DNA of 64,000 bases from an uncultured Chloroflexia bacterium (GCA_964592645.1 CAZQFV010000017.1:306-64305); one strand, 5' to 3'. Numbered from the stretch's first letter, positions 1-64,000 are shown. Numbers and translations: made by a program. Notes: generated by a model not told the origin, from the sequence alone.

Positions 1-192
1 GGAAGCAGCGCGCACTGGGTGAACCATGCGGCGGGCTATCCGGGACGATTCGGATGGCAAGAGGGCTACGGGGCATTCTCGTTCAGCAAACGCTCGTTGG
101 CTGCGGTTGTGCGCTATGCCGTGGAACAGCGGCAGCGCCATGAAAGAGGCAAGTTGCTGCCGGAGATGGAGCGGATCGAGGCCGCGGAATGA
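1..192 (+). mobile_element. IS200/IS605-type (Y1, RAYT-like) transposase, C-terminal end only; the gene runs off the left edge
   Basis: Frame 1 is open from nt 1 to TGA 190-192 and reads ...GRFGWQEGYGAFSFSKRSLAAVVRYAVEQRQRHERGK... This resembles the conserved C-terminal 'WQ.GY.AFSVS...V..YI.NQ..HH' block of Y1 transposases. Only 63 codons are visible. Confidence 0.55.
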
Positions 193-366
193 GCCGACCG
201 ACCGCCGGAAGCTTGCCAGGTGCGCTCCAAAAGTTGTGGGCAGACAGTACGACGCCGGTTTCCCCACCTGGCCGGACTGGCGCTAGCCTCCGGCGGGTGC
301 GGGCCGGCGGGATTAGGCAGTCCCGGCAGCGCTGGCTGCCGTGCTGTAGGGCCAGGCCGACAAACC

Positions 367-516
367 GCCCGGGTTTTGCGCGGGGGCTCGTGGAACAACA
401 ATCGAGAGAACGGGCGTTCCGCGTACCGCAACAACGACAACCCCGAGAACGACAACGACAACGGGGGTTTTCGTTGTTGTTTAGCGGCCAATCGTTCTGC
501 GCCTGTGCGTGGATAG
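367..516 (+). pseudogene. Orphan 3' fragment of an FGE-sulfatase (SUMF1-like) domain gene
   Basis: The tail of ORF 220..516 reads RVLRGGSWNNNRENGRSAYRNNDNPENDNDNGGFRCCLAA, the canonical end of the FGE-sulfatase fold. Nothing upstream in that frame is FGE-like. The DNA is a close direct repeat of 3376-3500. Confidence 0.6.
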
Positions 517-752
517 CATACCCCGCCCCGCGGGGTGGCTATAGGGCCGGAATGTGGCCCATTCCCTTTGGGGATGGGCCGCGCGCGCCCCAGGAGAGAA
601 CGCCAGGCCTGGTCCTGCCGGCCCCCGTGGGCCGGCGAATATAGCCGCGGGCCCGGCCCCCTGTGGTAGGCCGCGCGCGGTTCGACGCTTGGGGCCGGGC
701 CCAACCAGAAGACGGCGCGCGGCCGGCGGCGTGAGCGTGAGGAGGACACCCG

Positions 753-3518
753 ATGACCGATCCCTATTCCCGCTACGAACAGGGCGTGGAGGAGCTGCTG
801 GCGCGCCTGGGGAAAGACCATCCCCAGTACGCCGCCGCCCTCGTCCAGCAGACCCGCCTCCTGGAGAACATCGCCTCTACCCGGCGCTACGGCCCGACCG
901 AGGAGCTGCGCCACGAGCGCGCCGAGGTCCTGGATCGCCTGCATGAGCTGGCGCTGGCGGCCGGCGCGCGGTCCTTCCTCGACCTGTGCCCGCCCGGCCC
1001 GCCGGAGGAGATCTCTCCCGCCGCCCTGCTCCCGGCCTACTACCGCGCCCTGGCCGCCGACTGCCGCCGGCTGCCCCTGGGCGTGGTGGCCCCCCGCTTT
1101 GTGGAGGCCGGCCCGGCGGACCGCGTGCCCCTGCCCGACGTCTACGTGGACCTGGACGTCCTGGCCCCGGCGCGCGAGGAGCAAGAGCGGGCCGGCAAAG
1201 CCTTCCTGGAACGGATGGCCCGCGGCGAGGGCCGCGAGCGCACCCCCCTCCTGGAGGCCATCGCCCACCCCCAGGTCACCCGCTTTGTGCTGTTGGGCGA
1301 CCCCGGCTCGGGCAAGACCACCTTTGTCAACTACCTGACCTACCTGCTGGCCGACGCCGCGGGCGCCGGCGGGGCGGCGCCGCTGCCGGCCGGCTCCCCC
1401 CTGGCCGGCCTCCTGCCGTTCCGCCTGGTGCTGCGCGAGGTGGGCGCCCGCTGCATCCCCGCCGCAGCGGCCCGGGGCGAAGCGCAGATGCTCTGGAACG
1501 CCCTCCGCGCCGACATCGCCGCCCGCCTGGGCGAGGAGGCCGCCCAAGCGCTCTTCCCCATGCTGCAGCAGCGCCTGCTGGGCGAGGGCGGCCTGGTGCT
1601 GCTGGACGGGCTGGACGAGGTGCCCGAGGCCGACCGGCGGCGACAGTGCCTACTGGAGGCGGTGGCCGACCTGGCCGGCCTGCTGCCGGCCGGCCGCAGC
1701 CGCGTCCTGGTCACGGCCCGGCCCTACGCCTACGCCGCGCCCCACTGGCGCCTGGCGGAATTCGCGACCCTGCTGCTGGCGCCCCTGGACGGGGCGCAGC
1801 AGGAACGCTTCATCGGGCGCTGGTACCAGGCCGTGCGCCCGGCGATGAAATGGGACGAGGCCACCGCTGCCGGGCGGGCCGGGCGGCTGCGGCAGGCGCT
1901 GGCCGAGCGGCCCTACCTGGCCGACCTGGCCAGCAGGCCGCTCCTCTTGACGCTGATGGCCACGCTGCACACCAGTTGGGGACAGCTCCCGGAGGACCGC
2001 GCCGACCTGTACGAGGAGACGGTCAAGCTGCTCCTCAGCCGCTGGCAGCGCGGCGGGGAAGCGCGTGGACCGGATGGCGAAGCGGTGCTCGATCCGGGCG
2101 TGGCCCGGGTGTTGGCGCTGGAGGAGGGCCGGGTGCGCCCGGCGCTGCACCGGTTGGCCTACACGGTGCACGAGCGCCAGCGGCAGAGCGGGGAGGCGGA
2201 GCGGCCGGCCGACATCGGCGCGGGCGAGGTGCTGGCCGCCTTTGCCCCGCTCCTGCCGGAGGACCTCAACCCGCGGCTGCTGGTGCGCTACCTGGAGACG
2301 CGGGCCGGCCTGCTCCTGGCCCGCGCCCCCGGGGTGTACGCCTTTCCGCACCGCTCCTTCCAGGAGTACCTGGCGGCCTGCTACCTGGCCGAGGAGACGG
2401 ACCTGGCCGCGGCGCTGCAGGAGCGCGTCTGGCAGGACCCGGCCTGGTGGCGGGAGGTCTTTTTGCTCGGCGTGGGCAAGGCCCGCCAGGGCGGACTGAG
2501 CTATGCCGTGCACGTGGTCAACACCCTGCTGCCCGAGGGGCCGGAAGAGGTGGCGGGGAAAAGCGCCACGCACTGGCAGGCGGCGGTGTTGGCCGGGCAG
2601 GCGCTGGCCGACCTGCGCTTTCCCGGCGTAGCCCAGGACAAGCCGCCCCTGCAAGCGGTGTTGAAGCGCGTCCAACGTTGGCTGGTGGCGCTGCTGGAGG
2701 CGCCCGCCGACCTGGCGCCGCGCGAGCGGGCCGCCGCCGGGGACGTGCTGGCCCTCCTGGGCGACCCACGCCCGGGCGTGGGGCTGGACGCGGCCGGCCT
2801 GCCGGACCTGGATTGGGTGGCGGTGCCGGCCGGCCCGTTTCGGATGGGGGATGATAGGAGCGGAGAAAGGGACGAGCGGCCGGCCCACGAGGTACACCTG
2901 CCGACCTTCCGCCTGGCCCGCTACCCGGTGACCAACGTCCAGTACGCCGCCTTTGCGCGGGCCACCGGGCGGATGTGGCGCGGGGCCGACTTTGCGCCGC
3001 GGCAGGCCCACCACCCGGCGGTCTATGTCACCTGGCACGACGCCGTAGCCTTTTGCGAGTGGCTGACGGCGCGCTGGCGCGAGGCCGGCCGGCTCGGGGC
3101 GGACGAGGTGGTGCGGCTGCCCACCGAGGCGGAGTGGGAAAGAGCCGCCCGGGGGACAGACGGGCGGGAATACCCTTGGGGAGAATGGGCCGCCGGCCGG
3201 GCCAACACCTTGGAGAGCGGGATCCACGCGACCAGCGCGGTCGGCTGTTTCGCCGCCTGGAACAGCCCTTGCGGCTGCGCCGACATGACCGGCAACGTCT
3301 GGGAGTGGTGCAGCAGCCTGTACAGGCCCTACCCGTACCGGGCGGACGATGGCCGGGAGAAGGCCGGGGCCGGCGGCAGCCGGGTTTTGCGCGGGGGCTC
3401 GTGGAGCGACACTCGAGAGGACGGGCGTTCCGCGTTCCGCGACAGCGACTTCCCCGGGCTCGACATCGACTTCGGGGGTTTTCGTTGTTGTTTAGCGGCC
3501 CGGCCGTTCTCTCCATAA
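753..3518 (+). CDS. STAND NTPase: N-terminal helical adaptor (EAD-like) + NACHT P-loop NTPase + helical repeats + C-terminal FGE-sulfatase domain
   Basis: 921-aa ORF. Walker A is RFVLLGDPGSGKTTFVNYL and Walker B is GGLVLLDGLDEV. The C-terminus has YPVTNVQYAAFARATG, VTWHDAVAFCEWL, RLPTEAEWERAARG and RVLRGGSW...GGFRCC, which is FGE-sulfatase. GAGGAGG lies 7 nt upstream of the ATG. Confidence 0.9.
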   Translation: MTDPYSRYEQGVEELLARLGKDHPQYAAALVQQTRLLENIASTRRYGPTEELRHERAEVLDRLHELALAAGARSFLDLCPPGPPEEISPAALLPAYYRALAADCRRLPLGVVAPRFVEAGPADRVPLPDVYVDLDVLAPAREEQERAGKAFLERMARGEGRERTPLLEAIAHPQVTRFVLLGDPGSGKTTFVNYLTYLLADAAGAGGAAPLPAGSPLAGLLPFRLVLREVGARCIPAAAARGEAQMLWNALRADIAARLGEEAAQALFPMLQQRLLGEGGLVLLDGLDEVPEADRRRQCLLEAVADLAGLLPAGRSRVLVTARPYAYAAPHWRLAEFATLLLAPLDGAQQERFIGRWYQAVRPAMKWDEATAAGRAGRLRQALAERPYLADLASRPLLLTLMATLHTSWGQLPEDRADLYEETVKLLLSRWQRGGEARGPDGEAVLDPGVARVLALEEGRVRPALHRLAYTVHERQRQSGEAERPADIGAGEVLAAFAPLLPEDLNPRLLVRYLETRAGLLLARAPGVYAFPHRSFQEYLAACYLAEETDLAAALQERVWQDPAWWREVFLLGVGKARQGGLSYAVHVVNTLLPEGPEEVAGKSATHWQAAVLAGQALADLRFPGVAQDKPPLQAVLKRVQRWLVALLEAPADLAPRERAAAGDVLALLGDPRPGVGLDAAGLPDLDWVAVPAGPFRMGDDRSGERDERPAHEVHLPTFRLARYPVTNVQYAAFARATGRMWRGADFAPRQAHHPAVYVTWHDAVAFCEWLTARWREAGRLGADEVVRLPTEAEWERAARGTDGREYPWGEWAAGRANTLESGIHATSAVGCFAAWNSPCGCADMTGNVWEWCSSLYRPYPYRADDGREKAGAGGSRVLRGGSWSDTREDGRSAFRDSDFPGLDIDFGGFRCCLAARPFSP

Positions 3519-3537
3519 TGCTGGTTGCTGGCTGCTG

Positions 3538-3566
3538 GGCCAATTCGGGCAGAGCCCGAATTGGCC
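3538..3566 (+). repeat. Perfect 13-bp-stem hairpin (GGCCAATTCGGGC aga GCCCGAATTGGCC)
   Basis: Read directly from the sequence, 20 nt after the NACHT stop codon. No T-run follows it. Confidence 0.8.
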
Positions 3567-3581
3567 TGCTGCGGGGGGAGT

Positions 3582-3609
3582 CCAGAGGGGGGCGAATGCC
3601 CCCCTCTGG
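3582..3609 (+). repeat. Perfect 12-bp-stem hairpin (CCAGAGGGGGGC gaat GCCCCCCTCTGG)
   Basis: Read directly. It is the second of three consecutive hairpins after the NACHT gene. Confidence 0.8.
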
Positions 3610-3610
3610 T

Positions 3611-3632
3611 GGCCGCGAAGCGGCCGATTTTT
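3611..3632 (+). terminator. Rho-independent terminator candidate
   Basis: GGCCGC-gaa-GCGGCC stem-loop followed immediately by GATTTTT. Confidence 0.6.
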
Positions 3633-3668
3633 GGAGGCTCCGCGGGAGGTAACGTTGCGAGGCGCGCG

Positions 3669-4334
3669 ATGACCGTCCAGATCGACGATGCCGGGTGGGG
3701 CTCCCTGGTCGGCTCCACCGTCATCGGGGCCTACCGCACCGAGACCGGGGAGTTTGCCTGCGTCGAGCTGCCGATGGCCTGTTTTCGCGGCGCGGCCTTT
3801 CGCCGCAAAGCCTATCTCGACGCCGTCGTCGCGGCCGTCCGCGAACTGGTGGAGCGGTTGGGCGTGGCGAAAAAGGAAACGGTGCAGGTCTGCTCCGGGT
3901 ACGTCCTGGAGCGGGCCCGGCAGTGGCTGCGCGGCCAGGGGTATCACGTCGAGGTCGGGCGCATCACCGGCCCGCTGCAGGAGCTGGTGGAGGCGGCCTT
4001 TGCCCAGACGCTGGAGCGCATCGGGTTCCATGGGCCGGCGGACGCCGCCCCCCATCCCGCCCGGGCCTTTTTCGCGGCGCTCACGTGGCTCAAAGGCGGC
4101 GACCCCACCGCCACGCGGGCCCGGCCGGAGCGGGAGCGCTGGGCCAAGACGGGGTGGCCCTCGTACCGCGCCTGGATTGGGCGGCGGGCAGATTCCGACC
4201 GCGCCGCAACCGCCGCGGGGCGCAGACCGAGAAGAGACTCCAAGCACGCGCCGCCGTCCCTGCGACAGGCTAAGGGCGATGCCTCGGCGGCACGGGGCCG
4301 CCCGCGCCGGCCCCGGCGCGGGGCGCAGCGTTAG
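3669..4334 (+). CDS. Hypothetical protein; the N-terminus carries an RNase HII-like 'IDDAGWGSLVG' motif and the tail is basic and Arg/Pro-rich
   Basis: ATG at 3669, 6 nt after GAGG. Reads MTVQIDDAGWGSLVGSTVIGAYRTETGEF... Lies between the NACHT and SIR2-CHAT genes. No confident family assignment by eye. Confidence 0.6.
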   Translation: MTVQIDDAGWGSLVGSTVIGAYRTETGEFACVELPMACFRGAAFRRKAYLDAVVAAVRELVERLGVAKKETVQVCSGYVLERARQWLRGQGYHVEVGRITGPLQELVEAAFAQTLERIGFHGPADAAPHPARAFFAALTWLKGGDPTATRARPERERWAKTGWPSYRAWIGRRADSDRAATAAGRRPRRDSKHAPPSLRQAKGDASAARGRPRRPRRGAQR

Positions 4335-4366
4335 CGGCCCGCGCCGGCCCGCCGGAGTCGGTACGG

Positions 4367-4512
4367 CGGAGGCGCGGAGAAAGGTCGGACGCCTCCGGCT
4401 ACGAGGTGCCAGCCCCGTTGGGGCTAAAACCAAGCCTGACGGTTCGGCTGTAGCCGCCGGCAGCGCCGGCGAAACGCAGGCCCGCAGGGCCTGCCATCTC
4501 GTAGCCGGAGGC
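4367..4512 (+). other. Highly structured GC-rich intergenic element (possible ncRNA, leader or REP-like unit)
   Basis: A 15-bp perfect inverted repeat (GCCTCCGGCTACGAG 4391-4405 / CTCGTAGCCGGAGGC 4498-4512) encloses three hairpins at 4411-4425, 4455-4471 and 4477-4493. An upstream CGGAGGCG (4367-4374) can pair instead with 4390-4397. Confidence 0.4.
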
Positions 4513-4636
4513 TTGCGAAACCCGGTCGGCTAAGATGACAAGCATGCGCCGCGATGCCGGGGGTGGGCGGCGGGGTCGGTTGGCGGCAGCCTCCGGCGGC
4601 GCCGGCCCCCAGCATAGCGCAAAGGAGCAAGACACG

Positions 4637-7132
4637 ATGGCGCAACACGACTACCAGGACTTGTACGACAAGCTCGCCCGCGGCCAACTGGCCCTCTTCC
4701 TCGGCGCCGACCTGCCACGGGCGGTCACCGGGCTGCCCGCGCGGGCCGAGCTGGCCCAGGGGCTGGCCGCGCGCCACGGGCTGGGCGCGGGCCTCTCGTG
4801 GGCCCAGGCCGCCCAGCGCGCCGCCCGCGGCGGGTTCGTCAACGACCTCATCCGCTACCTCGGCGACGAACTGGAGCCGCCGCGCCGCCGGCCGGCCCGC
4901 CTCCACGAGCTCATCGTCCGGCTCGGCGCGCCCGTCGTCCTCACCACCGCCTATGACGACCTGCTCAAGCTGGCCTATGAAAAGGCGGGAGTCGCCTTCA
5001 ACCATGTCGTGGACGATGCCGACGTGCCCTTTATCCAGGCCGGCCGGCCCACCCTGCTGCGCCTCTATGGGGCCCTCTCCCGACGAGGCAGCCTGGTCCT
5101 GACCGAGGACGACCAGTACGGCCTCCTGCGCGACCGGCGCAAGGAAGCGCTGCTTGGCGAGGTGCGCGGCGTGCTGGCCAAGCACACCATCCTCTTTCTC
5201 GGCTACGATCTGGCCGACCCCGACTTTCACTTTCTCTGGCGCGAGGTGCTGGAGCGGGCCGGCAAGTTCGCCCTGGGGGCCTACGCCGTCTGGCCGGGGC
5301 TGCCGGAGGGGGAGCGGCGGGTCTGGGAGGAGCGGCGGGTGCGGGTGATCGATGCAGAGCCGCTGGCCGTACTGGAGGCGTTGGTGGGGACGCGGCCGGC
5401 CCCGTCGCCGCCGGCGGCGACCCCCGCGGCCGCGCCCAAGTACGAGATTCACATCGGGCAAGGCACCGGCGTGGTGATCGGCGATGGCGCCCAGGTGAAC
5501 CAGCAGATCGGCGGCGAGGCCCCGCGAGCGGGACCGGCGGCGGTTCCCGCGGTTGGCGCCGGGCAAACGGGCCGTATGGACTACCCCCGCGGCTTTCAGA
5601 GATTGCAGGAGTATCTCGCTCAGACTGCGCCCGCCCGGATGGCCGAACTGGCGACGCTGGAGGAGCGCTTCCAGAAGAACGAACGCGCCGAACGGCTCTA
5701 TGGCGGCAGCGAGAATACCCGTCACGAGCGTTCGCAGATCATCCATGCCCTCAACGTGTTGGCGCTGGAGACCCTGGGGATCAGCTTCAACGACCTGTGC
5801 ATGGGAGTGCCGTATTCCGGCCGGCCGGCGGCAGCGCCGGGAACAATCGAGCCGTTGCCTACAACGGGGCCGGTACAGCAACCCGTGCCGGAGATCTCGG
5901 CCGCCCCGCGCATCCCCTTCCAACTACAGCTCACCCGGCGGGGCCAGCAGAAAGTGGAGGTCCGCGCCTTGCAGACCCCCCTGGGCGAGCCACACGCCGT
6001 AGTCCAGTTGCCCTACACCGAAGTCGAGTTGAGCGTCGTGCTCAAGGCGCTGCGGCTGCGGCAGTATACTCCGGAGACTTTTCCCGATGAGCAGCGCGAA
6101 ATCCTGGCGCAGTTGGGGTTCTTGCTGGCCGGCGACCAACTCGATCCGGCCATTTTGTGGCGTGTAGGGCAGACCCTGTACGACACCTTGATGGCGGGCG
6201 AGATCAATACGGCCTTTCAAATGGCCTTGAACCAAATCCCCGGCCAGGGGGTAGTTTCCCTGCAACTGCGCTTTGACGAGGACGCCGTCGAGTTGGCCCG
6301 CTACCCCTGGGAACTCCTCTACTGCCGACAGCCGCTGCTTCCCAGCGGGGCCGTCGAATTGACCCGCTATATCAGCTATGCCCAGGCGGCGTCTCCCCTG
6401 GGGGTCACTCCGCCCCTGCGCCTGCTGTACATCCAATCGCGCCCCAGGGGCGTCCCGACGCTCGCCAACACCGAGCAAAAGGTCGCCCGCCAAGCCCTGG
6501 CCCCACTCCAAGAAGAGGGACTGTTGCAGGTCGACACACTTCCCCGCCCCACCTTTGAAGGGCTGCTGGATTACCTGGAGTCCTATCCGGTCCACATCCT
6601 CCACTTTGACGGCCACGGGGTGTTTGCCCGCCGCTGTCCTGTATGCGGTGAGCTGAACGCCCCGACAGCAGAACGGTGCTGGGGGCAGAAGGGAGGCCGG
6701 GCCTGTGGCCGGCCGCTGGCCCAGATCGCTCCCCAGGGCTACCTGGCCTTCGTCGGTCCGGGGAGAAAGGTCGACCCGATCGGCAGCGTGGATCTGGCCA
6801 CGCTCCTGTCGCGCCGCGGGGTGCGCTTGGCCGTGCTCTCGGCCTGTTGGAGTGGGGCGGTGCGGGGCGAGACGCTGTTCGGCGGCGTGGCCCCGGCGCT
6901 GATCCAGGCCGGCCTGCCGGCCGTCGTCGCCACCCAACTGCCAATCGGCGTCGACGCGGCGGCCAGGTTCGCGCAGGGCTTCTACCGGGCCCTGTCGCGT
7001 TTCGAAACGCTTCCTGCTGCCGTCAACGCCGGGCGCATCCGTATTCTGAACACCCAAGAGTGGTTTATCCCCACCTTGTACCTGCGCAGCCAGGACAGCG
7101 AGGGTAGGCTCTTTGTCCGCCAAGGAGGGTAG
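4637..7132 (+). CDS. SIR2-like domain + helical adaptor (EAD-like) + CHAT (caspase-like) protease fusion protein
   Basis: ATG 4637 follows AAAGGAG (4621-4627). The N-terminus matches the SIR2_2 pattern: LALFLGADLP, VVLTTAYDDLL, LLRLYGAL, ILFLGYDLADPDF. The C-terminal CHAT dyad is HILHFDGHG (His) and RLAVLSACWSG (Cys). Confidence 0.9.
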   Translation: MAQHDYQDLYDKLARGQLALFLGADLPRAVTGLPARAELAQGLAARHGLGAGLSWAQAAQRAARGGFVNDLIRYLGDELEPPRRRPARLHELIVRLGAPVVLTTAYDDLLKLAYEKAGVAFNHVVDDADVPFIQAGRPTLLRLYGALSRRGSLVLTEDDQYGLLRDRRKEALLGEVRGVLAKHTILFLGYDLADPDFHFLWREVLERAGKFALGAYAVWPGLPEGERRVWEERRVRVIDAEPLAVLEALVGTRPAPSPPAATPAAAPKYEIHIGQGTGVVIGDGAQVNQQIGGEAPRAGPAAVPAVGAGQTGRMDYPRGFQRLQEYLAQTAPARMAELATLEERFQKNERAERLYGGSENTRHERSQIIHALNVLALETLGISFNDLCMGVPYSGRPAAAPGTIEPLPTTGPVQQPVPEISAAPRIPFQLQLTRRGQQKVEVRALQTPLGEPHAVVQLPYTEVELSVVLKALRLRQYTPETFPDEQREILAQLGFLLAGDQLDPAILWRVGQTLYDTLMAGEINTAFQMALNQIPGQGVVSLQLRFDEDAVELARYPWELLYCRQPLLPSGAVELTRYISYAQAASPLGVTPPLRLLYIQSRPRGVPTLANTEQKVARQALAPLQEEGLLQVDTLPRPTFEGLLDYLESYPVHILHFDGHGVFARRCPVCGELNAPTAERCWGQKGGRACGRPLAQIAPQGYLAFVGPGRKVDPIGSVDLATLLSRRGVRLAVLSACWSGAVRGETLFGGVAPALIQAGLPAVVATQLPIGVDAAARFAQGFYRALSRFETLPAAVNAGRIRILNTQEWFIPTLYLRSQDSEGRLFVRQGG

Positions 7133-7136
7133 AACG

Positions 7137-7496
7137 ATGGCGATTACGCTGCGGAAACTGATCGACCAGGTCCGGGATGAGCTCTTGTCCGCTCCCCAGG
7201 AACCCACGCCGGAGGCGCTGTACCCCTTTCTGTTTGTCGAGGAAGTCGAGTTGGAACTCAACGTGGCCATTACGGCGGGAGGCAAGGGCGGCGGCAAGGT
7301 CAGCATCCAGATTGTGGAGCTGGGTGGGGAGACCGCCTACTCCCGCGAGCAGACCCACCGGATCAAGGTCAAGATGACCCCGCTGCTGACCAAGGACGAG
7401 GTGCGCGCGCAGCTGCAGCAGGACAAAGGGGTGTGGGACCGTATCCAACACCTGGCCCTGGTCGCCGCGACGAAAGAGATTCCGCTCGCCGGATAG
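7137..7496 (+). CDS. trypco2 (trypsin-co-occurring domain 2) family protein
   Basis: ATG 7137 lies 7 nt after AAGGAGGG and 4 nt after the upstream stop. LYPFLFVEEVELELNVAITAGGKGGGKVSIQIVELGGETAYSREQTHRIKVKMTP fits the trypco2 signature (F.V.EVELEL.V....G..G......G......TH.IK..L.P). Confidence 0.8.
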   Translation: MAITLRKLIDQVRDELLSAPQEPTPEALYPFLFVEEVELELNVAITAGGKGGGKVSIQIVELGGETAYSREQTHRIKVKMTPLLTKDEVRAQLQQDKGVWDRIQHLALVAATKEIPLAG

Positions 7497-7533
7497 GGCG
7501 ACGCAGCGCTGGCGGCCCTATTCCCTCCCCGGT

Positions 7534-8052
7534 GTGGCCTACTGTGCCCGCTGCGGGGCTCCTCTTTACGGGCAGACGACCCGCGGGCGACGCTGCCTGT
7601 ACTGTTCACGCCGCCGCGACCACGGGAGGGGCCCGGCGCGGGGTGGTTGCGACCTGCCGGGGCTCCATGCTGACAAATGTGAGGCCGCAGGGGCCCGCCT
7701 GTTACAGTTGATCGAGATCCCCGCCGGGGACAAGGAGCAGATCCTGTCCGGGATCGACACCGCACCCCGTCGCAACGGTCCGACGCTGGCTTCGCTAAAG
7801 ATGCAGCGCATCAAGTTGCTCTTCAAGGAGGGAGACATAAGCCGTGAGGAATACCTGGCGGACAAGGCGCAGATTCAGGCCGAGATGGCCCGTGTATCTC
7901 CACCGACGAGTCCGGACCTGACCCGGGCGGCGGACATCCTCACCGACCTGGGCCGGGTGTGGTCCGAGGCTACCAGTGAGCGCACGCAGAAGGTTCTGCT
8001 CCGAGGGGTTTTTGAGGCCATCTTTTTCGATGGTGCAATGATCCCCGATTGA
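7534..8052 (+). pseudogene. Large serine recombinase, C-terminal fragment only (zinc-ribbon + coiled-coil part)
   Basis: YCARCGAPLYGQTTRGRRCLYCSRRRDHG...C then ...KLLFKEGDISREEYLADKAQIQAEMARV... matches the recombinase zinc-beta-ribbon and coiled-coil tail. The catalytic resolvase and recombinase domains are absent upstream. Adjacent to the 3' end of tRNA-Asp. Confidence 0.6.
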
Positions 8053-8113
8053 ACGCAGTGAGGCCCCAGGCGGCGATGCTGCCGTTCTGGGACCTCATCA
8101 AAAATCGCAGGTG

Positions 8114-8187
8114 CGGGGCCGAGGGGATTCGAACCCCCGATCTCAGCCTTGACAGGGCTGCATGTTAGGCCTCTACACCACGGCCCC
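8114..8187 (-). tRNA. tRNA-Asp (GTC)
   Basis: Hand-folded 74-nt cloverleaf. Acceptor GGGGCCG/CGGCCCC, anticodon stem CAGCC/GGCTG, loop CTGTCAA, T-arm GGGGG-TTCGAAT-CCCCT, discriminator G. CCA is not encoded. Confidence 0.9.
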
Positions 8188-8198
8188 ACGCGCCCACA

Positions 8199-8227
8199 AT
8201 GATACCACAGGTGCTGGGAGGTGTCAA
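8199..8227 (-). promoter_or_regulatory. Sigma-70-type promoter of tRNA-Asp
   Basis: On the minus strand: TTGACA, 17 nt, TATCAT. The -10 element ends 11 nt before the mature tRNA 5' end. Confidence 0.6.
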
Positions 8228-8476
8228 ATAGCCGGTAGCCCGCGCAGGGCGCCATCGCGCTCGAAACGGCACCGCCCCCGCAGCGATGTGACCTGTCCCC
8301 AGCCTCCCTCCCCCCTCTCGCGCCACGCGGCCAAAGCGGCCGGAGAATTGCGGGTCGTCGAGATGGCGACGCGGCGCGGTACCGAAGGCCGTCTTGCCGC
8401 CGGCGGCAGGAGCGATATAGAGGTGGACAGCCATCCCGCTTTCTCCTGGAATGTCCCGGCCGGCGCTGGGCGCGGT

Positions 8477-9688
8477 TCAGGGCCCGCCGACGACCTGCAG
8501 CGGGACCGGGGCAAAGGTCAGCAAAAAGATCACGAGCATGGCCACGGCCACGGCCACCTGCCAGGGCTTGAGGGCGGTCAGGTCGTCCAGGGGCACGGCC
8601 GGCCGGCGGCCGACGAGCAGGATCAGCGCCACCCAGAGGAGCCAGCCGATCCACAGGAGGCTCAGCAGGGCCAGGGCCAGGACGACGGCCCCGGTGATGT
8701 AGCGGGCGCTCCGCCCGAAGAGGGCGTAGGCGATGTGCCCGCCGTCCAGCGTGCCGGCGGGGACCAGGTTCAGGCCGGTGACCATCAGGCCGGCCCAGCC
8801 GGCGTAGGCGATCTGGTGGATGAAGACGTCGACGCCGGTGCCGGGCGGGCAGCCGCGCAGGGCGGCGTGCAGCAGCTCCCAGAAGGTTGCCGGGCCGGCC
8901 CCGCAGCGCGGCAGGAAGTAGCCGAAGTAGGCCGTCTTGATCAGGGCGTAGAGGAGCGAGTTGCCTTCCAGGATAAACATCTCGCCGGACGGCGAGGGCT
9001 GGACGGTGGAGAGCGACAGGCCCAGGATCAACGCCGGGATGGCCACGACCAGGCCGGCGACGGGGCCGGCCAGCCCCAGGGCCAGCAGGTGCCGGCGGTT
9101 CTGCGGCGGGGCCTTCATCTGGATAAAGGCCCCCATGGTGCCCAGCGGGGTGAACGGCAAGGGGATGAAGTAGGGCAGGGTGGCGGGGATGCCCAGCCGG
9201 CGGGAGACAATGTAGTGTCCCAGCTCGTGGGCCAGCAGGATGAGCATCAGCGTGACGGCAAAAGGCCAGCCCGACAGCACGTTCTGCAGGATGGGGCGCT
9301 CTGGAAGCCATTCCATCCCGGCGGTCATGGTGGAGACGACGGTGAGGGCGATCAGGACCAGCGCCAGGGCCACGCGCGGCTGCTGCATGGTCGGCAGCTC
9401 GCCGGGGACGGCCCGGATCACGGTGCGCCCTTCCTCCTCCCGGAAGAGGGGCGTGTAGCCGATGGTCTGGAAGCGCCCCCGCAGGATGGGGTAGGCCGCG
9501 GCGGTGTCCATGAGAAAGTGGCCGTAGAGGTGGACGACGCCGGGGTGATCGCGGTCGAGCAGGGCCTGGCCGATGGTAAAGACGCCGGCCACGGCCTCGT
9601 ACAGGGCGGAAGTGAGATCAGGCGTGGGCGCATTGGACTCGGACAAACGGGCCTCCTGGGTCGAAACGGCTCCTCTTGGTTGGGCCAA
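8477..9688 (-). CDS. Site-2 protease family (peptidase M50) membrane metalloprotease
   Basis: HELGHYIVSRRLG zinc motif within multiple hydrophobic helices. 403-aa ORF. Confidence 0.85.
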   Translation of the reverse strand: MAQPRGAVSTQEARLSESNAPTPDLTSALYEAVAGVFTIGQALLDRDHPGVVHLYGHFLMDTAAAYPILRGRFQTIGYTPLFREEEGRTVIRAVPGELPTMQQPRVALALVLIALTVVSTMTAGMEWLPERPILQNVLSGWPFAVTLMLILLAHELGHYIVSRRLGIPATLPYFIPLPFTPLGTMGAFIQMKAPPQNRRHLLALGLAGPVAGLVVAIPALILGLSLSTVQPSPSGEMFILEGNSLLYALIKTAYFGYFLPRCGAGPATFWELLHAALRGCPPGTGVDVFIHQIAYAGWAGLMVTGLNLVPAGTLDGGHIAYALFGRSARYITGAVVLALALLSLLWIGWLLWVALILLVGRRPAVPLDDLTALKPWQVAVAVAMLVIFLLTFAPVPLQVVGGP

Positions 9689-9753
9689 ACAAGTTTTCTT
9701 TGTGCCGTTGTGGTCGGCAAACAGCAGTTCTTTGCGCCTTCGTGGTTGGGTTC

Positions 9754-12288
9754 CTACTGCGGCGCGCCCACCCGGTAGATCTGCACCCCGGGCGCTTCAA
9801 AGACCAGCGTGCCCAGTTGGGCGAACTTGGCCAGGGACTCGGGCGGGTAGGCGGACAGCTCCTGGGAACCGATAAAGACATAAGAGACTTCATACTGCGC
9901 CAATAGCTGGCGGGCCTCGGCCGGGTTGTCGGTCTTGTAGATGCGCCTGGCGGCCTCGGCGCGGGGCGTGATCTCTGCCAGAGCCGCGGGCTGGCCGCCG
10001 CGCCACTGCAGTTCGTGGCCGTCCCAGCCGAGCAGGGTCGGCCGGCCGGTGGCGGCGGAGACCCGGCCGGCGTAGCCCCAGTCCGAGCCCACCGTTTCCA
10101 GGACGACGGCGTCGGGCGCGGCGTTGTCCTGCAGCCAGCGCACCCCGGCATAGTCGCCCGGGTAGCTCTGCTGCATGTAGGCCAGGCCGTCCAGGTTCCA
10201 GGGGCGCGCCTCGCGCAGCGCCATCTGCAGGGCGGCGCTGGGATAGACCAGCCCGCCGGCCAGGAGCAGAGCCAACGGCAGCGCCCAGGCCAGGCGCGGG
10301 AGGGAGCGCCGCAGGTGGGTGCGCAGCACCTCGCCCACGCTCCAGGCGCCGGCGATGGCCAGCATCATCCAGACCTGGTAGTAGAACTTGAAGACGGTGT
10401 TCATACGGCTCTCGAAGATGTCGCGCAGGTAGACCACCTCGCAGCCCCAGGCCAGGAGCAGGGCCAGCATGAGCAGGAGCAGGGCGAACGCTTCGGCCGG
10501 CCGGCTTTTGCCCAGCAGCCCCCAGCCCAGCACCAGCAGCGGCACGATCATCAGCAGCGGAAAGCCCAGCGCGATGGACAGGACGGCAAAGAGGCCGACG
10601 GCGACCCATTCCCAGGGGCGCACGCGGAGGCGCTTGGCGAAGGCGTGGCCGATGAACCAGGTGAGCGCCGGGTAGAGCGGCAGCCCTACGATCACCAGGA
10701 AGGTGTAGAGCGAGGTCTTGTCCCACAGCACCGGGCCGAGCGTCTGCAGCAGCTTGGAGAAGCCCGGCACTTTGGCCAGCGCGCCCAGGAGGGGCGTGGC
10801 CAATACTTCCGCCGGGACCTCCCGGCTGCCGACGAGCGAGCGAAAGGTGAGGTAAAAGGGCAGGTACAGGGCGATCGCCAGCCCGACGACGATGCCCAGG
10901 TCGCGCAGCAGCGCCAGGGTGTCCCGCCGGCTCCGGGGCTCCTGTGTGTCCTTGCGCCAGCGCCAGACCCAGGCGGCGATGTAGAGCAGCAGGTAGGTCG
11001 GAAAGTCCCAGGAGTTGGCCACGTAGAGGCTGCCCAGCACCATGGCGTTGAGCGCCAGGAAGAGCCACGACCAGCGGTCCGGGCGGTCGCCGGGCGCGCC
11101 CAGCCGGAACGCCGCCCGGCCGCGCTCCGGCGAGAGGACCAGGTTCAGGGCCATGGCCATGGCCAGCAGCGTCAGCGGCAGGCTCATCACATGGGGGTGC
11201 ATGTCGCCCAGGTAGAAGGAGAAAAAGGGGAACTCGGTGATGGCGTACGAACGTTGGACCTGCTCGGGGGTGACCAAGCGTCGCCAGCCCCATAGGGCCG
11301 CCCCGACCTGGCCGCGGGCCTGGATCTGCTGCACCGCTTCCCAGGTGGGCCGCTCGTCCCACAGCACCCGCGAGGGCCACCACCAATAGTCCTGCGATTG
11401 CCATGGCGGGCCGCCGACCTGGATGGTGTCCCAGACGCCGCCGAAATCGCCCCCGGTGTTGACGGCGTGGCCCAGGGAGACCGGCCCCGTGGCTCCCGCC
11501 AGGCGGGCCCGCAGGACGGTAGCCATCTCCCCGGCGTCCAGGGCCACGACCTGGGGGTTGCCGGCGATCGTCTCCAGGGCCCCGGCCTGGTTGCCCACGA
11601 ACATGGCCAGGACCAGGGCCAGCGCGCCGACAAACGCGGCGCGGCGGCGCGCGGCCGCCTCCATGGCCAACGTCAGGTTGTAGCCCAGGCTGAAGCAGCC
11701 GGTGGCGGCCAGGGCCAGGAGGGTGGCCAGGTTGAGGTTAAAGGCCAGGGAAGCGGGCAGCCCCGCAAGCAGGGCCAGCGAGGCGGCCGTAAAGTAGCCA
11801 AAGTAGTAGTAGTTGATGCTGTAGCCCGAGAGCCAGGGGTCCTGCGGGGGGAGCGCCTTGCTCTGCATGATGCCGTTGAGGAAGGCCAGGTCCATGGGCT
11901 GCTCGGTGTGCGAGAGGGCCGGCCCGCCCCAGGGGCCGTAGATGCGCAGCACGGCCCCGGCGAAGAGGAGAAGGGCAAAGAGCAGCTCGTAGAGCAGCAC
12001 CAGCCGCCAGCGCTCGCGCAGAAAGGCGCGGATCGAACGGTCTTTCCAGAAGACGATCCCCGAGAGGACGGCCACCGCGGCCAGGCACAGCACGAGCAGA
12101 CCGCGCCCATAGGAGGCCAGTTGCCACATGCCCAGGAACCAGGCCAGGAAGGCCGGCAGGAGGATGCCCAGCGCCCGGGCCAAGGGGTAGCCCCGGTCCG
12201 GCAGGTGCCGCAACAGCGCCAGCGTCAGCGGCAGGGCGATCAGGGTCAGGATCTCCAGGATGAACCACCATACGACCAGGGACAGCAT
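9754..12288 (-). CDS. DUF2298 / Chlor_Arch_YYY-domain polytopic membrane protein (GT-C-like)
   Basis: Many TM helices and the SGYSINYYYFGYF motif. The start was chosen at MLSLVVWW (12288), which has GAGGA upstream. The ORF extends to 12327. Confidence 0.85.
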   Translation of the reverse strand: MLSLVVWWFILEILTLIALPLTLALLRHLPDRGYPLARALGILLPAFLAWFLGMWQLASYGRGLLVLCLAAVAVLSGIVFWKDRSIRAFLRERWRLVLLYELLFALLLFAGAVLRIYGPWGGPALSHTEQPMDLAFLNGIMQSKALPPQDPWLSGYSINYYYFGYFTAASLALLAGLPASLAFNLNLATLLALAATGCFSLGYNLTLAMEAAARRRAAFVGALALVLAMFVGNQAGALETIAGNPQVVALDAGEMATVLRARLAGATGPVSLGHAVNTGGDFGGVWDTIQVGGPPWQSQDYWWWPSRVLWDERPTWEAVQQIQARGQVGAALWGWRRLVTPEQVQRSYAITEFPFFSFYLGDMHPHVMSLPLTLLAMAMALNLVLSPERGRAAFRLGAPGDRPDRWSWLFLALNAMVLGSLYVANSWDFPTYLLLYIAAWVWRWRKDTQEPRSRRDTLALLRDLGIVVGLAIALYLPFYLTFRSLVGSREVPAEVLATPLLGALAKVPGFSKLLQTLGPVLWDKTSLYTFLVIVGLPLYPALTWFIGHAFAKRLRVRPWEWVAVGLFAVLSIALGFPLLMIVPLLVLGWGLLGKSRPAEAFALLLLMLALLLAWGCEVVYLRDIFESRMNTVFKFYYQVWMMLAIAGAWSVGEVLRTHLRRSLPRLAWALPLALLLAGGLVYPSAALQMALREARPWNLDGLAYMQQSYPGDYAGVRWLQDNAAPDAVVLETVGSDWGYAGRVSAATGRPTLLGWDGHELQWRGGQPAALAEITPRAEAARRIYKTDNPAEARQLLAQYEVSYVFIGSQELSAYPPESLAKFAQLGTLVFEAPGVQIYRVGAPQ

Positions 12289-12490
12289 CGTGTAGATCCT
12301 CGGGAGAAAGGCGGCCGGACAGTTCACCGGCTCCTGCTTCCCGTCTCTTGTTTCCGCGCCATTGTACTACAGTCTGTTCCCCCCCGCAACATGCCAATTT
12401 GCATAATCGCCATGGTTGTAGTAAAATAGGCGCCATCGAGTGGGGCGGAAGCGTCCCACTCGTTCCGGGTATAGGCCCGGGAGGTGGGCG

Positions 12491-13018
12491 ATGATGCGCT
12501 ACAATGTGGCCACGCTCCTGCGCTCGCCCGTGGGGACGACGCGCGCCTACGAGATCGCCGAGGAAGAGTTCCAGGCCGACGATCTCCTGGTCAGGAGTCT
12601 GCGCGGCAAGGTGCTGCTGACTCGCTTGCGGGAAAACGTGCTGCTGCAGGGGGCGCTCGATGGCACGGTGACGCTGGAGTGCGGTCGCTGCCTGGAGCCC
12701 TACGAGCAGCCGCTGCACATGGAAATGGAGGTCGTGTTCCAGCCGAGCGTGGCGATCCTGACGGGTGAGCCGTTGCCGCCGCCGGAGGATGACAGCGTCT
12801 ATATGATCGATGGGCATCACATCGTCGATTTGGACGAGGCCGTGCGCGAACAGGTGCTGCTGAACCTGCCGATACGGCCGTTGTGCCGGCCGGACTGCGC
12901 CGGGCTGTGCCCCATCTGTGGCCAGAACCTGAACCTTGGCCCCTGTCCCGGGCACGGTGAACAGACGGACGAGCGGCTGGCCGTCCTGGCGGCGCTGCTC
13001 GAGCCCAAGAAAGAGTAG
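12491..13018 (+). CDS. yceD: YceD/DUF177 family protein
   Basis: CGRCLEP...CRPDCAGLCPICGQNLN cysteine pattern, and the position immediately upstream of rpmF. GGAGGTG precedes the ATG. Confidence 0.8.
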   Translation: MMRYNVATLLRSPVGTTRAYEIAEEEFQADDLLVRSLRGKVLLTRLRENVLLQGALDGTVTLECGRCLEPYEQPLHMEMEVVFQPSVAILTGEPLPPPEDDSVYMIDGHHIVDLDEAVREQVLLNLPIRPLCRPDCAGLCPICGQNLNLGPCPGHGEQTDERLAVLAALLEPKKE

Positions 13019-13038
13019 CTGAAAAGAGAGGTATGCTG

Positions 13039-13236
13039 ATGGGGGCTTTGCCAAAGAAAAGGATTTCGCGTCATCGGCGGGGTGGGCGCCGCAGCCACCA
13101 GGCGCTCAAGGCGCGTCAGATGGCGGTCTGCCCGCAGTGCGGCGACCTGACCCTGCCGCACAGCGTCTGTCGGTCCTGCGGCACCTACAAGGGCGCCCAG
13201 GTACTGAAGGTCAAAGAGGAGAAGAAAGGCAAGTAG
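13039..13236 (+). CDS. rpmF: 50S ribosomal protein L32
   Basis: MGALPKKRISRHRRGGRRSH...CPQCGDLTLPHSVCRSCGTYKG. An alternative ATG lies at 13033. Confidence 0.9.
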   Translation: MGALPKKRISRHRRGGRRSHQALKARQMAVCPQCGDLTLPHSVCRSCGTYKGAQVLKVKEEKKGK

Positions 13237-13377
13237 CGGGCAGGATATTTCCTGGCCCAGAAAAAGACAGGGGATCGCCGGTGATCTCCGCCTTTGAGCG
13301 CAAGCCAGGCAAGGTGGTACGATAGGCCGGCCCCCTGTCTTCTTCTATTTTTTCAAAAAGAACCTGGGGGGAATCGC

Positions 13378-14367
13378 ATGGCGCAGTACGCCGCCATCGC
13401 CGGCTGGGGCATGTATCTGCCGCAGCGGGTGTTGACCAACCAGGACCTGGAACGGATGGTGGACACCTCCGACGAGTGGATCCGCACCCGCACCGGCATC
13501 AGCGAACGACGGCTGCTGGACGAGGGCGAGGCGACCTCGAGCATGGCCATCCGCGCCGCCCGGCAGGCCCTGGAGCGGGCCGATCTCTCCCCCTTCTCCG
13601 TCGATCTAATCATTGTCGCCACCTCCACGCCCGACTATGCCTTCCCGGCGACGGCCTGCCTGGTGCAGGACGCCATCGGGGCCATCCATGCGGCCGCCTT
13701 CGACCTGGAGGCCGCCTGCTCGGGTTTTATCTATGCCCTCGCCGTGGGCACGAACCTGGTGCGCAGCGGCGCGTACCGGAACGTCCTGGTCATCGCCGCC
13801 GATACCCTCTCGCGCGTCACCAACTGGCAAGACCGCAACACCTGCATCCTGTTCGGCGACGGGGCGGGCGCGGTGGTGCTGCGGGCGACGACGCGGCGGC
13901 GCGGGTTGCTGGCCTGCACGCTGGGCGCCTACGGCGCCGGCCGCGATCTGATCATCCAGCCGGCCGGCGGCAGCGCCCGTCCGGCCACCGCCGAGACCGT
14001 GGCCACCGGCCAGCACTTTATCCACATGCAGGGCAACGAGGTCTTTCGCTTTGCCGTGCGCACCATGGGCCAGGCCGTCCAGGAGGTGCTGGAAAAGGCC
14101 GCGCTGCCGATCGCGGACGTGGCCCTCTTTGTGCCCCACCAGGCCAACCTGCGCATCATCGAGGCCCTGGCGGCGCGCTTGGAACTGCCCCGCGAGCGCG
14201 TCTGGGTCAATATCGATCGCTACGGCAACATGTCCGCGGCGACGGTGCCCGTGTCGATCTGCGAGGCGGCGGAGGCCGGCCGGCTCCACGACGGCGACCG
14301 CATCGTGGCCGTGGCCTTTGGCTCGGGCCTGACATGGGGGGCCGCGGTCATCGAGTGGGGGCTCTAG
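13378..14367 (+). CDS. fabH: 3-oxoacyl-ACP synthase III
   Basis: LTNQDLERMVDTSDEWIRTRTGISERR, active-site ...EAACSGF..., HQANLRII, GNMSAATVP. Confidence 0.92.
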   Translation: MAQYAAIAGWGMYLPQRVLTNQDLERMVDTSDEWIRTRTGISERRLLDEGEATSSMAIRAARQALERADLSPFSVDLIIVATSTPDYAFPATACLVQDAIGAIHAAAFDLEAACSGFIYALAVGTNLVRSGAYRNVLVIAADTLSRVTNWQDRNTCILFGDGAGAVVLRATTRRRGLLACTLGAYGAGRDLIIQPAGGSARPATAETVATGQHFIHMQGNEVFRFAVRTMGQAVQEVLEKAALPIADVALFVPHQANLRIIEALAARLELPRERVWVNIDRYGNMSAATVPVSICEAAEAGRLHDGDRIVAVAFGSGLTWGAAVIEWGL

Positions 14368-14397
14368 CGAGGACTCTTGCCAAGCAAGGAGGTATCG

Positions 14398-15360
14398 ATG
14401 CTCAGCGATTCGCCACCGACAGCCTGGCTCTTTCCCGGGCAGGGCTCGCAGGCGGTGGGCATGGGACGGGACCTGGCCGAGGCTTTCCCGGCGGTGGCCG
14501 CGCTGTACGCCCAGGCCGATGCCCTCCTGGGCGTGCCCCTTGCCGAGATCTGCTTTCGGGGGCCGGAAGAGGTGCTCACGCAGACGATCAACGCCCAGCC
14601 GGCCATCCTGACGACCAGCGTGGCCGTGCTGCTGGCCTTGGGCGGGCGGCTCGACGAGGCCGGCCGGCTGCTCCTGCCGGAGCGGCTGCCCTGCCCGGCG
14701 TTCGTGGCCGGCCACAGCCTGGGGGAGTACACCGCCCTGGTGGCCGCGGGCGCGTTGTCGTTCCCCGCTGCCCTGCGTCTGGTGCGCGAGCGCGGCCGGC
14801 TGATGGGCGAGGCCCGCGCCGGCACGATGGCCGCGGTCATGGGGCTGGAGGAGTCGGCGCTGGAGGAGGTCTGCCGCTCCTGCGGGCTGGACGAACCGCT
14901 GGTCATCGCCAACTACAACTGCCCCGGGCAGTTGGTGCTCAGCGGGGCCGGCGCGGCGGTGGAGCGGGCGCTGAACGCGTCCCGGGACAGGGGGGCCAAG
15001 CGGGTCGTGCCGCTGAAGGTCAGCGCCGCCTTTCACTCCCCGCTGATGGCCGAGGCGGCCCAGGGGCTGGCGCGCGCCATCGAGGCGGCCGAGTTTCTGC
15101 CGGCACGCATCCCCGTGGTGGCCAACAGCTCGGCCCGGACGATCAGCGCCCCATTGGAGGTCGGCGAGGAGCTGGTGGCCCAGGTCTGCGCGCCGGTCCG
15201 CTGGACGGCCGGCCTGCAGGCGATGTGGGCGCAGGGCGTGCGGCGCTTTGTCGAGATCGGCCCGGGCACGGTGTTGAGCGGCCTTGTGCGCCGGACCCTG
15301 CCCGAGGCCGAGACCCAGGCGCTGGGTACGCTCGCGCAGGTGCAATCGCTCTTGGGCTAA
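14398..15360 (+). CDS. fabD: Malonyl-CoA:ACP transacylase
   Basis: [12 protein letters not shown] and [10 protein letters not shown] motifs. AAGGAGG lies upstream. Confidence 0.92.
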
Positions 15361-15387
15361 AGGACTAAGCGGAGCGGAGGTGCGGCC

Positions 15388-16140
15388 ATGTGCCAGCGGT
15401 TTCGAGGCCGGGTAGCTATCGTGACGGGCTCCTCGCGGGGGATCGGCCGGGTGACGGCGTTGGCCCTGGGGCGCGAGGGAGCCGATGTGGTGGTCAATTA
15501 TAACCGCCAGGCGGAGGCGGCGCAGGAGGTCGTGCGGGAGATCGAGGCGGCCGGCGGCCGGGCCCGGGCGGTGCAGGCGGACGTGACGGACGCCGCGGCG
15601 GTGTCCCGCCTGGTCCAGGAGACGCTCGACAGCTTCGGACGGGTGGACATCCTGATCAACAACGCCGGCATCTCGCGCGACATGCTGATGATGCAGATGC
15701 AGGAGGCCGACTGGCGGGCGGTGATCGAGACGAACCTGAACTCGGCGTACCTCTGTTGCCAGGCGGTGCTGCGGCCGATGTTGAAGCAGCGCTACGGGCG
15801 CATTGTCAACGTGGCCTCCCTGGCCGGGATCTCGGGGAACGTGGGGCAGGCCAACTACGTGGCGGCCAAGGCCGGCCTGATCGGCTTCACCAAGGGCATG
15901 GCCCGGGAGGTGGCCACGCGCAACATCACCGTCAACGCCGTGGCCCCGGCCTTCTGCGAGACGGACCTGATCGAGCACATGCCGGCCCGCTATCGGCAGT
16001 GGGCCCTGGCCATCATCCCCATGAAGCGCTTCGCCCGCCCCGAAGAGGTCGCCGCCCCTATCCTCTTCCTGGCCTCGGAGGAGGCTTCCTATGTCAACGG
16101 CCATACCCTGGTGGTGGACGGCGGGATGGTCTGTCCTTAG
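15388..16140 (+). CDS. fabG: 3-oxoacyl-ACP reductase (SDR)
   Basis: [15 protein letters not shown], and YVAAKAG in the Y-x3-K position. Lies directly downstream of fabD. Confidence 0.88.
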
Positions 16141-16151
16141 GCGGTAGGCGG

Positions 16152-16628
16152 ATGATGCCCTACGAGGTCACGATCGAAAACCCCCTGGGCAGCACGGTGC
16201 GCACCATCTTCGATCCCGGTCGCGGCTGGGTGGAGACGGGCCCGACCTTTGACAGGCCGCTGCCGGCCGAGTACGGCTTTATCCTCGGCACCTACAACCC
16301 GGCCGACGGCGACCCGGCCGATGTGCTGGTCATCGGCTACGGGCCGACCTTCCCCGGCTGCTCCTACCGCGTGCGTTCCGTCGGCCTGCTCCTGCGGGCC
16401 GACGGCGATCACAAGGTGCTGGCCGTGCCCCACACCGCCGACTATATCTCGCCGCTGGTCGACCTGGGCGAGGTGGCCCCGGACCTCCTGGAGCGCATCG
16501 CCGACTGGTTCCGGCCGCACTTTGCGCTGCTGGGCTGGCGCGATGCCCTCTGGGCGCGGGAGTGGGTCGGCGCCTGCCGGGCGCTGGAAGGCGTGCTGCA
16601 GGCCAAGGAAAGCGGGCGCGGAGCATAG
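16152..16628 (+). CDS. ppa: Inorganic pyrophosphatase (family I)
   Basis: EYGFILGTYNPADGDPADVLVIG and DHKVLAVP motifs. About 158 aa. Confidence 0.8.
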   Translation: MMPYEVTIENPLGSTVRTIFDPGRGWVETGPTFDRPLPAEYGFILGTYNPADGDPADVLVIGYGPTFPGCSYRVRSVGLLLRADGDHKVLAVPHTADYISPLVDLGEVAPDLLERIADWFRPHFALLGWRDALWAREWVGACRALEGVLQAKESGRGA

Positions 16629-16694
16629 CTTCAGGGTCCGCCGCGCTGGAGCAAGTGGTTTATGAGATGACTTTAGTTGGCAGAGGAGGTCCCC

Positions 16695-17447
16695 ATGTGC
16701 GGAAGTCTCGAAGGCAGGGTAGCGCTGGTCACCGGGGCGGCGCGCGGCATCGGCCGGGCCATTGCCCAGCGGCTGGCGGCGATGGGTGCGGCGGTGGCGA
16801 TCAACGACCTGGCCCCCCAGGAGGCCATCGACGCCGTCGTCGCCGAGATCGTGGCGGCCGGCGGGAAGGCCGTCGGCGTCCGGGCCAATGTCACGGTCGC
16901 GGCAGAGGTGGCGGCAATGGTCGACCGGGTGGTGCAGGAGCTGGGCGATCTGCACATCCTGGTGAACAACGCCGGCATCACCCGCGATATGCTCCTGATG
17001 CGCCTGAGCGAGGAGGATTGGGACGCCGTCCTGACGACCAACCTCAAGGGCGCTTTCCTCTGCACCAAGGCGGCGGTGCGGCCGATGATGAAGGCCCGCT
17101 GGGGCCGCATCGTCAACCTCTCCTCGGTGGTCGGTCTGGCGGGGAACGCCGGCCAGGCCAACTACGCGGCGGCCAAGGCCGGCCTGATCGGTCTGACCCG
17201 CAGCGCCGCCCGGGAGCTCGGTTCGCGCGGCATCACGGCCAATGCCGTCGCCCCCGGCTTTATCCTCACCGACATGACGGCCCGGCTGCCGGACAAGATC
17301 AAGGAGGAGGCCCAGGCCCAGACGCCGGCCGGCCGTCTGGGGACGCCCGAAGACGTCGCCGCGGCGGTGGCCTTTCTCTGCTCGCCGGAGGCCGAGTTCA
17401 TCACCGGGCAGGTGTTGAGCGTGGATGGGGGGATGGTGATGCGGTAA
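16695..17447 (+). CDS. SDR-family oxidoreductase, FabG-like paralog
   Basis: VTGAARGIGRA, NNAGI, YAAAKAG. GAGGAGG lies 5 nt upstream of ATG 16695. Confidence 0.85.
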   Translation: MCGSLEGRVALVTGAARGIGRAIAQRLAAMGAAVAINDLAPQEAIDAVVAEIVAAGGKAVGVRANVTVAAEVAAMVDRVVQELGDLHILVNNAGITRDMLLMRLSEEDWDAVLTTNLKGAFLCTKAAVRPMMKARWGRIVNLSSVVGLAGNAGQANYAAAKAGLIGLTRSAARELGSRGITANAVAPGFILTDMTARLPDKIKEEAQAQTPAGRLGTPEDVAAAVAFLCSPEAEFITGQVLSVDGGMVMR

Positions 17448-18699
17448 CGGGCTCCGGCCAGGGCTCGCGCACCGCCAGGCCCAGCGCCTCTCGCACCTCG
17501 GCCACGACAAAGAACGACCCGCAGGCGCAGACCAGCCCTTCCGCCCCGGCCCAGGCGCGGGCCCGCCGCAGGGCCTGGGATACCTGGGGAACCACCTCGC
17601 AGGGGACGCCGCGGGCGGACCACAGCCGCGCCAGCAGCGCCGGGTCGACGGCGCGGTGGTGCCGGGCTTGGGATAGGATGGCCCCATCGCAGCGGGGGGC
17701 CAGAGCGGCGGCGATGCCCTCTAGGTCCTTGTCGGCGGAGCAGCCCAGGAGCAGGATGCGGGGGCGGGCGGTCCACTGATGGTCCAGGGCGGCGGCCAGC
17801 GCCGCGGCGGCGGCGGGGTTGTGGGCGGCGTCGACCAGGGTGAGCGGCCGGCCGGCGACGACCTCCAGGCGTCCCGGCCAGTGGACCTGGGCCAGCCCGC
17901 GGCGCAGCGCTTCACCGCCGATGTTCCAGCCCACCTGCTGCAGCGCCTGCGCGGCGGCCCAGGCCAGGCCGGCGTTGACCGCCTGGTGGAGGCCGGGGAG
18001 TCCCGGGATCGGCATATCGGCGGGGGAGCTCCAGCGCAGCACTGCGCCCACCGTGCGGCAGTGTTCGGCGATGACCGTTTGCGCGGCCGGCTCCTGCGGC
18101 GCGCTGATGGCAATCCCGCCGGGGGGGACGGCGCCGGCCTTTTCGGCGGCGATCGCCGGCAGGGTGGCGCCGAGGTAGGCCTGGTGGTCCAGGGCGATGG
18201 GGGTGAGCAGGGTCAGGAGGGGGGACAGGGCGTGGGTGGCGTCGCTGCGTCCGCCCATGCCGGCCTCGACGATGGCGATGTCCGTACCGCGTTGGGCAAA
18301 GTGGGCCATCGCCAGGGCGGTGAGGCCCTCGAAGAGGGTGGCGGGGCCCAGGTCGTCCCACTCCAGGCTTTTCAGCAGCAGGGGTTGGAGGGCGCGCAGG
18401 GCGGCCCGAAAGGCCATCCGGGAGATCGGCGCGCCGTCGACCTGGATGCGCTCCCGTGGGCTGTGCAGGTGCGGCGAGGTAAAGAGCCCGACCCGGTAGC
18501 CGGCGCACTGCAGCACGGAGGCCAACATCGCCGCCGTGGACCCTTTGCCCTTGGTGCCGATCACGCGGACGAGGGGCCGCTTTCGGTCGGGAGCCCCGAG
18601 CAGGTCGAGGAGCCGGCGGGCCCGGTGGGGGCTATCCTGGGGATGGCGCGGAAAGGCTTCTTTGCGCCGGGCATAGCGCTGCAGGTAGGCAGGTAGCAT
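17401..18699 (-). CDS. folC: Folylpolyglutamate synthase / dihydrofolate synthase
   Basis: VIGTKGKGSTAAMLASVL P-loop, SPHLHSPRERI, Mur-ligase-like C-terminus. The start is at MLPAYLQRY. The longer 823-aa ORF is an upstream read-through artefact. Confidence 0.85.
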   Translation of the reverse strand: MLPAYLQRYARRKEAFPRHPQDSPHRARRLLDLLGAPDRKRPLVRVIGTKGKGSTAAMLASVLQCAGYRVGLFTSPHLHSPRERIQVDGAPISRMAFRAALRALQPLLLKSLEWDDLGPATLFEGLTALAMAHFAQRGTDIAIVEAGMGGRSDATHALSPLLTLLTPIALDHQAYLGATLPAIAAEKAGAVPPGGIAISAPQEPAAQTVIAEHCRTVGAVLRWSSPADMPIPGLPGLHQAVNAGLAWAAAQALQQVGWNIGGEALRRGLAQVHWPGRLEVVAGRPLTLVDAAHNPAAAAALAAALDHQWTARPRILLLGCSADKDLEGIAAALAPRCDGAILSQARHHRAVDPALLARLWSARGVPCEVVPQVSQALRRARAWAGAEGLVCACGSFFVVAEVREALGLAVREPWPEPVTASPSPHPRSTPAR

Positions 18700-18710
18700 G
18701 GGGGCGCCCG

Positions 18711-19994
18711 CTAGAGCGGCTCCGTCGCGTACGCCCGCCGCCATTGCTCCAGGGCGCCGGCCGGCCCGCTCAAGGTGGCCCCGATCGGCCGGCCCTGGGC
18801 CAGCACATAGTAGGGCACGTTGTGGGCCGTCAGCTCTGCCTTGACGCCGGACAGGTCGTACCATCCGCCGAACGAGGCCCCGTCGACCAGGATGACGGTC
18901 GCGTAGATGCCGCTGTAGAGCAGGTCGCGCAGCCCGGTGCGCACCCATTCGGCGTCGGTGGAGGGCGTCAGGATGACCAGGCTGGTCTGCAGGCCGAAAC
19001 GGTTGGCCTCGGCTGCCAGGACCTGGGCCAGCGGCGTCCGGCCCTGGGCCCGCAGGACGGCCAGGCTTTCCAGGATATGGTAGAACTGCCGCGGCTCGCG
19101 CTCCGGCGGGATGACCTCGCGATACTGTCCGTAGGCCACCAGGCCGGTGTTGCGGCGCTGGTGCAGGACAAAGTAGTTGGCCAATGAGGCCGCGGCCGTG
19201 ACCAGGTACTCCTCGGTCGATTCGGGGGAACGCACCTCCCTTTCCGGATGCTCCTCGCTCTTGGCGCGGTCGGTGATGCTCTGGTGCACGCCGCGCTGCA
19301 TGTCCAGGACGAGCCACAGGTCGGCCGTGGGGTCCAGCTCGAACTCCTTGACGATCAGCCGCTGCTGGCGCGCCGTCGAGGGCCAATGGATGCGGTTGAA
19401 GCTGTCGCCCGGGGCGTATTCGCGGGCCCCGGCGACGTTGGGCGTGGTGTGGTGGGTGCGCCGGCGCGTGGAGGTGCCCCCCGGCAGCTCGGCGGCCGGC
19501 AGCGCAAAGTCGTGGATGTCCTCGGTCGCCGGATAGACCAGGATCTCGTCCGTGGTGGGCAGGCGCTTTTGGAAGTGAAAGAGGCTCAGGGGGTCGCTCG
19601 TGCGGATCAGGATCGGCCCCAGGTGATATTTGCCGCGCAATGGGCAGATGGTGCGCACGCGCGTGTGGCGCGAACCCTTCCCGGAGACGGGGGTGACGAA
19701 CCGCGGCTCGTGGTTGGGCATATCGGAGATGTCTTCCACCTCGACCCACAGTTTGGGCCAGATGCTGCTGTTGCGCACCAGCAGGTGTTCCTCCAGCGGC
19801 CGGCCCACCTGGGTGCGCGTGTTCAGCAGCTCCCGCACGGCGTCGATGCCGCGCAGGTTGATCCAGGCCCACAGGTACGAAGCGACGAGCGTGCCGGACA
19901 GGATATAGAACAGGTGAAAGAGCAGGGGGTGTCCCGTTCCCTGCGCGACGACAAAGACGGCCGCCGTCAGGAGAAAGAGCAGCGCCGCGCGCAT
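18711..19994 (-). CDS. DUF58 domain protein
   Basis: N-terminal TM helices and AREYAPGDSFNRIHWPSTARQQRLIVKEFE, the DUF58 core. Confidence 0.85.
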   Translation of the reverse strand: MRAALLFLLTAAVFVVAQGTGHPLLFHLFYILSGTLVASYLWAWINLRGIDAVRELLNTRTQVGRPLEEHLLVRNSSIWPKLWVEVEDISDMPNHEPRFVTPVSGKGSRHTRVRTICPLRGKYHLGPILIRTSDPLSLFHFQKRLPTTDEILVYPATEDIHDFALPAAELPGGTSTRRRTHHTTPNVAGAREYAPGDSFNRIHWPSTARQQRLIVKEFELDPTADLWLVLDMQRGVHQSITDRAKSEEHPEREVRSPESTEEYLVTAAASLANYFVLHQRRNTGLVAYGQYREVIPPEREPRQFYHILESLAVLRAQGRTPLAQVLAAEANRFGLQTSLVILTPSTDAEWVRTGLRDLLYSGIYATVILVDGASFGGWYDLSGVKAELTAHNVPYYVLAQGRPIGATLSGPAGALEQWRRAYATEPL

Positions 19995-19996
19995 CG

Positions 19997-21763
19997 TCAG
20001 TTGCCCCTTTCTATGGGCACGGTGATGATGACCGCCGTGCCCTTGCCGGGCGCCGAGCGGATCTCGGTGCGCCCGCCGACAAGTTGGGCGCGTTCATGCA
20101 TATTCAACAGCCCGAAGCTGCCCCGTTTCTCGTAGCTTGCCTTGACCTTCTCCAGGTCGAACCCCACGCCGTCGTCTTGTACGGACGCCACCAGGTCGCC
20201 GCCCTGCTGCGCCAGGCGCAGCCAGATGTTCTTGGCTTTGGCATGCTTGCGGGCGTTGTTGACCGCCTCCTGCATGATGGTGAACACTGTGGTCTCGGCC
20301 TTGGGGTCGAGGCGGCGGTTGAAGCTGCCCGTGTCGAGGTGGACGCGCGGCTCCTCGGTTTCGGGAAAGCGCTGGGCATACTGTTCCAGGGTGGGCACGA
20401 GCCCCTTGGTCTCCAGGATGATGGGGCGCAGCTCAAAGAGCATGGTGCGTACGTCCCAGGCCGTCTTGCGGGCCAAGTTCTGCAAAGAATCCAGCTCGGA
20501 GATCGCCTGGGTGGAGCGGCTCTCGGCCAGCAGCCGCTTGATGAACTCGACGTTCATGGCGATGGCGGCCAACGACTGTGCCGGGCCGTCGTGCAGGTCG
20601 CGGGAGAGCTCCTTGCGCACATTCTCCTCGGCGCTGATGATCTTGTCGCGTTCCTCGCGCAGGTCCTGGTACAGTTGGGCGTTCTGGATGGCGATCGTGG
20701 CGAAATGGGAGAGAGCCGTCAGTTGTGAGAGGTCGGTCTCGTCGTAGGCGTCCTCGTTCAGCGAGCCGATGACGATGACGCCATAGTTGCGCAGGCCCAC
20801 CCGCAGGGGCACGCACAGCCCGGAGCGGCACTTCTGCAAGGCCGTGACCTGCTGCAGCTCGGCGTCTCGCCCCAGGTGCTGGATGATGAGCGGGTCGGCC
20901 GTCGCCAGACAGGTGGAGAGTGCGCCGCCGACCAGGTTGATTTCCCGCTGTTGCTCGACGCGCTGCCCGTTCGAGGCCGCCAGGAAGAGCGACTCCGGGG
21001 AGGCAGAGAGCAGGACGACGCCGGTCGCAAAGTCCAGCAGGCGGCGGCAGCCTTGCAGCACCCCTTCCAGGACACGCTGGTAGCTCATGGTGACGCTCAA
21101 GGTGCGCGACATCTCGTAGAACACCTGGGCGCGCGCGCTGGCGGCGTTGTGCTGCTCCCGGAGCTGCTCGATGCGCTCTTCGTAGCGGTGGATGTCCTGC
21201 TTGGCCGGGAGGGCGATCTGCTCCGCCAGGAGGCCGCCGATCGTGCCGAGGGTCAGGATCATTCCGCCGAGGGCGGCGAGTTGGGGCGGGTCGAGCCCGG
21301 CAGTTTTGGCGAACACATCGCGCATCACCAAGAGGATATACCCGGCAAGGGCGGCCATATTGAGCCCCAACCCGGAGGAAAAGCCCAGTCGCACGCTGAT
21401 GGCTACGACGGGGATCAGGACGATGGGCAGCAGCGGGCTGGTGGCCCCGCCGCTCAGGAAGAGCACGCCCAGGACGAGCAGGATGTCCAGCGCCAGGGTC
21501 ACCTGGGGCCAGGCGGTCAGCAGCCACCGCCTCCACAGGAATAGGGTCTCGACCAAGATCAATGCGCCGTAGGCATACAGGGCGTAGCGGATCGGCAGGA
21601 TCTGTTGCGCCGGCAGCGGGGAAAGCCAGGTTTGGAGCAGAAGGGCGGCGGCCAGCAGACTGCGCATAGCCAGAAGGGTCCAATCGGCCCGTGTCGGGTG
21701 AAGCGGTTTTGCTTCGCCGGGACCGGGGGCTTCGGCCATCGCTCCTCGTGGTTGTTCATCCAT
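19997..21763 (-). CDS. Membrane sensor histidine kinase (TM region + GAF + HisKA_3 + HATPase)
   Basis: ELSRDLHDGPAQSLAA phospho-His box and NNARKHAKAK...DDGVGFD ATPase motifs. Hydrophobic N-terminus. Confidence 0.85.
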   Translation of the reverse strand: MDEQPRGAMAEAPGPGEAKPLHPTRADWTLLAMRSLLAAALLLQTWLSPLPAQQILPIRYALYAYGALILVETLFLWRRWLLTAWPQVTLALDILLVLGVLFLSGGATSPLLPIVLIPVVAISVRLGFSSGLGLNMAALAGYILLVMRDVFAKTAGLDPPQLAALGGMILTLGTIGGLLAEQIALPAKQDIHRYEERIEQLREQHNAASARAQVFYEMSRTLSVTMSYQRVLEGVLQGCRRLLDFATGVVLLSASPESLFLAASNGQRVEQQREINLVGGALSTCLATADPLIIQHLGRDAELQQVTALQKCRSGLCVPLRVGLRNYGVIVIGSLNEDAYDETDLSQLTALSHFATIAIQNAQLYQDLREERDKIISAEENVRKELSRDLHDGPAQSLAAIAMNVEFIKRLLAESRSTQAISELDSLQNLARKTAWDVRTMLFELRPIILETKGLVPTLEQYAQRFPETEEPRVHLDTGSFNRRLDPKAETTVFTIMQEAVNNARKHAKAKNIWLRLAQQGGDLVASVQDDGVGFDLEKVKASYEKRGSFGLLNMHERAQLVGGRTEIRSAPGKGTAVIITVPIERGN

Positions 21764-21820
21764 GCTTGGGCCTCCAGGCCAGGGCCGGCCGCGGACCTGC
21801 GGGCGGTTGCCTGGCGCGGA

Positions 21821-22498
21821 TTAGAGTTCTTCCCGGCTTCTGGGGTCGGCCGGCTGGTCCGGCGCATATCCCCAGTGCTGGATCAGGGCCTGCCGGATCG
21901 TGGCCACGGCGCCGGCCTGCTCTTGCCACTGCAGGGCGCGCTGCAGGGCATCGGCGCCGCCAAGGCGGTCCAGCAGGCGGCGGTGCATGGCGGCCTCGGC
22001 GCGGACCTGCCGGGTGATCTCGGCAATGTCCTCCATCCGCGCGCCCCAGGCCAGCAGCTTGGCCACGGCCCGGGCCAGCGGCAGCGCCGCCGGCGGCAGC
22101 AGCCCTTCGCTGGAGGCCAGCAGCCCCAGGCGCTCCATCTGGGCCACCTGTTCGGCAGTCAGGCCGGCCTCCTCGGCGAAGCGCGATCGAAAGAGCCCGC
22201 CCCCCTCTGCCCGGCTGCCGCCCTCGCCCGCGGGCGCGGGCGCCGGGGCGCCATAGGTGGAGGGCGCAAAGGGGGCGGGCGGCATCAGGCCCATTTCCAC
22301 CAGGCGCTGGCGGATGGCGGGAATGCCCAGGCGTTCCTTCTTCAGGTGCTGGATCAGCCGCAGGCGCTGCACATAGGATTCGTCGAACTCGCCATACTTG
22401 CCCCGCATGGTGGGCATGGGCAGCAGGCCTTGCTCGATGTAGAAGCGGACGGTCCGTACCGTCACCCCGCTCCGCGCCGCCAGTTCACCGATGCGCAT
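21821..22498 (-). CDS. MerR-family transcriptional regulator
   Basis: MRIGELAARSGVTVRTVRFYIEQGLL HTH. AGGAG lies upstream of ATG 22498. Confidence 0.85.
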   Translation of the reverse strand: MRIGELAARSGVTVRTVRFYIEQGLLPMPTMRGKYGEFDESYVQRLRLIQHLKKERLGIPAIRQRLVEMGLMPPAPFAPSTYGAPAPAPAGEGGSRAEGGGLFRSRFAEEAGLTAEQVAQMERLGLLASSEGLLPPAALPLARAVAKLLAWGARMEDIAEITRQVRAEAAMHRRLLDRLGGADALQRALQWQEQAGAVATIRQALIQHWGYAPDQPADPRSREEL

Positions 22499-23193
22499 AA
22501 GCCTTCTCCTTTGAGGGGAGGACCTCCCCATCCAGCAGGTGGACCTGGTGCGTGGCAATGGCCGTGAATCGGGAGTCGTGCGAGACCATGAGCACCATTT
22601 TCCCCCGTCTGTGCACTGCCGCGAGCAGGGAGATCGCCTGTTGCCCGGAGCTGCTGTCCAGGTTCCCGGTCGGCTCGTCGGCCGCGATGAGCAGCGGATC
22701 GTGCGCCAGGGCGCGGGCCAGGGCCACGCGCTGTTGCTCGCCTCCCGAGAGCTGGGCCGGCAGGTGGCCGGCCCGGGCCGCCATGCCGACTTCCTCCAGG
22801 GCGTTCAGCGCCCGCTTCCGGCGCTCTCCGGATGGCAGCGCCGGCCGCAGCTCCAGACAGTTGCACGTTCTCCAGCGCGGTCAGGGTCGGGAAGAGCTGA
22901 AAGAACTGAAAGACGATGCCCACGTATTGCCCGCGCCACCGCGCCGGGGCTTCCTCGTCCATCCGGTCCAGCCGCCAGCCGCCAACCCAGACCTCCCCGC
23001 TGCTGGGACGGTCGATGCCGGTCAGGATGTTCAGCAGGGTCGTCTTGCCGCTGCCGGAGGGGCCCACGATCGCCACAAAGGCCCCTTGCGGCAGGTCCAG
23101 GTCTACCTCGCGTAGCGCTATGCACGAGGCCCCGCCCTGGGAAAAGGCTTTGCTGGCCCCGCGCAGCGCGATCCAACCACGTTCACGTTCCAC
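22485..23193 (-). pseudogene. ABC transporter ATP-binding protein (LolD/MacB-type), frameshifted
   Basis: Walker [13 protein letters not shown] and ...TALENVQL lie in one frame (23193 to about 22860). [48 protein letters not shown]...[12 protein letters not shown] lies in another. The junction is at about 22851-22863. Confidence 0.7.
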
Positions 23194-23436
23194 GGCCGGC
23201 CCTCGCCCGGTCCAACTACCGTACCAGGGGCATTATAGCCGAAAGGCCGGCCGGCGTCAATAAGGTTTCCTCCGAAAACCTGCCATAGTTACCACAAAGC
23301 CGAAGGCGCCAAGGCCAGGAAGAATAGTAGGAGGGGTTTTCGGGGAGTGTTCGCCGGTTGCTCAGGCGCGCCCTATCATGTATAATAGGGGTGTGCCACT
23401 TTGCCGCCTGGCCAATTCACCAGAAGGAGAAACGGG

Positions 23437-24795
23437 ATGCGCTACTTGATCGTGGGCAACGGCGTCGCCGGCACCAAGGCCGCGGAGACCATCCGTAAGC
23501 GCGATGCGCAGGGAGAGATCGTCTTGCTGTCGGCGGAACCGGTGCCGTTCTACCGCCGGCCGGCGCTGGTGGATCACATGCTCGCCGGCGGCCCGCTGGA
23601 GGGGCTCCTGGGGCATGCGCGGTCCTTCTACGAGACCCACCGCATCGACCTGCGTTTGGAGACCGTCGCCGCGGGGCTGGACCCCCGGGCGCACCGGCTG
23701 ACCCTTGCCGGCGGCGAGACGCTGGAATATGACCGCCTGCTCCTGGCCGTGGGCGTCGACCTGCCGCCGGGTTGGCTGCCCGGGTCGGACCTGGCCGGCG
23801 TCTTCACGCTGCGCAGCCTGGCCGACGCGCGGCGGCTGCAGCAGGCCGTCAAGCGCTGCGGCCGGGCTGTTGTCCTGGGCGAGGGGGTCACCGGGCTGGA
23901 GATGCTCCGGGCCTTGCGCGCTTCCGGGCTAGAGGTTGTCTATCTCCTGGAGGGGGCGCGCTTCTGGGAGGCCGCACTCAGCCCCGCGGCCTCGGAGCTG
24001 GTCGAGCAGCGCTTGCGCAGCGTCGGGATCGACGTGCGGCCGGCCCAGGAGGTCGTGGCTTTCGAGGGCCACGGGGGGCGGGTGCGGGCGGTGTTGGTCA
24101 GGGGCGGCGGGCGCATTCCGGCCGACCTGGTGGGAGTTGCCGCGGGGTTTCTGCCCCCCGTGGATTGGGCGGTGGCGGCCGGGTTGGAAGCGCCGAAGCG
24201 TATCGCGGTGGACGACTTTTTGTCCACGAATCTGCCCGATGTCTATGCGGCCGGCGACGCGGTGCGCCTGGCCGACGAGGCGCGCTCCTTCGGCTGGCTG
24301 CGCGCCTGGCACCAGGGCGTGGTGGCCGGGGTCAACATGAGCGGCGGGCAGGCCCCCTTCCAGCGGCGCACCGTCTCGCTGTCCTCGCGGGCCTTTGGCC
24401 TGCCGATCCTGGTGCTGGGCGATACGAACCCGCGCGGCCGGCAGGTCCGCCGCCTCAGCGGCGACTTTCCCCAGGATGGCGTGCACAAGGAAATCGTCCT
24501 CGACGAGGCCGGCCGGATTATCGGCGCGCTGCTGGTCGGCGAGGTCAGCGAGGCTTCGGCGTTGGAGGCGCTGGTGCGCCGGCGCCTACCCTACGACCAG
24601 GTCGATGCCGAATTCAAGCGGCGGCTCTTCGACCTGCGCTACTGGGCGGCCGCGGGGGCCGAGGTCCTCTGCCCGGTGTGCAAGTTCCTGGTGCAGGTGG
24701 GCGAAGAGGAACTGCGCCAGCGACGGGTCACTTGCCCGATCTGCGGCGCCGAGTTCGTGCTGCGGCAGGCGGGGAACCGCATCGAGGTCGGTTAG
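23437..24795 (+). CDS. FAD/NAD(P)-dependent pyridine-nucleotide-disulfide-type oxidoreductase with a C-terminal zinc ribbon
   Basis: MRYLIVGNGVAGTKAAE dinucleotide fold, a second fold VVLGEGVTGLEM, YAAGDAV, and a C-terminal CPVC...CPICG. Confidence 0.8.
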   Translation: MRYLIVGNGVAGTKAAETIRKRDAQGEIVLLSAEPVPFYRRPALVDHMLAGGPLEGLLGHARSFYETHRIDLRLETVAAGLDPRAHRLTLAGGETLEYDRLLLAVGVDLPPGWLPGSDLAGVFTLRSLADARRLQQAVKRCGRAVVLGEGVTGLEMLRALRASGLEVVYLLEGARFWEAALSPAASELVEQRLRSVGIDVRPAQEVVAFEGHGGRVRAVLVRGGGRIPADLVGVAAGFLPPVDWAVAAGLEAPKRIAVDDFLSTNLPDVYAAGDAVRLADEARSFGWLRAWHQGVVAGVNMSGGQAPFQRRTVSLSSRAFGLPILVLGDTNPRGRQVRRLSGDFPQDGVHKEIVLDEAGRIIGALLVGEVSEASALEALVRRRLPYDQVDAEFKRRLFDLRYWAAAGAEVLCPVCKFLVQVGEEELRQRRVTCPICGAEFVLRQAGNRIEVG

Positions 24796-24809
24796 CAAGG
24801 AGTGACGCC

Positions 24810-25736
24810 TTGGCCGTGTGGGTCGTCGGCAACCTCTTGAGCGTCGCCAACCCGGATTTTGCCCACGCCCTGCAGGCGCGCAACCCGGCTATGGTGGAGG
24901 AGCTGGTGCTCCGGCAGGTCCAGGGCGGCGTGGGCGGGCTGTTGCTGGACCTGGGGCCGGAATCCGGCGGCCAGGCGGCGGCGTTGAACTGGCTGCTGCA
25001 GGTGGTCCAGGGCGCGGCCATGGTCCCCTTGGTCGTGCGCACCGCCGATGCCGGGGCGCTGTCGCAGCTTGCCGCGCGGGTGCGTTCCCCCTGGACGGTT
25101 GACCTGACGGCCTCCACGGTCCGGGATTGGCGGCCCTTCCTGGAGGTTGCCCGGGCGCATAGCGCGGCGATCATCCTGCCGGCGGCGCCGGGCGGGCAGC
25201 CGGCCGACGGCCCCGGCCGGGCCCGCTACGTGGCCCGGCAGTTGCTTCCATGGGCCCTGGAGGCCGGGATCGCCGCCGACAAGCTGTTCATCGACATCTG
25301 TCCGTCCTCCGTGGCCGGCGGCCAGGCCCAACTCCCGGCGGCGATCGCGATGATGCTGCTCCTGCGCCAGGCGCTGCAGCAGCCGCCGCGGCTGGTGGTG
25401 CACCTGGCCGATGTCTCTGCCGGGGCGGCCCCGTCCGTCCAACGCCCCCTCCAACGGGCCTACCTGGCCATGGTCCTTTTCGCGGGGGCGGCGGCGGTGG
25501 TGGTGGACCCGGTGGACGAGCCAACCCGGCGGTACTTGCGGCTGATCGAGCAGCGCGACGGCTCGACGCCCATGGGCCGGTTGCTGTTGCGGCTGGGGCA
25601 GGCGGTGCATGAGGGGCGCGGCCTGCGGCCGGACGAGGCCGACCCCCAGGACCCCGAACAGGCCGTCCTCTTTAGCGCGGTGAGTGTCCTGCGGGGGGAG
25701 GTGGCCTATTCCGAAGGCTATATCCTGGGCCGGTGA
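24810..25736 (+). CDS. Pterin-binding (DHPS/MeTr-like) domain protein, putative
   Basis: TTG 24810 lies 7 nt after AAGGAG. VVGNLLSVANP...QVQGGVGGLLLDLGP resembles the start of the pterin-binding barrel. Only the last third of track ORF 23772..25736 looks like coding sequence. Confidence 0.5.
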   Translation: MAVWVVGNLLSVANPDFAHALQARNPAMVEELVLRQVQGGVGGLLLDLGPESGGQAAALNWLLQVVQGAAMVPLVVRTADAGALSQLAARVRSPWTVDLTASTVRDWRPFLEVARAHSAAIILPAAPGGQPADGPGRARYVARQLLPWALEAGIAADKLFIDICPSSVAGGQAQLPAAIAMMLLLRQALQQPPRLVVHLADVSAGAAPSVQRPLQRAYLAMVLFAGAAAVVVDPVDEPTRRYLRLIEQRDGSTPMGRLLLRLGQAVHEGRGLRPDEADPQDPEQAVLFSAVSVLRGEVAYSEGYILGR

Positions 25737-25813
25737 TGGGCCGTGGAGGGTAGAGAGCGAGGAGCGGAGCTGGAAACTGGAAACAGAACTGGAGGCTGAA
25801 CTAGGAGGCAACT

Positions 25814-26341
25814 GTGAGCGAAGGAGCGACAACGTTGGTGGCAATCCTGACCCAGGCCATGCAGTTGGAGCGCGACGGCCACGCCTTTTACCTGGCCGCG
25901 GCCGAGCAGACGCGCTCGGAGGCCGGCCGCCGGATGTTCCTCAGCCTGGCCCGGGACGAGCTGCACCACCTGAGCATCCTGGACGGCGTCTACCGCAGGT
26001 GGCTCGGCCAGGGCGCCTGGCCCTCGCCCGCGGAGCTGTCCCTGGAGGGGCCGCGGCGTTGGCCCGTCTTCCCGCCGCCGGAGAAGGCGGCCGATGTCGT
26101 GCCGGCGCGCACCGGCGAGCTGGATGCCCTGCGCCAGGGCATCGCCGCCGAAGAGTCTTCCATCGCCCTCTATCGCCAGGGGCTGGAGGGCGCGACGGCT
26201 CCCGAGGCGCAGCAGCTCTACGGCTACCTGGTGGAGCAGGAGGAAGGCCATCGCACCATCCTCCAGGGGGAGTACGATCACCTGACGAACACCGGCTTCT
26301 GGTTCGATATCCCCGAGTTCAGCATGGAGGCGCCGGAATAG
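25814..26341 (+). CDS. Rubrerythrin/ferritin-like diiron domain protein
   Basis: Four E/ExxH-type helices: QLERDGHAFY, ARDELHHL, AAEESSIALY, EQEEGHRT. The GTG start lies 5 nt after AGGAGG. Confidence 0.75.
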   Translation: MSEGATTLVAILTQAMQLERDGHAFYLAAAEQTRSEAGRRMFLSLARDELHHLSILDGVYRRWLGQGAWPSPAELSLEGPRRWPVFPPPEKAADVVPARTGELDALRQGIAAEESSIALYRQGLEGATAPEAQQLYGYLVEQEEGHRTILQGEYDHLTNTGFWFDIPEFSMEAPE

Positions 26342-26343
26342 CT

Positions 26344-26862
26344 ATGGATGTGACCGTCTACACCACTCCCACCTGACCGCACTGCGTCACGGCGAAGAAG
26401 TTTCTTTCGCAGCGTGGGGTTGCGTTTCGCGAGGTGGATGTCAGTCGGGACCGGGACGCGGCGCTGGAGATGATCCGACGCTCGGGGCAGATGGGCGTGC
26501 CGGTGATCGCGGTGGACGACGAGGTGATAATCGGTTTCGACCGGGCGCGGCTGGAGGAGGTGTTGGCGCGCAAGCGCCGGCCGCGGCGCTCGCTGGGGGC
26601 CAAGGTGGCCGGCGCGCAGTCCATCGCCCGCCGGCACCACATCGTCCTGCCGCCGGGGGCTTATGTGGGCGGCGTGGCCGTGGGCTCGCCGGCCGATCGC
26701 GCCGGCCTGCGCGAGGGCGACGTGATCGTGGCCCTGGACGGCGTCCCGGTGCAGGGGGCCGCCGACTTGGAGCGGGCCCTGCAGTCCCTGGCGCCGGGGA
26801 AAGCCTGTGACATTGTCTGGTGGCGCAGTGGGCGCGAGATGCGCGGCCGGGTGGAGTTCTGA
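26344..26862 (+). CDS. Glutaredoxin-like (YruB/NrdH-type) + PDZ fusion; in-frame TGA (26374-26376) at the first Cys of the CxxC motif, a candidate selenocysteine
   Basis: MDVTVYTTPT-[TGA]-PHCVTAKKFLSQRGVAFREVDV...MGVPVIAVDDEVIIGF is a complete Grx fold if TGA is decoded. The downstream PDZ reads GSPADRAGLREGDVIVALDG. ATG, TGA and ORF 26434..26862 share one frame. Confidence 0.55.
26387..26417 (+). promoter_or_regulatory. Candidate bacterial SECIS hairpin
   Basis: UCACGGCGAAG / loop AAGUUUC / UUUCGC(AG)CGUGG gives 11 bp with a 2-nt bulge. It starts 10 nt after the UGA, and the apical loop contains GU. Confidence 0.4.
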
Positions 26863-26874
26863 GCGGAGGGAACG

Positions 26875-27246
26875 GTGATTACGGCAATCGACCTGCTGGC
26901 GCACTTGGAGTCCAAGATCGAGGCGACGCTCGCCGCCGGCGAGGGGATGACGGAGGGGCTGCGCGAGCTGGGCAGGATGGTCCGGGAAATTGCCGAGGCC
27001 GCGCTGGTGCGCGGCGACGACGTGACGTTGGGCGAGGCCCGCCGGCTGGCGGCCAGGCTGGGGCCTTTTTTTGCCGCCGCTCTCCCGCCCGGGAGGGCGG
27101 AGCCGGCGTCCGTGGCGCGGCGCCGGGTGCGGACGTGTCCCCGCTGCGGGCAGCGCTTCCGCCGGCCGGCCGGCCGGCTGGAGGGGATGGGGCTGCTGCT
27201 CTGCGAGGACTGCACGGCAGAGTTGCTGGCCGGGATTCGCCTGTAG
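26875..27246 (+). CDS. Hypothetical protein with a C-terminal CxxC...CxxC zinc-ribbon-like motif
   Basis: The GTG start lies 4 nt after GGAGGG. CPRCGQRF...LCEDC. No family recognised. Confidence 0.5.
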   Translation: MITAIDLLAHLESKIEATLAAGEGMTEGLRELGRMVREIAEAALVRGDDVTLGEARRLAARLGPFFAAALPPGRAEPASVARRRVRTCPRCGQRFRRPAGRLEGMGLLLCEDCTAELLAGIRL

Positions 27247-27317
27247 GGGTCTGCGCCTGCGCCGCCCGGATCGCCTGGGTCTGGACCACGGCGCTAGTTC
27301 CAGCGTGAGGGTCGAAC

Positions 27318-28382
27318 TTGCCATCCTGGCTACCGCTCCTCCTGGCGTTTGCCGTCTCCTTTCTCCTGTCGCTGGCCCTGACCCCGCCGGCCCGGCGGCT
27401 GGGGGAGCGCGGCGGCTGGTTCCGGCTTCCCGGCGGCCGGCACTTGCAGAAGCAGCCCATTGCGCGCAGCGGCGGCATCGCCCTGGCGCTGGCGACCACG
27501 GCGGCGCTGTTGCTGCTCCTGGTGCTGCCGATCCCCCGGCCGGCCGGCGAGGCGGTGCGGGTGGGGCTGCTGATCGGCGGTCCGCTCCTGATGTTTGCCC
27601 TGGTCCTGCGCGACGACATCCGCGAGATGGCTCCCTGGGCGAAGCTGGTGTTGCAGATCGCCGCGGCGGCGGTGGCCATCGTCCCCTGGTTCTTGGGGCC
27701 CGCTCTCGATCCGCCGCCCGGTCTGGTCATCACCCAGGTCCAGTGGCCCCTGGGGGGGACGATCTACCTGCCCCTGGTCGTGGCGGTTCTCTTCTCCTTC
27801 TTCTGGATCGTGGGCATGATGAATACGGTCAACTGGCTGGACGGGCTGGACGGCCTGGCGGCGGGGGTGGTGGCCATTGCCGCGTTGCTGCTCTTTGTCC
27901 ACACGCTGCGGCTGGGGCAGTACAGCCTGGCGCCGCTGCCGCTGGCGTTGGCCGGGGCCTGCCTGGGCTTTTTGCCCTACAACTTTCACCCGGCGCGGGT
28001 CTTTATGGGCGATTCGGGGGCCCTTTTCCTGGGCTACAGTCTGGCCATCCTCTCGATCATCGGCGGGGCCAAGATCGCCACGGCGCTGCTGGTGTTGGGC
28101 GTGCCGATCTTGGATGTGGCCTGGGTGATCGTCTTTCGCCTATCGCGCGGGCGCTCCCCACTGCAGGCCGACCGCGGCCACCTGCACCATCGGCTGTTGG
28201 ACCTGGGACTGTCGCCGGTGCAGATCGTGGTCCTGTTCTACGGCTTCTGTGCCGGGTTTGGGCTGTTGGCCCTGCTGCTGCCCAGCGCGCTGCACAAGCT
28301 CATCGCGCTGGTCGCGATGGCCCTGGGCATCGGGGCGCTGTTGTGGTGGCTGGCGCGGCGGGACCTGGATAGGAAACGATAG
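27318..28382 (+). CDS. Glycosyltransferase family 4 (MraY/WecA-type polyprenyl-phosphate sugar-1-phosphate transferase)
   Basis: Polytopic membrane protein with the NTVNWLDGLDGLAAG motif and FMGDSGALFLG. Confidence 0.85.
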   Translation: MPSWLPLLLAFAVSFLLSLALTPPARRLGERGGWFRLPGGRHLQKQPIARSGGIALALATTAALLLLLVLPIPRPAGEAVRVGLLIGGPLLMFALVLRDDIREMAPWAKLVLQIAAAAVAIVPWFLGPALDPPPGLVITQVQWPLGGTIYLPLVVAVLFSFFWIVGMMNTVNWLDGLDGLAAGVVAIAALLLFVHTLRLGQYSLAPLPLALAGACLGFLPYNFHPARVFMGDSGALFLGYSLAILSIIGGAKIATALLVLGVPILDVAWVIVFRLSRGRSPLQADRGHLHHRLLDLGLSPVQIVVLFYGFCAGFGLLALLLPSALHKLIALVAMALGIGALLWWLARRDLDRKR

Positions 28383-28391
28383 GAGGCGAGC

Positions 28392-28820
28392 ATGATCCAA
28401 GCAGCGCAGCTCCAGTTGGGGCGGGCCTTCTTCGGGCGGCTGCCGGCCGAGGGGGACATTGTCGGCGCGTTGACCGAGTTCTGCCGGCAGCAGGGCATCC
28501 ACGCCGGGTGGCTCTCAGCCATCGGGACGGTGCGCCGGGCGGAGGTGGGCTATTTCGACCATGAGCGGGGCGAGTACCGGCATATCGCGGTGGCACAGTT
28601 TATGGAGATCGTCTCCTGCCAGGGGAACGTTTCCCTGAAGGACGGGGCCCCCTTTGTGCACCTGCACGTCGTCCTTTCCGGGCCGGAGGGCCAGACGGTG
28701 GCCGGCCACCTTTTCGAAAGCACGGTCTTTGTGGGCGAGTTCTACCTGCAGGAGGTGACGGGGGCGGAGCTGGTGCGCCGGCCCGATGCCGCGAGCAGGC
28801 TCTCCCTGTGGGATCTGTAG
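28392..28820 (+). CDS. PPC (DUF296) domain protein
   Basis: GDIVGALTEFCRQQGIHAGWLSAIGTV..., GNVSLKDGAPFVHLHVVLSG, GHLFESTV. AGGAGG lies 5 nt upstream. Confidence 0.75.
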   Translation: MIQAAQLQLGRAFFGRLPAEGDIVGALTEFCRQQGIHAGWLSAIGTVRRAEVGYFDHERGEYRHIAVAQFMEIVSCQGNVSLKDGAPFVHLHVVLSGPEGQTVAGHLFESTVFVGEFYLQEVTGAELVRRPDAASRLSLWDL

Positions 28821-28872
28821 ACCGAGGGCGGCGAGCCGGAAGCCGAAGGCTGCCCCGCTCCTTTCGCCCAAC

Positions 28873-28901
28873 TTGACGATGCGCGGAAATGGCGATATAA
28901 T
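28873..28901 (+). promoter_or_regulatory. Near-consensus sigma-70 promoter of tRNA-Asn
   Basis: TTGACG (28873-28878), 17-nt spacer, TATAAT (28896-28901). The tRNA starts at 28915. Confidence 0.7.
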
Positions 28902-28914
28902 ACCCTTGCGCCGT

Positions 28915-28987
28915 TTCCCGGTAGCTCAATCGGCAGAGCGGCTGACTGTTAATCAGTAGGTTGGTGGTTCGAGTCCACCCCGGGAAG
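28915..28987 (+). tRNA. tRNA-Asn (GTT)
   Basis: Hand-folded 73-nt cloverleaf. Acceptor TTCCCGG/CCGGGAA, D-arm GCTC/GAGC, anticodon loop CTGTTAA, T-arm GGTGG-TTCGAGT-CCACC, discriminator G. No encoded CCA. Confidence 0.9.
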
Positions 28988-29117
28988 CTCAAGCCAGTTC
29001 GTTGCTGGCCGTATTTCGGTTTTCCGGGGTAGATGTCGCCGACAGCATCGCCGCCGGTCCCGGTTCGTTCGGGCCGGCGGTTGCGTTTTGTCCGCGAGCT
29101 TTGCGGGGCGAGGCAGC

Positions 29118-29359
29118 GATGGCCGAACAGCCCCTGACCTTTCGCCGGGCCGTGCAGTGCGACGGCTTTTCCGCCGAGCAGCTCAGGGAGCGGGGATTCG
29201 TAGCAGAAAGGCCTGGTCCAGACCGTCGTCCGCCGGCAAGCCCCGGGGGACCTGCCCTTTGCCGAGGCGCTGCATGCCGCACGTCTCGGCCTCTGGCGGG
29301 CCATCCTGGGCTACGACCCCGTGCGAGGCCTGGCGTTCTCCACCTACGCCTGGCCGATA
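29118..29359 (+). pseudogene. Sigma-70-family sigma factor fragment (region 2-like), frameshifted
   Basis: Frame 2 reads GDLPFAEALHAARLGLWRAILGYDPVRGLAFSTYAWPI, compared with the sigma region 2 pattern G..GL..A...FDP.RG..FSTYA...I. The N-terminal part lies in another frame and the gene is not intact. Confidence 0.4.
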
Positions 29360-29394
29360 CCCAGTACCCGCCGCCGCAGTGTCCCTATCTCGAC

Positions 29395-29685
29395 TCGCCG
29401 CGGGGGCTCTTGCTCAATATCGGGGAGCGCTTCGCCGATGGCTCGATCCGCCTGGTCCGCGACGAGGTCGTCGAAAGTCCCGCCTGGGAGCAACTCTATC
29501 ACCGCGGGCGCAATGCGGTGGAGGGGCGGAACGCGAAACGGGAGCAGTGGGACCAGAAACGCTTGCCGGTCTATGGCCCGGAACGGGGCAAGTCCTATGC
29601 CTTCTTGAGCGACGTGTGGGACAATCTGACAACGTTGGCCCGGCTCGTGCGAGAAGCCACGGCCGCGACCGGCTATCGATGTTGA
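29395..29685 (+). pseudogene. DDE transposase (IS4/IS5-like) C-terminal remnant
   Basis: ...WEQLYHRGRNAVEGRNAKREQWDQKRLPVYGPERGKSYAFLSDVWDNLTTLARLVRE resembles the Y-x2-R-x3-E ... K tail of DDE_Tnp_1-type transposases. No intact N-terminal catalytic region is present. Confidence 0.45.
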
Positions 29686-30025
29686 ACCGGGGTGCAAGGG
29701 AGTTCCGGCCCCGCGCTTCTGGGGGCCCGCTTCCGTCTGCCCACCGTACGGTTCATCACCCCGCAAACGGCCCTCCGACCGCTTGGAGCTCCACATCGGG
29801 CGTTGTTTTGCTCCTGAACCGCAGTGTTACCCATTCCGTGTCGGGTGGGGGTCCCCTTCTGCTTCGTTTTGGGGCGGATTGAGGAGAGCCTCTCGGCCAT
29901 CCACCTTTTCCGCCTTCAGCGCAATGGCCTCGCGCAGCAGCGCCGTGACATCGCAGGCGAACCGCACCGCGCCGCGGGTCTTGCCGGCTTCGATGACAGA
30001 GGGGACGCTAAACAAGTACGCTGGA

Positions 30026-31423
30026 TTATTTCCCTATCCAGATCACCCGTTCGTAGCGGTCTACATAGCCCGGCTTCAGGCTTTCATCGTTGACCAGGAT
30101 GTCGAATTCCTCTTCACCGGCAAGCGCCTCCTTGAGCGCCTTCCCCAGGGCGCGCAGGATCTCGACATCCTGCGGGTTTACCCTTCCCTGTGTCTTCTCA
30201 GTGATGACGGCCGGGAGCACGTTCCACAAATCCCCGCCGCTGTACTCCGCCCCCTTGCCGGCGATACATCCCTCTCGATCGGGCAATTCCGCGCTGCAGT
30301 AAATGCCTCCTGGAATGTGGTAGCCGGCGGGGATGACGATCGCCAAGGCAGCCCTGGTTTTCGAGGGCGTGTGGGTGCGGGCGTAGTGGTTGAGATGTTT
30401 GGCAAGCGCGATGACCTCTTCTGTGGTCAGTGTACCATCGGCATGATTGGCCCAGAAGAAAAAGTAGGTGGCTCCTCTCTCGTACAGTTCTTCCAGAATC
30501 ATCTCTCGCAAGTGGGGCGGGGTCCCGAGATACACCCCATAACCCCAGGTTTTGCCAAAATGATCAGAAGCGCCCCGCTCGAAGGCGGCAATGAGGCGGA
30601 CATAGTTTTCGGGCGTTTCGGGGATGCCGGTGTCGAACGACGCATTGAAGAAATGAATCTGTTGCAGGAAAAAGCCGCCGAGACCTTCTACCCAAAAGCC
30701 ATCTGAACCGGCCTCCAAATCGTACCAGGCGAGGGACTCGAAGGTGTTGGCAGTGGGGAGAGGGGTGTTTCGCTCCTGCCCGCCACTCATTGGGCTGCGC
30801 CTTTCTTCTGTCAGCAATCTTGCCACGTACCGCACGTAGAACTCGGAGGCGGTGCGAACATCAGAAGCGCCGGTAAAGGTTTCATCGGGGAAATAGGCGT
30901 AAGGCTCATCCAGCCATATAGCTCCACTGGTAAAATTTTCGTCCTCCGGCGGCTGCGGGCATGCCGTCATCAGTTCGTTGTTCTTGTAGGTGGGAATGCT
31001 GTGATAGTACCTGATGCCATAAGGCTTGACGGCCGTAACGAATGCGCAGCGCAGCTCATACTGCCGTCGCATGTCCTTGGCCATGAACTCGATCGGTGCC
31101 GAGATTTCATTGATCCCTGCCTCAATCAAGGCAGGCAGTTGGCTGAAGTCAAAATCGCCGAATTGTGTCACCCCATCCGCATCTACGCCGAGAACCTGCC
31201 GGGGTGCGAAGGTGGCCAGGATGAGTTGGCGTGAGGTCTTGGTAGGCTGTTGTGGTTGTGGCGGAGAAGGCGCGGTAGTCGGAGAGACACAGCCGCTGAG
31301 CAGCAAAACAATAATCCAAACCAGGGGCAGTGTAAGATTGTATGGTGCCCGGGCACGGTATCGCGCATATTGCTCGCCAAAACTTTGCGCAAATGTTCCT
31401 CTTCTGTCAGCACCCCATTTCAT
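30026..31423 (-). CDS. Hypothetical lipoprotein
   Basis: Lipobox VLLLSGC followed by a Pro/Thr-rich linker. AT-richer codon usage than the flanks. The ORF extends to 31495, so the start is uncertain. No family recognised. Confidence 0.7.
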   Translation of the reverse strand: MKWGADRRGTFAQSFGEQYARYRARAPYNLTLPLVWIIVLLLSGCVSPTTAPSPPQPQQPTKTSRQLILATFAPRQVLGVDADGVTQFGDFDFSQLPALIEAGINEISAPIEFMAKDMRRQYELRCAFVTAVKPYGIRYYHSIPTYKNNELMTACPQPPEDENFTSGAIWLDEPYAYFPDETFTGASDVRTASEFYVRYVARLLTEERRSPMSGGQERNTPLPTANTFESLAWYDLEAGSDGFWVEGLGGFFLQQIHFFNASFDTGIPETPENYVRLIAAFERGASDHFGKTWGYGVYLGTPPHLREMILEELYERGATYFFFWANHADGTLTTEEVIALAKHLNHYARTHTPSKTRAALAIVIPAGYHIPGGIYCSAELPDREGCIAGKGAEYSGGDLWNVLPAVITEKTQGRVNPQDVEILRALGKALKEALAGEEEFDILVNDESLKPGYVDRYERVIWIGK

Positions 31424-31505
31424 CTTCCACCTCTTGCGAAGTAACCATCGAGCCTCGATCCTCGCGACCTTTAGCCGTCCAACGGTCGGGTTCATCGTTT
31501 ATCTC

Positions 31506-32984
31506 TTAGCTCAAACCGTTCTCCCGCAATAGTTTGGTGATGCTCTCAGAGCGTCTTCCAGTCGCGAAGTCTAGCAAGCCGCGTTCGGGTAGGGGTTTAC
31601 CGTCCCAATTTCTACCGGCCGGCACGCGATAATGGATATCGGCACCGCGTTGGATGAGCATTTGGGTCATACGTAACAAGCCGCCGCTAACAGAAAACAC
31701 CAATGGTGTCCAACCCCTCAGGCCGATATGAGTGCCAAACCCACCATGGACGGCATTCACATCGGCTCCTTCCGAAATGAGCCAGTTTGCCATATCGTAG
31801 TAATTATTCTGGACGGCCACCATCAGCGGGGTGTATCCAAAGCCGTCGGGTTCATTGGGATCGTTGCCGGCTTCCAGTAGAAATTCGGCCACTGGTAGAT
31901 GCCCTTTCCCAACCGCCAGATGGAAAGCGGTCCGTCCATCGCTCGCGCCCCCGGTAAGCGTGGTGAGCCTGGCGTGAATATCTGCGCCCTGGCTGACCAA
32001 GTAGCGCACCATTTCGAGATGCCCCGAACCGGCGGCAGTGATAAGCGGTGTCCCGCCAAAATGATCAGGGGCATCGATGTTTGCACCCCGCCGGATCAGT
32101 TCTTTCGCCAGGGGCAGACAGCCGTGGTTGGCCGCCCACCACAAGGCAGTTTGGCCGCGCCGAGGGTGGAATTCCCCCTTCAGGTCGCAGCGAGCAAAGT
32201 GGATATCTGCGCCTCGCTCGATCAGGAGTTTGGCGATATCGCAATGCCCCAACAGGGCTGACAGGACCAGGGCCGAACAACCATAGTACTCGCCGCCTTT
32301 CACAACTGCATTGATATCTGCTCCATCGTTCAATGCCTTTTCGACAGCGGATATGTTGTTCAGGGCGACTCCAAGCAGCAAGCACCGGCTAGGAGAGGCT
32401 GAGGGCGATATCTCGAAAGCAGGGCGGGCTTGTGGTTTTGGCGGCCGGAATGGCTCGGCTTGCAAGCCATGAGCGCTAAGGACTGCCCTAACATCTCTTG
32501 CCAGCAGGTCTGGGTTGTTTATATAGTCCATGAAGCGGTCATAACGCTCGTCCACAAACCCCAAGGCGATCGCTTGCGCACCCCGAGTTTGCTCGTCACT
32601 CGGATCGAATGGCACCCGTAGAAAATCGAGCATCAACTTGGGTAGGTCGGGGTGATATTGGTCTTGCAGGAGTTCAACGATCGCCCGTTTCTTCGGCCAA
32701 TCATGCTCGCGCCAATATTTCCTCATAAGGTATGGAACGACTTGTTTCGTGACCTGATCCCGGGCCGCCTCTATCTGCTGGGGGTTACCGGACCGAATGA
32801 TTCTCCCAAGCCGCCAGCGCCTTGTATTCAGCCAGCAATAGGCCGGTATGGCTACCAACGCAACGAAAATCAAACCGAGAAACAGCGTATTTGGGGAGAG
32901 GAGGACCGACAATTTCCGACTCGCTTTCTGCTGCCGGTAGGCTCGCATTACTCCTGGGGCAAAAGTGGCTCCAGTACGGCCCAC
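31506..32984 (-). CDS. Membrane-anchored ankyrin-repeat protein
   Basis: One N-terminal TM helix (LFLGLIFVALVAIPAYCWL), then at least 6 ANK units, for example GQTALWWAANHGCLPLAKELIRRGANIDAPD and GGTPLITAAGSGHLEMVRYLVSQGADIH. Confidence 0.85.
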   Translation of the reverse strand: MGRTGATFAPGVMRAYRQQKASRKLSVLLSPNTLFLGLIFVALVAIPAYCWLNTRRWRLGRIIRSGNPQQIEAARDQVTKQVVPYLMRKYWREHDWPKKRAIVELLQDQYHPDLPKLMLDFLRVPFDPSDEQTRGAQAIALGFVDERYDRFMDYINNPDLLARDVRAVLSAHGLQAEPFRPPKPQARPAFEISPSASPSRCLLLGVALNNISAVEKALNDGADINAVVKGGEYYGCSALVLSALLGHCDIAKLLIERGADIHFARCDLKGEFHPRRGQTALWWAANHGCLPLAKELIRRGANIDAPDHFGGTPLITAAGSGHLEMVRYLVSQGADIHARLTTLTGGASDGRTAFHLAVGKGHLPVAEFLLEAGNDPNEPDGFGYTPLMVAVQNNYYDMANWLISEGADVNAVHGGFGTHIGLRGWTPLVFSVSGGLLRMTQMLIQRGADIHYRVPAGRNWDGKPLPERGLLDFATGRRSESITKLLRENGLS

Positions 32985-33461
32985 CCTTCATCTGTTAGAT
33001 CCATTGCTCACCTCGATCATCGTGGTGAGCATAGTATTATACACCATCTTACGGATCTATGAGATGACTTCTAATACAATGCCGTATAGAAGATATTGCG
33101 GGAGCGTGACACCATTATACAAAAAAGGATTGCCCATGTCAATATGGAAGCGGTAGTGACCGGTGGACTTTCGGAAAAAGTCGCAGGGGATTCTCCGTCC
33201 CCTGCCTTCTCCGGTGCTCAGACAGCCGGTGCTCGGATCGGCGCCTGATCGCCCTCCTCTCGCAGGTAGGCGGTCAGCGTCGTGTCCGCGCTTGCCCAAA
33301 ATTGCCCCCGATGGCCGAAACCCTGGCCTGTCCCCTGCCGGTGCCGGCCGATGCAGCCCTGACCCCACGCCCTTCTCGTGGAGGCGCAGCCCGTGTAGCG
33401 CCCCATCTGGGGCGAGATTCCCCTTTGCCTTCCGTTTTGGGCAATCACCGGCGCCGGTGAG

Positions 33462-33491
33462 CTGGCAAGAGGGGCCGCCCTGTGATATAAT
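33462..33491 (+). promoter_or_regulatory. Candidate promoter of the defence operon, with an extended -10
   Basis: CTGGCA, 18 nt, TGaTATAAT (TATAAT at 33486-33491), about 160 nt upstream of the SNF2 start. Confidence 0.35.
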
Positions 33492-33648
33492 GCGCAACAA
33501 GAAACAAAAACCCCGCGGCTTCGACGGAGCCCGGGGCACGGCCAAGGCGGGCGGCGCCCTGACAGATACTCTAACACCTGCCCGCCGACGGCAAGTTGGG
33601 CGGGCCTGCACGTGGGGGCCGTTACTGCACCCGGCGAGGGGATCTACT

Positions 33649-36600
33649 GTGACCGTCTTGGAGTGCCTTCAGCCCGGCGTCCGCCTCTATGACCGCCGCC
33701 TGGGGCGAGACCGCCAACTGCACCAGGTCGAACTCTATGGTCGCGTCGCCTTCCTGAGTTTCCTCGACCCGCAAACCGGAGCCGTTGACCGCCAGCCGTT
33801 CCCCCTGGACGAGATCGAGACTCGCTTCGAAGTGCCGGCGGCCGGCGGGGCGCTGTTCCACGGCGATCCCGAGGTCGTCCGGCTGATTGCCGAAGCCTAC
33901 CGCCTGCAACACGCCTACCTGTTCAACCCGGTTTTTGCCACCGAAACGTCCCTGATCGACCTGTTGCCCCACCAGTTGGCGGCGGTGTACGGCGTGCCGG
34001 CCGCCGACAACGGACCCGCCGGGCACCCCGGCCTCCTGGACCACCCCCGCCTGCGCTTCCTCCTGGCCGACGACGCCGGAGCCGGCAAGACGATCATGGC
34101 CGGCCTCTACATCCGCGAGATGCTCCTGCGCCACGCCGTGCAGCGCGTGCTCATCGTTTCCCCCGCCGGCCTGGTGGACAACTGGGAAAGGGAATTGCGC
34201 CGCTTCTTTGGGCTGCGCTTCCGCCCCATTGTGGGCAGCGACCTGGACGAGACCCACCGTCCCTTTGACGACCCCCGCTATAACCTGGCGTTGATCAGTG
34301 TGGACACCCTGGCCCGCGAACGGATGCGCGAGGCCTGCGGCGCGGCCCCGCCCTACGACCTGGTCATCTTCGACGAGGCCCATAAGCTCTCCGCCTGGCG
34401 CGAAAGCGACCTGAGCGAGCGCAAGACGCTCCGCTACCAGGCGGCCGAGGTCGTTGCCCGGCAGGGGCGCCACCTGTTGCTGATGACCGCCACGCCGCAC
34501 ATGGGCCACGACGAGCCCTACTACTTTCTCTGGCGGCTGCTCGATCCGGAGCTGTTCTCCACGGCGAGCGCCGTCCAGGAGTCGACACAGGCCCGGCGTC
34601 GCCACTATATGCTCCGGCGGATGAAGGAGGAGATGGTCCGCTTCAACGGAACACCTCTCTTTCCGCCGCGTCAGAGCGACACCGTCGAGTACCCCCTCGG
34701 CCCGGAGGAATGGAACCTCTACGAACAAGTCACCCACTATTGCCAAACCCACTACGGTCGAGCTCGGCAGCGCAACCGCGGCGCGGCCGGCCTGGCCATG
34801 AGCATCTTGCAGCGCCGCCTGGCCTCGTCCACCCTGGCCCTGTGCAAGTCGTTGGAGCGCCGACAGGAGAAACTGGCCGGCCAGCTGCGCGACCTGGAGG
34901 CCGGCCTGCTGCAACGCGAAGAATGGGAAGCCCGCCAGCGCGCGCTCCCCGACCACGATTTGCGCGACGAAAAGACGGCCGACGAAGAGGAACCGGTTGC
35001 AGGGCAGGAAGAAGGGGACCGGCAGGACGAAGAGGTTGCCGGGGCCACGGATGCTATCGGCGTGGAGGAACTGCGGGCGGAGCTGGCCGAGGTGGGGCAG
35101 CTCGCCCGCCTGGCCCGCGAGGTCCACGGTCTGGAGCAAGAGTCCAAGTTCGAGCGGCTGTGGGAGGCGCTGGAAGAATACCCCGACATCAAGGTGCTGG
35201 TCTTTACCGAGTACCGCGACACGCTCGAGTTCCTGCTGGGCCGCCTGGAGGGCAAGGGACTCACCGGCAAGGTGGCCTCCATCCACGGCGGGATGGACCG
35301 GCGCGCGCGAGGGGAACAGATCGCCCGCTTCCGCGACCCGGCCGGCGCCCGCATCATGGTGGCCACCGATGCGGCCGGCGAGGGCATCAACCTGCAGTTC
35401 TGTTGGCTGCTGATCAACTATGACATCCCCTGGAACCCGGCCCGCCTGGAGCAGCGCATGGGCCGCGTGCACCGCTACAAGCAGGAACACCGCGTCCTGC
35501 TCCTGAACGTCGTCGCGGCCCAGACGCGCGAGGGCACGGTGCTAAAGGTCCTGCTGGACAAGCTGGAGGCTATCCGCCGCGAGCTCGAGTCCGACAAGGT
35601 CTTTGATGTCATCGGCCAGCAGTTCAGCGGCCGGCCGCTGCAGGACCTGATCTTTGAGGCGGTTGTGGAAGGCAAGAAAGAGGAAGCCGTCCGCGAAATC
35701 GAGCGCACCCTATCGGTCGAGCAGGTCCGCCGCAACCTGGAACAGCAGCGCCTCAAGGTCGAGGTGTCCCCCGTGCGGGCCGTGCTGAAAGTCCTGCAGC
35801 AGCAGCGCGAGGTCGCCGAGGTGCGGCGGATGCTGCCGGCCTATGTCCGGCGCTTCTTCGAGTTGGCCGCGCCGCGGATTGGCTTGGGCATCCGGGGGGA
35901 CATCGCCGCACTCTTCTCCTTGGACCCCTGTCCGGACAGTGTCCGGCGGGCGCTCGATACGTACCCCGTCGAGATCCGCGACCGCCTGACCTTTGCGCGT
36001 GACCTGGCCGTGCCTGACATTGTTGGGGATCCCCGGGCAATCTATCTGTACCCGGGCGAGCCGGTGTTCGCGGCGGTCATGGACCTCTTCCTGGGGCACT
36101 ACGAGCCGGAAGCCGCGCGGGGGGCCGTGTACCTGGACGGGGACACCGCCGAACCCTACCTGTTCTACCTCGGCAAGGCGTCGGTCCTGCGCGTGCCGGA
36201 AGCGGCCGGGGAAGAGCCGGAAGTGGTCGCGGAGCACGTCGTGGGGGTCCGCCGCTATGCCGACGGCCGGCTGGAGCAGGCCCCCGCCCATCTGCTGATG
36301 ACCATGCTGGAGCCGGACCCGGACGTGACAGCGGAGGCGGCACTGCCCGCGGAGTTGGTTCAGTTGGCCGGCCAGCGTGGGCCGGTCGAAGCCTTCCTGG
36401 TCGAGCAGTTGGGGCTGCCGGCGCTGAAGGAGCAGCGCGCCGCCGAAGAAGCCCGCCTGCCGGAGCAGCGCCGCAACCTGCTGGTGGCCTACAACCTGCG
36501 CACGGCCGAGCTGCTGTGCCGGCGCGCCCTGCTCAAGGAGCGGGTCGAACGGGGCATCCCGGCGGCCGGCACCAAGCTGCGCGAGTGCGAAGAGGAACTG

Positions 36601-37113
36601 GCCGACCTGGACCGCCGCCGGCGCGAGAGGGAGGCCCATCTGCTCAACGCCCCGGAGCGGCTGCAGGTGGGGCCGGTCAGCCTCTACGTCCAGGCGCTGG
36701 TGCTGCCGGTGCCGCCGGAAGAGGCCGAGCGCCGCCGCGACGCGCAGGCCCAGGAGATCGCCCTGGCCCTGGTGCGCCGGCGCGAGGAGGCCGCCGGGAG
36801 CGTGGTGGAGGATGTCTCCGCGCCGCACCTCAAGGCCGGGTTCGACCTGAAGGTGCTGCGGGCCGACGGCTCGATCCGCTACGTCGAGGTCAAGGGCCGC
36901 CGCGGCCGGCCGGCCGTCGAGCTGACGGCCAACGAGTGGGCCACCGCCGCCAACCACCCCGATCGCTACTGGCTCTACGTGGTCTATGACTGCGAGACCA
37001 CGCCGACGCTCTACCAGGTGCCCGACCCCTTCGGCCGGCTGCTGGCCCGGCAGACCGGGGCGGTGCGGATCAACGCCGGCGAGGTGATGAATGCGGCGGC
37101 ACTCCTCTCTTGA
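33649..37113 (+). CDS. SNF2-family helicase with C-terminal DUF3883 (restriction-endonuclease-like) domain
   Basis: Helicase motifs LLADDAGAGKTIMAG (I), VIFDEAHKL (II), LLMTATPHMG (III) and YDIPWNPARLEQRMGRVHRYKQ (VI). The C-terminus GFDLKVLRADGSIRYVEVKGRRG...LTANEWATA...YWLYVVYD matches the DUF3883 pattern. The GTG 33649 start is provisional. The upstream part of the track ORF is Pro/Arg-rich junk. Confidence 0.85.
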   Translation: MTVLECLQPGVRLYDRRLGRDRQLHQVELYGRVAFLSFLDPQTGAVDRQPFPLDEIETRFEVPAAGGALFHGDPEVVRLIAEAYRLQHAYLFNPVFATETSLIDLLPHQLAAVYGVPAADNGPAGHPGLLDHPRLRFLLADDAGAGKTIMAGLYIREMLLRHAVQRVLIVSPAGLVDNWERELRRFFGLRFRPIVGSDLDETHRPFDDPRYNLALISVDTLARERMREACGAAPPYDLVIFDEAHKLSAWRESDLSERKTLRYQAAEVVARQGRHLLLMTATPHMGHDEPYYFLWRLLDPELFSTASAVQESTQARRRHYMLRRMKEEMVRFNGTPLFPPRQSDTVEYPLGPEEWNLYEQVTHYCQTHYGRARQRNRGAAGLAMSILQRRLASSTLALCKSLERRQEKLAGQLRDLEAGLLQREEWEARQRALPDHDLRDEKTADEEEPVAGQEEGDRQDEEVAGATDAIGVEELRAELAEVGQLARLAREVHGLEQESKFERLWEALEEYPDIKVLVFTEYRDTLEFLLGRLEGKGLTGKVASIHGGMDRRARGEQIARFRDPAGARIMVATDAAGEGINLQFCWLLINYDIPWNPARLEQRMGRVHRYKQEHRVLLLNVVAAQTREGTVLKVLLDKLEAIRRELESDKVFDVIGQQFSGRPLQDLIFEAVVEGKKEEAVREIERTLSVEQVRRNLEQQRLKVEVSPVRAVLKVLQQQREVAEVRRMLPAYVRRFFELAAPRIGLGIRGDIAALFSLDPCPDSVRRALDTYPVEIRDRLTFARDLAVPDIVGDPRAIYLYPGEPVFAAVMDLFLGHYEPEAARGAVYLDGDTAEPYLFYLGKASVLRVPEAAGEEPEVVAEHVVGVRRYADGRLEQAPAHLLMTMLEPDPDVTAEAALPAELVQLAGQRGPVEAFLVEQLGLPALKEQRAAEEARLPEQRRNLLVAYNLRTAELLCRRALLKERVERGIPAAGTKLRECEEELADLDRRRREREAHLLNAPERLQVGPVSLYVQALVLPVPPEEAERRRDAQAQEIALALVRRREEAAGSVVEDVSAPHLKAGFDLKVLRADGSIRYVEVKGRRGRPAVELTANEWATAANHPDRYWLYVVYDCETTPTLYQVPDPFGRLLARQTGAVRINAGEVMNAAALLS

Positions 37114-37186
37114 AAGCGGTGGGGGATAACAGGGCGTCATAGTGTAGTTTGACCAAGTAACCCGCCTATCCTCAAGGAGAATGTCA

Positions 37187-38449
37187 ATGATTGTGCAACT
37201 GGAGGCCCTCAATTACCTCTGTCTCCGCCATATCCGCCAGGGGCTGGCCCCGTTCCAGGTCCTGGTCGGCCCCAATGCTAGCGGCAAATCCACTTTTCTG
37301 GACATAGTGGGGTTCCTCGCCGATATCGTCCGTGAGAAAGAGGGGGTCGCCGCCGCCGTAGCAAACCGTGTGCCTGATGTCCGCGATCTGGTATGGATGC
37401 GCCGGAGCGACGCTTTCGAGCTGGTCATGGAAGCGACGGTACCGGATACGCTTCGACAGCGTAAGAACGGAGCCCACAGCCGCGTGCGCTACGAGGTGCG
37501 CGTTGGCCTCCATCCGGGGAGCGGTGAAATCAACCTGCTCGTGGAAACGCTCTGGCTGCGCCCGGAACCGCAGCCGGAGGGGAAACCCATCCAGCCTACT
37601 CTCTTCCCGGCTCCTCCATCCCCGCCGGCGACTATCGTTCGTGTTCCCCGCCGGCGGGCGCCGGCCGGCTGGCGGATGGTGCTACGCAAAGTACCCGAGT
37701 CCGGCAACGACTACTTCCGCTCCGAGACTTCCGATTGGAACAACCTCTTTCGCCTGGGACCGCGCCGTTCGGCCCTGGCAAACCTGCCGGAAGATGAGGA
37801 AAAGTTCCCATCAGCCATCTGGTTCCGCCGCCTACTCCTGGAGGGAGTACAGCGGTTGACGCTGAACAGCAAGATGCTGCGCCAACCCAGTCCACCCGCC
37901 AGCCCACGCCGCTTCCTGCCCGACGGGTCCAACCTCCCTTGGGTCGTCAAGAATATGGAGGACAAGGCTCCCGACCGACTGCAAGAATGGATCCGGCACG
38001 TGCGTACGGCGTTGCCCGATCTGCGCGGCATCCGAACCGTGGAGCGCGAAGAGGATCGCCATCGCTACATCGTCCTGGACTATGAGACCGATCTGCACGC
38101 CTGCTCCTGGCAGGTGTCCGACGGCACGCTGCGCATGCTGGCCCTGACCGTCCTGGCCTACATCCCTGACCTGGGGGGCGTTTACCTGGTCGAGGAGCCG
38201 GAAAACGGCATCCATCCGCGGGCGGTGGAGACGGTGTTCCAGTCCTTGTCCTCTGTCTACGGAGCCCAAGTCCTGTTGGCCACGCACTCGCCCGTCTTGT
38301 TGAGCCTGGCGGCGCCGGACCAAGTGTTGTGCTTCGCCCGCTATGAGGGCGCTACGGACATCGTGCGCGGTTCGGAGCACCCGCGCCTGAGCGAGTGGCG
38401 CGGCGAAACCGACCTGGGTACCCTCTTTGCCAGCGGAGTGTTGGGATGA
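37187..38449 (+). CDS. ABC/SMC-type AAA ATPase (AAA_15/21-like), copy 1
   Basis: Walker A VLVGPNASGKSTFLD, signature-like SDGTLRMLAL, Walker B VYLVEEPENGIHP, LLATHSP. Confidence 0.85.
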   Translation: MIVQLEALNYLCLRHIRQGLAPFQVLVGPNASGKSTFLDIVGFLADIVREKEGVAAAVANRVPDVRDLVWMRRSDAFELVMEATVPDTLRQRKNGAHSRVRYEVRVGLHPGSGEINLLVETLWLRPEPQPEGKPIQPTLFPAPPSPPATIVRVPRRRAPAGWRMVLRKVPESGNDYFRSETSDWNNLFRLGPRRSALANLPEDEEKFPSAIWFRRLLLEGVQRLTLNSKMLRQPSPPASPRRFLPDGSNLPWVVKNMEDKAPDRLQEWIRHVRTALPDLRGIRTVEREEDRHRYIVLDYETDLHACSWQVSDGTLRMLALTVLAYIPDLGGVYLVEEPENGIHPRAVETVFQSLSSVYGAQVLLATHSPVLLSLAAPDQVLCFARYEGATDIVRGSEHPRLSEWRGETDLGTLFASGVLG

Positions 38450-39060
38450 AAGACCTGATCGTTCTCGCGGCCGATAAGAACATCGAGTACGCCGTCCGCG
38501 GTCTGCTGGAACGCTCCGCCGACCTGGGGATTCACCCGCCCGAGTCCGAAGTGATCGTTCACCCCCGACGGGACCCCGGCTGTTTCAATGAGGCGCCCGA
38601 CTTCCTGCGGCCATGGACGCGCCAGTTTCGGCACACGCTTGTCTTGTTCGATTACGCCGGCTGCGGATGTGAGCACAGGCTGGAGGCGGACACCGTTGCT
38701 GATGACCTGCTAGGGCGACTGGCCCGCAACGGCTGGGATAACCGGGGGGAGGTAGTTGTCCTGAATCCGGAACTCGAAGCCTGGGTATGGAGTAGCCGGC
38801 CCTATGTGGACGTCTGTCTGGGCTGGGCCGGCCGGCAACCCCCGTTACGGGAATGGCTGGCCCAAAGCGGATTCTGGCCACCCAATGCGCCCAAGCCTCC
38901 CGATCCCAAGGGCGCCATGGAGGCCGCCCTGCGCCAGGTGCGGAAGCCGCGCTCCTCGGCCATCTACCTGAACCTGGCCCGGCAGGCGACCTTGGGCGGC
39001 CACACCGAACGCGGCTTTGTGCGCTTCGCACAGGCTTTGCAAAGGTGGTTCCCCCGATGA
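38446..39060 (+). CDS. Small partner protein, a divergent DUF4276/Toprim-like paralog (hypothetical)
   Basis: ATGA start/stop overlap with the ATPase. Collinear with 42980..43579: LIVLAADKNIEYAVRGLLER vs VIVPIVEGQGEVEAVPILLRR; VLFDYAGCG vs LLLDAEEDC; ELEAWVW vs KYECWFV. Confidence 0.6.
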   Translation: MKDLIVLAADKNIEYAVRGLLERSADLGIHPPESEVIVHPRRDPGCFNEAPDFLRPWTRQFRHTLVLFDYAGCGCEHRLEADTVADDLLGRLARNGWDNRGEVVVLNPELEAWVWSSRPYVDVCLGWAGRQPPLREWLAQSGFWPPNAPKPPDPKGAMEAALRQVRKPRSSAIYLNLARQATLGGHTERGFVRFAQALQRWFPR

Positions 39061-41789
39061 CCTATCGTCTCATCGAGCAAGCCTTTCCACTCAAAAAGGT
39101 CTCGGCCGACTCCAAGCATGAGAAGAACGTCCGCCACGGCCACATCTCCACGCTGCACATCTGGCCGGCCCGCCGGCCGTTGGCCGCCTGCCGCGCCGCG
39201 CTCATCGCCGCGCTGCTGCCCGACCCCGGCGACGAGGCCGGCCGGGCCGAGCTGTGCCGCAAGATCGGGCGCATCACCCGCTGGGGCACGGAGGACGGGC
39301 CGGAACTGGAGTTCTTCCGCCGCGAGATCCGCCGGGCCTACGGCGGGCGCGCCCCGCGCGTGCTGGACCCCTTTGCCGGCGGCGGGGCCATCCCCCTGGA
39401 GGCCATGCGCCTGGGCTGCGAGGTGGTGGCCAACGACTATAACCCGGTGGCGTGGTTCATCCTGAAGTGTACGCTCGAGTTCCCCCAAAGGCTGGCGGGG
39501 AAGAAGTGGCCGTTGCCCGAATCACAGGGGCCGGGGACAAGGGACAACGGACAAGGGGGGCCGACCCAGATGAGGTTTGGGGATGCGGGCGCCGCCGAGG
39601 GCGACCTGGCCGCCCACGTGCGCTACTGGGGCCACTGGGTGCTGGAGCACGCCCGGAAGGAGCTGGCCCCCTACTATCCCACGGTGGACGGCCGGCCCAC
39701 CGTGGCCTACCTCTGGGCGCGCACCGTCCCCTGCCCCGACCCGGCCTGCGGGGCCGAGGTGCCGCTGCTGAAGACGCTGTGGTTGTGCAAGAAGGAGGGC
39801 AAGCGCCGGGCGCTGCGCCTGGTGCCCGACCCGGCACACCATCGCGTCGGTTTCGAGGTCTGGACCCCCGGCCCCAAGGACGAGGTGCCCGCAGGCACGA
39901 TGGCCGGGGCCAAGTGCCGCTGCCCGGTCTGCGGCACGGCGATTACCACCGACTACATCAAGCAGCGCGGGCACGAGGGCCAACTGGGGGCGCGGATGAC
40001 GGCCGTGGTGGTGGAGACCGGGCGAGGCAAGGAGTACCGCCTGCCGACGGCAGAGGAAGAGCAGGCCGCCCGGCGCGCGGCCGAGGCGCTCCCCTCCGCC
40101 GCGGCGCAGATTCCCTACGGCCTGCCGGCGGAGCCGCTGCCCGAGAGTGGGACATCCGGCGCCGGACGCGCATTCACGATCCCCCTCTACGGCTTCCGCA
40201 CCTGGGCCGACCTCTTCACCCCGCGGCAGTTGCTGGCGCTGGGCACCTTTGTCCGTTGGACCCGCCTGGCGCGGGAGGAGATGCGCCGGCTGGGGTATCC
40301 CGAGGAAAAGGTGGAAGCAGTGGAGGCATACCTGGCCAGTATCGGAGACAAGTGTGCGGACTACGGCTCATCTCTCGCCAGGTGGGAAAATGGTGGTGAG
40401 TTCATTGCTCCTACATTTCAACGTTTTGCTCTAGCCATGCTGTGGGATTTCGCCGAAACAAACCCGTTGCGTTCCGTATCTGGCTCGTTTGAGAATCACC
40501 TTGACTGGACAGTGCGCTACATAGAACATGCCCTTGCGGCTACGGAGAGAGGTGGAAACCTTACCATCGCGCAGCAATCGGCGACCCAATCTCTTGATTG
40601 CCTTGCGGATGCGGTCGTCACCGATCCACCCTACTACGACGCCATCCCCTATGCCGACCTTTCGGACTTTTTCTACGTCTGGCTGCGCCGCGCCGTCGGC
40701 GACCGGTATCCGGAGAACTTTGCCACACCCACCACGTGTAAGGCCGATGAGTTGGTGCAACAGCACAAGGACGGCCGGGCAGGGCGCAAGGGCAAAGAGG
40801 AATACGAGGCGGGCATGGCCGAGGCATTCCGCCGCGTCTGGGAATCGTTGGCGCCCGACGGGCGCATGGTCGTCGTCTTTGCCCACAAGGACCCCGAGGC
40901 CTGGGAGACGCTGGTCACGGCCATGGTCGGGGCCGGGTTCACCGTGACCGCTTCCTGGCCTATTGACACAGAACGAGGAAGCAGGGTGCGAGCACATGGC
41001 AGTGCCGCTCTGGCCTCCTCCATCTGGATGGTCTGCCGCAAGCGGCCCGAGGGGGCCGGGGTGGGCCGCTACGCCGCGGTGCGCAAGGCCATGCAGGAGC
41101 GCATCACCGAGCGGCTGCGCTACTTCTGGGACGCCGGCATCGGCGGGGCCGACTTTGTCTGGGCGGCGGTGGGGCCGGCGCTGGAGTCGTACTCGGCCTA
41201 CGACGAGGTGCGCCGGTTGGACGGCACGCCCTTTACCGTGGGCGAGTTCCTGCGCGAGGTGCGCCGGCTGGTGGCCGATTTCGCCCTGGGGCGCATCCTG
41301 AGAGGGCACTCCACCGAGGGCCTGGACGAGTGGACGCGCTACTACCTGATCCACCGCAGCACCTTTGGGCTGGAAGCGGCCCCGGTGGGCGAGTGCATCC
41401 TGCTTTCGCAGGGCTACGGCCTGGACCTGAACGAGCTGCGCGGGCCGCGGGGCTTTCTCGTCAGAGCGGTCGGCAGCGACCTGCGGCTGGCCGCCTGGGA
41501 AGAACGTGTCCGGGATGATTTGGGCGAACCCCATCCTAGTGGCGGCCTGCCGCTGGTGGATGTCCTGCACCGGCTGATGCGGCTGTGGGAGGGCGGGCAG
41601 TTGGACGCCCTCAACACCTACGCGGCCGGCAAGGGCCTGCCGCAGAACGATCTCTTCTGGGCCGTGGCCCAGGCCGTGCTGGAGATGGCCGGGGTTAGGA
41701 GCAAGGAGCGGACGCTGCTGGAGGCGGTGGTGGCATGGGGGCGGGGTGGCCGAGTCCATGAGGTTGTCCAACTGGAGTTGCCCGGTTAA
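39057..41789 (+). CDS. DUF1156-type DNA methyltransferase (N6-A/N4-C class) with an internal zinc ribbon
   Basis: The N-terminus LIEQAFPLKKVSADSKHEKNVRHGHISTLHIWPARRP is the DUF1156 hallmark. VLDPFAGGGAIPLEA is the SAM motif I. VVTDPPYYD is motif IV (DPPY at 40623-40634). CPDPACG...CRCPVCG is the zinc ribbon. ATGA overlap with the upstream gene. Confidence 0.85.
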   Translation: MTYRLIEQAFPLKKVSADSKHEKNVRHGHISTLHIWPARRPLAACRAALIAALLPDPGDEAGRAELCRKIGRITRWGTEDGPELEFFRREIRRAYGGRAPRVLDPFAGGGAIPLEAMRLGCEVVANDYNPVAWFILKCTLEFPQRLAGKKWPLPESQGPGTRDNGQGGPTQMRFGDAGAAEGDLAAHVRYWGHWVLEHARKELAPYYPTVDGRPTVAYLWARTVPCPDPACGAEVPLLKTLWLCKKEGKRRALRLVPDPAHHRVGFEVWTPGPKDEVPAGTMAGAKCRCPVCGTAITTDYIKQRGHEGQLGARMTAVVVETGRGKEYRLPTAEEEQAARRAAEALPSAAAQIPYGLPAEPLPESGTSGAGRAFTIPLYGFRTWADLFTPRQLLALGTFVRWTRLAREEMRRLGYPEEKVEAVEAYLASIGDKCADYGSSLARWENGGEFIAPTFQRFALAMLWDFAETNPLRSVSGSFENHLDWTVRYIEHALAATERGGNLTIAQQSATQSLDCLADAVVTDPPYYDAIPYADLSDFFYVWLRRAVGDRYPENFATPTTCKADELVQQHKDGRAGRKGKEEYEAGMAEAFRRVWESLAPDGRMVVVFAHKDPEAWETLVTAMVGAGFTVTASWPIDTERGSRVRAHGSAALASSIWMVCRKRPEGAGVGRYAAVRKAMQERITERLRYFWDAGIGGADFVWAAVGPALESYSAYDEVRRLDGTPFTVGEFLREVRRLVADFALGRILRGHSTEGLDEWTRYYLIHRSTFGLEAAPVGECILLSQGYGLDLNELRGPRGFLVRAVGSDLRLAAWEERVRDDLGEPHPSGGLPLVDVLHRLMRLWEGGQLDALNTYAAGKGLPQNDLFWAVAQAVLEMAGVRSKERTLLEAVVAWGRGGRVHEVVQLELPG

Positions 41790-41798
41790 GGAGGACCT

Positions 41799-42983
41799 AT
41801 GATTACCGAGGTGCAGATCAAGAACTACCGCAGTCTGGCCCAAGTAGTTGTTAACCTCGAACGGCTTACGATCCTCGTCGGCCCCAACGGGGCAGGCAAG
41901 AGCAACTTTGTGGACGCACTGCGCTTTGTTGCCGACGCGCTCAGCACGACGCTGGAACTTGCCCTCAAGCAACGCGGCGGTATCAACGCCGTCCGGCGGC
42001 GCTCCAAGGGACATCCCACCCACTTTGGCCTGCGTGTCCGCATGGACTGGGGGCGAGGGGACGGAGCCGTGTACTCGTTCAAGATCTCGGCATTGCCGCG
42101 GGGCGATTTCGCCGTGAGCCAAGAGATGGGACATATCTGGGGGCCCAAGGCAGTTCCGGCCCACCAGTTTTCGGTCAGAGATGGCGTGCTGACGACAAAC
42201 ATAAAGGGTTTGCGGCCCAAGATCGAAAGAGATCGCCTGGCCTTGACCGTTCTGTCCGCTACCGAGGAGGTGCGCCCTCTCTATGACTCGCTTACTCAGA
42301 TGCGTTTCTACTCGCTGGTGCCTGACCGCATCCGCGAGCTACAGGAACCCGATCCTGGGCAGGCGCTGAAGCGCGACGGAAGCAATGCCGCAGCCGTCCT
42401 GCGGGAGATCAGGAAGCACTCGCCGCAGGACTATGAGCGTGTCTGTCGTCTGCTGAGCAAGGTCGTTCCAGGCACGACCGGCGCGGAATACCTGTCTGCG
42501 GGACCAAAAGAAACGTTGCAGTTTCGACAAGACGTGGGCGACGCCAACCCGTGGTCGTTTGAGGCCCTCAATATGTCCGATGGGACGTTGCGCGTTCTTG
42601 GCGTCCTGCTGGCTGTCTATCAGACGCCTACTCCCCCCTTCATTGCCATTGAGGAACCCGAATCCACCATCCATCCGGCGGCCGCAGAGGTTTTGGTGAA
42701 CATATTTTCTGAGGCTTGCACCCGCTCGCAGATATTGATTACAACCCATAGCCCGGACATCCTCGACAGCAGAGAACTCCAGGACAATCAGATACGGGCC
42801 GTGGAGTACCAAAATGGAAGGACAACGATCAGCCCCCTAGGGCCGGTGTCACGGGAAGCCATCCGAAAGAATCTCTACACGCCCGGCGAGCTGCTCCGCA
42901 TGGGCGAACTGGAGCCGGACCGTGAGGTCGGCGCGCGGTTGGGTCAGCAGCTATCCTTGTTTGGCTGGAAGGTGAAACCATGA
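41799..42983 (+). CDS. ABC/SMC-type AAA ATPase (AAA_15/21-like), copy 2
   Basis: Walker A ILVGPNGAGKSNFVD, SDGTLRVLGV, Walker B FIAIEEPESTIHP, LITTHSP. Clear paralog of 37187..38449. AAGGAGGA lies upstream. Confidence 0.85.
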   Translation: MITEVQIKNYRSLAQVVVNLERLTILVGPNGAGKSNFVDALRFVADALSTTLELALKQRGGINAVRRRSKGHPTHFGLRVRMDWGRGDGAVYSFKISALPRGDFAVSQEMGHIWGPKAVPAHQFSVRDGVLTTNIKGLRPKIERDRLALTVLSATEEVRPLYDSLTQMRFYSLVPDRIRELQEPDPGQALKRDGSNAAAVLREIRKHSPQDYERVCRLLSKVVPGTTGAEYLSAGPKETLQFRQDVGDANPWSFEALNMSDGTLRVLGVLLAVYQTPTPPFIAIEEPESTIHPAAAEVLVNIFSEACTRSQILITTHSPDILDSRELQDNQIRAVEYQNGRTTISPLGPVSREAIRKNLYTPGELLRMGELEPDREVGARLGQQLSLFGWKVKP

Positions 42984-43579
42984 ATCCGGTCATTGTCCCA
43001 ATAGTGGAGGGCCAGGGCGAGGTTGAGGCCGTCCCCATCCTGCTTCGCCGAATCCTCCACTCCTGGGAAGCCTTCGCCTGCGACATCAGGCGGCCAATAC
43101 GTGTCAAGCGCCAGCGAGTGGTCAAACCTGGCGAATTGGAGCGCGTACTTGAACTGGCTGCCATGCAGCCTGGATGCCGGGCTGTTCTGCTCTTGCTCGA
43201 CGCGGAGGAAGACTGCCCGGCCATTCTAGGACCGGCCCTCCTTGAGCGGGCGCAAAAGGCAAGACCTGACATTCCGTGCCGGGTTGTGCTGGCCAAAGCA
43301 AAGTATGAGTGCTGGTTTGTCGGCAGTATCGAATCGCTGCGAGGGCAGTGTGGGATTCGAGCCGACGCAGCAGCACCGGACTCGCCCGAGGAAATGAAGG
43401 GGGCCAAGGCCTGGCTGACCCAACACATGGAGCATAGGCGAACCTACCAGGAAGTAGATGATCAGCCCCCGTTGACCGCGAGTTTCGACATAGAACTGGC
43501 TCAGCGGTCTTGCCCTTCTTTTGACAAGCTGCTACGCGATCTTCGGGACCTGCAGACCCTGCTGTCTGAGGAGCAATGA
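42980..43579 (+). CDS. DUF4276 family (Toprim-like) protein
   Basis: MNPVIVPIVEGQGEVEAVPILLRR, LLLLDAEEDCP, AKAKYECWF. This is the acidic E...DxE/D pattern I associate with DUF4276. ATGA overlap with the ATPase stop. Confidence 0.7.
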   Translation: MNPVIVPIVEGQGEVEAVPILLRRILHSWEAFACDIRRPIRVKRQRVVKPGELERVLELAAMQPGCRAVLLLLDAEEDCPAILGPALLERAQKARPDIPCRVVLAKAKYECWFVGSIESLRGQCGIRADAAAPDSPEEMKGAKAWLTQHMEHRRTYQEVDDQPPLTASFDIELAQRSCPSFDKLLRDLRDLQTLLSEEQ

Positions 43580-43580
43580 G

Positions 43581-46500
43581 ATGTCCGTATTCATGTGGCA
43601 CCACCTCTGTACCCTCCGCGACGACGTTCGCGCCGGCCGGCTCACCCTGGACGAGTTCGCCGCCGACCTGAACGGCGTGCGCACCGGCGAATCGCCGCCC
43701 GTCTACCGCGAAGCGACGATGTTCTTCTCGCGCACCTACCCGACCTACCGCATGAAACAACTGGTGCGCGATGTCCTCCTGCGGCTGGCCGGCCGGGGAG
43801 GCAAACCCGTGCAGCAGCTCCAGGTGGCCTACGGCGGCGGCAAGACGCACACCCTGATCACCCTGCTGCACCTGGCCGAGCAGGGGCCGGGTCTGGCCGA
43901 CCACCCGACGGTGCAAGAGTTCTTCACCTTTGCCGGCCTGCCCCATCCACCCCGCGCCCGCGTGGCCCTGCTTCCCCTGGACAAGTTCGACGTCAAGGAA
44001 GGGCTGGAAGTCTGCGGCCCCGCCGGGCAACCCCGCCGCGTGCGCACCCTCTGGGGCGCCCTGGCCCATCAACTGGCCGGGGACGCCGGCTACGCCCGGC
44101 TGAAAAGCCACGACGAGGAGTTCACCGTCCCGGCCGAGCCGCTGCTGGTGGACCTGCTGCGCGCGCCGTTGCACGAGGGCCTGGGCGCGCTGGTGCTGGT
44201 GGACGAGGCCGTCTGGTACTACCGCAACCTGGTGCTGGCCAACCCCCGCGCCTTTGGCGCGCTCAAGGATTTCTACCAGGTGCTCACCCAGGCTGTGGCC
44301 AAGGTCGAACATGCCGCATTGGTGGCCGCGCTCGTCGCTTCCAAGGTTGAGGCCAACGACCATACGGGCATCCAGTGCCTCGGCGCGCTGGAGGACATCT
44401 TTGGCCGCATCGCCGAACCGGTGGAGCCGGTGACGCGCGAGGACGTGGCCGAGGTGCTGCGGCGCCGCCTGTTCGAGAGTGTCGCGGGCGAGGCCGAACG
44501 CCGGCCGGTGGTCGATGCGGTGATGGCCGCGATGCAGCGACTGCCGCTGCGCGACGCCCAGCGCGACCAGGCGGCCTACCACCGGATGATGGAAAGCTAC
44601 CCCTTTCACCCCGACCTGGTCGAGGTGCTCTACCAGAAGTGGACCCAGTATGACGGCTTTCAGCGCACCCGCGGCGCCCTGCGCCTGCTCGCCTATGCCC
44701 TGCGCGAGACGGCCGGCCACGACCCCTCGCCGCTGATCGGCCCCTGGGCGCTGCTCAACCCGGAGGGTCCCTCTCTCTCTCCGGCCCTGAACGAGCTGGT
44801 GCCCATCTGCCAGGAGCGCGAAAAATGGGGGCCCATCCTCACGGGCGAGCTGGCCAAGGCCCGCGAGGTTCAGGCCGGCCTGCCCACGCTGCCGCACCGG
44901 GAGATGGAGCAGGCGGTCGTCGCCACCTTCCTGCACTCGCACCCGCCGGGGCAGCGCGCGTCGCCTTCGGAGCTGCTGGCGCTGCTGGCCCACCCCGAGG
45001 GGGACCCGGCCGCGCTCGAGGAGGGGCTGCGCAAGTGGCGCGGTATCTCGTGGTTCCTGGTCGAGGACCCGCAGGTGTGGCGGCTGAGCACGCACCCCAA
45101 TCTCAACCACATCCAGGCCCGGGCCCTGGAGTCATTGAACGAACCGGACGTCGAGGCCGAGCTGCGCAGGCGCATCGCCGCCGTCCCCGCGCTGCGCGAG
45201 GCCGACGCGGGCGTCGCGGTGCATATCCTGCCCAAATCCCCGGCCGATGTCCCGGACAACCTGGAACTGCGCTACCTGGTGCTGGGACCGGAGTGCGCCG
45301 TCGAGCCGGGCAAGGCGTTGCCGGCCGAGGTCGAAGCCTACTTCGACCAGGTCACCGGCCCGCAGAACCCGCGTATCTACCGCAACAACGTCATTGCCCT
45401 GGTGCCGGAAGCGTCGCGGATGGCCGGCCTGCGCAACCGGGTGCGCGAGTACCTGGCCTGGGACCGCGTGGAGAACGTGGCCGAGTACCGCCAGGCGCTG
45501 ACCGAGCAGCAGCGGCGCGAGTTGGTTCAGCGCAAGGGCGCCGTGGCCGGCAGCTTGCCCGAGTCGGCGGTAGCGGCATACAACCTGCTGGTGGCCGTCG
45601 ACGAGAGCGGCAAGGTGGGCCTGTCGACGCTCCGCCACGCCGGCGCGACGGCCTTTGACCGCATCAAGGCAACGCTCGCGGAAGAGGAGCGTATCATCGT
45701 CAACACCGTGGACCCCGACCTGCTCCTGCCGGGGAGTTACCTGGACCTGTGGCGGGAGGGGGAAGAGAGCAAGCGCGTCCCCGACCTGATGGCCGCCTTT
45801 GGGCAGTTTCACCGCCTGCCGCGCCTGCTGCGCCCCGACGTGCTCTACGAATCGCTGCGGCGCGGCGTGCGCGAGGGCACGCTGGTCCTGCGGCTGGTCC
45901 GCGGCGATGGCTCCATGCGCACCTACTGGCGCACCCTCCCCGACGAGGACACCCTGCGCCGGCCCGACCTGGAGCTACAGTCATCCGGCCGGGCCACCTT
46001 GCACAATCTGGAGCCTGAGCTGTTGTCGCCGCAGAAGGTCGAGGCCCTCTGGCCGCTTCCGACGGGGCCCGCGACTTTGGAAGACTGGCGCGCTTGCTTT
46101 GACGGTGTGCGTCTCCCCCGCCTACGGGATGCCGGCGTCCTGGACGAAGCCCTGCGCGCCGCGGTTTGCCGGGGTTTGCTCATGGCCCGCCTGGGCCGGG
46201 CCTCCTACTTCCGCGAGGCCCTGCCGGAGGGGCAACTCGCGGGTACGCTGGAGTTGCTGGCCCCGCCGCGGCCCATTCGCGGCGCCGACCTGACCCCCCA
46301 GGCCATGCCGGAGGTTTGGGTGGGAGGACAGACCACCGCCCAGCGATTGATGGAAGCCATATCCGCGGAGCGCGGCTATCCCATACCCTGGACTCTCCTC
46401 CAGGACGGGATTGAGGATGCTTTGCGGCTGCACCTTCTGGCGCGTTCCGCGGATAGCGGCCCCTGGCCCTGTTCGCCGGGCGCGGCCGGCGAGGTCGTGT

Positions 46501-46958
46501 TCCGGGTAGTCGAGGAGATCCACCTGACCGTGGACACGATCATTGCCGCGCTGCCCTACGCCGAGAGTGAAACCCCAACGCTGCGCGCGCTGAAAGAGGC
46601 AGTCGAGATGCAGATTCTGGGCAAACCGGTTCCCGAGGACCAGTTCATCGGCGTCGTCCGGGAAGCCCTGAACCGGCGCGCGCTGCAGGCGGTTGACCTG
46701 CCCGTGCAGCAACTGACGCTCTCGACACGGGTCCGCCGCCCGCCGGTGGCCCTGGTCGCCGACGCCACGCTGAGCGCGGCCGAGGTGCAGCGGCTGGCCG
46801 AGATCGCCGCGCAGTTGCTCTCCATCGCGCCCGGGCTGGAGTTCACCTTCCGGGTTGTGCTGACGGCGGAAGGGGAGCCGCCTGACGAGCAGGTATCCGA
46901 AGGGCTCAACGACGCCCTGGAGAAGGTCAAGGCCGGCTGGCGGTTCTCCGGTTCATGA
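43581..46958 (+). CDS. DUF499-type large P-loop ATPase
   Basis: The N-terminus LRDDVRAGRLTLDEFAADLNGV...FFSRTYPTYRMKQLVRDVLLRLAG....QLQVAYGGGKTHTLITLLHL (Walker A) and LVLVDE (Walker B) fit the DUF499 layout. The start lies 1 nt after the upstream stop. Confidence 0.8.
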   Translation: MSVFMWHHLCTLRDDVRAGRLTLDEFAADLNGVRTGESPPVYREATMFFSRTYPTYRMKQLVRDVLLRLAGRGGKPVQQLQVAYGGGKTHTLITLLHLAEQGPGLADHPTVQEFFTFAGLPHPPRARVALLPLDKFDVKEGLEVCGPAGQPRRVRTLWGALAHQLAGDAGYARLKSHDEEFTVPAEPLLVDLLRAPLHEGLGALVLVDEAVWYYRNLVLANPRAFGALKDFYQVLTQAVAKVEHAALVAALVASKVEANDHTGIQCLGALEDIFGRIAEPVEPVTREDVAEVLRRRLFESVAGEAERRPVVDAVMAAMQRLPLRDAQRDQAAYHRMMESYPFHPDLVEVLYQKWTQYDGFQRTRGALRLLAYALRETAGHDPSPLIGPWALLNPEGPSLSPALNELVPICQEREKWGPILTGELAKAREVQAGLPTLPHREMEQAVVATFLHSHPPGQRASPSELLALLAHPEGDPAALEEGLRKWRGISWFLVEDPQVWRLSTHPNLNHIQARALESLNEPDVEAELRRRIAAVPALREADAGVAVHILPKSPADVPDNLELRYLVLGPECAVEPGKALPAEVEAYFDQVTGPQNPRIYRNNVIALVPEASRMAGLRNRVREYLAWDRVENVAEYRQALTEQQRRELVQRKGAVAGSLPESAVAAYNLLVAVDESGKVGLSTLRHAGATAFDRIKATLAEEERIIVNTVDPDLLLPGSYLDLWREGEESKRVPDLMAAFGQFHRLPRLLRPDVLYESLRRGVREGTLVLRLVRGDGSMRTYWRTLPDEDTLRRPDLELQSSGRATLHNLEPELLSPQKVEALWPLPTGPATLEDWRACFDGVRLPRLRDAGVLDEALRAAVCRGLLMARLGRASYFREALPEGQLAGTLELLAPPRPIRGADLTPQAMPEVWVGGQTTAQRLMEAISAERGYPIPWTLLQDGIEDALRLHLLARSADSGPWPCSPGAAGEVVFRVVEEIHLTVDTIIAALPYAESETPTLRALKEAVEMQILGKPVPEDQFIGVVREALNRRALQAVDLPVQQLTLSTRVRRPPVALVADATLSAAEVQRLAEIAAQLLSIAPGLEFTFRVVLTAEGEPPDEQVSEGLNDALEKVKAGWRFSGS

Positions 46959-47060
46959 GCTGATGCCCACTATCGCTTCCGGCGAGTACAAACCACTGCG
47001 CATTATCCAGAAGGGTGAGCACGTCAGACGACAGGAGCGCAAGTACGGTTCGCTCCTCCC

Positions 47061-48020
47061 TCACCCCTGCCTGCTACGGATGTACGGCGATTGCCGGACG
47101 ATGTACCGGCGTGCCAGGGGAGAGAGGAGCCGCAACATGGGTCGCTGCCAGCGCTTACGGAAGGCAAGCTGGGCCAGGTAATCGGAGAAAGTATACCGCT
47201 GGTATTGTAGCAGGCGCTGGCTCTCGCGTGTGTCCATCCAGCCACCACCCTGCCGGGCCACCGGGCTAAAGGCCTCTGCCGGCAACCGCCCCAGTCCCAA
47301 CGCCTCCAGGGTACGATTGATCATCTCGCCGTAGTAGACCTGGCAGGCCGGCCCTCCACCGATCATCCAGATCCGCCCCCAGGCCGCAGCGCAGGGCAGG
47401 CAGTTGGCAATGGCCAGGGCCGCGTCGCGAGGATGCAGGTATTCCTGGCGGGCATCCGGCGGCAGGTCGAAGATAACCGGATCCAACCGGCCGACCGGTT
47501 CCGGCGGCAGCACCGATCCGAAGCGCAAGATACACCAGGTCAGCCCGGAGGCGCGCACCATCTCCTCCACGGCGATCTTGTGCTCGTTATAGTGGTTCAG
47601 CGCCTGAAGGGGGCTTTCGGGTGTCAGCAACCCCGTCAGGCCACGGGTGTCGCCGTGAACCGAGTAACTGGAAGCGAAGAGGAGCCGGACGGGGTTTTTC
47701 TGCCCCTGCAGCGCGGCGATGAGGTGTTGCGACCCGTTCACGTTGGCGGCGCGGGCCAGGTCCGGCGACCGTTCGCTCTGCGGCGGCAACACAAAGGCCA
47801 GGTGTACCACGGCCTCTTGACCGTCCACCGCCCGGGCGACATCGTCCGGCCGGCGGATATCTCCCCAGAGCACCTCAACCGCGCCGCCGTACTGTGCCGC
47901 CGTGCGGCGGGTGGCCGGCGCGGGCCGGTCGAAGGCGCGGACGGTGTGCCCTTGCGCCAAGAGTTCGTGTAGGGTGGCCGTGCCGATGTTTCCAAACGCT
48001 CCGGTAACGAGCACCCGCAT
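47061..48020 (-). CDS. NAD-dependent epimerase/dehydratase family protein
   Basis: MRVLVTGAFGNIGTATLHELL Rossmann motif and YNEHK in the Y-x3-K position. AAGGAG lies upstream of ATG 48020. The ORF extension to 48266 was rejected. Confidence 0.85.
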   Translation of the reverse strand: MRVLVTGAFGNIGTATLHELLAQGHTVRAFDRPAPATRRTAAQYGGAVEVLWGDIRRPDDVARAVDGQEAVVHLAFVLPPQSERSPDLARAANVNGSQHLIAALQGQKNPVRLLFASSYSVHGDTRGLTGLLTPESPLQALNHYNEHKIAVEEMVRASGLTWCILRFGSVLPPEPVGRLDPVIFDLPPDARQEYLHPRDAALAIANCLPCAAAWGRIWMIGGGPACQVYYGEMINRTLEALGLGRLPAEAFSPVARQGGGWMDTRESQRLLQYQRYTFSDYLAQLAFRKRWQRPMLRLLSPLARRYIVRQSPYIRSRQG

Positions 48021-48054
48021 CGGCCTGCTCCTTGGAACCAACCCGTTCTGCTCT

Positions 48055-49719
48055 CTATAGCCGGTACTGCTCCACAACCTTGTACAGTTGGTCGGCCAGG
48101 CGGTGCAGATCTCCCGCCGCCCGCTCCGACTGCTGTGTGCTTGCCAGGCTCTGCGCCATCGCCTGCTGGATGTTGTGCATAGCCACGGCCATCTGCTCCA
48201 TCCCCGTCGTCTGCTGGGTAGCAGCCGCGGCAATCCCGGTCGAAACCTGCACCGATTCGACCACACTTTCCGCCAGTTGGCGGATCACCTCCCCGGCCTG
48301 GCTGGCTTGCCGCATACCGGCGTCGGCACCCTTGATGCCTTCTTCGGTGGCCATCACGGCGGCGTTGACGCCGCGCTGGATTTCGGTGAGCAGATCGCGC
48401 ACCTGGACCGTAGCCGCGCGGCTCTGTTCGGCCAAGGCGCGCACCTCCGTTGCCACCACGGCAAATCCCCTGCCGGCCTCGCCGGCCCGCGCCGCCTCCA
48501 CGGCAGCGTTCAGCGCGAGCATGTTGCTCTGACTGGCGATGTCGCCGACCGCGGCAATGATCTGTCCGATGGCTTGGGTATGCTCGGAAAGATCCAGAAT
48601 GTTGTGGGCGATCGTTTCGACCTTGTGCCGTACTTCCTGCATGCGGCCGACCGTATCGGCGACGGCCTGCTGGCCGGCCTGGGCAGATGCCGTGGTCCGT
48701 TCGGCCTGCTCGGTCACGCGCTGGGCACGCTGGGCGGTCTGCTCGGCGATGGCGCGGACCTCGTCGATCGTGCTGGAGGCCTGGGCGATGGCGGCAGACT
48801 GCTCGCTGGCGCCGGAGGCCTGCTGGGTGGTGGCGGCCAGGATTTCGGCCGAGGCCGAGGTCAGATTGGTCGCGGCGTCGCGGATGCGCGCGGTCATGCG
48901 CTGCAGACTGGCCACCGTCTCGTTCAGCGAGCGGGCCAAGATGCCCAGTGGCTCGTCTGCGCCTTCTTCCGCGTCCTCCAGGTGCAGGCGGCCGGCCAGG
49001 TTGCCTTGCGCCACTTCGGTCATGAAAGCGCCGTACCGCTCCACGGCCCGGCGTAGCGCAGCGTTGCGCTGCTCCAGGGCCGCCCGGATGCCCTGCAGTT
49101 CCCGGCTGCTCTCGGTCAGGGCCTTCTCGTTGTGCCGGGCCCGCTCCAGCGCCCGGCGCAGGTTGCCGGTGGCGACGTTGAGAACAACCGCCGAAACCAG
49201 AACATAGATGCACAGGGAGGCCCAGGTGGACAGCAGCGTATCCAGCCCAATCGGCTTCGGTAGGAGGCCCTGGCTGTGGGCGGCCACCAGGGCCAGTTCG
49301 GTCAGGACGCTCAGGCCGGCAAAGATGAAGCCGCCGCGCCCTCCCAGCAGGAGGCCGCCGATGACGGTGACGACGACAAACCCGTATACCGAGGAACCTT
49401 GTACACCGCTGAAGATGACCGTGACCGCCGTCATGAATGCCCACAATACGATCAGAAAGATGGCACTGGCAGCGCCAACGTAGCCAAGCCGCGCCAGGGC
49501 CAGGGTACCCACTCCGACGACGAGCAAAATGCTCACCAGGGGCAAGGAGTATTGCGGGTTGGTCCAGGTAGCCAGGGCAAAGATGGCGTAGATGACAAGG
49601 ATCGTCAGCAAGGCCAACTGCATAGGGTAGAAGAGGGCGGCGGCGCGAGTCTTGTCCTCATCCTCCTCAAAAACCGGCGCCGTCAGGAGGCGTCGGATGC
49701 GGGTAAACCATTTTCTCAT
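48055..49719 (-). CDS. Methyl-accepting chemotaxis protein (multi-TM + HAMP + MA domain)
   Basis: Highly conserved signalling hairpin ...[40 protein letters not shown]... and an N-terminal hydrophobic region. Confidence 0.9.
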
Positions 49720-49736
49720 CGTCTTTCTCCTCCTTG

Positions 49737-49794
49737 GAGCCTATCCGAAAACCTCGGCGGCCCGAAAGGGGACCACAGGTTTTCGGATAGGCTC
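49737..49794 (-). repeat. 18-bp perfect inverted repeat (hairpin) between the CHAT stop and the MCP RBS
   Basis: GAGCCTATCCGAAAACCT (49737-49754), a 22-nt loop, then AGGTTTTCGGATAGGCTC (49777-49794). No U-run follows on the transcribed strand. Confidence 0.75.
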
Positions 49795-49839
49795 AGTCCG
49801 AATTGCCGTTCGCGGTCCTGTTTACCTCGAGGCCCTTCT

Positions 49840-51930
49840 CTAAACCACCACCCGCGCATTGGGGTGCCCATAGACACTGTAGGCCAACCATGTGGGGTCG
49901 CCCGCCTCCCGCGCCGCCAGCCGGCCGGCCCGCACCGCCGCCGCCAGCGCCTCCCCCGCCAACAGCCGCTCGTAGAACGCCCGCGCAAAGTCCAGCGCCG
50001 GCCCGTCGGTCACCGACCACAGGGGGGCGATGAACAGCCCGGCCCCGGCGCTGATCAGCCGGTTGGTCCAGCCGCCGATGCGCGTCAGCCCCCACCCTTG
50101 CCGGCCGGCGTGACAGGCGTTGAAAACGAATCCGGGACGCTTCTGCCGAATGTGCCGCTCAATTGCCGGTCCGACGATCGCTTCGGGAGCCAAGGGCTGC
50201 AGGTCTTGCAGCCAGATGGCCGAGTCGGCGTCGGGCGCGGTGGGGTAAAAGTTGCCGTGCGCGGCCACGTGCAGCCAGTCGTAGCCGCCCTGCTTCAACA
50301 GGCCGATCACGTTGGGCCATGTGGGCGGCAGAGGGCTCACATCGCTCACCCTATGTCGCGCAATGAGTTCCCCCAGCACTTGGCGCTCCACCTGGGCGGC
50401 CGGCAGGTCGGAGTCGGTCGGCGCCAGGCAGGCCAGGGTCTCCAAGGTCAAACGGACGGGTGGAGCCTCATGGCCGTTGCCCCGGGCATCGCGGCGCAGC
50501 CACCGGGTCAGCCCCATGGTCAGACACCAGGGCGTCTCGTCCTCCCAATCCTCGTCGTAGGGCCAGACCAACTCCCAGGGGATGTAGGGTTCGTCGGAGA
50601 TGATGAGCAGGCTCTTGTCGCGCCAGGCGGCGCGTTCCGCGGCATAGACCGTCTTGAGCTCCTGGGGAATCAGGTTCTTCCAGAGGTTCTGTCCGAGTTC
50701 CTGGAGGCGCGCGTCGGCCGTTTCGGGCGGCACAACGCGCTGCTTGCCTACGACGGCCGCGACCGTCGGATCCAACCGTTCGGCCAGTACGGTCAGGATG
50801 TCATAGAGGCGCGTCGTCTGGGCATCCAGATCGCCCTCTAGGTAAACGGGGGCAAAGGTGCGCCCGGCCTCGCCGGCCCGGCGCAGGGTAAAGACCAGGG
50901 CCGGCTGCTGCCGGAAACGCTCGTAGGTGATGGCGAGCTCCAGGTCCGGCGGCGCTGCGCCGGGCTCGATGCGCACAGCCTGGGCCAGTTTGGATTCGGT
51001 GGTCTCGCTGACCTCGTAGGGGGTGACCTCGACCGGTACGCTGGCCGTGCCCATGCGGTTACCGTTTTGGAAGAAATCGAGGTTGACGCGGGTGGGGCCG
51101 ACTTCCCGCGGACGCAAGTAAAAGACGAGGGGGGGACTATCCGTGTCCGGAGGGAGGGTAACCTCTTGTTCCGGTGCGTTTAGGAGGTCAAAAGCCGGGG
51201 CTTCGATCCGCACGGCGACCGCCGTGTCCCGCTGCAGGGCTAACGTTTCGGCGGCGGCGCTGCGCTCAGGTGGGGAAAGCGTTAGCTGGACGACCACGGC
51301 GATGCGCGGAGTCTCCACCCACACCCGGCGCGGGCAGGTGATGTCGGTGTAGCGGGTGACGGTGGCCGCGGCGGCCCTTTCCCCCGCGATCAGCCGGTCC
51401 AGGATGGGCGGAGCGCCGCGGATGAGGAGGCCTCGGGCGCGCTCGGCCGGGGGCCGGCCGTCGAGCGCCTGGCGGGCGGCTACCGCCCGCTCCTGCGCTT
51501 GCCGGGCCTGCTCCTGGGCCTGCCGCAGCGCGCCCTCCAGCCCCTGCGCGAGGGCGGTTGGCAGTAGTTCCCGGGGCGCCCCCGGCAGCCCTTCTGCAAC
51601 CCATTCGTCTTGCCACGCCGCGCCCAGCCGCTCGCGCAGCGCGCCCACCAGCCCGGCGGCCTGCTCTCGATCCTGCTCCGTGGTCGTCCCCCGGGCCGGG
51701 GAAAAGAGCAGGGGCGGCGTCTCGCCGGGGCGGTAGAGCAGCAGCGGGGCGTCGGCCATCGCCTGGTGGCCACAGTGCGGGCAGGGCAGGGCGTGTAACG
51801 ACCCGCTGCGGATGCGCTCGAGCAGGTCCGGCCGCTCGGCGGTGTCCACGATTAGCCAGACCTCGGTCCGGAATTGCTGCTTGCACCGGGGACAGGTCCA
51901 TTCGACTTCCTGGGATAGGCTATGGGCCAT
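49840..51930 (-). CDS. CpXC-type zinc-ribbon + CHAT (caspase-like) domain protein
   Basis: N-terminal CPRC...CPHC. The C-terminal CHAT dyad is WLHVAAHGNF (His) and FVFNACHAGRQ (Cys). AAGGAG lies upstream. Confidence 0.85.
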   Translation of the reverse strand: MAHSLSQEVEWTCPRCKQQFRTEVWLIVDTAERPDLLERIRSGSLHALPCPHCGHQAMADAPLLLYRPGETPPLLFSPARGTTTEQDREQAAGLVGALRERLGAAWQDEWVAEGLPGAPRELLPTALAQGLEGALRQAQEQARQAQERAVAARQALDGRPPAERARGLLIRGAPPILDRLIAGERAAAATVTRYTDITCPRRVWVETPRIAVVVQLTLSPPERSAAAETLALQRDTAVAVRIEAPAFDLLNAPEQEVTLPPDTDSPPLVFYLRPREVGPTRVNLDFFQNGNRMGTASVPVEVTPYEVSETTESKLAQAVRIEPGAAPPDLELAITYERFRQQPALVFTLRRAGEAGRTFAPVYLEGDLDAQTTRLYDILTVLAERLDPTVAAVVGKQRVVPPETADARLQELGQNLWKNLIPQELKTVYAAERAAWRDKSLLIISDEPYIPWELVWPYDEDWEDETPWCLTMGLTRWLRRDARGNGHEAPPVRLTLETLACLAPTDSDLPAAQVERQVLGELIARHRVSDVSPLPPTWPNVIGLLKQGGYDWLHVAAHGNFYPTAPDADSAIWLQDLQPLAPEAIVGPAIERHIRQKRPGFVFNACHAGRQGWGLTRIGGWTNRLISAGAGLFIAPLWSVTDGPALDFARAFYERLLAGEALAAAVRAGRLAAREAGDPTWLAYSVYGHPNARVVV

Positions 51931-51999
51931 CGCCGCCCTCCTTGTTGGCAGGATGGGGTTTTGGGGGTATTATACCACAAGTCACCACCTTCGCTTTGA

Positions 52000-52935
52000 C
52001 TATGCCGCCAGGCGAGCGCCGAGTTGCCCGGCGGTAATACCCGACCGGAACCGGTCTTTGAGCCAGACCGGGAGATTGCGTTGATGTTCGGCCTGAATCG
52101 CGCGACGGGCATCGCCCCAGGCGATGTGCTCTCCCGGCCGCTCGGCCTGGAGGCCGGCCCGCTGCCTGTCCGGGAAGTAGGCCGGGCAGGACACCGGCGT
52201 CCAGAAGCGCACGATGGCGGCGGCGCTCATCACCTGGTAGTGGTCGCTGCCCGGCAGGTCTTGGTAGTCCTCGAAGAGCGTCTCGATGTCCCGGCGCGCC
52301 GCCAGGATGTCGATCACGGTCTGGGCGTCGGCGTCGATCAGGGTGCTGCTCTGCTTCTCCCCGCCGGAGAGCAAAAAGGTCTCCCGGTCGCGGAGGTGAG
52401 AAATCCCCAGGCGCTCGAGCGCCTCGTCCACCCGCCGGCGAATCTCGGGCCGCGGCAGGCCCAGGTTCTCCAGCCCGAAGGCCACCTCGGCGACGACGCG
52501 CGCGCCCAGGATCTGGCGCTCGGGATCCTGCAGGACCGTGCCGACCAACTGGGATACGCGGGCCAGGGGAAGGCCGGCCGGGTCCTGGCCGTGAAGGGAG
52601 ATGCGCCCGGTGAGCTCGCCCTTGTAGCTGCGCGGGATCAGGCCGTTGATGCAGCGGATCAACGTGGTCTTGCCGCAGCCGCTGGCGCCCGCGAGGAGCA
52701 CGAGCTCGCCCGGTGCCAGGGTCAACGAGATATCGTGGATGGCCGGCCCGGGGCGATCGCGGTAGCGAAAGGTCAGCCCCTCGATGGACAGCAGCGCCTT
52801 GTCCGGTGTCTGTGGCAAGAACGCCTCCTGGCGAGGGTGGCCCAGATCAGGTCCTGGAACAGGCCGCAGCTCACGCTCAGTATACCGCAAAGGGTGCCGA
52901 AAGGCAACCTGCACGCGCCAAAGGGGGCGAGGCAT
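52000..52935 (-). pseudogene. ECF/cobalt-type ABC ATPase truncated after the signature motif and fused to unrelated sequence
   Basis: LAGASGCGKTTL (Walker A), Q-loop VLQDPE and LSGGEKQ are present. No Walker B or H-loop follows. From about nt 52350 downward the frame reads unrelated sequence (SSTLIDADAQTVIDIL...). Confidence 0.5.
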
Positions 52936-53056
52936 CTGCCCATGCCGACCCCTGGAGCTGCTGCGCTATGCGATGGGCGGCGTATCGAACGCCGCGGCCG
53001 GCCGCCTTGCCCTGGCAGCGGCCCTGTTGCCCCTGCCGGCGGACGCCGCCCGCTCC

Positions 53057-53653
53057 CTACGAAGCCGCCTCGATGCCCAGCCGGAACGCCGCCCGGTTCA
53101 CCTCCTGGGCCTTGGCCGGCACCTGCGCCAGCAGCGCCTCTTCCAGGGCCTGTTCGGAGAGCGGCAATGTGCCGCTGCCCCACAGCGCCCCCAGCAGGAC
53201 CACGTTCTCCGTGCGGGCGTCGCCGGCCTGCAGCGCCAGCCCAGGCCCGTCGAAGAGGATCACCCGTCCGGCCACGCTCCGCAGGCCGGCCACGACCTCC
53301 TCCTCGTGGACATAGGCGCGCTCGCGGCGCGACACGGCGATCGTCTCCGAGGGGGGATGCATGATGCGGCTGGAGGAGATCACCAGTCCCCCCGGCTTCA
53401 GGAACTCGATGTAGCGCAGCGCCTCCAGCAGCTCCATGGCCGCGATTACGTCCGCCCCGCCGATGGGGATGATCGGGCTGAGCGCCTCCGCGCCGATCCG
53501 CAGGTGGGTGACGATCGAGCCCGAGCGCTGCGAGAGGCCGTGCAGCTCGCCGGTCTTCACGGGCAGCCCCTGCCGCGCGCAGGCCAGCCCGATGATGTTC
53601 GAGAGCATCACGGCCCCCTGGCCGCCGACGCCGGGCATGATGAGGCTGATCAT
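53057..53653 (-). CDS. iorB: Indolepyruvate:ferredoxin oxidoreductase, beta subunit
   Basis: MISLIMPGVGGQGAVMLSNIIG...GELHGLSQRSGS. ATGA overlap with the iorA stop. Confidence 0.85.
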   Translation of the reverse strand: MISLIMPGVGGQGAVMLSNIIGLACARQGLPVKTGELHGLSQRSGSIVTHLRIGAEALSPIIPIGGADVIAAMELLEALRYIEFLKPGGLVISSSRIMHPPSETIAVSRRERAYVHEEEVVAGLRSVAGRVILFDGPGLALQAGDARTENVVLLGALWGSGTLPLSEQALEEALLAQVPAKAQEVNRAAFRLGIEAAS

Positions 53654-55593
53654 CGGGTTTCCCCCTTTTTCTTGTGCGACGGGGCCGTGCAGAGGATATC
53701 GTCCCCCTCCACGCACCCCCCTGTGCGGTGGATCACGTCGTAGGGACAGATCTGGGCGCAGGTGCCGCAGCCGTTGCACAGCGTCGGGTCGATGCGCGAG
53801 GAGCGGTCGTCCTCGTCCATGCGGATGGCCGGGCAATAGAACATGCGCATACAGGTGTGGCACTTGTGGCAGGTCTCCTTGTTCACGAAGTAGGGCGCCG
53901 TGGCCTCGCCGCGCTTGCGCTTCAGACGGTCGTTGTACAGGGCGCAGGGGCCGCGCGAGATCAGCACCCGCACCCCCGTGCCCGCCAGCGCCTGTCGGAT
54001 GGCCTCGGTGGTCTCGGCCACGCGGAAAGCGTTCGTCAGCACCGGCTCCACGCCCAGCCCGCGCACCACCTGCTCGATCTCGATGCGCACGCCATCCTCC
54101 GGCGAGCCCATGGCAAAGTCCGAACCGGGGTGCGACTGTTGGCCGGTCATCGCCGTCACCCGGTTGTCCAACAGGATGAGCAGCAGGTTGTGCCGGTTGT
54201 GGATGGCGTTGATCAGGCCGGGGAGGCCGGCGTGGAAAAAGGTGGAGTCGCCCATGAGCGCCACGACGGTGTCGTTCAGCCCGACCTCATGTCCCGCCGC
54301 CAGGCCCAGCGAGGCTCCCATGCAGATCAGCGAGTCGCCCATGTTGAACGGCGGCAGGATGGTCATCGAGTAGCAGCCGATATCGTCGTCGAGCACGACC
54401 GGCTTGCGGAGAGTGGCCTTCTGGTAGGCATAGAGGGTGGCGCGGTGCGGGCAGCCGGCGCAAAAGGTCGGGGCGCGGGCCGGCAGGATCTCCTTGGCCT
54501 GGTCGGCGGTCGCCAGGTGGGCATCGTAGTCGAAGGAGGGCGGCCGACCCAGGATGCCGGCCAGCGCCCTCTCCGCCAGCGGCACGCTGTACTCCAGCGC
54601 CTCCGAAAAGTGCCCGCTGCGCTTCCCCAGGACCTGCAGCGCCGGCTGGACCTCCTTGGAGATCTCGCGCACCGCCTTCTCGATGTAGGGCGAGAGCTCC
54701 TCCAGGACGACGACGCTCTCCAACTCCCGGACGAAGGCGGCGATCTTGTTCTCCGGCAGCGGGTAGAGCGTGCCCAGGCGCAGCAGCGGCAGTTGCACGC
54801 CCAGGCGCAGCATCGCCTCGCGGGCGTAGACGGCCGGGATGCCGGCCGCGATGATTCCCACCCGCCCCTGGCCCTCGTACAGGATGTTCCAGGGGGCCTC
54901 CTCCATCTCCGGGACCAGGGCGGCGATCCGCTCCAACAGTTTGGCCTTGAAGGCCCGCGCCGTCGGCCCGACGCAGGCATAGCTGCGCCCCACGGCCGAC
55001 CAGTCGTTCTTCGGTCGGGGGACCCTTTCCAGCCGGCCGAGGCGCACCAGCCCGGACTGGTGGTTCACGCGGGTAGTGGTGCGGATGATCACGGGGGTGC
55101 CGTGCCGTTCGGAGAGGTCCAGCGCCCACTTGACCATCTCGTAGGCTTCCTGCGGACCGTCCGGCTCGATCATCGGCACGTAGGCGGCGGGGGCATAGAG
55201 CCGGCCGTCCTGCTCGTTCTGCGAGGAGTGGGCAAAGGGATCGTCGGCGGCGACGACGACCAGGCCGGCCCGGACGCCGGTGTAGGCCAGGGTGAAGAGG
55301 GCGTCGGCGGCGACGTTCAGCCCCACCGACTTCATCGAGGTCAAGGCGCGCAGGCCGGCCATCGAGGCGCCGGCCACTCCCTCCAGGGCCACCATCTCGT
55401 TCGTGGCGATCTCCGCCCAGACCCCGGCCTTTGGACCGTAGGCCACCATCGCCTCCAGGATCTCGCTGGTCGGCGAGCCGGGATAAAACGAGGCGTACTG
55501 CACGCCGGCCTCGAGCGCCGCCCGGACGATCGCTTCGTTGGTCATCATAAAGGCGACGGCGGGTTCGGGATCGAGGATCGCTTCCAGGGTCAT
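53650..55593 (-). CDS. iorA: Indolepyruvate:ferredoxin oxidoreductase, alpha subunit
   Basis: TPP-binding MGDSTFFHAG, a C-terminal 2x[4Fe-4S] region CHKCHTC...CNGCGTCAQICP, and an N-terminal pyruvate-flavodoxin-oxidoreductase-like domain. GGAGG lies upstream of ATG 55593. Confidence 0.88.
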   Translation of the reverse strand: MTLEAILDPEPAVAFMMTNEAIVRAALEAGVQYASFYPGSPTSEILEAMVAYGPKAGVWAEIATNEMVALEGVAGASMAGLRALTSMKSVGLNVAADALFTLAYTGVRAGLVVVAADDPFAHSSQNEQDGRLYAPAAYVPMIEPDGPQEAYEMVKWALDLSERHGTPVIIRTTTRVNHQSGLVRLGRLERVPRPKNDWSAVGRSYACVGPTARAFKAKLLERIAALVPEMEEAPWNILYEGQGRVGIIAAGIPAVYAREAMLRLGVQLPLLRLGTLYPLPENKIAAFVRELESVVVLEELSPYIEKAVREISKEVQPALQVLGKRSGHFSEALEYSVPLAERALAGILGRPPSFDYDAHLATADQAKEILPARAPTFCAGCPHRATLYAYQKATLRKPVVLDDDIGCYSMTILPPFNMGDSLICMGASLGLAAGHEVGLNDTVVALMGDSTFFHAGLPGLINAIHNRHNLLLILLDNRVTAMTGQQSHPGSDFAMGSPEDGVRIEIEQVVRGLGVEPVLTNAFRVAETTEAIRQALAGTGVRVLISRGPCALYNDRLKRKRGEATAPYFVNKETCHKCHTCMRMFYCPAIRMDEDDRSSRIDPTLCNGCGTCAQICPYDVIHRTGGCVEGDDILCTAPSHKKKGETR

Positions 55594-55729
55594 CTGGACC
55601 TCCAAGTGCGCGAATGGCCCGCTGCCCGGGCTGAATGGGTAACAGCGACCGGCCCTGTCGTGCGGGCCGGCCGCGAATTCCCGGTGCCCTATCTGGTGCC
55701 CCGCCGACAGGCAGTGCCTCCGGCAGGGC

Positions 55730-56134
55730 TCACACTCCCGCCAGCACGTCTTCCTCCAGGATGGCCAGGACCTCGGTGGCGATGCGCCGCATATCCATAA
55801 AGACCAGGCCCAGCTTGGCGTTCTCGTTGGCCAGGGTCACCAGGATGGCCTGGTTGCCCACAGAGGTCATAAAAACGTACCCCGTCCCTTCCCCCTCGAC
55901 ATAGATCTGCTTGACCTTGCCCTCCAACAGCTCGTTGGCGATACGCTCGCCCAGGGTGAGCACGGCCGCGGCCATAGCGCCGATCTGCTGTTCGTCGGTG
56001 CCGTCGGGCAGGGCGGAAGCCAGCACCAGCCCTTCCGGGCTGACAATGGCCGAGGCCTCGATGTTGGGGGTCAGCCCCTGCATCTGGCGCAGCAGCCCGC
56101 CTAGTCTTCGGATGCGATTATCGACGCTAACCAT
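55730..56134 (-). CDS. Roadblock/LC7 (MglB-like) domain protein
   Basis: 134 aa. ...IEASAIVSPEGLVLAS.....IGAMAAAVLTLGERI......YVEGEGTGYVFMTSVG..AILVTLAN is the typical Robl_LC7 pattern. AGGAGGG RBS. Confidence 0.8.
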   Translation of the reverse strand: MVSVDNRIRRLGGLLRQMQGLTPNIEASAIVSPEGLVLASALPDGTDEQQIGAMAAAVLTLGERIANELLEGKVKQIYVEGEGTGYVFMTSVGNQAILVTLANENAKLGLVFMDMRRIATEVLAILEEDVLAGV

Positions 56135-56943
56135 CTGAGTGCCCTCCTGATGAATGAACTGCCGGCGCGAGTTCGCTCGCGGCCGGGCTGTATGCTCAGA
56201 TCTGCCATCACCGCCGGCAGGGGCTCGGCAACGATCGGGGCCGTCTCTGCGGCCGGGGCCGGGGTGGCGACCGCCAGCGGTGGCTCAACGATGGCCATCA
56301 CGTCCCGTTCCAGCGTCAGCAGTTCGGCCTCGACCTCCTCGATGTGGCCCAGGTCCCGGCCGTTCCAGGAGCGGTCCAGCCTGGCGCGGATGGCGGCGAC
56401 CCGCTCCGGGAAGTAGCCCAGGTTCAGCGAGTCCAGCTTTTGCCGCAGGTGGACCAGGCGTTCCCGGGGGATGTCGGCCGCCCGGCCCTCGCTGGTCAGC
56501 CGCCGCAGCCGCTCGATGGCCGGCGTGGCGGCGACCCACTCCTCCGCGCCCAGGGGCGTCACTCCCACCACCTTGCCGACATGCTCCTCGATCTGCAGGA
56601 CGTCGTGCAGCACCAGGGCCAGGTTGGCCTCGGCGGCGGCGACCGCCAGCAGGATGACCTCGCGGCCCACGGCGCGCAGGATGACATACCCGCCATCGCC
56701 CTCCACATAGACCTGGCGCATCTCCCCTTCGAGCTGCTCCAGGGCGATGCGGCGCCCCAGCAGGGCGGCCGGCGCGGCCATGGCGGCGATGCTCTCGGGC
56801 TCCACTCCCGCCGGCAGGACTGCCGCCCATAGCTGCCCACCAGGGCTGACCAGCGCCAAAGCCGTGAGGTGCGGGCGCCGTTGGATGGCCTGCGACAGCA
56901 AGTCCTCCAGGTGTTTCGGCTGCGCCACTTGCTCCGTTGACAT
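56101..56943 (-). CDS. Roadblock/LC7 domain protein with a long C-terminal extension
   Basis: LTALALVSPGGQLWAAVLP...IAAMAAPAALLGRRI...VYVEGDGGYVILRAVGREVILLAVA, then about 170 extra residues. Its end overlaps the next gene by 34 nt. Confidence 0.75.
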   Translation of the reverse strand: MSTEQVAQPKHLEDLLSQAIQRRPHLTALALVSPGGQLWAAVLPAGVEPESIAAMAAPAALLGRRIALEQLEGEMRQVYVEGDGGYVILRAVGREVILLAVAAAEANLALVLHDVLQIEEHVGKVVGVTPLGAEEWVAATPAIERLRRLTSEGRAADIPRERLVHLRQKLDSLNLGYFPERVAAIRARLDRSWNGRDLGHIEEVEAELLTLERDVMAIVEPPLAVATPAPAAETAPIVAEPLPAVMADLSIQPGRERTRAGSSFIRRALRWLASIIASED

Positions 56944-57031
56944 GCTCGACTCTCCCATTAGGTGTTCCACAACGCCACGATCGCTGTCTGGGCGCATTAT
57001 ACCAGAAATCCTCACATTTTGCTGCGCCCGA

Positions 57032-57622
57032 TTAGGTATAGGACTGCTGGGGCCGCGGCAGTGGACCGCCGACGGGGTCCGCAGTCAGGTAGGTCACGAT
57101 GGTCTCCAGGACGGCGCGGACGCTGGCGGCGTCCTGGGCGACGCAGTGCAGCGGCGGCAGCAGGGCGACGGCGCGGCCTTGTTCCCCAGGGAGGACCAGG
57201 CGAAGCCGCCGGCCGATCTCCTGGGGCGAAAGGGCGCCGGCCAGGTCTTGTTTGTTGGCGATCACAAAGATCGGGACATTGTGGGTCCGCGCGGCAAAGA
57301 AATCGACCATGCCGGCGGCATCGTCCAGGCTTTGGGGATCCTGGCTGTCCACCAGCAACAGGATGCCATGGCACTCGATGATCAGCATTTCCCACAGGAA
57401 GGCGAAGCGGCTCTGCCCGGGCGTCCCGTACAGGTGCAGCGTGACCCCGTCGCGCAGCGTGACGCGCCCAAAGTCCAACGCCACGGTCGTCTGCTCTTTG
57501 ACATGCCGACACGAGTCGGTGTTGACGTCGGTGTTCACGCCGCGGATCTCGTTCACGGCGCGGATAAAGGCCGTCTTGCCGGCGTTGAATGGACCGGTGA
57601 TTACCACCTTGAACGTGGTCAT
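57032..57622 (-). CDS. Small Ras-like GTPase (MglA/COG2229-type)
   Basis: G1 ITGPFNAGKTAF, G3 LYGTPGQ, G4 ANKQD. ATGA overlap with the upstream membrane-protein stop. Confidence 0.85.
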   Translation of the reverse strand: MTTFKVVITGPFNAGKTAFIRAVNEIRGVNTDVNTDSCRHVKEQTTVALDFGRVTLRDGVTLHLYGTPGQSRFAFLWEMLIIECHGILLLVDSQDPQSLDDAAGMVDFFAARTHNVPIFVIANKQDLAGALSPQEIGRRLRLVLPGEQGRAVALLPPLHCVAQDAASVRAVLETIVTYLTADPVGGPLPRPQQSYT

Positions 57623-60072
57623 GCGTTGTTCTCCTGGGAAGGGCGCTGGGGCCGGCGGATCAGCGTCGGGACGATCAGGAAGCTGTTGGCCAGCAGGCCG
57701 GCCCCGAGGGCCAGCCCGACGGCCGTCAGCGTGGGCACGCCGCTGACGGCCAGGGTCAGCGGCGGCAGGGCCAGCGCCAGGTCCTCGACGGCCGGCGCCC
57801 GCCCGATCATCAGGCGCCCCGCGCTCAGGGCCACCAGGGCCACGGCGGCCAGCGCCAGGGCCCCGGTGTCGATCTGCCGCAGCACGGCTGCGGCGACGCC
57901 CAGGCCGGCCGCGGCGCTCAGAATGGCTCCCAGCGCCACCAGCAGTGTCGGGCCCAGGCGGGATAGGGTGCCCCATGCGGCCAACGCCACGGCGACGACG
58001 GCCAGGGCCGCGCCGCGGAGCAGCAGGTCGTTCAGCGCGTGGGCCCGCAGCGCCGCGGCGGTGGTGGACGCGCCGCTCCAGGCCACGGCGCTCTTGACCA
58101 GGGGGCCGCTGCGCAGCCGCTCCGCAACGTCGGCATAGAGGGACTCGACCTCGTCCAGGGTGCGCCGGTCGTAGGGATCGCCCGTCGGGACAAGGGTCAG
58201 ATTGAGCACATTGTTCCGGGCCAGGGACTCACCCCCGCCGGCCGTGGCCGTGACCCATAGCCCCTCGATGTGCCGCAGCTCTTGCCCCAAGGCGGCGATA
58301 TCGGCAGCCATCGCCGCCAGCGCGTCCGCGGAGTTGCCCAGTTGGGCCCGGGCCTGGGCCAGCGTTTCTACTCCCGCGGCGTTGGCCGGGTTGTTCGCCA
58401 GCGCCACGGTCTGCGTGACCGCCTCGCGGAGCGTGTCGGAGGCAGCCTGTAGCTCGGTCACGGCCGATCCCAGCGTGTCCGGCAGCATGCGCAGCGTCGG
58501 CACATGGTCGATACGCGAGGCCACCTCTGGAAACTCGACCGGGATGCGGGCCAGGGCCGCGTTGGCGCCGATCAGGCTGCTCTGCGCCTGCTCCAGGCGA
58601 GCGGCGGCATCGCCCAGGGACAACTGCAGGGGGTCGACATTGGGGATCAGGTCCAACTCGGCCAGGTCTCCGCTCACCTGCGACAGCGCGCCGGACCGGT
58701 TGGTCAGCTCGTTGGTGAGGCTTATCGCGCGGGACTGTAGCCGGGTCAGGACCGGCCGGAGGGTGGCCGAGATCTCGCTGCTGGCCGAGAGCTGCCGCAG
58801 GGCGGCGTCCCCTTCGACGGCGGCCAGGGCCGGCCGCGCCCGCAGGTCGGCGACCAGGCTCTGCAGCTCGGCGATGGTCGCCGGGGTAAAGTTGGACTCT
58901 GCGGCCTGGATCGACATGCGCAGGGGCAGGAGCCGGCCGGGGGCCACCGGGTCGTCCGCGGCGGCGCCGGATGAGAGCAGCAGCCGGTAGCCGGCGGCGG
59001 CGTCCGCGCGCGGGGCCACGCTGTCGATCGGATGCGCGGTGGGGATGAGCCACAGGAACCCGGCGATGGGCAGCAGGGCCAGCAGCAGGCGGACCCAGGG
59101 CCGCAGCACCTTGCCGGGGGATGGCTGGAGCCGCGGCCGGGGAGACAGCAGGGCGGCCAGGGCGGGCGACGCGCTCAGGCTGACGGCGCCCGCCACGAGC
59201 AGCCCCGTCAGGATAGCGGCCCCGGCGCGGTAGTCGAACAGGAACCCGGCCAGCCCGACGATGGCTACAAAGGCCTGCACCAGCGTCATCTCGCCCGCCA
59301 TCACCAGGATGCTCTGCAGGGGAGAGGCGGTGTCGCCCGGCGCGGCCGTCTCGCGTTCGCCCTCCGGGGCGCTTTCCGCCAGGTTGCGTGGGGTAAAGGG
59401 CGTGCGGCTCGTGAACGGAGTGGCCACGACCAGGCGCGCCGCGCCCGCCCCGGCCAGGCCGGCGCTGATCGCGGTGGCCAGGGCCGTGGGCAGGGCGGGC
59501 GCCACCAGTGCGGCGAGCGCGCCGGTCACGGCGCCGGCGATGCCCGCGCTGATGACGACGACGGCCTTGTGCCCCACCCCAAACCGGCCCGGCAGGGTCG
59601 CCAGCGCCGTGAGGGCGACGATGCTCATCAGCACCCACGGCCGGCTCTGCTGCCAAGCGTCGACCGAGTCTTGGGCCAGGGCCGCCGCCCCGGTCACGTG
59701 GCTCTCCAGTCCGGGCGGTCCCCCCTGCAGCCGGGCGCGCAGCAGGGGAATCTCTCCTTCCGGCACCATGGCGGCGAGGACCGCCGTTGCCCCGGAGCGC
59801 GAGACGGAAGACTCGATCGACCGGTCGGCAGCGGCGGGGTCGGCGGCGATCTTGGCGATCTCGGCTTGGTCGTCCGGGGTGAGCCCATCGGGGCGGTGAA
59901 AGACGAGCAGCGTGGGCTCCGCCGCCGGGCCCAAGGTGCGCAGCAGGTTGTTCTCGGCGGCCCCGGCGGACCATGCGGGCAGTTGAGGGCGGGGCGAGAA
60001 AAAGATCGCCAGGACGAGCAGGAGCAACCAGACGATCACGATGACCAGGGGACGCCATTGACGGAGCATCAT
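57619..60072 (-). CDS. MMPL-like large membrane protein with a central helical extracytoplasmic region
   Basis: An N-terminal TM helix, then a soluble domain, then two Ala/Gly/Leu-rich TM bundles. A roughly 330-aa alpha-helical insert separates the bundles. The functional call is tentative. Confidence 0.6.
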   Translation of the reverse strand: MMLRQWRPLVIVIVWLLLLVLAIFFSPRPQLPAWSAGAAENNLLRTLGPAAEPTLLVFHRPDGLTPDDQAEIAKIAADPAAADRSIESSVSRSGATAVLAAMVPEGEIPLLRARLQGGPPGLESHVTGAAALAQDSVDAWQQSRPWVLMSIVALTALATLPGRFGVGHKAVVVISAGIAGAVTGALAALVAPALPTALATAISAGLAGAGAARLVVATPFTSRTPFTPRNLAESAPEGERETAAPGDTASPLQSILVMAGEMTLVQAFVAIVGLAGFLFDYRAGAAILTGLLVAGAVSLSASPALAALLSPRPRLQPSPGKVLRPWVRLLLALLPIAGFLWLIPTAHPIDSVAPRADAAAGYRLLLSSGAAADDPVAPGRLLPLRMSIQAAESNFTPATIAELQSLVADLRARPALAAVEGDAALRQLSASSEISATLRPVLTRLQSRAISLTNELTNRSGALSQVSGDLAELDLIPNVDPLQLSLGDAAARLEQAQSSLIGANAALARIPVEFPEVASRIDHVPTLRMLPDTLGSAVTELQAASDTLREAVTQTVALANNPANAAGVETLAQARAQLGNSADALAAMAADIAALGQELRHIEGLWVTATAGGGESLARNNVLNLTLVPTGDPYDRRTLDEVESLYADVAERLRSGPLVKSAVAWSGASTTAAALRAHALNDLLLRGAALAVVAVALAAWGTLSRLGPTLLVALGAILSAAAGLGVAAAVLRQIDTGALALAAVALVALSAGRLMIGRAPAVEDLALALPPLTLAVSGVPTLTAVGLALGAGLLANSFLIVPTLIRRPQRPSQENNA

Positions 60073-60076
60073 CGGG

Positions 60077-61396
60077 TTAGTTGCTCCCTGCGCTGCGCGA
60101 TACCCACAGCCCATAGAGGGACAGGGTGGCGCCGGAGGCGCGGTCGTCTTCCCAGACGATCAGGAAGCGGGCCGATTCGCTTCCCTGGCCGGCGACGATA
60201 GCCGGCGAGTACTGGTTGTGGCGCTCCGCGACCAGGGCCAGGTTTGTGCCCAGGGGGCGTCCGCTGGACGAGAGCCATTGGCCGTAAATGTCCGCGCCGC
60301 GCTTCTCCAGGTTGCGCAGGTCCTCCCAGACGATCAGGTAGGTGCCGTCCGGGGCAACCGCGACCACCGGTTTGTACTGCGCGGGGCTCTCCAATGAAAT
60401 ATAGATTTTGCCGCCCAGGGGCTGGCCGGCCGGGGAGATGCGGCGGGCGCTGATGTCGTCGTCCCACACGACCAGGTACTCCTGGCTGATTGGGTTGAAC
60501 GCGACCACGGGCGAGTATTGGTAATCCGAGGCCACGGCCACGGCAATCTCGTCGCCCACGGTGTTGCCGGCGGCAGCATCGACGATCCGCCCTACCACGT
60601 CGGTAAAGAACACGGCCGCCTTGCGATTGTCCTGCCACGCTACCAGGCATTGCGGCCGGGCGGTCTCGCATGCCGCCGTGGGGATGAACTGCCCTCCCGA
60701 AGCCGTGCTGACGGCAAACTCCTTCCCCAGGGGCTGTTTTCCGCCGCCCAGCGAACTCGCGCCGTATGTCGGCACGAGCCGGGCGTAGATATCGGGTTCG
60801 CCCGCGGCGCGCCCATCCTGCCAGACGACGAGATAGCCGTCGGCCGCGGCCACATAGGCGGCAGTGGGCCGCAGCTGCTCCCCGGCGGCGGCGGCCAGGG
60901 CAAAGGCCGCGCCCAGGGGCTGCCCCTTGGCATCCAGGTAGCAGGCATAGATGTCGGCGGTCGTGTCTCCCTGGTTTTGCCAAACGACCAGGTACCCGCC
61001 ATGCTCGGGGTCGGCGGCGACAAAGGGCAGGGTCTGATCTCCTGGGCCGTCGGCGATCACTTGTATCTTGCCAGGCGTAACCCCGTCTGCGCCCAGCCGT
61101 AGCCCAAAGACGCCCATCCCGGCGGTGCCGCGGCTGTACCACACGATCATCCCGTCGGCGGCGACGGATGGGCGGTAGAGGTCGGTCGCTCCCATGGCGA
61201 TCGATATCTCGCGGTCCTGCGCCGGAGGCAGGTGCAGGGGTTCCTTGATCTCGACGCCGGGGTCGGGATACTCCAGCCGTCCCCCATCCGCGGCGCGATT
61301 GGTCCCGGTAAGCTTGCCGGCCGCGCCGGTCGCGCCGGGCATGAGGAGGAACAAGCACAGTCCGGTGAGCAGCAAGTGGCCAAACCGCATCTTCAT
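60077..61396 (-). CDS. Secreted repeat protein (about 7 units of a 'YLVVW.D....DIY' blade-like repeat)
   Basis: Signal peptide MKMRFGHLLLTGLCLFLLMPGATGAAG. Repeats include GYLVVWQNQGDTTADIYA, GYLVVWQDGRAAGEPDIYA, EYLVVWDDDI, TYLIVWEDLRNLEKRGADIYG and RFLIVWEDDR. Confidence 0.75.
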   Translation of the reverse strand: MKMRFGHLLLTGLCLFLLMPGATGAAGKLTGTNRAADGGRLEYPDPGVEIKEPLHLPPAQDREISIAMGATDLYRPSVAADGMIVWYSRGTAGMGVFGLRLGADGVTPGKIQVIADGPGDQTLPFVAADPEHGGYLVVWQNQGDTTADIYACYLDAKGQPLGAAFALAAAAGEQLRPTAAYVAAADGYLVVWQDGRAAGEPDIYARLVPTYGASSLGGGKQPLGKEFAVSTASGGQFIPTAACETARPQCLVAWQDNRKAAVFFTDVVGRIVDAAAGNTVGDEIAVAVASDYQYSPVVAFNPISQEYLVVWDDDISARRISPAGQPLGGKIYISLESPAQYKPVVAVAPDGTYLIVWEDLRNLEKRGADIYGQWLSSSGRPLGTNLALVAERHNQYSPAIVAGQGSESARFLIVWEDDRASGATLSLYGLWVSRSAGSN

Positions 61397-61410
61397 CGGG
61401 TTTCCCCTTG

Positions 61411-64000
61411 TCATTTCGGCTCTACGGGAAGAAGGCTGAAGAGCGCCGCGTTGCATACAGCGCATCTTCCCTTGACCGCACGATGGCCGTCGGGCATGGT
61501 GAACTCGTGCTTGCCCACGAGGGAGCGATAGGTATGGCAGTTGAGGCAATAGACTTTCTGTCCCTCGCCTGCAGCCTGGTCCTCGGGGGCTTCACGGCGG
61601 CTCGCGGCGCGCTGCTCCGTGAGCAGGCGGCTGGCGCGCAGCTCCGCGGTCAACTGGGCAATCTGGGCCCGCGCGCTGTCGAGCTCTGACGAGAGCCGCC
61701 CCAGGGCGGCTTGGGCTGGTTCCTGCTCCTGGCGGAGGCGCTCGACCTCGGCCAGCAGTTGGCTGCGCTCCGCGGCCAGGTGCTCGGCAGCGGCGGCCGC
61801 CAAGCTCTGGCTGGAAGCCAACTTGGCGGCCTGCTGGCGGAGGGACTGCAGGTCGGCGGTCGCCTGGGCATGCTGTGTCCGGACGGCCCCCAGCTCCGCG
61901 GCGAGCCGGCCGATGGTGGCCTGGGCCTCGGCCTGGGAGGTGGCCTGCTGTAGGCGCAGCTGTTCGATCTTGGCCAGCAGTTGGCTGCGCTCGGCGGCGA
62001 ACTGCTCGGCGCCGGCCGCGGCCCTGGTTTGTCCGGAAGCCTGGTCGGCGGCTCGCTGGCGCGCGGCCTGGAGGTCGTTGGTTAGCTGGGCGATCTGGAA
62101 ACGGGCGGCCTGGAGTTCGGCGGATGAGCGCTCGGCGGCAGACTGCGCTTCCCGCAGGGCCGCGTCCCGCTCGGAGCGGAGCTGCTCGACCTGGGCGGCC
62201 ATCCGGCCGCGTTCGTCCGCCCATTGCTCGGCGGCCGCCGCGGCTTGGTCCTTGGCCGCGGCCAGGTTCGCGATCTGTTCCCGTGCGGCCTGCAAGTCGG
62301 CGGCAAGCTCCGCTTCCCGGTCCCGGGCACCCTGGAGTTCTGTCACCAGGCGCTCGACGGCGGCCTGGTTCTCTTGCTGGGCGGCCGCCTGCTCCGACCG
62401 GAGGCGCTCGGCCTCCACCAGCAGCAGGTTTCGTTCGCCCACCAGGTTCTCGGTTGTGGCCGCGGCCTTGGTCTGCTGGGTGCTCAGGTCGGCAATCTGG
62501 CGGTGGGCGGAGGCGAGTTCCGTGGTGAGTCGCCCCACCTGGTCCCGCGCGGCGGACAGTTCGGCCATAAGTTGGCCGGTCGTCGCCTGGGCCTCCTGCT
62601 CTGCCGTGGCCCCTTTGTCCTGCAGCAGCGCCATATTGGCCAGGAGTTGGTCCCTCTCGGCGGCGAGTTGTTTGGCGGCGGCCGCGGCCGACTCCTGGGC
62701 GGCGGTGAGTTCGGAGACGCGGGTGAGGCTGTCGTCCAGGTCGGCCGTCAACTGGGCAATGGCCGCCTGGGCGGTCTCGAGTTCGGCGGCGAGCCGGCCG
62801 CCCTCGGCCTGGGCCGCGGACCGCGCGGCGTCCAGGTCGGCTTGCAGTTCCGCGATGCGGGCCTGGAGTTGCTCTCTTTCGGCCTCGCTTGCCTCCCGGC
62901 CGGCGGTGAGCTCGGAGAGGCGCGCGCGGCTGTCGTCCAGGTCGGCCGTCAACTGGGCAATGGCCGCCTGGGCGGCGTCGAGCTCGGCGGCGAGCCGGCC
63001 GCCCTCGGCCTGGGCCGCGGACCGCGCGGCGTCCAGGTCGGCTTGCAGCTCCGCGATGCGGGCCTGCAGTTGCTCTCTTTCGGCGGCGGCTTGCGCGGCG
63101 GCGGCCTGCGCGGCGGCGGCCACGGCCGCCTCCCGGTCGGCGGTCAGCTCGGCGACATGCTGCTGCTCTTTTTGCAGGTCGGCGGACATTTGGGCGATCT
63201 GCGCCCGGACGCGCTCGAGCTCCGCCGTCAGTTCCTCCTGGCGGGCCTGGGCGGCTTGCTGCGCCGCGGTCCCCTCTTCCCGCAACAGTTCTATTTTAGC
63301 CAGCAGTTGGGCCCGCTCGGCGCTGAGCCGTTCGGCGGTCACCGCGGCCTCGCTCTGGTTGGCGACCAGGTCGGCTATCCGCTGCTGGGCCGTCTGCAGA
63401 TCGCTGGCCAGTTGATCGATCTGCGCCTGGGCGGCCGTCAGCTCGGCGGTGCGCGCGTCCAGCTTGCCCTGCACCTGTTGAAGGGCCGCGGCATGCTCGG
63501 CGCGCGCCCGTGCCAGTTGATCCTGCGACGCCAGTTGGTCCTGGGCGTTTTGGGCGCGCAGTTGCTCGATCTCGGCCTGGAGCTGGTCGCACTCGGCCAT
63601 GGCCCTGTCTGCGGCGGCCTGGGCCTGCGTTGCCGCGGCCCGGGCCTGCAGTATGGCCTGGTTCTCCGCCTCGACGATGCGGACGAACGTCTGTCGCGCC
63701 GCCAGGGCCTGTGGGGTGAGCTGCTGGGCGACAAGGCCGTCGGCCTCGCCCGGGGTGATGCCCATGCCGGAAAGCAGTTGGTCCAGTTCCTCTATAGTAG
63801 GATGCTCGCTGCGCAGGCGGAGGGGATTGAGCTTGCGCCCGGCGGTGGCGGGCACGTCGGTCAGGATGTTGCCGCGCACAAAGCCGCCGGGTTCGACGCG
63901 CAGGCTCTGTGAGCGGATATAGCCCCAGACCCGGCCGTTGGCCCCCACTTCGACATGCTTGGCGCAGATGCTGCCGATGACGGCGCCATAGACGATGACG
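61411..64000 (-). CDS. Bactofilin-domain + roughly 700-aa coiled coil + C-terminal zinc-ribbon protein; partial, the 5' end lies beyond the window
   Basis: The frame stays open to nt 64000. It reads ...VIVYGAVIGSICAKHVEVGANGRVWGYIRSQSLRVEPGGFVRGNI (bactofilin-like beta-helix repeats). Long Q/A/E/L heptad-rich sequence follows, ending in CLNCH...CAVC. Confidence 0.8.
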   Translation of the reverse strand, partial: VIVYGAVIGSICAKHVEVGANGRVWGYIRSQSLRVEPGGFVRGNILTDVPATAGRKLNPLRLRSEHPTIEELDQLLSGMGITPGEADGLVAQQLTPQALAARQTFVRIVEAENQAILQARAAATQAQAAADRAMAECDQLQAEIEQLRAQNAQDQLASQDQLARARAEHAAALQQVQGKLDARTAELTAAQAQIDQLASDLQTAQQRIADLVANQSEAAVTAERLSAERAQLLAKIELLREEGTAAQQAAQARQEELTAELERVRAQIAQMSADLQKEQQHVAELTADREAAVAAAAQAAAAQAAAEREQLQARIAELQADLDAARSAAQAEGGRLAAELDAAQAAIAQLTADLDDSRARLSELTAGREASEAEREQLQARIAELQADLDAARSAAQAEGGRLAAELETAQAAIAQLTADLDDSLTRVSELTAAQESAAAAAKQLAAERDQLLANMALLQDKGATAEQEAQATTGQLMAELSAARDQVGRLTTELASAHRQIADLSTQQTKAAATTENLVGERNLLLVEAERLRSEQAAAQQENQAAVERLVTELQGARDREAELAADLQAAREQIANLAAAKDQAAAAAEQWADERGRMAAQVEQLRSERDAALREAQSAAERSSAELQAARFQIAQLTNDLQAARQRAADQASGQTRAAAGAEQFAAERSQLLAKIEQLRLQQATSQAEAQATIGRLAAELGAVRTQHAQATADLQSLRQQAAKLASSQSLAAAAAEHLAAERSQLLAEVERLRQEQEPAQAALGRLSSELDSARAQIAQLTAELRASRLLTEQRAASRREAPEDQAAGEGQKVYCLNCHTYRSLVGKHEFTMPDGHRAVKGRCAVCNAALFSLLPVEPK
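62690..63095 (-). repeat. Tandem 201-bp (67-codon) near-identical duplication inside the coiled-coil gene
   Basis: AEREQLQARIAELQADLDAARSAAQAEGGRLAAEL[D/E][A/T]AQAAIAQLTADLDDS... occurs twice back to back. The DNA anchor GTCGTCCAGGTCGGCCGTCAACTGGGCAATGGCCGCCTGGGCGG starts at 62731 and again at 62932. Confidence 0.85.

Follow-up and report, generated by a model that had tools for sequence, protein, structure and literature searches.

Background

[quoted passage not shown] HEC-01 is such a cassette embedded in Hma systems, 37% of which contain no embedded genes, and it gave no protection against any phage assayed (Payne et al. bioRxiv 10.1101/2024.01.29.577857). In the MADS system of Pseudomonas aeruginosa SMC4386, Mad4 is a DUF4276 protein and both mad3 and mad4 are needed: the deletion of either gene lowers defence, and plasmids from the mad3 deletion strain remain methylated (Maestri et al.). 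DUF4276 is itself a Toprim (PMC12065111) and MADS3-4 has been classed among the ABC ATPase + TOPRIM systems (PMC11464382). Since HEC-01 did not protect in the published assay, a defence function of this type of cassette has been demonstrated only within MADS. The best-studied mechanism is that of PARIS, in which the ATP-dependent sensing of a trigger is followed by nuclease release and tRNA cleavage. In the OLD protein of Burkholderia (BpOLD), single substitutions of metal ligands had no discernible effect in vitro. Hma systems that harbour ABC-ATPase/Toprim cassettes have already been described and can be searched for, and the present locus adds one more example to this known arrangement.

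An Hma operon with a gene pair in each gap

The window (the whole stretch of 64,000 nucleotides that was analysed) contains one tight operon of seven genes on the + strand, which is an Hma phage-defence system (helicase, methylase, ATPase). The gene order is hmaA, ATPase 1, partner 1, hmaB, ATPase 2, partner 2 and hmaC. A preliminary description of this DNA had placed two ATPase/small-partner pairs on either side of a DUF1156 methyltransferase and this is indeed what is found; the peptide strings that it quoted are all present in the open reading frames 37181/37187-38449, 38446-39060, 41799-42983 and 42980-43579. The successive junctions along the operon measure 73, -4, -4, 9, -4 and 1 nt, and no convincing + strand terminator was detected inside it.

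The first core gene, hmaA (33649..37113, +), codes for a helicase of the SNF2/DEAD type that has a NOV_C (DUF3883) domain at its C-terminus (PADLOC HmaA, 4.7e-181; Pfam Helicase_C, SNF2-rel_dom, ResIII and NOV_C). Its start is that of the gene call (1154 aa) on an identical contig (L001), and the open frame reaches back to 33163. We take its NOV_C/DUF3883 domain to be a predicted restriction-endonuclease-like domain. The hmaB gene (39057..41789, +), whose start is again the one called on identical contigs, codes for a DUF1156 N6-adenine DNA methyltransferase of 910 aa (PADLOC HmaB, 3.6e-146; Pfam DUF1156, 4.2e-20). The start of hmaC (43581..46958, +), a DUF499 ATPase (PADLOC HmaC, 4.3e-110; Pfam DUF499, 2.8e-25), was read from the sequence, its ATG lying 1 nt past the stop of partner 2. 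PADLOC thus assigns the locus to Hma: HmaA, HmaB and HmaC occur once each, in order and all on the + strand, and two genes fill each of the gaps between them. The third-position GC content (GC3) is 0.84-0.88 in the hma genes, 0.77 in the first pair and 0.66-0.71 in the second.

The two ATPase/partner pairs

ATPase 1 (37187..38449, +) is an ABC-type ATPase of the AAA_21/AAA_15 kind with 420 aa (Pfam AAA_21, 1.7e-34). It contains the Walker A motif GPNASGKS, a signature-like SDGTLR, the Walker B motif LVEEPE and the H-loop THSP, and it matches the PADLOC HEC-01A model PDLC04182 across its full length (6.5e-44) as well as mad3 (5.5e-28). Its neighbour, partner 1 (38446..39060, +), overlaps the ATPase 1 stop with its start and the hmaB start with its stop, by 4 nt each. 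This 204-aa Toprim-like protein belongs to a divergent DUF4276/Mad4 branch (PADLOC mad4, 4.4e-6). Pair 1 compares unevenly with the HEC-01 definition: ATPase 1 is a full-length HEC-01A match, and partner 1 reaches HEC-01B weakly (E=0.0083). In Pfam, partner 1 has no match; DUF4276 (PF14103) is not detected even at E<=1 and its gathering threshold is not reached. The relatives of partner 1 clarify its affiliation, as all 23 of those compared match mad4, 12 match the HEC-01B model PDLC04210 (best 2.1e-7), 9 match PDLC04209, and 6 match Pfam DUF4276 at E<=1 (best 4.3e-6). Partner 1 is best regarded as belonging to a sister branch of DUF4276, outside the Pfam family as such. Its lineage was found in 339 stretches among contigs sampled at one genome per species, and carries the motif [AP]-D-K-N-x-E, with an Asp where the Toprim Glu is otherwise invariant and without DxD.

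ATPase 2 (41799..42983, +) is an ABC-type ATPase of 394 aa (PADLOC HEC-01A PDLC04178, 1.7e-134; Pfam AAA_21, 1.1e-30, AAA_15, 5.7e-22 and SMC_N, 1.1e-15) with GPNGAGKS as Walker A, SDGTLR, AIEEPE as Walker B and THSP. Both ATPases match the mad3 model of PADLOC, and both have the Walker A motif, the acidic pair of Walker B, the signature-like motif and the H-loop, so that by their motifs they would be competent ABC ATPases. Partner 2 (42980..43579, +) is a 199-aa DUF4276 Toprim protein (PADLOC HEC-01B PDLC04196, 7.8e-65). Its earlier assignment to DUF4276 holds: it scores 52.9 bits in Pfam (PF14103, E=7.1e-14), where the gathering threshold is 30.2, and the match spans positions 1-191 of the 192 in the profile. 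Pair 2 fits HEC-01, with adjacent HEC-01A and HEC-01B genes that overlap by 4 nt.

The two ATPases had been called clear paralogues. They resemble each other far more than chance would allow (BLASTP with 29% identity over 151 aa, E=4e-12, and 41% over 46 aa, E=6e-9) and both are AAA_21/AAA_15 proteins, yet the wording was too strong: only the ends align, the central ~180 residues show no alignment, and no DNA-level repeat was detected between the pairs beyond a 39-nt match (72%) at the Walker B region. Partners 1 and 2 share no similarity in pairwise BLASTP, and their profile-profile comparison is marginal (hhalign E=0.025-0.05; cross-HMM E 0.004 or worse). Their homology is supported indirectly, by the relatives that match the DUF4276, mad4 and HEC-01B models and by the same order of predicted structural elements. 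The two pairs are distant homologues and not the product of a local duplication.

Fold and candidate active sites of the small partners

The AlphaFold (AF2) models of partner 1 (pLDDT 93.6) and partner 2 (pLDDT 94.3) both display a beta-alpha-beta-alpha-beta-alpha-beta core followed by a helical region, with the elements in the same order and the conserved residues of both families at equivalent secondary-structure positions. As modelled, both partners have a Toprim fold; the prediction thus yields a shared fold with collinear motifs, and not the unrelated folds that the preliminary description had named as a possible objection to its pairing. With Foldseek, the partner 1 model is matched best in the PDB by the Toprim regions of OLD (6nk8 and 6njv), first among them the C-terminal region of BpOLD (6nk8_B, TM 0.53, probability 0.99, full-length alignment). 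For the partner 2 model, OLD is absent from the top 50 PDB results, which are generic three-layer alpha/beta folds. Neither partner has a sequence-level match to any PDB chain.

Partner 1 was thought to have lost the acidic N-terminal motif. On the contrary, its AADKNIE keeps both acidic positions of the VEGQGE of partner 2, since in the alignment D10 stands opposite E10, and E14 is retained at its position. Among 120 relatives of partner 1, D10 is found in 116, E14 in 108 and D69 in all; D10, E14, D69, E109 and E111 are each present in 108-120 of them, and the conserved set also takes in D43 and the near-invariant K150 and K155. In the partner 2 family, E10 (120/120), E14, D74 (120/120), E108 and E110 are near-invariant. 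The Toprim Glu of the beta1-alpha1 loop corresponds to E10, just after beta1, in partner 2 and to D10 in partner 1. Regarding the DxD after beta3, D74 of the partner 2 family is followed by an Asp at position 76 in 99 of 120 sequences, the protein in the window reading D-A-E; in the partner 1 family, the first Asp (D69) is fixed and residue 71 varies (E 55, Q 19, D 14). The D/ExxxE spacing and the ExE after beta4 resemble E400/E404 and T506/E508 of BpOLD, a correspondence of motif position and not of superposition.

One residue of partner 2 stands apart. Position 108 is Glu in 119 of 120 relatives and the window protein is the lone Lys (codon AAG, 43301-43303). This is not a read error, since the identical partner 2 sequence, K108 included, is found on 20 contigs, and E108K is the only unusual change at the candidate active sites of both partners. 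Counterpoints to catalysis are, in partner 1, the Asp that replaces the canonical Toprim Glu and the missing second Asp of DxD and, in partner 2, E108K.

Both partners keep the full set of candidate metal-binding carboxylates, and are therefore predicted to be nucleases. The portrayal of partner 1 as degenerate does not survive this comparison, given that the residues predicted to bind metal hardly vary among 120 relatives from many phyla and that its best PDB match is the Toprim region of Burkholderia OLD.

Distribution and cognate pairing

Each ATPase has relatives at 50-80% identity in other phyla. For pair 1, the relatives in other phyla are 43-81% identical to ATPase 1 and 40-65% to partner 1. 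The two types of pairs are cognate: the ATPase 1 type directly precedes the partner 1 type in 79 of 79 outside loci, the ATPase 2 type precedes the partner 2 type in 70 of 71, and the types are never mixed across the sampled loci. Hma loci account for 15 of 80 loci of the pair 1 cassette, which makes Hma its commonest single neighbour, and for 4 of 80 in the case of pair 2. No Hma gene lies within 10 kb in 64 of 80 pair 1 loci and in most pair 2 loci, and the non-Hma loci are flanked by unrelated housekeeping genes. Within Hma, either type of cassette can fill either slot, and the cassette recurs there along with other defence cassettes such as HEC-06, PDC-S02 and PDC-M07. The nearest Hma relative of this operon (locus L009; HmaB 73% and HmaC 74% identical) has pair 1 and lacks pair 2, its hmaB running directly into hmaC.

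Origin and role of the embedded cassettes

The explanation that we consider probable is that of an Hma operon which bears, in each gap between its hma genes, a self-contained two-gene ABC ATPase + Toprim cassette of the HEC-01 / Mad3-Mad4 kind, the two having been acquired independently and both partners being predicted nucleases. The presence of pair 1 alone in L009, the different GC3 of the pairs and the 29-41% identity of the ATPases at their ends only support independent acquisition; the lineages from which they come are distinct and diverged long ago, so that neither cassette can be seen as a decayed copy of the other. In each, the gene of the small Toprim-fold protein is translationally coupled to that of the ATPase. 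The identities of the genes, the autonomy and cognate pairing of the cassettes, the conserved residues and the fold are results of this analysis, and the nuclease activity, the division into sensor and effector and any functional link to Hma are inferred. On the model of PARIS and OLD, the ATPase of each cassette would hold its own nuclease and act as the sensor for it. An infection cue would be sensed through the divergent central insert of the ATPase, which would then release or activate the nuclease and provide a second line of defence beside the methylation-based discrimination of Hma. The differing inserts may then respond to differing triggers.

Several other scenarios may be proposed. 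The preliminary description favored the duplication of one pair within the locus, copy 2 remaining active and copy 1 becoming a degenerate regulatory or scaffold module of the modification system. The common architecture, the collinear motifs, the position of the pairs around the methylase and the failure of partner 1 to reach the Pfam DUF4276 threshold could be read in this way. Nevertheless, this scenario is scarcely tenable: the cross-phylum relatives of pair 1 are far closer to it than pair 2 is (29-41% and partial for the ATPases, no BLASTP match for the partners), the partner 1 family is strongly constrained at acidic and lysine positions, the cassette is mostly solitary and outside Hma, the GC3 of the pairs is unlike and no DNA repeat remains between them. 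Instead of a duplication, there are two old lineages that spread separately, each with its cognate ATPase. The idea of one active plus one scaffold module also founders on a point that its proposers had themselves raised, as the pairs are dispensable in related loci. Alternatively, one pair or both may serve Hma as integral restriction effectors, needed for restriction and not for methylation, as Mad3/Mad4 are in MADS. The reduced defence of mad3 and mad4 deletions with continued methylation in the mad3 mutant, the mad4 matches of all 23 partner 1 relatives, the translational coupling of the pair genes to hmaB and hmaC and the rank of Hma as the commonest single neighbour of the pair 1 cassette speak in its favor. 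Yet most relatives of either pair stand outside Hma, the slot varies within Hma, L009 does without pair 2, and embedded genes are absent from more than a third of Hma systems (the 37% of Payne et al. bioRxiv 10.1101/2024.01.29.577857); the earlier view that the pairs are built into the modification system is likewise not supported. HmaA, moreover, has a NOV_C/DUF3883 domain of its own. Such an integral role thus seems quite unlikely.

It is also unlikely, if somewhat easier to conceive, that pair 2 is the impaired module in this locus, E108K disabling or attenuating the second metal site of partner 2 while pair 1 works. The near-universal Glu at 108, the position of this residue in the ExE after beta4, like the metal-B T506/E508 of BpOLD, and the recurrence of K108 on 20 contigs are consistent with this reading; on the other hand, single metal-ligand substitutions in BpOLD were without discernible effect in vitro, the rest of partner 2 and ATPase 2 are intact open frames, and the equivalence to metal B of OLD is one of motif position, not of superposition. 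Finally, the cassettes could be addiction modules of the toxin-antitoxin type that stabilise a genomic island without any phage sensing, as might be suggested by the Pfam label of AAA_21 ("putative AbiEii toxin"), the lack of defence by HEC-01 in the published assay and the occurrence of single cassettes amid housekeeping genes. This appears very improbable, because the related PARIS, OLD, Gabija and Mad3/4 are defence systems and the cassette recurs in Hma with HEC-06, PDC-S02 and PDC-M07.

Within the preferred reading of two independently acquired cassettes, a more speculative extension may be put forward with little confidence. The lineage of partner 1 could be a distinct, uncharacterised nuclease family whose metal-site chemistry or substrate differs from that of canonical DUF4276, since an Asp replaces the Toprim Glu and DxD is missing; the two cassettes, one of each lineage, might guard this Hma as differently tuned sensors that back each other up against distinct anti-Hma counter-defences, pair 2 being perhaps attenuated by E108K.

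Comparison with known systems

The Mad3/Mad4-like branch emerges as a widespread, autonomous and strongly conserved cassette whose small protein goes unrecognised by Pfam, and concrete residues are now available for mutation in both branches. An Hma operon with two related putative sensor-nuclease cassettes in its two slots also offers a natural test of whether such cassettes act independently of their host system or in concert with it.

The likeness of the pairs to ABC ATPase and small Toprim-like architectures of the OLD, Gabija and PARIS kind, as originally suggested, is borne out. PARIS (AriA/AriB) shares with them a split ABC ATPase sensor (AAA_15/21) and a separate Toprim nuclease, often in or beside restriction-type systems. 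Nevertheless, AriB is a DUF4435 protein of ~300 aa and the partners have here ~200 aa, neither of them matching DUF4435 at E<=0.1; the AriA matches of the ATPases come from generic AAA_21/AAA_15-like models. OLD (class 2 BpOLD, PDB 6NK8) and GajA of Gabija likewise combine an ABC ATPase, a Toprim and a helical nuclease region, with two-metal chemistry in OLD/GajA, and the acidic spacing of OLD (E/D-x3-E, D after beta3, xE after beta4) is similar to that of the partners. In those proteins, however, ATPase and Toprim are part of one polypeptide, whereas they are encoded here by separate genes with a 4-nt overlap, and the Old and GajA models match the ends of the ATPases only.

In MADS, likewise, the gene of an ATPase of the AAA_21 type (Mad3) precedes that of a small DUF4276-like protein (Mad4), both within a defence operon based on methylation. 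The seven operon proteins match mad2, mad3 and mad4 only among the MADS models, and have no match to the mandatory mad6 (kinase), mad7 (DptG-like) and mad8 (helicase). The pair is required for restriction in MADS; in the present Hma operon it resembles, rather, a passenger that is autonomous. HEC-01 has the same two-gene ABC ATPase + small TOPRIM (DUF4276) cassette between hma genes and on the same strand; the present operon differs in having two cassettes of differing sub-lineages, one per slot, and in the Asp that takes the place of the Toprim Glu in partner 1. With Hma itself (Payne et al. 2021), the three core genes agree without any difference, and it is the embedded content that makes up the variable part.

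The host operon and its surroundings

Seven genes of the + strand read as one operon in the window, whose overall GC content is 68%. They encode a helicase (HmaA; open frame from 33163, called start at 33649, end at 37113), ATPase 1 (37187-38449), its small partner 1 (38446-39060), a methyltransferase (HmaB; 39057-41789), ATPase 2 (41799-42983), its small partner 2 (42980-43579) and a large ATPase (HmaC; 43581-46958). The successive junctions measure 73, -4, -4, 9, -4 and 1 nt, and no convincing + strand terminator was found within the seven-gene region. The peptide strings quoted in the preliminary description were all recovered from the ORFs. Against the PADLOC models, the large proteins score as HmaA (4.7e-181), HmaB (3.6e-146) and HmaC (4.3e-110), and their Pfam domains are SNF2/Helicase_C/NOV_C, DUF1156 and DUF499, respectively. 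The host is thus an Hma (Helicase-Methylase-ATPase) defence system. Embedded genes lie between the hma genes in 62.7% of 1,485 Hma systems; their commonest family is an ABC ATPase with a small nuclease, of which HEC-01 is the variant with a TOPRIM partner (Payne et al., bioRxiv 10.1101/2024.01.29.577857).

Upstream of the operon, in 28915-33160, a tRNA-Asn gene (28915-28988, +) is followed by a stretch of lower GC content (0.56-0.60 vs ~0.70). It contains, on the - strand, a 489-aa protein without family match (30026-31495) and a 492-aa ankyrin-repeat protein (31506-32984) that matches the PADLOC candidate PDC-M72A (6e-33). The stretch and the Hma operon together resemble a genomic island next to the tRNA gene; no att-like copy of the 3' end of tRNA-Asn was found that could mark its boundary, and no integrase domain was present in the ORFs scanned. 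A perfect sigma-70 consensus (TTGACA, 17 nt, TATAAT; 33142-33114, -) is directed at the ankyrin gene, and a 10/12 sigma-70 match with an extended -10 TG (33462-33491, +) lies ~160 nt ahead of the start called for hmaA. Judging from their sequences, these two sites could be divergent promoters of the island. About 3 kb downstream of the operon, a 696-aa protein (49840-51930, -) combines an N-terminal CpXC zinc-ribbon-like domain with a C-terminal CHAT (caspase-like protease) domain and has no match in PADLOC.

Family identity of the two pairs

Pair 2 is a typical HEC-01 cassette: ATPase 2 matches HEC-01A (1.7e-134) and partner 2 matches HEC-01B (7.8e-65) in PADLOC. The DUF4276 assignment previously proposed for partner 2 holds, with a Pfam score of 52.9 bits for a threshold of 30.2. 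ATPase 1 has a full-length match to a different HEC-01A model (6.5e-44) and also matches the mad3 model of MADS (5.5e-28). Partner 1 has no match in a Pfam scan; it matches the mad4 model at 4.4e-6, and its match to a HEC-01B model is weak (0.0083). Its family is large: the protein database contains 313 clusters, and 339 stretches were confirmed in a collection of one genome per species. The 23 members sampled all match mad4, and some also match the HEC-01B models PDLC04210 (12/23, best 2.1e-7) and PDLC04209 (9/23) or Pfam DUF4276 (6/23, best 4.3e-6). HHpred is reported to assign Mad4 to DUF4276 (99.78% probability), and Mad3 is described as an ATPase of the AbiEii/AAA_21 type (MADS preprint/supplement); the Toprim superfamily takes in DUF4276 (PMC12065111), and MADS3-4 has been placed among the ABC ATPase + TOPRIM systems (PMC11464382). 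Since the profile matches of its relatives and the literature tie mad4, HEC-01B, DUF4276 and Toprim together, partner 1 is a divergent branch of the superfamily of partner 2.

Active-site residues of the partners

The residues of both partners were paired through a full-length profile alignment, which matches D10, E14, D69, E109, E111 and W113 of partner 1 with E10, E14, D74, K108, E110 and W112 of partner 2. The AlphaFold models (pLDDT 93.6 for partner 1 and 94.3 for partner 2) have the same order of secondary structures throughout and place the paired residues at the same positions: the first pair and the ExE motif directly follow beta1 and beta4, respectively, and the Asp lies at the end of beta3. 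In 120 relatives of partner 1, the conserved positions are D10 (116), E14 (108), D43 (119), D69 (120), E109 (119), E111 (118), K150 (120) and K155 (119). The preliminary description had considered that partner 1 lost its acidic N-terminal motif and was degenerate. Yet, because the profile alignment, the model positions and the conservation agree, AADKNIE retains both acidic positions of VEGQGE, the first one with a conservative Glu-to-Asp change, and the persistence of the acidic and lysine positions in 108-120 of the 120 relatives contradicts degeneracy.

This pattern resembles the two-metal site of the Burkholderia OLD nuclease (BpOLD), which comprises E400 and E404 (a spacing of four residues), the DxD-motif residue D455, T506/E508 where the helical domain begins, and K562 (PMC6755086). 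The top PDB match of the partner-1 model in Foldseek is the C-terminal region of this same protein (6nk8_B), with a TM of 0.53 across the full chain and a probability of 0.99; the Xanthomonas OLD comes next. Contrary to canonical Toprim proteins, partner 1 has an Asp in place of the signature Glu and lacks a conserved second Asp in the DxD motif. The partner-2 model only retrieved generic alpha/beta folds in Foldseek, without any OLD, and neither partner family profile found anything meaningful among PDB chain sequences.

If either partner is functionally altered here, partner 2 is the better candidate. Position 108, within the conserved ExE motif after beta4, is a Glu in 119 of 120 members of its family, and the sole Lys is that of the window's own protein. 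The codon (AAG, 43301-43303) is one transition away from GAG, and E108K is real, since the identical protein occurs on 20 contigs. In BpOLD, however, single metal-ligand substitutions were tolerated in vitro (PMC6755086).

Two lineages rather than one duplication

The two ATPases had been described as clear paralogues, but only their ends can be aligned, with 41% identity over the first 46 residues and 29% over the last ~150; no alignment is obtained for the ~180 residues in between. The partners give no pairwise BLASTP alignment, the HMM of each family searched against the other reaches only E>=0.004 (240-sequence set), and hhalign provides no alignment in global mode, E=0.025 in local mode and E=0.05 in a greedy full-length alignment. 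Sequence comparison thus gives only weak direct proof that the partners are homologous, and their homology is argued from intermediate models and fold. At the DNA level, the pairs share only 39 nt (72% identity) over the Walker B codons, and neither a duplication scar nor cassette-flanking repeats were found inside the operon. Closer relatives of both pairs exist elsewhere: those of ATPase 1 (43-81% identical) and partner 1 (40-65%) occur in Chloroflexota, Planctomycetota, Latescibacterota, Desulfobacterota, Verrucomicrobiota and other phyla, and those of ATPase 2 and partner 2 are 34-76% and 43-70% identical. An ATPase-1-type gene directly precedes the partner-1-type gene in all 79 loci with upstream DNA, and an ATPase-2-type gene precedes the partner-2-type gene in 70 of 71. 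The types were never mixed among the outside loci examined, and none of 160 has both within 10 kb of each other. A duplication origin is thus contradicted: the pairs are two old lineages of cognate pairs. Among the partner-2-type loci with over 2 kb of upstream DNA, L116 (1-2267) alone has no detectable ATPase-2-type gene; its DUF4276 gene may be an orphan or be paired with a strongly divergent ATPase.

Cassettes inside and outside Hma

Hma genes are found in the vicinity of only 15 pair-1 loci and 4 pair-2 loci, out of 80 for each type; these are lower bounds given that many contigs are short, and the remaining flanks are unrelated housekeeping genes (e.g., sulfatase, dnaA, gyrB, kinases, transporters). 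Pair-1-type cassettes occupy the hmaA-hmaB slot in L013, L033 and L079 and the hmaB-hmaC slot in L034, L039, L041, L069, L071 and L083, and pair-2-type cassettes lie ahead of hmaC in L085 and L086 and ahead of hmaB in L139 and L142; either type can therefore occupy either slot. In L009, the closest Hma relative (HmaB 73% and HmaC 74% identical), the pair-1 cassette is present and hmaB directly adjoins hmaC. GC3 also differs among the hma genes (0.84-0.88), pair 1 (0.77) and pair 2 (0.66-0.71). The distribution outside Hma, the variable slots, the layout of L009 and the GC3 differences point to two separate insertions into Hma; the pairs, previously seen as built into a modification-based system, are mostly not.

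It is not unusual for an Hma to contain more than one embedded cassette. In L083 (6243-10612) and L070 (1830-5673), a PDC-M07A-type ATPase and a small partner stand in tandem with a pair-1-type cassette in the hmaB-hmaC slot; the Hma of L041 carries HEC-06 and an apparent nucleotidyltransferase/HEPN pair (motifs read by eye), and that of L071 carries PDC-S02. The small partner in L083 appears PIN-like by eye and has no PADLOC match.

In L009, a truncated hmaB copy (844-1017; first ~36 codons, 94% identical to residues 4-36 of the window's HmaB) lies directly upstream of the ATPase-1-type gene (993-2264), with the full hmaB after the cassette. This copy resembles a scar left when a cassette was inserted or exchanged at the hmaB 5' end. 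Just upstream are two small ORFs that by eye resemble an AbrB/SpoVT-type antitoxin and a PIN-type toxin, without PADLOC match. Elsewhere, a DnaA-like ATPase gene or gyrB is found at a distance of a few kb from a pair-1-type cassette (L023 and L029 clusters, three loci each), which suggests a recurrent insertion site in those genomes.

Possible function and comparison with known systems

Both ABC ATPases have intact Walker A, Walker B, signature-like and H-loop motifs, and each cassette encodes a translationally coupled Toprim-fold protein with conserved carboxylates; the two cassettes are autonomous. The Toprim effector of PARIS, AriB, is held by the AAA_15/21 ATPase AriA, whose sensing of an anti-restriction protein from a phage depends on ATP; once released, AriB dimerises and cuts tRNA (PMC11464382). 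Similarly, the Toprim nuclease of OLD is thought to be regulated by its ATPase (PMC6755086). By analogy, each ATPase would sense an infection cue via its own divergent central insert and then activate its own predicted nuclease, and the cassettes could be back-up layers co-transcribed with Hma. Alternatively, the ATPase/Toprim pair could be an integral restriction effector, a hypothesis kept alive by the requirement of both mad3 and mad4 for defence in MADS (MADS preprint). HEC-01 gave no protection in the sole published assay (Payne et al., bioRxiv 10.1101/2024.01.29.577857).

The locus is not a MADS system, as none of the seven operon proteins matches mad6-8, nor PARIS, as DUF4435 is missing, and the split ATPase and partner genes set it apart from OLD or GajA proteins. 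An Hma with embedded HEC-01-type cassettes is a published arrangement that can be searched with PADLOC. What is particular to this locus is that each of the two Hma slots holds a cassette of the same type but of a different lineage, that partner 1 comes from a widespread branch invisible to Pfam in which an Asp replaces the Toprim Glu, and that partner 2 bears the unique E108K.
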